DNA of 26,393 nucleotides from an uncultured bacterium (GTDB taxonomy: Bacteria > Chloroflexota > UBA5177 > JANWHV01). Shown here in pieces: positions 1 through 26,393 of this stretch; the stretch's first letter is position 1, and the number at the start of each line of letters is the position of its first letter. Made by a program: the position numbers and the translations under genes. Under the pieces are notes generated by a model. It was not told the origin of the DNA, did not search any database, and saw only the letters and a list, made by a program, of their open reading frames with translations. The stretch covers positions 1 to 26,393 of the forward strand of contig CAVSOU010000013.1 in NCBI GenBank assembly GCA_963729625.1, read 5' to 3'.

Positions 1-33
1 TCCTGGCTAGATGGAAGGTAATAGGAGGATGAT

Positions 34-1746
34 ATGACCAGCGGTCTTCACGTCCTGCAAAGTTGCCGACGATTGCCGCAATCCGCGGCTGGCGCAGCAC
101 TGCTGCTACTCTTGCCTTTGCTCCCTACTCATGGCTCAGCAATTCAGGCGACCGGAACAGGTCTTGTCCTGGCAAAGAGCAGTGCTGCCATGACTTGGGC
201 CCGCCGAGCTACCAGCACAACTGTCGATCTGTACAGTGTCAGCTGCCCGACCGCGAGGGTTTGCGTGGCCGTGGGCTACAGGCCGGGCTCGCAGCCGCAG
301 CGCGACGGATTCGCGACCATCCTGGTCAGCGCGGACGGCGGCGCCACGTGGCGCAATCGTACCTCGGGCGCCGGCCGAGCGCTCTCCAGCAGCAGCCAGC
401 TGCAGAGCGTCGACTGCCCGAGCGTGACCTCCTGTGTAGCGGTCGGCTACACGCATGGCCGGACGAGCTGGAACGGCACCACCCTGGTCCTGACCAGCTC
501 GAACGGGGGCAGAACGTGGTCTCGCCACAGCCCGAAGGGGACGTACTCGCTGGATGGCGTCAGTTGCCCGAAACCCCGCGTCTGCGTGGCCGTATCCAAC
601 CAGTCACCGTCCCCGGGGATCCTCAGGACTACGGATGGCTGGACCCGGTTCACGGCACGGAGCATCCATCTCGACGATGCTCCCTTGTTCAGCGTCGACT
701 GCCGTCTTCCCACCTGCGTGGCGGTAGGCCACTACGGCACTATCGTCACCAGCGCGGATAGTGGAACCACCTGGAGAATCCAGCGTCGATCGCCAACCGC
801 GAGCGGCCTCGCGACCGAGAGCTACACAACCGTGACCTGTACAAGTGTGCGCGAGTGCGTGACGGTCGGCGCGGTGTGGGACTCCAGAAGCCGGAGATTC
901 GTGCGGGGGTTGCTCTTGACCACGGTCGACGGAGGCCGTAGCTGGAGCAGGCAGCCGGTAGCGATGACGAACCAGGCCAATGGGGTGAGCTGTCCAAGCA
1001 GGACGACCTGCGTGCTCGTCGGCGATCACGGCGCCATCTTCGTCGGCGCGGAGGGCGGTACAACCTGGCGGAAGCCAGGGTCGGGCACGAACCGAGATCT
1101 GTACAGGGTGAGCTGCCCCAATCCGCACCAGTGCGTGGCCGTGGGCAAGGGAGGCACCATTCTGCTCGGCCGCACTCACTCCACCGGCGCCATACCTAAG
1201 CCCAAGGTGAAGGTAACCGGCCCGGCGACCAAGGTCGTCGTGTTCCATCCAAGCGGTGTGCGCCGCGATATCGGGCAGGGCGATTGCTTCCATAGCTCTA
1301 CCGTGGTCGCGCGGCCCAATGCGTGGCGGTGCGATAGTCCGGAGGGAATTGAAGATCCGTGCTTCAGCGCATCGTCCGCGGCCATGACCGTGCTTTGCGA
1401 CGCCGGCCCCTTCAATCCACTGAAAGACCCCCGTGGCGATCTGCTCCATCTGACAAAGGCGCTGCCTGCGCCCCGAAGTCCTCGCGCCGGCGGTTCCCCC
1501 TGGATTTTCGAGCTCGCCGGCGGCCTGATGTGCCAGACGTATTCCGGCGTTCCGCTCCAGATCAACAACTCCTCGGGAGGAATCGCCGGGTTCGTCTTCA
1601 CACGCTGCTCGGACGGGCACTTCCTGTGGAAGGTCAACCGCGGCGCCGTGTGGACCGCCCAGGAGATCTCGGTGTCCCGTGTCCCGGCCGGTGGTTTCCC
1701 CATCACACGCGCTATCAGCGTCAAGATCAGCAGAATCTGGGTGTAG
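34..1746 (+). CDS. Secreted Cys-rich beta-propeller protein (BNR/Asp-box, Ycf48-like) with a C-terminal 6-Cys domain
   Basis: RBS AGGAGG just upstream; hydrophobic signal-like segment (AALLLLLPLLP); seven xxxVxC-x4-5-CVxVG-type repeats alternating with Asp-boxes (SADGGATW, SSNGGRTW, SADSGTTW, TVDGGRSW); Pro/Lys linker, then GDCF..AWRC..DPCF..VLC domain. Confidence 0.8.
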   Translation: MTSGLHVLQSCRRLPQSAAGAALLLLLPLLPTHGSAIQATGTGLVLAKSSAAMTWARRATSTTVDLYSVSCPTARVCVAVGYRPGSQPQRDGFATILVSADGGATWRNRTSGAGRALSSSSQLQSVDCPSVTSCVAVGYTHGRTSWNGTTLVLTSSNGGRTWSRHSPKGTYSLDGVSCPKPRVCVAVSNQSPSPGILRTTDGWTRFTARSIHLDDAPLFSVDCRLPTCVAVGHYGTIVTSADSGTTWRIQRRSPTASGLATESYTTVTCTSVRECVTVGAVWDSRSRRFVRGLLLTTVDGGRSWSRQPVAMTNQANGVSCPSRTTCVLVGDHGAIFVGAEGGTTWRKPGSGTNRDLYRVSCPNPHQCVAVGKGGTILLGRTHSTGAIPKPKVKVTGPATKVVVFHPSGVRRDIGQGDCFHSSTVVARPNAWRCDSPEGIEDPCFSASSAAMTVLCDAGPFNPLKDPRGDLLHLTKALPAPRSPRAGGSPWIFELAGGLMCQTYSGVPLQINNSSGGIAGFVFTRCSDGHFLWKVNRGAVWTAQEISVSRVPAGGFPITRAISVKISRIWV

Positions 1747-1927
1747 CGTCGCACGTCAATGCCCGCCAGTCAGAAAGCATTCGTGTACCGAAACCCATGC
1801 TGCTTGCACCGGGCCGAGTCGCCTTCCAGCGTGCATGCGGTAGCGAACCGTGTGTACTCCCACGCCCAGAGTAGCTCTTGCAGGCCCGAAATATCCGGAC
1901 AGTCCGACATGCTAAGGAGCGTGGCCA

Positions 1928-1960
1928 CCTAATGCCCGCCTAATGGCAGCGTGCTATGCT
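1928..1960 (+). promoter_or_regulatory. Putative activator-dependent promoter: CCTAATG direct repeats with 11-bp period plus extended -10 TGcTATGCT
   Basis: CCTAATG at 1928-1934 and 1939-1945; TG-C-TATGCT at 1952-1960; upstream of ATG 1986. Confidence 0.4.
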
Positions 1961-1985
1961 GCGCTGGCGGAAGGCGAGTGTTGCC

Positions 1986-4628
1986 ATGAATGACGACCGA
2001 AGACCTGTTTCCTGCCCGCGGTGCGGCAGGCAGCGCGCCTCGCACGACAAGTTCTGCGGCGGATGCGGTCGCCTCTTTGACGAGCCGCCGGCGGACCAAC
2101 CGACAGAGGTCGGTGCGGTCGCGACGGTCGGCAGGGACGGCGCTCTGCCTTTGAGCCCAACCCTGCGTGTACCGCCTTCCGCCTCAACCACGCCGAGACG
2201 TACGATGGTCGAGCAAGGCGCGTCCGACGCCGATGGCAGTCCGGGTCCGGGACTGGACCGCCGGCAGGGGCTTGCAGCGGTTGAGTCCTGCTGCACTTCC
2301 GCCCCGGTCCGTGCGGGCGGCTATGTCCTCGTCATCTCACAGCCGGGCAAGCCGGAGATGACCACGACGTTGGGTGCGAGCCGGCTCACGATTGGCCGAA
2401 GCAGCACTTGCGAATCGTGATCGACGCACCCGGCGTATCCCGCCTGCACGCAGACGTGAAACAGGGCAGGGCGGCTACGTGCTGCGAGACCAGGGCAGCG
2501 CGAACGGCCTGGTGGTTGAAGGGGCCAGTGTCAAGGAGGTGGTGTTGCGCGAGGGTCAGCCGGTACGCATCCCCGATCCCTACGGCAACCTGATCACGCT
2601 TTCGCTGCGGGTCCGAGCACCGCCTCCGCAACGGGCGCAGGGTTTGCCGCCGCCGAAGCGCGCTGGCACACGCTGCCTCTGACGCGCCTGGAGCGTCGCT
2701 CACGATCGGACGGGACGCCACCAACGACGTGCGGCTCGACCAGCCGCTCGTCTCGCGCCGGCATGCGCGCGTGGAACGTACGGCGGACGGCCTGGTGGCT
2801 CGCGATCTGGGCAGCACCAACGGCACCTTCGTGAACGGCGCACGCGTCCAGGGCGCCATGACCATCGCTGATGGCGACGAGCTGCGCGTCGGTTCGGCCC
2901 GGTTTCTGGTGGAGGGCGCCGCGCTGCGCCAGTGTATCGAGAGCCAACACGTGCGATCGACGGCGTGAACCTGGTGCGGCGAGTCGGGCGCGGCGGCGCC
3001 AAAGTCATTCTCGATTCTGCGTCGCTCTCGATTCTGCCCGGCGAGTTCGTCGCTCTGGTTGGCGGCAGCGGAGCCGGCAAGACCACGCTGCTGCGGGCAC
3101 TCTGCGCCGTGGAGCGCGCACAGACGGGCCTTGTCCTGTTCAACGGTCTCGATTTCTACAGGAATCCCGGACCGTACCGCGAGATGATCGGCTATGTTCC
3201 GCAAGACGATATTCTCCATCGGGAGCTGACGGTCGACCGGGCCCTGCACTACGCCGCGCTCCTGCGCCTGCCCCCGGACACGTCGAGTGAGGAGCGCGCA
3301 AAGCACATCGAGGAGGCGCTCGCCGAGGTGAAGATGGAGGCCCAGCGCCATCAGCCCATCAGCAAGCTCTCCGACGGTCAGCGCAAGCGCGTGAGCATCG
3401 CCGTGGAGCTGCTGGCCAATCCCGGCGTGATCTTCCTCGACGAGCCCACGTCCGGTCTGGATCCCGGGCTGGACAAGACGGTGATGGCGCTCTTGCAGCT
3501 TCTCTGCGACCGAGGGCGGACTATCGTCCTGGTCACGCATGCCACCGAGAACATCTGCCTGTGCTCCCACGTGGCATTCATGGCGCGGGGCGGCCGGCTC
3601 GTCTATTTTGGACCACCGCCGAGGCGCCTGCCTCTTTCGGCGTTCCTTCCTTCCCGGATATCTACACGCTGTGCGAACAGCGGCCAGAGGAGACCGGTGA
3701 GCTCGAAGCGCGGTATCGCCGGTCGCCACACTACCAGCGTTCGTGCTCGACCGCCGGCAGGAAGCAGCCGCACTGACCGCGACGGCCGGCGCGGCGCGAG
3801 CATTCGCCGGCTTTCCGTGAAGGCAGGCGCTTGCCAGTGGTGGATTCTCACACGCCGCTACGCGGAGCTGTTGGGCCGGGACCGGCTCAATCTCGCCATT
3901 CTGCTGGCGCAAGCCCCGGTCGTCGCCCTGCTGCTGATCATGGTCGCCTCCCAATGCCTTTACCGTGGCCGATGTGCCTGGGACGCAACAAATCCTGCTG
4001 ATGCTGACGCTGGCCGCCGTCTGGTTCGGCACGATCAACGCCGCGCGCGAAATCGTCAAGGAGCGCCCTATCTACCAGCGGGAGCGGATGGCCACGCTCG
4101 GCATCGTGCCTTACATTCTCTCGAAGTTCGCCGTGCTCGCGTTGCTGTCGGTGCTGCAGTCCGCCGTCCTGCTCGTGGGGGTCTCTTTCAAGACTCACCC
4201 ATTTGCCAGCCCAGGGCATGCTCATGCCCGCCGGTATTGAGATCGGCATCACGGTCATTCTTACCTCGCTGGCAGGGCTCGCCTGCGGCCTGCTGCTCAG
4301 CAGCCTGGTCGCCACGGCGGACCGAGCCATGAGTATCGTACCGATTGTCCTGCTCGCACAGGTAGTGTTTTCCGGCGCTGCCTTCGAGCTCCAGGGCCCC
4401 AGCAGCCTGCTTGCGCGCCTGTTTCCGAGCCGTTGGAGCATGAGTATACTGGGACAAACGACCTGCCTCAACGCGCTGGGCGTGGCGGCAGGCGTGCCTG
4501 ACTTTCCCAAGCTGCTCTACGGCGGTGGCTCGGCGGCGCACGTCCTGGAAAAGTGGCTGGTGCTGGCAGCCTTTAGCGGGCTGTTTCTGATGGCGACGTA
4601 CTGGACCTTGCGACGACGTGACACATAA
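1986..4628 (+). CDS. Zinc-ribbon/FHA/FHA/ABC ATPase/ABC-2 permease fusion exporter (Rv1747-like), multiply frameshifted
   Basis: CPRCG..CGGCG zinc ribbon; FHA1 (LTIGRSS..VSRLHA..DQGSANG); FHA2 (LTIGRDATND..VSRRHA..DLGSTNGTFVNG); Walker A GGSGAGKTT, signature LSDGQ, FLDEPTSGLD; permease EIVKERPIYQRERM..PSRWS. Pieces spread across frames; pseudogene or sequencing error. Confidence 0.85.
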
Positions 4629-4668
4629 CAGGATCCGGGCGGTGGAGCAACAGTGAGGGAGGAATGGG

Positions 4669-4960
4669 ATGGATGTGATCTGGCTGCTCGTCTATTGGCT
4701 TGTTCTGCTGACCGCGATCTACATGGCATACTCGACCGTGCGCGAAGGCGAGCAAACGCTGCTGCGCCGGCCGCTCTCGGTCCCGCTCACGCTCGCCGTT
4801 GTGGCGGCCGGGACCGGCTTGTTGGTCAGCGCCTTCAACCTCATTACCAACAACTACGTCGCCGGGAACTCGAGCTACCTGAACTACTACGCCAATGGCG
4901 CCTTACCCGAGGTGATCTCCGTGCTGCTGGCCCTGGGATCGGGATGGCTCATCAGACGCG
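4669..4960 (+). pseudogene. Membrane protein N-terminal part, fused in frame to an IS1182-like transposase fragment (ORF continues to 5226)
   Basis: GGAGG upstream; about three hydrophobic segments, then an abrupt switch to transposase-like sequence. Confidence 0.55.
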
Positions 4961-4962
4961 AC

Positions 4963-5210
4963 GCGGTGGCTGCGGCGGCCGGTGCCGATCTGGTGAACGG
5001 GCCGGCGAGTCTGAAGGCGGCGCTGGACCTGGACTGGGATGACCCGGCGGCACGTCAGGTGGCCCTGGGGCAGATCTTGCGTGCTCTGGCGCAGTTCGAG
5101 CAGTACGTGGCGACGCAGACCCTCTCGGCACTGGCAGCGATGGGTGTGGCGGAGCAAGTGGTCGCACAAGACGTCACCCGCACGCCGAGCGGCCAGCCGC
5201 AGCTGCGGGA
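4963..5210 (+). mobile_element. IS1182-family transposase internal fragment
   Basis: AVAAAAG..SLKAALDLDWDDPAARQVALGQIL..VAQDV..G.PQLR matches my recollection of the central helical region of IS1182 transposases; no ends or DDE core. Confidence 0.65.
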
Positions 5211-5564
5211 AGCACGCGGGCGGTAGGTGGCTGGAGCTCCCGGCCCCACGTACTACCTGCACGGGTTGCTGCTCGGACATGCAGCATCGCCGAGCCACTC
5301 TCAGCTGGTCGTGCACGCATCCTCAGGTCCGCGCGTACGCACAGTTCGGTACGCTGAAGCGAGGTTGAACTACCGAGTGGTGGAGGAGAAGATGGCTGAA
5401 AGGCAAGGTAAGGCGCGCTACCTGTGGTATCGCGTGCCGGCAAGCGCGCCGGTTGCCGGGGCGGCGAACTGCCTCGTCCGTGCGCGGCATGACCCACAAA
5501 GGCGCTACCACCCGCACTTCATGCCGCACGTCTGGCCTAGGGAACGCCGGGGTCAGGCCCCATC

Positions 5565-6272
5565 GTGGCTAAAGCAGCGGACACGCAGCGACTCGAGGCA
5601 TTTAGCGACGGTGTGTTTGCGGTCGCGATAACCCTGCTGGTCTTCGACCTGAACGCCGCGACGGGAGGCGGGTCGCTTGTGCAGCGGCTGGCGGTGCAAT
5701 GGCCGAGTTACGGCGCGTTCCTGGTGAGCTTCGCCATGATTGGGATCATGTGGATCAACCACCACGCGATGTTCCGCGACATTCGCGCCGCTGACCATGC
5801 GCTGATCGTGGCCAACCTCGCCGTCCTGCTCGTCGTGACTATGATCCCGTTCCCAACTAGAGTGGTGGCCGAGGCCTTCCAGTCCGGCTCCACGGACGAT
5901 CGCCGCACCGCCGCCATCGTGTATGGGCTGGCCTTTCTGGCATTCACGGTTGCATACAACGTGCTCTGGCTCCTGGCGGCGCGGGGGCGCCGGCTGATTG
6001 AGCCGGAGGCACAACAGGCCGAGATCGACGCGCGCACCCGCCGATCGCTGCTGGGTCTGCCGGCATACGGAGCGGCGACGGTGATCGCGCTGGTCAGCCC
6101 CGAGGCAAGCGTGGCCCTCGACGGAGTCCTAGCGCTGATGTATCTGTTCCCGGGAGGCTGGGTCGACCGGCTACTGGTGCCGGACTTACAATCTCAGGCA
6201 CAGGCCCCGGGTGACGAGAGCCTGATGATCGTGCGCGCTGCCCGCTGTAGTGCCGCCTGCTGCTGCACGTGA
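5565..6272 (+). CDS. TMEM175-family potassium channel (DUF1211)
   Basis: RLEAFSDGVFAVAITLLV TM1 signature, WPSY..F..SF..IG..WINHH, PFPT, about 6 TM helices; last ~25 aa may be non-native. Confidence 0.88.
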   Translation: MAKAADTQRLEAFSDGVFAVAITLLVFDLNAATGGGSLVQRLAVQWPSYGAFLVSFAMIGIMWINHHAMFRDIRAADHALIVANLAVLLVVTMIPFPTRVVAEAFQSGSTDDRRTAAIVYGLAFLAFTVAYNVLWLLAARGRRLIEPEAQQAEIDARTRRSLLGLPAYGAATVIALVSPEASVALDGVLALMYLFPGGWVDRLLVPDLQSQAQAPGDESLMIVRAARCSAACCCT

Positions 6273-6820
6273 AGTCCATGTGCCTGCGCATGTTTTACAC
6301 AGAACGATGTGGGTCTCCGGCCTTTCTGATGAAGCACAGACGGCAAGTTAGGCCGCGTGAAGCACGCGTTGATGGACGTCAATAGGGTCTGCCGGCGGTA
6401 GATCTCATCGTCGCCCATCATGCCTGCCCGCGTCGTTCGTGGGGACGACCGGCACGCCTCTCTCGAATGGTATCAGCTTGCTACTGTGGGCAGCGGTTGC
6501 CGGCCCACGTCGGCTGTTCGGCAGAGAGCCCAGCAGCACACATGGCCGGGGCGCACATTTCGCACTCGCTTGGCCTAGCAGAACAATAGTGCTGGCTGGG
6601 GTGCCACGCTGTCGTCTATGGCGCACCAACGCACAGAAGCTGCCGTTGCGCACGACCTGCCTTGCCAGCCCAAGGCAACCGCTCGGCAACTGGACACTGA
6701 TCGCCTCGCTTACAGGGTACGGCCAAGCCCTCCACCCCGGTGCTGCGAGCGCGGCCCGGAGACAGACCAGCACTATGTTCACTCTGCATAGGCGGCGATG
6801 ATCCGGTTCATCTCTGCATT

Positions 6821-7234
6821 CGGACGATCGCGCAGCTTGGCGACATGATCGGCCGCCATCCACGTCTGCGGTTTCAGTGCTTTCTTGCGAGCCGGCATGC
6901 CAACCAGGCACTCTGCACGCTTGCGCGCGAGTTGCCGAACTTGAGCCTGGCTGGCTACTGGTGGCACAGTTTCTTCCCCTCGGTTATGCGTGCGCTGATG
7001 GCTGAACGCCTCGACATGCTGCCAGCGAACAAGCAGATCGGGTTCTTCTCCGACGCCTACACGCTCGAGTGGAGCTACGCCAAGGCCGTGCTGGTACGCA
7101 AACAGCTCGCGCAGGTACTTGCGGAGCAGATTGTTCAGGGACAGCACACGCCGGACGGTGCGCTGCAGGTGGCACGCGGTATTCTCTATGAGAGTCCGCA
7201 ATCGCTGTTGGGCATCACGCCAATGTCACGATAG
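6821..7234 (+). pseudogene. C-terminal fragment of a glucuronate isomerase-like amidohydrolase-superfamily protein
   Basis: LARELPNLSLAGYWWH.FFP..KQIGFFSDAY.LEWSYAKA..ARGILYESP; N-terminal part absent. Confidence 0.65.
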
Positions 7235-7457
7235 GTGCCAGCGCAAGTGCGGCGACACAGGCGCTGCTGAAGGCAGCCATAACCTGGCGGAGCCTCCAGC
7301 ACCCCACGCGCGGCGGACGAGCAGATCACGACCATCCACGCGGCGGAAGCGCTGCAGTACCGGGCACAGAGGCATTTGTAGCCCTGCCATCTCTGCCAGG
7401 GTGGATCCGGTTGCGGCACGTTCCGAGGCGCGCCTTACGGTTGTACGGTTGCATTCA

Positions 7458-7862
7458 TCATAGATTCCAGTAAGGCTGGTGCAAGGCGACCACCCGATCC
7501 ACGGCCTGCTTGGCCTCGGCGGCGACACGATGCACTGTGGCAATCAGGTCAATGGAAGGGAGAAACTGATCCACAACGCGTGATCGACGGCTGCTCATTT
7601 CCTCGACAATTGCCAGCACACAGAATGGCACGTACACCCTGCTGTAGCCGCCTTCCATGCATATTGCCAGGCGTCCCTGACAGGTGTCGTCCGCTACTGC
7701 CTTTACTCGCCGCGTCATGGTGCGGTACCCCTCTGACGACACCATCATGCGCCCCATCGGATCATAGATACTGGCATCTTGCCCCGCCGAGACCAGGATG
7801 AGATCCGGCTTGAACTGCAGCAGAATCGGAACCACCAGGCGATCAAACGCACTGAGATAACG
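7458..7862 (-). pseudogene. C-terminal fragment of a class II histone deacetylase / acetylpolyamine amidohydrolase family protein
   Basis: FKPDLILVSAGQDA..DPMG and MEGGYS motifs; region upstream of YLSAF missing. Confidence 0.85.
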
Positions 7863-7921
7863 AAAGAGGGATCGCCCGAGGCGCGTCACGTGCCAACGGT
7901 GCCGGTAGCTGCGCGAACTCC

Positions 7922-8239
7922 TCACGGCGTTAAGCTGGGCAGGCTGCTCTTGCGCACGTAGTCGAAGAATCGCGCGCTCTCGTCCTCGGACGTCCACTCG
8001 GCGCGCAGGCTCGTGCGTTTGGCAATACGGCGCAAGCCTGAGAGCAGCGTGCGATTGAGATCCGCCGCGTTTTCCCCTTCCAGGAGCGCATGGACCCTGA
8101 CCCCCAGTTCGGTGTCTTCAACCTCGGCGCCGGGGAGCAGCTGCCCAAGTGCGGCACGCATGTCGGGCAGATTTGCACTGCGGACCTCCGCGACAAGCTG
8201 GAACTGCTTGGCTGTCAAACCGGATCTCCTTTGATTCAT
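7922..8239 (-). CDS. Small hypothetical protein (105 aa)
   Basis: Protein-like composition; LEGENAADLNRTLLSGLRR..LRAEWT..RFFDYV resembles an uncharacterised family I recall. Confidence 0.6.
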   Translation of the reverse strand: MNQRRSGLTAKQFQLVAEVRSANLPDMRAALGQLLPGAEVEDTELGVRVHALLEGENAADLNRTLLSGLRRIAKRTSLRAEWTSEDESARFFDYVRKSSLPSLTP

Positions 8240-8322
8240 CGATCTGCGGCGCTGCGCTACACGTGAGCGGCCGATGTGTCGCGCTCAAGGGTTCCCCATG
8301 TCAACTTGGGGAATCCCCCAAA

Positions 8323-8802
8323 TCAGCCGAGCGTCCGTTCGTCTCCGAGGAGTAGGGTGAGAAAGGCTTCGGCAGAGAGGTACGTGATGCCGTCGTAGGA
8401 ATGGCGTCCGTCCCGGCCACGCGGCGGGTAATGCCGGGTGTTCTCGGACACCACGTACTCGGCCCGTCCCTCAACTGCCGCAGCCCAAATCGGGTAATCG
8501 TTGGCGTCGAGCAGCGCAGACCAGGTGGGCGGGTATGGCGGCCGAGGGGTCACGACCTCGAATGTCAGGTGCAGGGCGGCCATCATCGCATTCGCGGCGT
8601 CGGAGCAGGCGCGTTCGGCGGCAACGGAGAGATCACCCGGCATGCGCGTCCTGATCCAGCGCCAGGTGAGGACGCGGTTCAGTTCGGCGATGATCCACGG
8701 GGACCAGAGCCCCGTGTACAGGCCTGTGGCGGCCACTTCCTGCAACTGACGGCGCAACCGATCGGAGTAGAGGGAACTGGTATCGAGGACGGCTCGGATC
8801 AC
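8323..8802 (-). CDS. PIN-domain toxin (PIN_3 / VapC50-like)
   Basis: IRAVLDTS, WSPWIIAEL, DANDYPIWAAAVEGRAEYVVSENTRHYP; GTG start overlaps the upstream TGA (GTGA). Confidence 0.85.
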   Translation of the reverse strand: MIRAVLDTSSLYSDRLRRQLQEVAATGLYTGLWSPWIIAELNRVLTWRWIRTRMPGDLSVAAERACSDAANAMMAALHLTFEVVTPRPPYPPTWSALLDANDYPIWAAAVEGRAEYVVSENTRHYPPRGRDGRHSYDGITYLSAEAFLTLLLGDERTLG

Positions 8803-9230
8803 CCAGTCGCCTCGTGCGCACGCTCCCACGGCAACCGTCCGGGCCGCCCGGCATGGAGTTGCTCAAGCTCTTCTTCGCTCATGTCCGCATCGCCACCCAG
8901 CGCTGCAGCGCGGTCATGCAGCTGATCGGCGACCTTGATCGCCCGCACCGGGTTACCGCCTCTGATGCGCTCGATCTCCGAGAGGGGAATCATCGTCCTC
9001 CCTCCTCGCTTGATGCCACGGATATACGCCGTCCGGCACCAGGCGAGAACAGTGTTCGGCGAGCGAATCCCCAGCAGGCGCGCTGCCTCGGTCGTCGTCA
9101 GCAGCCGATCGTCATCCAGCGAGGCGACGGCCTGGTCTAGTTCTCGCAGCACTGCGGTCAGGTCGCCAGCCCGCGCTGCTTCTCGCGCGCGTTCCAGCTC
9201 AGCGCGTAGTGTCTCCATCGTGGCACCCAT
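8799..9230 (-). CDS. Excisionase-like (HTH_17/MerR-type) DNA-binding antitoxin
   Basis: LLTTTEAARLLGIRSPNTVLAWCR..KRGGRTMIPLSEIERI; RBS AAGGAGG; coupled to the PIN gene. Confidence 0.8.
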   Translation of the reverse strand: MGATMETLRAELERAREAARAGDLTAVLRELDQAVASLDDDRLLTTTEAARLLGIRSPNTVLAWCRTAYIRGIKRGGRTMIPLSEIERIRGGNPVRAIKVADQLHDRAAALGGDADMSEEELEQLHAGRPGRLPWERAHEATG

Positions 9231-9259
9231 CGGCTTTTCCTCCTTGGTGGCTCACTCTC

Positions 9260-9288
9260 AGTCTATCGCAAAACCTCATATTCATCAA
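9260..9288 (-). promoter_or_regulatory. Sigma-70-type promoter of the HTH-PIN operon
   Basis: Minus strand TTGATG-N17-TAGACT in an AT-rich patch, ~30 nt upstream of ATG 9230. Confidence 0.65.
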
Positions 9289-9399
9289 TAACATCAAAAG
9301 GCGCAGCAGGCTCTGCGCTTTCTGCCGCCTCTTGAACGTACCGTTGGCCCAGGCCGCGCGCGGGGCTGTGAAGAGAAGTCGAGCCCGCGACATCAGCCG

Positions 9400-9459
9400 A
9401 AAAGCGTCGAGATAAGACGGGGTCAGCAGATGATGGTGGACGTCAATGCGTATGCCCAT
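9400..9459 (-). pseudogene. Amidohydrolase-family protein, only the first ~20 codons
   Basis: Strong RBS AAAGGAGG then MGIRIDVHHHLLTPSYLDA (DxHxH motif); similarity stops immediately afterwards. Confidence 0.6.
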
Positions 9460-9795
9460 GTGGGTCGGTCCTCCTTTCCGTGCTGGCGCCTTCTGCGGTG
9501 TGTTCCTGCGGCGCTGGCGCCAATGCCTCTTGCATCGCACGGGAGACGGCGCCGGCACGAGCAGGTTCGACCCCTGCGGCGATCAGGACGGCGGTCGCGG
9601 CCTCCTCGCCCGTGCCCGCCCAGGTGCCGGAGTTCACGCTCTCGACCAGGGCAATGGTACTGGCGGCCAGCATGTCATTGAGGACCACTGCCGGCAGGCG
9701 GTCATGGAACACGCCGGCAGCCTGGCCGCGCGCGAGAATCGTGCAGGCATGCCGGCGCACTGGCGCAAGCACATCCTCGACGCGCTCGTTTCCCA
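9443..9795 (-). pseudogene. TetR/AcrR-family regulator C-terminal fragment
   Basis: ILARGQAAGVF..LP motif typical of TetR C-terminal helices; HTH missing; stop overlaps the amidohydrolase start. Confidence 0.5.
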
Positions 9796-9803
9796 AATGC
9801 ATG

Positions 9804-10070
9804 CACATCTTTGGCGCGCTCGCCCAGTACGAGCGGGCGCTCACCCATGATCGGGTCATGGCCGGTCTCGCTGCCGCCAAGCGACGTGGTCGGCGCGGCG
9901 GCCGGCCGCCGGCGATCGCCGGCGAGAAGCTGGATGCCATCCTGGTCGCCCTGCATGGTGGCATGTCGAAGGCGGCAGTGTGTCGCAACTTCGGCGTCAA
10001 GCGCACCACGTTGATTGAGACGCTTGCGCGGATAGGTCTGCCCGCCGCCAGCGAGGCAGTGGGGGAGTGA
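9804..10070 (+). mobile_element. tnpR: Tn3-family serine resolvase, C-terminal fragment
   Basis: HIFGALAQYERAL..RV.AGLAAA.RRGRRGGRPP, HTH MSKAAVCRNFGVKRTTLIETL; catalytic N-terminus absent. Confidence 0.85.
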
Positions 10071-10351
10071 CGGCGAAGAGCGACCGCCTGAGCGTTCTGT
10101 CCGATGCCGAGCACGAGGCTCTGCATGGACTGCCCGACTTCGACGACGGCCAGCAGCTGGAGTACCTGTCGCTGTCTGAGACGGAACTGGCACTGGCGAC
10201 CAGCCGGTCCAGCTTCTACGCTCAAGTCTATTGTGTCCTGCAGATCGGCTACTTCAAGGCCAAGCACGCCTTCTTCCGTTTCGACTGGAACATGGTCGAG
10301 GCCGATTGTGCATTCGTGCTCAGCCACTACTTTTACGGCGAGGCGTTTGAA
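10067..10351 (+). mobile_element. tnpA: Tn3-family transposase N-terminal (DUF4158) fragment
   Basis: MTAKSDRLSVLSDAEHEALHGLPDFDD..LQIGYFKAKHAFFRFDW; GTGA overlap with tnpR; truncated after ~95 aa. Confidence 0.85.
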
Positions 10352-10356
10352 ATGCA

Positions 10357-10485
10357 CCACCTGCCGAGCCACCGCCAGCGGCGTCGGCGTCGGCAGCGAC
10401 GTACTGCTCGAACCGCTCGAGCGCCGCCACAATCTGGCCTAACGCCACCAGACGGGCCGCCGGGTCATCCCAATTGAGGTCCAAC
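10357..10485 (-). mobile_element. Second IS1182-family transposase fragment
   Basis: LDLNWDDPAARLVALGQIVAALERFEQYVA then, in a shifted frame, LAVARQVV; homologous to 5022-5165. Confidence 0.65.
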
Positions 10486-10489
10486 GAAT

Positions 10490-10960
10490 TGCCAGTGAAA
10501 TGTTGACCACCGCCAGTGGCTGACCGCGAATGGTCAGCAGCAGTTTGCCGATCGAGAAGAGCGGATACACCAGCACGGTGGCCGGCCTGCTCGTCGTGGT
10601 CGTAGCGGTAGCAGTGACCTTCACGCGCGTATTGGTAGCCGGGGGTGCAGTGGCGGTTGAGAGCAGCGTGCTCGTGGCCGTTGAGGTAGCTGTGCCAGTC
10701 GCGGTCGGCGTAATCGTCGCTATGGTCGTGCCGGTCGCAGTGGCTGTAGCCGTGCCGGTCACGGTTGATGTGGCAGTGCCGGTCGCGGAAGGGGTGTCCG
10801 TGCTGGTCGGCGTGGCGGTGGCCGGTGCGATCACGGTAAAGGTGGTTTGCACGTCGATGGCGCCGCCCACCAGGAGGGGGTTGGCATTCGGCACGTGGAC
10901 CGTCACCGTGTGAGGGCCGGGCGCGGCATCGGCCGGCACCGTCACCAAAACATCCGGACC
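10490..10960 (-). pseudogene. Internal fragment of a secreted/surface protein with a Thr/Ala/Pro-rich linker
   Basis: VTVPADAAPGPHTVTV Ig-like strand followed by ATATPTSTDTPSATGTATST repeats; no native start or end. Confidence 0.6.
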
Positions 10961-10987
10961 GCACGACGTGCCAGAGCCGTAGACCTG

Positions 10988-11332
10988 CTAGCGGTCCGCG
11001 ATCACGGTAATCGTGCCGTCGTGCTCCGTACGCGCTACGCGGCGGGAACCCTGCTCGCATGTGATCAGGCGGCCTGAGCGGTCGACGGTGTTGCCATTGG
11101 CGTAGTTCGCCGGCTGGCGGAACACGCCGACCGTGTTGGTCGGTTCGTCCCAGCGCAGCAAGCGGTCACTGGGAGTGTCGCTCCAGAGGAGGTAGCGACC
11201 GGCCGGAAAGTGGGCAGGGCCTGCGGCCCAGCGACAGCCGGTATACAGGTGGTCGAGGCGAGCACTCTCCTTGAGACAACCGTTGAAGCGCTCATCCAGG
11301 ACTTCGAGGATTCCCGGGTTACGTTCGGCCAT
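10988..11332 (-). pseudogene. SMP-30/gluconolactonase family, N-terminal third
   Basis: RBS AGGAGG; LYTGCRWA.GP..FPAGRYLLWSD, YANGNTVDRSGRLITCEQG, RTEHDGTITVIADR then TAG and loss of similarity. Confidence 0.85.
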
Positions 11333-11477
11333 TTCATCTCCTCCTGATACACACCATTCCGGCATACGCTGCGCACGCTCTAGTGGACCGGCCGAGTGCG
11401 CCCATGTGCAGCCGGTCACGCGTGGAGCGCACGGTGAGCACGCAGACCTGCGATAATCCCCATGGAGGCATCAGCGA

Positions 11478-11768
11478 GTGCACAGAGAGTTTCAACCACT
11501 TGATATCAGTAACGCACCGGACCTCATCCGGGTCGCCGAGGAGGTGCGGGCGGGGGGGCGGCCGCGTGTGCTGCAGCGCGACCAGGAAGACGTCGCTCTC
11601 TTGCTGCCCATCCCTGTGCACGGTCGCCGGGCCCGGTCACAGCGCGCCACAGCGCTGGATGGGCTACGCTTGAGCGCGGGTAGCTGGAAAGGCTTGCTCG
11701 ACGCCGACCAACTCAAGCGGGAGATCAAGGCCGCGCGCGGCTCGGACCGGCCTGACGTCACGCTGTGA
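11478..11768 (+). CDS. Putative antitoxin (Phd/YefM-like N-terminus)
   Basis: GGAGG RBS; TG-C-GATAAT at 11449-11457; VAEEV..G.PRVLQRD.EDVALL pattern; GTGA overlap with vapC. Confidence 0.7.
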   Translation: MHREFQPLDISNAPDLIRVAEEVRAGGRPRVLQRDQEDVALLLPIPVHGRRARSQRATALDGLRLSAGSWKGLLDADQLKREIKAARGSDRPDVTL

Positions 11769-12160
11769 AGTACTTGATCGACACAGATGTGCTGATCGAT
11801 TATCTTGCCGGCGACCCTACGACGGTCGCGCTGCTCCAGATTACCCTTGGCCCCAGTGGCATCGCGATCAGCGTCATCACCTACGCGGAGGTCTATATCG
11901 GCATCCTGCGAAGCTCGGCCAGGCGGCAAGCCGAAGCTGGCTTTCGCCAGTTCGTCCGCAGCGTGCCCGTCCTTGATCTGAGCAAGACGGTAGCGAAACA
12001 GAACGCAGCAATCCGGGTAGACCTCCTGCAGCGTGGTCGGACCACCCGACAGCGAGCGCTCGACTTGCTCATCGCCGCCACAGCGCTGAGTCATGGCTTA
12101 ACGCTCGTCACCCGCAACAAGGCTGATTACCAGGACATTTCCGGTCTTGCCCTGTATTAG
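11765..12160 (+). CDS. vapC: VapC PIN-domain toxin
   Basis: YLIDTDVLID, ISVITYAEVY.G, DLLIAATALSHGLTLVTRN..DY. Confidence 0.92.
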   Translation: MKYLIDTDVLIDYLAGDPTTVALLQITLGPSGIAISVITYAEVYIGILRSSARRQAEAGFRQFVRSVPVLDLSKTVAKQNAAIRVDLLQRGRTTRQRALDLLIAATALSHGLTLVTRNKADYQDISGLALY

Positions 12161-12199
12161 CGCTGCCTGAGTTGCCACCCTTTTGGCTCTCGCGTTTGT

Positions 12200-12583
12200 T
12201 GCGTCGGCGACAACGCCGAGGCGGCCAAGGCAATGGGCATCGACGCGCGCTGGGTGAAGATCCAGACCTTCATGTTCATGGGCTTCTCCTGTGCTCTGGC
12301 CGCGCCGATCGCGGTGCTGATCGACAACCAGTTCTATCCCACCACCGGCCAGGGGTATCTGCTGATCATCATCGCCGCCGTGTTCATCGGCGGCACGCCG
12401 ACCTGGGGCGGCGTCGGCACGATCGCGGGCGCGATCTGCGGAGCGTGCACGGTAGGGTTCATCGAGACTGGCCTGATCGCGGACGGCCTCTCGGGCTTCT
12501 GGACGAACCTGTTCTATGGCCTCGTGATCGTCCTGTCGCTCATCCTTCACCGCTTCAACCGGACGCGCGGCCGCAACGGGTGA
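12200..12583 (+). pseudogene. Monosaccharide ABC permease (RbsC-like) C-terminal fragment
   Basis: GDNAEAAKAMGI EAA loop, IAAVFIGGT...GGVGTIAG; N-terminal TMs absent. Confidence 0.8.
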
Positions 12584-12777
12584 CGTGCCTGTATACCTTG
12601 CCGACCGGGCCATCAAGCGGACGGCACCACGTCCCCCGCAAGGACGTGGTGATCGTCGATTCGCCTCGTGTCATTAGGGCGCAATGGCAAAGAGGCCATC
12701 CCGCCGGTGACCGGCATGAAAGGTAGTGGCGCGATGACGGCAGTCGCCCAGGCAGGTTCATAGAGATGCCCGTGGAG

Positions 12778-13866
12778 ATGACGTCTGCCGAACGGCTGGA
12801 GGCGGCGCTCGACGGCCACGACGTGGATCACCTGCCCTTCGCGCCTTTCCTCGCCTATCTGTGGGAAAGCCTGCCCGAGAGTGTTCAGGCCAGGGGCCAG
12901 CTTGCCTTCAACGACGCTGTTGGCGCCGACCCGCTCTGGCGCGGCGCCCCCTGCCCCGTCGTGCCGGTCATAGACGGTGCCGAGATCGTCGAGTCTACGA
13001 CCCCGGGCGGCCTTCGCCGGCAGGAGATCTGCACTCCGGTCGGCTCGCTGTGCCGGATCTGGCAGGCCAGCGAGACGGGCAACACCGAGTTTCTCGTCGA
13101 GCACCCGCTCAAGCGCGAGGACGATTGGAAGGCCCTACTTTGGGTCGAGGAGCACACGCGCTTCGCCCTGGACCTGGAACCGGTGCGGTGCCATTTCGAG
13201 GCGGACGGCAAGCGCGGCCTCTCGGTTGGTATCCTCGTGCCGCGGACCAAGACCGCCTTCCAGTCGCTGGTTGAACAGGAGGCAGGCACGCAGGAGCTTG
13301 CCTATGCCCTGGCCGATTTTCCCGATACCGTCGAGGCGCTCTGGCGCCAGACGATGGAGAACGATCTTGTCGCCGCGAAGTTGGCGGCGGAGGCGGACAC
13401 GCCGTATCGCTACTTCATCACCTGGGAAGACTCCGGCACGCAGAACTATTCGCCCGCGCTGTACGCACGGTTCATCGAACCGGAGACAGCCGGCTTCGTG
13501 GCCACACTCGCGCAGGCGGGTGGGAAGCGATACGTCCAGCACGCCTGCGGCCATGTCCGGCGGCTGCTCGAGCCCATCCGGCGCTCCGGAGTCTTTGCAA
13601 TCGAAAGCATTTCGCCGCCGCCCACCGGGGATGTCGAGATTGCGCAAGCGCGCGCCCTTTTGGGTCCCGACGTGGCGATCATCGGTGGGCTCGAGCCGAC
13701 AACCTTGCTCTCGACCTCACTCGAAGAACTGGAGCCCTACGTGGAGCGGACCATCGAGGCGCTCAGGGGTGGTCCCTTCATCCTGGCGAACTCGGACTCA
13801 TGTCCGCCCGGCGTCTCGTTCGAGAAGCTCGCGCTGGCCGCAGCCGTGGCGAAGCGACACCGATAG
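12778..13866 (+). CDS. Uroporphyrinogen decarboxylase / MtaA-CmuA methyltransferase family protein
   Basis: MTSAERLEAAL.G..VDHLP, TPVGSL, HACG, ESISPPPTGD, IIGGLEP, FILANSDSCPPG; uninterrupted ORF (alternative start 12766). Confidence 0.82.
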   Translation: MTSAERLEAALDGHDVDHLPFAPFLAYLWESLPESVQARGQLAFNDAVGADPLWRGAPCPVVPVIDGAEIVESTTPGGLRRQEICTPVGSLCRIWQASETGNTEFLVEHPLKREDDWKALLWVEEHTRFALDLEPVRCHFEADGKRGLSVGILVPRTKTAFQSLVEQEAGTQELAYALADFPDTVEALWRQTMENDLVAAKLAAEADTPYRYFITWEDSGTQNYSPALYARFIEPETAGFVATLAQAGGKRYVQHACGHVRRLLEPIRRSGVFAIESISPPPTGDVEIAQARALLGPDVAIIGGLEPTTLLSTSLEELEPYVERTIEALRGGPFILANSDSCPPGVSFEKLALAAAVAKRHR

Positions 13867-13947
13867 TGTCGGCGACACCGTATGTGAACCCCTAGATGCA
13901 ACACCATTCAGAACGTTGAAACGCAGACAATTGGGAGGACACTGATT

Positions 13948-14052
13948 GTGACCGACCTGAGATGGCCGAATCTGCCGCCCGCCGGTTGCCCGCTTGAGCG
14001 ATCGTCGCATCTCGGGGGCATCGTGTTCACGGGCCGCCACGCCTCCTATACA
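13948..14052 (+). pseudogene. N-terminal stub (~35 aa) of a hypothetical protein
   Basis: GGAGGA RBS + GTG; WPNLPPAGCP.E.S..LGGIVFTGRHASYT resembles the start of a family I recall continuing ADTWYPSW; sequence diverges at CATGCATG. Confidence 0.35.
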
Positions 14053-14469
14053 TGCATGCCCGCGGCGGCAAGAGGCGACAGCGCAGCGGGCGGCGCAAGA
14101 GCCGTCAGAAGGAGGAGGCACCCGCCCAGACTGGAAGGTAAAACTGCGTAAGCACGCACGATCGCCACGGTGGCCTTTTACACCACTTGACGGGACACGA
14201 TCTATTGGCCTTCGCTCGGACTATCGCGCCGTGGGCGCATGTGTTTGCCGGGGCCGGTATCGAATAGTGGGCGCCCAGGCACTTCGCAGCCGATCAGAGC
14301 GAGCATCTGCGCAACAGCTGCGTGCAAGGATGAGACGTCTACAATCGAAGGAGGAACGAAGCGAACTGGATGTGGCGAGGCACTGGACCGTCGGTTCCAC
14401 GGCGGCTACCGTCCCGAGAAGAGTCGACGAGCGAACGTCCGGCGCAGCCGGATAAGGAGAGCATACACC

Positions 14470-15339
14470 ATGCGTATCGGTGTCGTCTTCCCCCAGAACG
14501 AAATCACCGCCGATCCCATTGCCGTACGCGACTATGCCCAGGCGGCGGAAGGGCTCGGCTACACGCACTTGCTGTCCTTCGATCATGTGGTGGGCGCCGA
14601 CCTCACCAACCGGCCGAATTGGCAGGGGCCATACTCCGTCCACAGCCTGTTCCACGAGCCGTTCGTGCTCTATGGGTACCTGGCCGGTCTCACGCAGCGT
14701 TTGGAGCTGGTGACTGGCATCGTGATCCTGCCGCAGCGGCAGACGGTGTTGGTGGCCAAGCAGGCGGCGGAAGTCGACGTGCTCTCGGGAGGCCGCCTCC
14801 GCCTGGGCGTGGGCATCGGCTGGAACGAGGTGGAGTACCAGGCGCTGAACGAGCAGTTCGGCACTCGGGGCAAGAGGAGTGAGGAGCAGATCGCCGTGCT
14901 GCGAGCGCTTTTCAGCCAGGAATCGGTCACCTTCCACGGGCGCTGGCACCACATCGAGAGCGCGGGCATCAATCCGCTGCCTGGACGGCGGTCGATTCCC
15001 ATCTGGCTGGGCGGCAATGCGCCCGCCACGCTGCGGCGTGCAGGCACCGTCGCCGACGGCTGGTTCCCGCTAATGCCGCCGGGTGAACCTGCTCGCGAAG
15101 CCGTCGCCGCCATTCGCGCTGCCGCCACCGCCGCGGGTCGCGACCCCGACAGCATCGGTATCGAAGCCCGTATCGACTACGGCAGCGGCACACCAGACGA
15201 TTGGGCCCGCGCTGTGGAGGCGTGGCGGCTGCTGGGAGCCACGCACATCTCAGTCAATACCATGAGGGCTGGGCTGGGCTCGCCCCGAGAGCACATCGAA
15301 GCCATCCGGCACTTCAAGGAGGCCGTGCCGGCGGAGTGA
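14470..15339 (+). CDS. LLM-class F420-dependent oxidoreductase (Rv2161c-like)
   Basis: RBS AAGGAG; MRIGVVFPQNE, FDHVVGA, FHEPFVLYGYLA, VAKQAAEVDVLSGGRLRLGVGIGWNEVEY; intact. Confidence 0.92.
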   Translation: MRIGVVFPQNEITADPIAVRDYAQAAEGLGYTHLLSFDHVVGADLTNRPNWQGPYSVHSLFHEPFVLYGYLAGLTQRLELVTGIVILPQRQTVLVAKQAAEVDVLSGGRLRLGVGIGWNEVEYQALNEQFGTRGKRSEEQIAVLRALFSQESVTFHGRWHHIESAGINPLPGRRSIPIWLGGNAPATLRRAGTVADGWFPLMPPGEPAREAVAAIRAAATAAGRDPDSIGIEARIDYGSGTPDDWARAVEAWRLLGATHISVNTMRAGLGSPREHIEAIRHFKEAVPAE

Positions 15340-15401
15340 GCTACACTATCGGGGCGAGTTCCCGCGCACGTGCGGTTGGCCGATATGCGGCTGCAGGCAG
15401 G

Positions 15402-16016
15402 TCATCGATGATGTACGCCGGATCCGCTCTGCGGCATGGCAGCAAAGATGTTGCCGGCAGCCCCGAGGCCAGCCGCTTTCGCTTCCAGCTGTCGTTGCGA
15501 ATACTCCCGCAGGCGTGGGTCGTCCGGGGAGGCGGTGGCCTTGACCATGGCGTGCCGTCGTGGCAGGAACCATTTGAACTTCAGGAGGTAGCACCCCGAG
15601 CGTTTGTCGCCAAACACCCAGTTGTCCGCTCGCATCCGATTCAGCCGTCCCCAATAGCGTTGGGAGCGCCAGGAGATTGGCTTCTTGGGGTGACGGTGCC
15701 TGGCCCACTGGCATGCTCGTTTGAACATCCAGTCGTACAGGGCTTTGAAGGTTCGGGTCGAGACCACGGTGCGATAGTAGTTCGCCCAACCCCTGATGAT
15801 GGGGTTGAGCTTCTGACAGACCGTTACCGCGGATTTGCCTTTGTGCTCCATCCAGACGGCTTTGAGCTTGTCGCGCAGCTTCTTGACCGCTTCTTTGCTG
15901 GGGCGGATAAGGCGTTTTCGCCCCGTTCGAGTGCGCGGATTCTTGTACTGCCGGACATGGTAGCCGAGGAAGTCGAATCCTTCGTCCAGGTGGACAATGC
16001 GTGTCTTCTCTGTGTG
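15402..16016 (-). mobile_element. ltrA: Group II intron reverse transcriptase/maturase fragment (RT6-7 plus domain X; chloroplast-like class)
   Basis: EKTRIVHLDEGFDFLGY, LNPIIRGWANYYR, RHPKK, WVFGDK..G.YLLKF, ASPDDP.L.EY; YADD core missing. Confidence 0.88.
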
Positions 16017-16234
16017 CCTTGCGGCAAGCGGCCACCCTGCCCCAGGGTGTACGTTAGGCTGGTAAGGTTCGAGCCGTGACCTGGGAAAGAGTCCAGACCG
16101 ATGCCCGACGGTGCGCCGCCCAAGAAAACACGCGCGAGCGACGGCAACGCTGGGGCCAGCGCCACAGCTTGGTACACGCCATGGCCATCGAGCCGTTACC
16201 TCAAACCACCATGACGCCGCCAACGACGTGCGCG

Positions 16235-16320
16235 GTACGTGACGCTGAAGAGAGCTTTTGTTCCCGTCGGGGTCGGCGATGCTCCTGAAGCTCGGGTACC
16301 GGAGCCGGGTGGGCAGCATC
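16235..16320 (-). pseudogene. Possible VOC/glyoxalase C-terminal scrap
   Basis: IADPDGNK motif only. Confidence 0.25.
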
Positions 16321-16521
16321 TCGGGGATACAGGCAGGTTCGGGCGAACCACGCGTCCAACTGTGTTCAGATTGCAGGAGATCGACGCAGCGCTGCGGAAC
16401 CTGTCCCTGGATCTTGCCAGTGATACGGAGGAAGCCCTGGCCTGGCTGCCCCTACTGCGCAGCATCGGTGCGCGGGCAAGTAGGCTTTGTGACTGAGCGC
16501 TCGCGTGTATAGATGAGCCTG

Positions 16522-17443
16522 CTAGCCATGCCTGGCACCATCCCTGCGTGCACGGACCCTCGAGATGACCGATGGATCGATGTGTGATTCCATGGGTCCG
16601 AAGCTCTCCACCGAGCTTGCCGCCACCTCGCAGCCAACAGCGACAGCTTCCTTGGGGCTAGCTCCGGCAAGAACAGCGGCAACGTAACCCCCCGCGAAAT
16701 TGTCGCCTGCCCCGTCGGGGTCGACTTCTTGGGCCAGCGGAGCTGGAATGTGTTCCTTCGTGGCACCAATGCACAGATACACCCCATCGGCTCCAGCCTT
16801 CGTACACACGATCAGACCCGAGGCTGCAAGCTGTGCCTCATCGAAGCCAAGCCAGAGCAGCTCATCTCGGCTGGGGAAAACTACGTCTGCTTGAGCAATA
16901 AGCCGACGAACCTGCTCCACGGTAGTAACAGAGCCGCTTCGCGCCGGATGTTCGGGTCAACCGACACTTTGCCGCCAGCGGCCCGAACCCTTCGCACCGC
17001 ATCGATTACCACGTCCGCCAGTGTTGCTCCCAGGGCGATAGCGGAACCTGAGACGTGCAGCCAGCTTGCGCGCTCGGGCAAGTCGCCGAGGTCTTGCAGG
17101 CGCGATTGGCCTGCGGCGGCCTCGCGCACATAAAAGACGAAGCTGCGCTCGCCGGTGGCAGCATACGCGACGAAGGCTGCTGCAGTGGGAAGCACAGGAT
17201 CTATGGCGATATGGTCCACACTTACGCCATCCGCCGAAGTCGATCCACGATCATCCGACCAAACCCGTCGTTTCCCACAGCGCCGCACATCTCGGTCTCA
17301 GCACCGAGCCGGGCTGCAGCACTGGCGAAGATGGCTGGCGCCCCACTGGGTAGTGGGCCGACAAACGTGGCTGTCCGGTCAAACGGCACATCACGATCCG
17401 GGCGCATGAATGCAGCGATGATTTCACCGACAACTAACAGCAT
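16522..17443 (-). CDS. PfkB-family carbohydrate kinase, two frameshifts
   Basis: LVVGEII, GPLPSGAPAIFA, GAVGNDGFG, LHVSGS, VSVDPNIR, EVDPDGAGDNF; three frames. Confidence 0.88.
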
Positions 17444-17925
17444 AGCCACTACTCCCAGCGGGGGAACGGCACAGTCGCCTGGTGCCTCCCGCGGACGCTG
17501 TCTCTCGCGAGGCGGCTGCGCCAGCATGCACACAGAATACACTGCTGAGGACGACGCGTATGCTACTCCTGCCGAAGCGCCACGTCAATTGTGCAAAGTG
17601 CCGAGGATGTGCGCCGCATTGGCGGGCTACGCTGCGCCACGGCTGAGCGTAGCACGTAAACCTGGCGGGCACTCCGCGGCTGCCGCGGGGTTACAGCCAC
17701 CGCTGGGGTAGCTTAAGATACTGATCGATTGCAAACGATATGGTTAAGAGCAACAATATGAAACAGGAGCGAATGCAGCGACCTGGCAAAGTGGCGCGTG
17801 GGTGGTTGCCGCAAGTGATGGGGGGCGCGGCGTAGCAATCCACGCCGTACCACTCTGGCGGCGCGACGCTAGTACACGGCTGAGCAGGCCGCTGCGCGGA
17901 CGAGTAGTTACGCTGAGGACGCATC

Positions 17926-18613
17926 ATGATCAATGCAAGGATCGTGGACCTAAGTCACGCGCTCTACCCTGGTCAGGAAGAGTACCACCTGAACCTGAGA
18001 ACGCATAATACAGTCGATCTCTATCCGCAGTACCCGGTGGACGAGGGAGAATGGTATATCCTTCAGGATATAGACATGTCTTCGCACTGTGGCACACACA
18101 TCGAGTTCCCCTATCACCACAACAGGCATGGCATGGATGCTGGCACCTTTCCACTTGCCAGGCTCATCGGGGATTGTGTGCTGCTTGACTTCCGGCATAA
18201 GGAGTCGGGCGACCTCGTGACGCTCGAGGAAGTGAGGTCCTATGACAGCGTCATTCGGGCAGGTGACATGCTGCCTGTTCGACTTCGACTGTGCGAAAAC
18301 TACCGGACTGACCATGCCCACGATCGTCCTGCTGTCAGCCATGACGCCGATGAAGTGGCTCGTCTTCTGAAAGCACATCGATCTCATCGGATCGGACGCT
18401 ACTGGGATAGAGCTCAAGGGGGTGCCAAACCAGCCGAACCATCAGCTGTTGATGGATAATGGGATACCGATTATTGAGTTTGCTGCGCATCTTGATCAAC
18501 TGAGAAGCCAGCGGTTCACGTTGCTGGTGCTTGCTCTTGCAGTACATGGCCTGGATTCGTGTCCCGTTAGGCTGATAGCAATCGAAGATCAACAGCCGGG
18601 AGGACATTCCTAA
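17926..18613 (+). CDS. Cyclase-family (kynurenine formamidase-like) metallohydrolase, frameshifted
   Basis: IVDLSH, HCGTHIEFPYH, LIGDCVLLD, NHQLLMDNGIPIIE, GLDSCPVRLIA; TAATG overlap with the next gene. Confidence 0.85.
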
Positions 18614-19575
18614 TGGGATCGTGCGTTTCACAGGCTTCCGCACTGCGGCTGTACGGAAACATGGTCCGCATCAGAAAGTTCGAGGAGAAGCTGTTCTTCC
18701 TGTTCTCCACGAGGTCGATGCCCGGAACCATGCACCAATACAACGGCCAGGAAGCAGTTGCGGTTGGTGTCTGCGCTGCGCTGAACATCGACGACTACAT
18801 CACCAGCACGCATAGAGGTCATGGGCATTGCATAGCGAAAGGCGCTAGCCTCAACGCGGTGATGGCGGAGATGTTCGCCAAGAGCACCGGCTGCTGCAAA
18901 GGGATGGGCGGATCTATGCACATTGCGGACTTCAGTGTCGGCATGCTTGGGGCCAACGGCATCGTCGGAGCCGGCATACCGCAGGCGGCCGGCGCCGCCT
19001 GGGCTTGCAAGTATCAAAAGACCGGCAAGGTGGCGGTGGCGTTCTTTGGGGACGGTGCCGCGAATGAGGGCGCTTTTCACGAGGGCATCAACCTAGCGGC
19101 GGTATGGAGGCTGCCGGCCATATTCGTATGCGAGAACAACGTCTACGGATTCTCGACCCACTACCGACGAGTAACGCCCATCGAGAACATGGCGGACAGG
19201 GCGAGCGCCTATGGCATCCCTGGAGTCATGGCGGACGGGATGGACGTGCTTGACGTCTACTACAAGAGCCGGAAGCTGTCGCCGGGCACGAAGCGGGGAC
19301 GGCCCCACCTTGCTGGAATGCAAAACGTATCGATATATGGGGCATTCCCGGTCGGAAAAGCCCACCTATCGGACGCGGGATGAGCTTGAGTCGTGGAAGC
19401 TGAAAGATCCGATCATCAGCTTCGGGCGCAGGCGGTGAAAGACTTCGACGTGGCGGCAAGCGAATTGGCAGCCGTGAACGACGCTGTTGCTCAGGAGATT
19501 GAAGAGGCGGTGGCCTTCGCGGAAGCCAGTCCTGACCCGGGAGCGCTGGATTACCAGCGCTACATCTACGCGTAG
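18613..19575 (+). CDS. TPP-dependent 2-oxoacid/acetoin dehydrogenase E1 alpha, frameshifted
   Basis: IRKFEE, GQEAVAVG, STHRGHGH, GMGGSMH, GDGAANEG..CENN, KTYRY.GHS. Confidence 0.9.
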
Positions 19576-19590
19576 GTGCTGGGAAACAAT

Positions 19591-20627
19591 ATGAACGCGA
19601 CGAAGATAGTCCAGGCACTGCGGCTCGCCCTGATAGAGGAAATGACCAGAGATGAGCGCGTGGTGTTGCTGGGAGAAGATATTGGGGTGTTTGGTGGCGC
19701 ATTCCGGGTGACCGAAGGCCTGTTGGATATGTTTGGCGAGGAGAGGGTGTGCGACACCCCCATTTCGGAAATTGCCATAGTGGGCGCGGCCATCGGCGCC
19801 GCCTTAGCAGGGCTGCGTCCGGTTGCTGAGATTCAGTACAACGACTTTCTCCCATCGGCCATGGACCAGATCTGCAATCAGGCCGCTAAGATCCGCCTGA
19901 TGATGGGCGGGCAGGTCGAGCGTGCCGTTGGTCATACGGGCGCCTATGGGCTGCACGGGCAGGGCCGCACAGCACTCGCAATGCCTGGAGGCGTGGTTCA
20001 TGCACACGCCGGGCCTCAAGGTGGCACTGCCGTCAACCCCCTATGACGCCAAGGGACTGCTCAAGACGGCGATACGCGATGATAACCCGGTGATGTTCTT
20101 CGAGCATAAACTGCTCTACGGTGCCGCCTCTCCCGGAGGCGCGGCGAAAACGGCGGTGGACGACCTGGACGGACATTCAAGCCCGCGCCGGAGGACGAGT
20201 ACCTCGTGCCGTTCGGCGTGGCCGACATCAAGCTGCGAGGGCGCGATGTGACCAGTGGTGGCCACCGGCTACATGGTGCATAAGTCGATCAAGGCGGCCA
20301 AGGCGCTGGCAATAAGGGCATCGAGGTGGAGGTGATCGACCCCCGAACGCTGGTGCCCTCGATAGCGAGCGCCATTCTGCGGTCGGTGGAAAAGACAGGC
20401 CGACTGGTGATCGTGAGCGAGGATGTGGTGACCTGCGGCGTAGCGTCGGAGATCGCCGCCATCGTAGCGGAGCGGGCGCTGTTCAGTCTTGACGCTCCGA
20501 TCAGAAGAGTCTGTGTGCCGCACACGCCGATTCCCCTTTTGCACCCAGCAACGTGACGGCAGTGATTCCGCAGGAGCATGATATCGTGCGGGCCATAAGA
20601 GTCGGTACTGAATTAGTTTCGGTTTGA
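19591..20627 (+). CDS. Dehydrogenase E1 beta subunit, frameshifted
   Basis: [66 protein letters not shown]; end approximate. Confidence 0.9.
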
Positions 20628-20939
20628 GCCCTCCTGACGGGGAACTGACGTGGGATGAATCCGACACACGACTTTGATGTCGATTAGATGCTATTGGTCT
20701 TCGGCCCGCGCTGAGCGCGCTCTAGCGGACTGGGTCCAAGTGGACCGCCCTCCCCAGTTGCCTGCGTACGGGTCTCGCGCCCGACCGGCCTTCCCGGCAG
20801 AGAGCCGGTTCCGCGGGAGATCCGCCGATACAGGGGTGGCAGAGACATAGCTTGAGAGCATCGCCGTCCGGACGGGGGGGGAGTGGTTCCTGCGCTTTCA
20901 TGACAGCGATGCTGACGATTGGCGCGGAGGTGGCCCAAC

Positions 20940-22212
20940 GTGCCGACGCAGATCATCAGTCCGAGTGAAGGCTCAATCAACAAGCTCCCTGGTTGTGCAA
21001 TGGTATGTCAAGGTAGGGGGACTCAGTCAGCATCGGGGATCCCGTCTGCGAAGTCGAGACTGACAAGACAACCATTGATCTGGAGTCCCCCCGCTCAGGA
21101 ACCGTGCTCGATATTCTCGTCGCTGGCGGTACAGAGGTGCCCGTATCCACGCCGATCGCAATCGTGGGCGAGCTCGGCGAGGAGTACACGAGCACGTCGC
21201 CCGCCGATCAGCGGGAGGGGGCGTCGAGCGTGGCGGAGCATGCGGCGCCTGCCAACGCCATTAGGGAGAGCCCTGGCCCTGTTCGAACAAGTGGCGGAGC
21301 GAGCCAGGGCACTGTCATCGCCTAGAGCCAGGCGGTTGGCAAAGGAGAAAGGTGTTGCCCTGCACGTGGTTCGCGGCAGTGGTCCCGGCGGAAGCATCGT
21401 GGAGCGGGATGTATCGGCGTGGATTTACGAGCATCAACTCGAAGGGCGGACTCTTGACTCCGCTGGCAGCCTGGGCACGGCGAATCGCTTGGGTAGCGCA
21501 ACCCAGCCAAACGCAATGAGACTCCCGCCCGAAAGTGCTGTGCCGCGGCACCGGCAGGTAATCGCGCAGCGGCTCACGCAGGCGGTGCAGACCATCCCCC
21601 ACATCGTCCTCACTGCGGCCGTCGACATGCGCCGCGCCCGCGCAAACCTGGCGCGGGGGCGTGAGGGGGGCCTGGACGAGCTCACCTACACACACCTACT
21701 GCTGCGTGCCCTGGCCCGAGCCCTGCGCGCCTATCCCGGCGGTACAGCAGACCCGCGGTGCCTGGCGCACGGGGGGCGGCGGCGCGCGGTCCCAGGCTAT
21801 CGCCGGTGCCCCCGTGGGGCTGGCGGTAGCGGGGGGGACACACTGCTAGTGCCTACCATCACCGATGCCGACCGGGTCACGCTGACAGAATTAGTGCAGG
21901 CCACGCACGCGGCGGTGCACCGGGCCCGCTGCGGCGCGCTCAGCGCAGCCGATATGCAGCCGGCGGCGGTCATCCTAGCGACCTCGGCATGTACCGCGTG
22001 GACACATTCCAGGCGATCGTCGACCCCGAACAGACGGCCGTCCTGGCCACTGGGCGCGTGCGCGAGCAGGTGGTGGCACTTGACGGCGGCATCCACGTCG
22101 TGCCTCGTCCTTGCAGGCCACCCTGTCTATCGACCATCGCATCGCCGACGGCGCACTGTCTGCGATGTTCCTCGGTGCCATCGTCCAGGAGCTGGAAGAT
22201 GGCCAGTCCTGA
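20940..22212 (+). CDS. Dihydrolipoamide acyltransferase E2, frameshifted
   Basis: GGAGGT RBS + GTG; lipoyl motif CEVETDK; binding domain SPRARRLAKEKGV..GSGPGG.I..DV; catalytic DHRIADG. Confidence 0.85.
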
Positions 22213-22276
22213 AACCGGTCGCGCTGCGGCTCTGCACGCAGCGGCGCACGGCTCGCTCCTCGGCCAAACGTGGGGG

Positions 22277-22990
22277 ATTTACGGGCTGGGCCACGACCAG
22301 CCGAATACCGTGAGCGGAGCACCGACTCTTTCATGGCGGCGCTCGCCTGATCACTTACCAGCACATCCACAGCGGGCAGACCTCGCAGACGCGCGCGAAG
22401 TGCGTGACACCGACCTTGCTGTGGTCCAAGGGCAGCACGACCCGATGCGCTCGCTCAATCACCGTCGCCTTGAGTTGCGCCTCCTCCCAAGTCCGCCACT
22501 GTCAGGCCATTCTCAGAAAAGCCGCTGACGCCGATGAAGGCGAGATTCGCGGTAAACCGCTCGAGATTCTCTGTCGCCAGGGCGCCAATGAGCGCGCCTG
22601 CCACGCGGCGCAGCGCCGCCGACAGGACGTCTTCCACGCCCGGTAGGTCCGCCACCAACTGGGCGACCGCGATCGCATTCGTGAGCACGGTAATGTTCCG
22701 ACCGGCTAGCTTGGCGGCAATGCGCTGCACGGTGCTGCCACTATCCAGGAAGATAGCATCGCCGTCCTTGATCGGCCAGGCAGCACGGCGCAATGGCTTC
22801 CTTGGCCCCCACGTTGGCTTCGGCGCGGACGTCGAGTTCGCGCTCGAGCCGTCGACGGCATCGCACCCCCGTGCGTGCCCTTGACCAGGCCACTCTGCTG
22901 CAGGGCCGAGAGGTCCTTGCGAATGGTCGGCTCGGTCACGCCGAACAACGCGACCAAGTCGGCAAGGCGCACGCGCCCGTGCACCGCTCT
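22277..22990 (-). pseudogene. DeoR/GlpR-family regulator, 5'-truncated and frameshifted
   Basis: GRVRLADLVALFGVTEPTIRKDL..GLVKGTHGG, IFLDSGST, VLTNA, DHSK; first helix and start replaced by the IR element. Confidence 0.82.
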
Positions 22991-22992
22991 GG

Positions 22993-23121
22993 TGAACTAC
23001 TCGCCTGGCAGCCTAGTCACGCATCGGCTCCGACTGGTGCGACAACCCGTGCAAGCAGGGGATCGCCTGCATCTCGTCTTGCAGACGCATCAGATCGCGA
23101 CGCCACCAGGCGAGTAGTTCA
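22993..23121. mobile_element. 129-bp MITE-like element with perfect 16-bp terminal inverted repeats
   Basis: TGAACTACTCGCCTGG at 22993-23008 and its exact reverse complement CCAGGCGAGTAGTTCA at 23106-23121. Confidence 0.55.
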
Positions 23122-23154
23122 ACGCGGCCAATCGCGCACGTCGCGGGTCTCAGG

Positions 23155-24172
23155 CTACATGGTCATCACCGTCTTCACATCCATGGGACCGGGCTCGGTG
23201 GCGATCACCGTGGGCACCTCCTCCAACGTGACGCGGCGGGTGATCGGCGACTCCATGTCGAGACGGCCGGAGGCGACGAGCTCGACCGCACGCCCGTGCG
23301 TCATTGGATTGAGGTAGGAGCCGACGATGCGCAACTCGCGCGAGAAGATGTCGTAGGGAGCAATGCTCGTCGTCTGGCCCTCGGGCACAACGCCAAATAC
23401 CAGGACAGTGCCGCCGCGCCGCGCCATTCTGAGCGCCTGCTCGAACGTCTCCAGCTTGCCAGCGCATTCCATCGCCACGTCCACGCCGCCGGGCACCAGG
23501 CCGTCGGCAGCGCTCACAGCGGTCACGGGGTCCTTGGCCTGCGGGTCGATGGCAGCCATAGCGCCGTGCTGCTCGGCGAGCGTGCGGCCGCGCTGATGGA
23601 GCGTGGAGAGGACGATTGTGGTGGCTCCGGCCAGCCTAGCCAACTGTAAGATCGACTGCCCGATTGTACCGCCGCCAATGATAGCCACGCTCATGCCGGG
23701 CTGGATGCCGGCACGGTCCAGGCCGTGCAGCGAGCAAGCCAGCGGCTCACACAGGGCGGCGTGTGCCGCCAGCATGTTCGGCGGCAGAGTGTACGCTTGT
23801 GTGGCGGGCACGACGGTATACTCGGCCATTCCGCCGTCGAGAGTGGCGCCCCAGGGCCCGAAGTTGCGAACAGTAGGCGACGCTTCCACGTCGGCAGTCG
23901 CGGCAGATGCCGCAGTGGATATTCGGATCCACGGCCACGCGCGTCCCGGGCTGAATCGCCGTCTCGGCCCCCGCTTCGACGACGGTGCCGGCGAACTCGT
24001 GGCCGATCGTGAGCGGGAACGTAGCTGGAAACTCGCCGTGCAGGATATGCCGGTCGGTCCCGCACACGCCACACGCCTCAATGCGGACCAACAACTCGCC
24101 CGGGCCCGGCGCCCGTACCTCCACCTCGTGCACACGCAGGTCCCCTATCGTCGTGACTCTCGCTGCGCGCAT
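23155..24172 (-). CDS. Zn-dependent medium-chain (polyol/threonine-type) dehydrogenase, one frameshift near 23850
   Basis: CGVCGTD, GHEFAG, CGICRDC..YC, CEPLAC, GGGTIG; RBS AGGAG. Confidence 0.92.
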
Positions 24173-24488
24173 GCTTGGCTCCTCTCCTTACCGTCTCGTC
24201 ACCTTCGTCCTATCCTCACTGGTAGTCGCTACTCTCGCCGAGCGCCGGACCTACTGAGCCTGCCGATGCGCCAATCCGCGTACCACCCTCGCCGTGGTCA
24301 ATAAGCTCCCAACAGCTCCTCATCTGTTGCCTCGAGCACAGCGCGCTCTCGCGTGTAGAAATACGAAGCAGTCTGCCGAACGGCGGAACCGTCGAGCATC
24401 GCTGCGTCGGGGCTCCCATACATCTGATCGTATGGGTTTGCTCCGGTACCCAGTGGCTTCGGGGAGGGCCAAAACCTACCTGTCGTTG

Positions 24489-25280
24489 TTATAGCCCGCC
24501 ACGTTGCGAGGGCATGATCACGATGTCCAGGTCGAGCATGCCGGTTCCGAGCGCTCTCCTGTTCGTGTCCGCCAGGTGCAAGTTCGTCATCATGTGGCCG
24601 TAGTTCAGAATTGTCTTGCCGATGTGCTCCTCGCCAACGAGCATGTGGAATACGTCCCCCGCGATGTGCTGGATGCCTGGATGATTGATGGCGTCGATGA
24701 GGTTCTTGGCCTCCGCAAAGGTATGGCAGAGGCTTACCTCGTCTCGCCGCACAGGCTCAAGAGCGCCGCGGAATCCGCTCCTGACAAAGTCGTCGCCCAG
24801 AACCCTCATGGTGTCTGCAGCACGCTGGAACTCGTTATCGTCGTACTTGTTCAGCCGGCCAACTGCACAGGGGCCGAACAGAATGTATTTACCACCAACC
24901 GCGGCACAGAACTCGATGTGCGTCCTCATGTAGTCGATGGCCCGCTGTCTCGCGAAGTGGTTGGTGTTCGCGAACTCATTGTCCAGATATATCATGCCGC
25001 AGATACCGCTCACCTTGATCCCGTGCTCACCCAGCGTCTTGAGAACCTCCTCCGGCTTGTAGCCCAGGTCGTTGCCATAGAGGTTGCCGGGCAACTCGAT
25101 ATACCTCACGCCGTTGCGTGCAAGCCTCTCAGCCGACACGGCCAGCGGTTTCGCGCCAGATCCCCAATTGCTCCAACCAAGATTCAGTCTGGGCAGCCTC
25201 GCTATGTCCTTACTACGCCTGAATTCGAGGAATCTCCGCACCACCTCATGATCGTGCTTCCGGAAGTTCTGTCGCTCCAC
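24489..25280 (-). CDS. Sugar phosphate isomerase/epimerase (TIM barrel, ketose 3-epimerase-like), probably 3'-truncated
   Basis: ALEPVRRDE, AGDVFHM..E, LHLADTNRRALGTG; the final strand carrying the last catalytic Glu appears absent. Confidence 0.8.
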   Translation of the reverse strand: MERQNFRKHDHEVVRRFLEFRRSKDIARLPRLNLGWSNWGSGAKPLAVSAERLARNGVRYIELPGNLYGNDLGYKPEEVLKTLGEHGIKVSGICGMIYLDNEFANTNHFARQRAIDYMRTHIEFCAAVGGKYILFGPCAVGRLNKYDDNEFQRAADTMRVLGDDFVRSGFRGALEPVRRDEVSLCHTFAEAKNLIDAINHPGIQHIAGDVFHMLVGEEHIGKTILNYGHMMTNLHLADTNRRALGTGMLDLDIVIMPSQRGGL

Positions 25281-25517
25281 TGCCTACTCCTCTCCAAGAA
25301 CACTTCCCGGTCGATACCGGCGGGAACTGATCAGCGGCCTACGCGCGAGTATGTCAGCAGTCGCATCGGCGTGCCTCCGCCGGCAATGGCACCATCGTCG
25401 AAGAGGACGAACGCTTCGAAGACATGCCACGCCGAGATGCGACGTGCTTCTCTATCTACGGACCTCCCGTCGTCGGACCAGGCCGGACTGGCCGCGCACC
25501 TCGCCATCGGGTCGTCT

Positions 25518-26295
25518 CTATTCTGTGGTTGAGCGGAGAAGGGCCGGCGCCTCATCGTCCGCGGCCATCAGCCCCAACGAGCTGATCGCGCGTGAGTTCG
25601 CCCGTCCGGTGCCTCAGCCAAATTGCGACCGTGCCGGAGAACCGTGAAGCGGTCTCCGACCGTGATGGCATGTGTCACATTGTGGGTAATGAAGATAATG
25701 GCCAGACCGTCGGCACGTGCCGTCGCGACGAGCCGCAGCACAATCGCTGCTTCATGCACGCCGACGCCGAGGTGGGCTCGTCGAGTATCAGCACCGAGGC
25801 CCCGAAGTACATGGCGCGGGCAATGGCGACCGACTGTCGCTGGCCGCCGGACAGCGTGCTCGTGGACTGGCGTGCGCTATGCAGGCTGATCCCGACCACG
25901 CTGACTCTGTGAGCGTGATTTCGCGGGGAAGCCCAGTCGACCCGGCGAAGAGGACCCCAGCCGGTCGACGGCTCGCGGGCGAGGAAGAAGTTGCCGACCA
26001 CCGACATCAGCGGGATCATCGCCAGATCCTGGAAGACGGTGGCGATGCCGGCTTCGAGCGCGTCGCGCGGTGAATGGAAATTCGACCGGCTTGCCATCCA
26101 CGTATCTCCCCCGAATCCGGGCGGTGGACGCCCGAAAGCACCTTGATAAGCGTCGACTTGCCGGCCCCATTGTCGCCGAGCAGGCAAAGCACCTCGCCCG
26201 GTTCAACCTTGAGCGAGACATCGTAAGAGCGGCGACCCCCCGGAAAGTGCTTCGTGATCTTCAATCCTCTAAAGAAACATCTGGCTGATCGCCAT
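25518..26295 (-). CDS. Single-domain sugar ABC ATP-binding protein (FrcA-like), frameshifted
   Basis: [51 protein letters not shown]. Confidence 0.88.
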
Positions 26296-26303
26296 ACTGG
26301 GCC

Positions 26304-26393
26304 TCATCGCGCGTGCTCGCGCACGAAGTGGTTGAGCGCGACCGCGCCGAGCAGCATCGAGCCCAGCATGGTCTGGAACCAGTTCGCGTCGAT
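26304..26393 (-). CDS. Sugar ABC permease C-terminus (runs off the window edge)
   Basis: IDANWFQTMLGSMLLGAVALN directly upstream of the ATPase. Confidence 0.7.
   Translation of the reverse strand: MDANWFQTMLGSMLLGAVALNHFVREHAR

Follow-up and report, generated by a model that had tools for sequence, protein, structure and literature searches.

A patchwork of severed gene pieces joined end to end in a contig of probable Chloroflexota origin

About 11 kb of a high-GC contig (~4963-16016) consists of cut-off gene pieces strung end to end: at least 10 genes are severed internally, and each adjoins unrelated DNA, confirming the patchwork. The window analysed here is the entire 26,393-bp (26.4-kb) single contig. 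Our leading explanation, tentative and a little short of even confidence, is that the patchwork is genuine and would represent dispensable DNA of the organism itself (probably a member of the Chloroflexota) that successive illegitimate joins and deletions rearranged recently and quickly.

Severed genes and the intact genes between them

The patchwork and its left edge contain the following features.

4669-4962 (+), native membrane/double-zinc-ribbon gene, N-terminal 98 codons, severed where the patchwork begins on the left
4966-5223 (+), IS1182-like transposase, internal piece, left copy (aa ~200-286 of ~525-aa DUF772+DDE transposases)
5565-6272 (+), TMEM175-like potassium-channel homologue, apparently intact (Pfam TMEM175 1-88/88, E 8e-27)
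6827-7234 (+), glucuronate isomerase (uxaC), C-terminal quarter with its own stop codon (NCBIfam NF002794, profile 328-455/459)
7461-7862 (-), histone-deacetylase-family gene, C-terminal part (Pfam Hist_deacetyl 211-297/298, E 4e-20)
7922-8239 (-), ORF of 105 codons from the ORF list
8323-9230 (-), PIN_3 toxin-like gene and HTH_17 partner, intact (Pfam PIN_3 1-115/115, HTH_17; NCBIfam RSP_2648-family PIN)
9397-9459 (-), candidate amidohydrolase-like start, ~21 codons, overlapping the TetR stop codon (translations read by eye)
9446-9814 (-), TetR-family regulator, C-terminal half, HTH half missing (59 representatives at E<=0.001)
9810-10351 (+), Tn3-family piece running from the final ~85 codons of tnpR across the gene boundary into the initial ~95 codons of tnpA
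10355-10559 (-), IS1182-like transposase, internal piece, right copy (aa ~193-266; tblastn with full-length transposases)
10574-10987 (-), Thr-rich, surface-protein-like ORF, C-terminal part (from its translation)
10991-11332 (-), SMP-30/gluconolactonase, first 114 codons (Pfam SGL 1-77/246)
11478-12160 (+), VapC (PIN) toxin gene, intact, with an upstream 96-codon ORF (Pfam PIN 1-113/120; NCBIfam VapC 1-126/130)
12179-12583 (+), sugar ABC transporter permease, C-terminal third (Pfam BPD_transp_2 153-269/269; NCBIfam GguB 247-374/375)
12766-13866 (+), URO-D/MtaA-like methyltransferase, 366-codon ORF, apparently intact (partial matches to Pfam URO-D and NCBIfam MtaA/CmuA)
14440-15339 (+), F420-dependent LLM-class oxidoreductase, intact (TIGR03619 2-246/247, E 9e-82)
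15501-16016 (-), group II intron RT/maturase, internal/C-terminal piece (TIGR04416 245-353/353 plus GIIM; RT-7 and X domain)

The original prediction counted at least 12 unrelated fragments, and at least 10 of these truncations stood up to the tools applied; the Thr-rich and amidohydrolase-like pieces were seen as well, the former judged truncated solely from its abrupt start at the junction, the latter by eye. At the left edge, residues 1-98 of the membrane gene match P0032, a 208-aa protein with zinc-ribbon domains, at 73%, while nothing in the window matches residues 99-208 beyond shuffled controls. The reading frame continues from this stub into the left IS1182-like piece, which matches 24 longer proteins at E<=0.001 (best 81% identity), most with the architecture DUF772 + DDE_Tnp_1 + DDE_Tnp_1_6. 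The two IS1182-like copies share a 91-nt inverted repeat (5021-5111 / 10396-10486, 78% identity), the sole repeat in the window. Sharp homology ends in the alignment delimit the Tn3-family piece, supported by Pfam and NCBIfam matches. The intron piece corresponds to residues 324-488 of the 592-aa Rhodococcus LtrA (E 1e-43) and lacks the catalytic RT part; the RNA domains of a group II intron are also absent, as no intron RNA model matched. The claim that missing parts are not found elsewhere in the window holds for the three genes searched in this way: IS transposase, RT and membrane gene.

These mobile elements account for four of the ~10 scraps (two IS pieces, Tn3, intron), and about half are ordinary metabolic or regulatory genes. 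Matches to the TetR piece fall in the C-terminal halves of the representatives, 10 of the 12 scanned carrying TetR_N at the N-terminus. The gluconolactonase piece retains its AGGAGG ribosome-binding site and ATG, and a TAG at the junction ends the ORF. The permease piece begins at most 18 nt after the vapC stop and aligns without a frameshift, and the uxaC and histone-deacetylase-family pieces are convergent. Donor synteny across a gene boundary, also proposed originally, is supported for tnpR-tnpA by plasmid alignment and Pfam/NCBIfam matches; for TetR-amidohydrolase it was read by eye, the amidohydrolase-like start matching nothing in Pfam or PDB.

Among the scraps lie five intact units, namely two toxin-antitoxin pairs and three further genes, in agreement with the earlier description of interspersed intact genes in mostly clean frames. 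The PIN_3 and HTH_17 genes form a putative toxin-antitoxin pair, and the 96-codon ORF upstream of vapC is a putative antitoxin. The LLM ORF is matched by 80 kept loci mostly from query residue ~57-78 on, and its upstream extension (14239-14440) is without a homologue. No meaningful Pfam, NCBIfam or PDB match was found for the 105-codon ORF.

Cut sites lie inside genes, scrap orientation is mixed, and the scrap frames are clean, without internal stops. Four junctions were resolved to 3-11 nt, and in each the two pieces abut directly, without filler.

4962/4966, membrane-gene stub to left IS1182-like piece
9799/9810, TetR piece to Tn3-family piece
10351/10355, Tn3-family piece to right IS1182-like piece
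10987/10991, Thr-rich piece to gluconolactonase piece

Composition of the pieces and state of the flanks

Were the pieces brought in from elsewhere, as the original prediction proposed in its repeated integration of short foreign DNA? Composition speaks against this. The tetranucleotide signature of the middle correlates with that of the flanks at r 0.91, compared with a maximum of 0.85 and medians of 0.71-0.75 for 71 other high-GC loci, and the pieces therefore look native. Within the patchwork, GC3 is uniform, at 65-88%, whether a block is a scrap or an intact gene. Two of the sequences have their nearest relatives in Chloroflexota, like the host: the gluconolactonase scrap is 72-73% identical along its full length (100%) to Chloroflexota/Thermomicrobiales proteins, and the LLM gene up to 73% identical to its best loci, Chloroflexota MAGs. 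The exception is the Tn3-family piece, with 76-78% DNA identity to Cupriavidus and Xanthomonas plasmids (megablast; Cupriavidus plasmid 78%), which is the only clearly foreign one. The Thr-rich piece has no homologue in the plasmid collection.

Both flanks are riddled with frameshifts, a state overlooked in the original prediction.

1956-4628 (+), left flank, zinc-ribbon/FHA/FHA/ABC ATPase/ABC-2 permease gene with at least 7 frame changes (Pfam pieces across frames; three-frame translations read by eye)
16525-26303, right flank, full-length genes with Pfam domains split over frames

In the right flank, the genes for a PfkB kinase, E1 alpha, E1 beta, E2, a DeoR regulator, a Zn-ADH and an ABC ATPase are frameshifted; frameshift-aware alignment gives 2 frameshifts in E1 alpha, 4 in E1 beta, 5 in E2, 1 in the ADH and 1-3 in the ABC gene. 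The BNR (1.7 kb), cyclase and TIM-barrel genes are clean, as is the whole 11-kb middle. In total, at least 23 frameshifts fall within the ~9.6 kb of flank pseudogenes (~2.5 per kb), whereas the ~3.5 kb of assessable scraps hold at most 1 against ~8.7 expected at the flank rate (Poisson P(<=1) = 0.0016). The scraps would therefore be much younger as dead DNA, unless the flank frameshifts are sequence errors. No in-frame stop was found in the flank genes checked by frameshift-aware alignment (at least 13 indels), an outcome with a probability of 0.02-0.32, set by the assumed substitution:indel ratio. The frameshift-ridden flanks make the whole contig either a decaying region or low-quality sequence.

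Competing explanations

The strongest competitor, less likely than a genuine patchwork yet a serious rival, as the original caveat rightly held, is an artefact: the contig or its middle would be a chimera produced by assembly, amplification or cloning, a consensus of low quality, or both. Pieces of intact genes from one genome would have become linked in vitro or in silico, and indel errors would account for the frameshifts in the flanks. The scraps are flawless copies, the contig has the composition of a single genome over its whole length, the indels checked come with no nonsense codon, and P0031, a protein of a relative, is also frameshifted in the same gene, suggesting error-prone assemblies in the clade; moreover, there is a single contig, whose proteins occur on one contig only. 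Against this, assembler and ligation chimeras usually fuse two molecules rather than a dozen pieces of 0.2-1 kb, and MDA chimeras are inverted duplicates of nearby sequence, whereas here there is only the 78%-identical IS pair. As for breakpoints at restriction sites, which the original prediction named as evidence against a real patchwork, the 13 junction intervals show no restriction-site excess (e.g. GATC in 5 versus 3.8 expected). Nor do the frameshifts behave like uniform error, given their uneven distribution, and only 3 of 13 contexts lie near a homopolymer of at least 4 bases, about chance level. One scrap with its own ribosome-binding site and start codon, and intact toxin-antitoxin pairs between scraps, look biological.

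Slow neutral decay, in which many independent deletions under a deletional bias whittled down a much longer ancestral region and left remnants in ancestral order, is unlikely. It would suit the pseudogene-rich flanks, scraps that tightly border intact genes (as the permease piece does vapC) and the recurrence of sugar and sugar-acid catabolism in scraps and flanks (uxaC, gluconolactonase, sugar ABC permease, PfkB kinase, DeoR, Zn-ADH, TIM barrel), as if from a single decayed catabolic locus. However, scraps should then match the decay of their neighbours, and their deficit of frameshifts does not fit the serial deletion at a hotspot envisaged originally, in this slow form. Mixed orientation requires inversions besides deletions. 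Decay of pseudogenes under deletional bias (PMC2817411) is described for leaf-nodule Candidatus Burkholderia (PMC6054270), where real pseudogenes carry a mean of 4.6 indels each at an insertion:deletion ratio of 0.76 without a homopolymer link. Our flank genes resemble them, with several small indels each, a ratio near 0.7 and no homopolymer link, but the checked ones lack in-frame stops. According to the same Burkholderia paper small indels are far commoner than large deletions, so a set of twelve large deletions accompanied by hardly any small ones has the wrong spectrum.

A slightly weaker case can be made for a capture hotspot, at which short foreign or extrachromosomal pieces would be ligated serially into double-strand breaks at one site, for example by Ku/LigD end joining. 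In Sinorhizobium, end joining inserts heterologous DNA into a chromosomal break, even two tandem cassettes (Dupuy et al., NAR 2019, PMC6379672), a homology-independent direct joining of unrelated DNA in either orientation that recalls our abutting junctions. The mobile-element scraps derive from elements with free or abundant DNA forms, and the Tn3 piece resembles proteobacterial plasmids. But those experiments concern one or two fragments, whereas here about a dozen pieces occur, mostly of native composition; the Chloroflexota-like gluconolactonase scrap also argues against capture, as does the presence between scraps of two toxin-antitoxin pairs and of complete genes that carry their own signals. 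At the left edge the rest of the native gene is gone, which excludes simple insertion.

A degenerate integron-like cassette array or other site-specific capture platform is highly improbable and effectively refuted within the window: chromosomal integrons likewise combine short units with interspersed toxin-antitoxin genes (PMC13108822, PMC11551772), but here the units are genes severed mid-gene in mixed orientation, and a renewed search of the window agreed with the original one in finding no integrase, no attC-like sites and no shared junction motif; recurring imperfect hairpins were not found either.

A proposed recent rearrangement of native DNA

We return to the preferred reading, a genuine patchwork of the organism's own DNA. 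Among known arrangements, it resembles the mosaic accessory regions that plasmids and genomic islands carry, the 'transposon graveyards' exemplified by multiresistance regions. Like them, it has cut-off genes of transposases, resolvases and introns, remnants nested in one another and interspersed toxin-antitoxin modules, and it lacks a coherent operon logic. In those regions, however, cuts are normally flanked by the complete IS copies responsible for them, whereas the patchwork has no complete mobile element and about half of its scraps are ordinary genes. Chromothripsis in eukaryotic cells offers another likeness: many pieces of one region are rejoined in random order and orientation, intervening pieces are lost, and the junctions lack homology and are of one age. 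Here, too, pieces would have been rejoined with loss between them, from what may have been one locus. We know of no bacterial description of chromothripsis.

In favour of a genuine patchwork, the restriction of frameshifts to some genes fits real pseudogenes beside selected genes, and their resemblance to the Burkholderia indels (PMC6054270) counts for genuine pseudogenes. We count the intactness of both toxin-antitoxin pairs in the same direction, as such modules are reported to prevent deletions (PMC6354349). On the other side, frameshifts without in-frame stops are the pattern expected of indel-type sequence errors, and if they are errors, the argument for young scraps falls. An artefactual chimera would likewise look exactly like this, with abrupt joins between clean pieces of intact genes, and the single contig with its proteins confined to it weighs on that side as well. 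The window holds no complete mobile element or recombinase able to make the cuts, every element lacking both ends; no tRNA was found in it, and no Rfam family reached its gathering score. No relative carrying the ancestral arrangement was found, and no synteny is shared by the 80 loci fetched.

The analysis shows the pieces and that they are truncated, how they abut directly, their native composition and the undecayed state of the scraps; that the joining took place in a cell, by what mechanism and how fast, is what we infer. The starting material would have been a dispensable stretch in which the organism's genes lay beside resident mobile elements (IS1182-like, Tn3-family, group II intron). 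Illegitimate, homology-independent recombination would have broken it and linked the pieces again end to end, either through a brief succession of deletions and inversions or in a single burst, at a time that is recent compared with the age of the pseudogenes next to it. Each join would be a direct fusion of two unrelated points that ignores gene limits, leaving segments of 0.2-3 kb, some with a natural gene boundary (tnpR-tnpA, TetR-amidohydrolase, the uxaC and histone-deacetylase 3' ends). What stayed whole would be the addictive toxin-antitoxin pairs together with a few genes still of use, and the fusion ORFs would be by-products of GC-rich sequence poor in stop codons rather than new genes.

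Gene pieces and intact genes of the patchwork

When all stop-to-stop ORFs of the window (GC about 64%) were scanned against Pfam and NCBIfam and targeted homology searches were added, the original prediction of a run of cut gene pieces at 4960-16500 was borne out, as was its remark that intact genes lie between these scraps. From left to right, the region reads:

4669-4962: native membrane/zinc-ribbon gene, cut after codon 98 at 4962; matches residues 1-98 of P0032, a 208-residue homologue with zinc-ribbon domains (73%)
4966-5223: internal piece of an IS1182-like transposase, in frame with the membrane gene; residues ~200-286 of DUF772+DDE proteins of ~525 residues (best 81%)
5565-6272: TMEM175-like gene, intact (Pfam positions 1-88 of 88, E 8e-27)
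6827-7234: 3' end of uxaC (profile 328-455 of 459)
7461-7862: 3' end of a deacetylase-family gene (profile 211-297 of 298)
After the deacetylase piece: orf105, a 105-codon ORF of no assigned family
8323-9230: PIN_3/HTH_17 pair, intact
9446-9814: C-terminal half of a TetR regulator (59 matches; TetR_N lies upstream of the matched part in 10 of 12 scanned)
Overlapping the TetR stop: candidate amidohydrolase-like start of ~21 codons, read by eye only
9810-10351: Tn3-family piece spanning the tnpR/tnpA boundary; 78% DNA identity to a Cupriavidus plasmid, with sharp ends of homology
10355-10559: second IS1182-like piece, inverted
Between this piece and the next: Thr-rich C-terminal piece
Up to a junction on which its TAG end falls exactly: first 114 codons of a gluconolactonase gene, with RBS and ATG
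11478-12160: vapC gene with upstream ORF, intact
From at most 18 nt past the vapC stop: final third of the gene for a sugar ABC permease
Downstream of the permease piece: URO-D/MtaA-like gene, intact
Downstream of the URO-D/MtaA-like gene: F420 LLM oxidoreductase gene, intact
15501-16016: group II intron RT/maturase piece, residues 324-488 of the 592-residue LtrA
5227-5560, 6273-6826, 7863-7921, 13867-14440 and 16017-16520: gaps without identified content

The rest of P0032, beyond residue 98, matches nothing in the window beyond the level of shuffled controls; the missing remainder of the membrane gene is indeed absent from the window, as had been proposed. P0031, a 118-residue protein encoded on a relative's 1.03-Mb contig, shares 80% identity with the membrane gene product over its first ~90 residues, beyond which it follows a shifted frame of the same native gene; the relative would thus likewise carry, or have been assembled with, a frameshift here. 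The tail of P0031 was considered as a sequence crossing the left junction and rejected as a shared junction, given that the native gene, read with a frameshift, explains it as well or better.

Several pieces retain traces of their former surroundings. Those of uxaC and the deacetylase gene are convergent and resemble a single donor segment cut at both ends. Donor synteny across a gene boundary, claimed for two pairs, stands on homology for tnpR/tnpA; in the TetR-amidohydrolase pair, the amidohydrolase side was read by eye and found no match in a PDB sequence search. The same search gave no match for the TetR piece and chance matches only for orf105. The two IS1182-like scraps form a 91-nt inverted repeat (5021-5111 and 10396-10486, 78% identity), share the same central ~70 transposase residues and bracket a 5.3-kb segment. 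We dropped this overlap as a meaningful feature, the chance of it being roughly 1 in 10 and a function not being evident.

As to the intact genes, the two PIN-domain toxin-antitoxin-like pairs (8323-9230 and 11478-12160) are the sole compact, fully intact modules inside the patchwork. The TMEM175-like gene, which encodes a bacterial relative of TMEM175 potassium channels, is intact with scraps on both sides. The LLM ORF has an upstream extension of ~67 codons (14239-14440), and most of the 80 relatives' loci match only from residue ~57-78. The extension is probably a chance open frame, and perhaps the 'N-terminal stub' noted originally.

About 2.5 kb of the patchwork remain as gaps without identified content, and 97 short ORFs taken from them gave only chance-level Pfam matches at E<=0.5. 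No intron RNA model matched for the RT piece. The fusion ORFs, previously regarded as new products, gave no evidence of being genes and are expected by chance in stop-poor sequence.

Junctions and searches for related loci

Junctions could be placed to 3-11 nt at 4962/4966, 9799/9810, 10351/10355 and 10987/10991. All four are direct abutments with no filler and, judged from the sequence, have the look of homology-independent joining. The lack of an integrase, of attC sites and of a common junction motif, noted before by inspection, was the outcome of our searches as well. Among the window ORFs, Pfam and NCBIfam detected no integrase or recombinase domain except that of the truncated Tn3 resolvase; a general repeat search (rather than an attC model) revealed neither a recurring attC-like hairpin among the short-range inverted repeats at the junctions nor any other group of repeats there. 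The junction-side stops at 10988-10990 and 16522-16524 sit in the same 9-mer, CCTGCTAGC (plus strand), which we rejected as a junction motif because it is within chance (~1.8 shared 9-mers are expected among the intervals). Breakpoints at library restriction sites had been named as a sign of artefact. Across the 13 junction intervals, enrichment is not convincing for any palindromic 4- or 6-mer: GATC is present in five, with 3.8 expected, and two of the three GCTAGC sites lie at junctions, where they are TAG stop codons.

Remnants of mobile elements, namely two IS1182-like pieces, a Tn3-family piece and a group II intron, cluster within 11 kb. Their coverage is partial throughout: only residues ~193-286 of ~525 for the IS1182-like transposase, only the tnpR 3' and tnpA 5' parts for Tn3, and only 324-488 of 592 for the RT. 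The window holds no complete mobile element, every one lacking both ends, and no IS or transposon ends or terminal repeats were found bordering the truncations. The locus thus shares clustered, unrelated remnants with mosaics made by IS elements or transposons, but the complete bordering copies or ends of such mosaics are absent here. Neither Ku nor LigD is among the genes of the window. ARAGORN found no tRNA in the window, Rfam gave no match at the gathering score (one chance match at E 0.95), promoter and terminator scans stayed at shuffle level, and the signal of the codon-usage frame plot was too weak for segmenting the region.

Searches for related loci returned individual pieces. In megablast of 1-25000 against plasmids, the best 30 of 1096 records match the Tn3 piece only; in a 'distant' blastn with 4900-12899, the best 60 of 1742 match only the Tn3, gluconolactonase or permease piece, and with 12900-17600 each of the seven records falls on the RT or LLM gene. 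Against plasmids, tblastn found nothing for the fusion ORF at 4669-5223, the PfkB piece or the ABC-2 permease piece, and no homologue of the Thr-rich ORF. Among 80 kept loci from one genome-collection scan with the LLM protein, the genome of the window itself was not represented, and tblastx comparison revealed no syntenic relative; outside the LLM query gene there were only three strong HSPs, in three of the 80 loci.

Frameshifted flanks, clean scraps and native composition

Full-length genes interrupted by frameshifts make up most of both flanks, a point absent from the original prediction:

34-1746: BNR/Asp-box repeat protein gene, intact, 570 codons
1956-4628: zinc ribbon/FHA/FHA/ABC ATPase/ABC-2 permease gene, readable only through at least 7 frame changes (by eye)
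16525-26303: sugar/acetoin-type catabolic cluster of PfkB kinase, cyclase, E1 alpha, E1 beta, E2, DeoR regulator, Zn-ADH, TIM barrel and ABC ATPase

The architecture of the 1956-4628 gene is reminiscent of mycobacterial Rv1747; the 466-codon 'intact' ORF within it (2932-4332) is partly out-of-frame read-through. In the right-flank cluster, seven of nine genes are frameshifted (16-18 frameshifts). The Pfam domains of the PfkB kinase, DeoR regulator, Zn-ADH and ABC ATPase are split across frames, and frameshift-aware alignment against homologues places two frameshifts in E1 alpha, four in E1 beta, five in E2, one in the ADH and one to three in the ABC ATPase; in-frame stops are absent from these five genes. 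The BNR, cyclase and TIM-barrel genes are clean; the first contains four 44-nt direct repeats (at 229, 400, 550 and 1099), reflecting its repeated blades.

The scraps are certainly dead as genes, and their reading frames are mostly clean, as first described: the ~3.5 kb that could be assessed contain no more than one frameshift and are free of internal stops, against at least 23 frameshifts for the flank pseudogenes, over ~9.6 kb. At the flank rate, ~8.7 frameshifts would be expected in the scraps (Poisson P(<=1) = 0.0016). Either the death of the scraps is far more recent than that of the flank genes, or sequence errors account for the flank frameshifts. For real pseudogenes speaks that frameshifts affect particular genes and are not spread uniformly; in frameshifts per gene, insertion:deletion balance and lack of homopolymer bias, the flank genes also resemble pseudogenes described in PMC6054270. 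For sequence errors speaks that 13 checked indels came without any nonsense codon, which has a probability of 0.02-0.32 if 10 to 3 substitutions accompany each indel. In neutral pseudogene decay, remnants share the indel and stop load of other dead genes, whereas the scraps here do not.

In composition, the patchwork matches its surroundings. The tetranucleotide signatures of the middle and the flanks correlate at r 0.91, compared with at most 0.85 (medians 0.71-0.75) for either against 71 other high-GC loci; 5-kb pieces of the window give r 0.70-0.84 irrespective of position, and the blocks are uniform in GC3. The nearest matches are Chloroflexota/Thermomicrobiales proteins for the gluconolactonase scrap (72-68%) and Chloroflexota MAGs for the LLM gene (72-73%). 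Several of the scraps and flank genes have roles in the catabolism of sugars or sugar acids, and the Tn3 piece alone is plainly foreign in type. Native composition and Chloroflexota affinity argue against capture from diverse donors, one of the two origins first proposed, and against a cross-organism chimera, whose blocks should differ in genome signature.

Possible origins: rearrangement, artefact and others

We tentatively favour, at somewhat less than even confidence, the reading that dispensable DNA of the organism itself went through illegitimate joining, deletion and inversion, recently and rapidly, in a series of events or in a burst. This DNA would have been broken and rejoined illegitimately, leaving segments of 0.2-3 kb, while the addictive toxin-antitoxin pairs would have been spared.

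An assembly or library artefact, once considered equally possible, remains a serious rival, though we rate it below rearrangement and as rather unlikely. The whole window is a single contig of 26,393 bp, the only one on which its proteins are listed, clean pieces are the expected content of a chimera, and errors may abound in the flanks. Against an artefact speak that the pieces are many and small, that duplicates of high identity and restriction-site enrichment in the 13 junction intervals are lacking, and that the frameshifts are not uniform. Slow serial deletion is improbable, as the scraps are clean and their orientation is mixed. Similarly doubtful is a single catastrophe, a bacterial counterpart of chromothripsis, in which desiccation or radiation, for example, would have shattered a dispensable stretch holding genes of sugar catabolism together with resident transposons, an intron and TA modules; the pieces would then have been stitched by end joining in random order and orientation, with most of them lost, and the locus would have been caught before the scraps decay. 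Capture of foreign DNA by end joining, shown experimentally for one or two fragments (PMC6379672), is very unlikely here: the composition is native, and an otherwise whole target would be expected, whereas the interrupted membrane gene has lost its remainder from the window. An integron-like array is hardly credible, since cassette arrays have an integrase with attI, attC at boundaries and mostly one orientation, and the locus agrees in none of these respects, with no integrase, no recurring hairpins and scraps of mixed orientation.

The locus had been put forward as a candidate for something undescribed. Real or artefact, it gives no evidence for a new gene-capture system and is best filed as a further example of a scrambled, non-functional accessory region. 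It is denser than ordinary genome decay, and its unusual property is that undecayed scraps stand beside decayed genes. An artefact would serve as a useful warning that a contig may look biologically rich, through native composition, donor synteny and intact TA genes, and yet require read-level proof. If it is real, it would be a dated snapshot of a dozen homology-independent joins, with dead pieces not yet decaying beside much older pseudogenes. It would then show the speed at which illegitimate recombination remodels dispensable DNA in a little-studied phylum, and that toxin-antitoxin pairs survive such remodelling.
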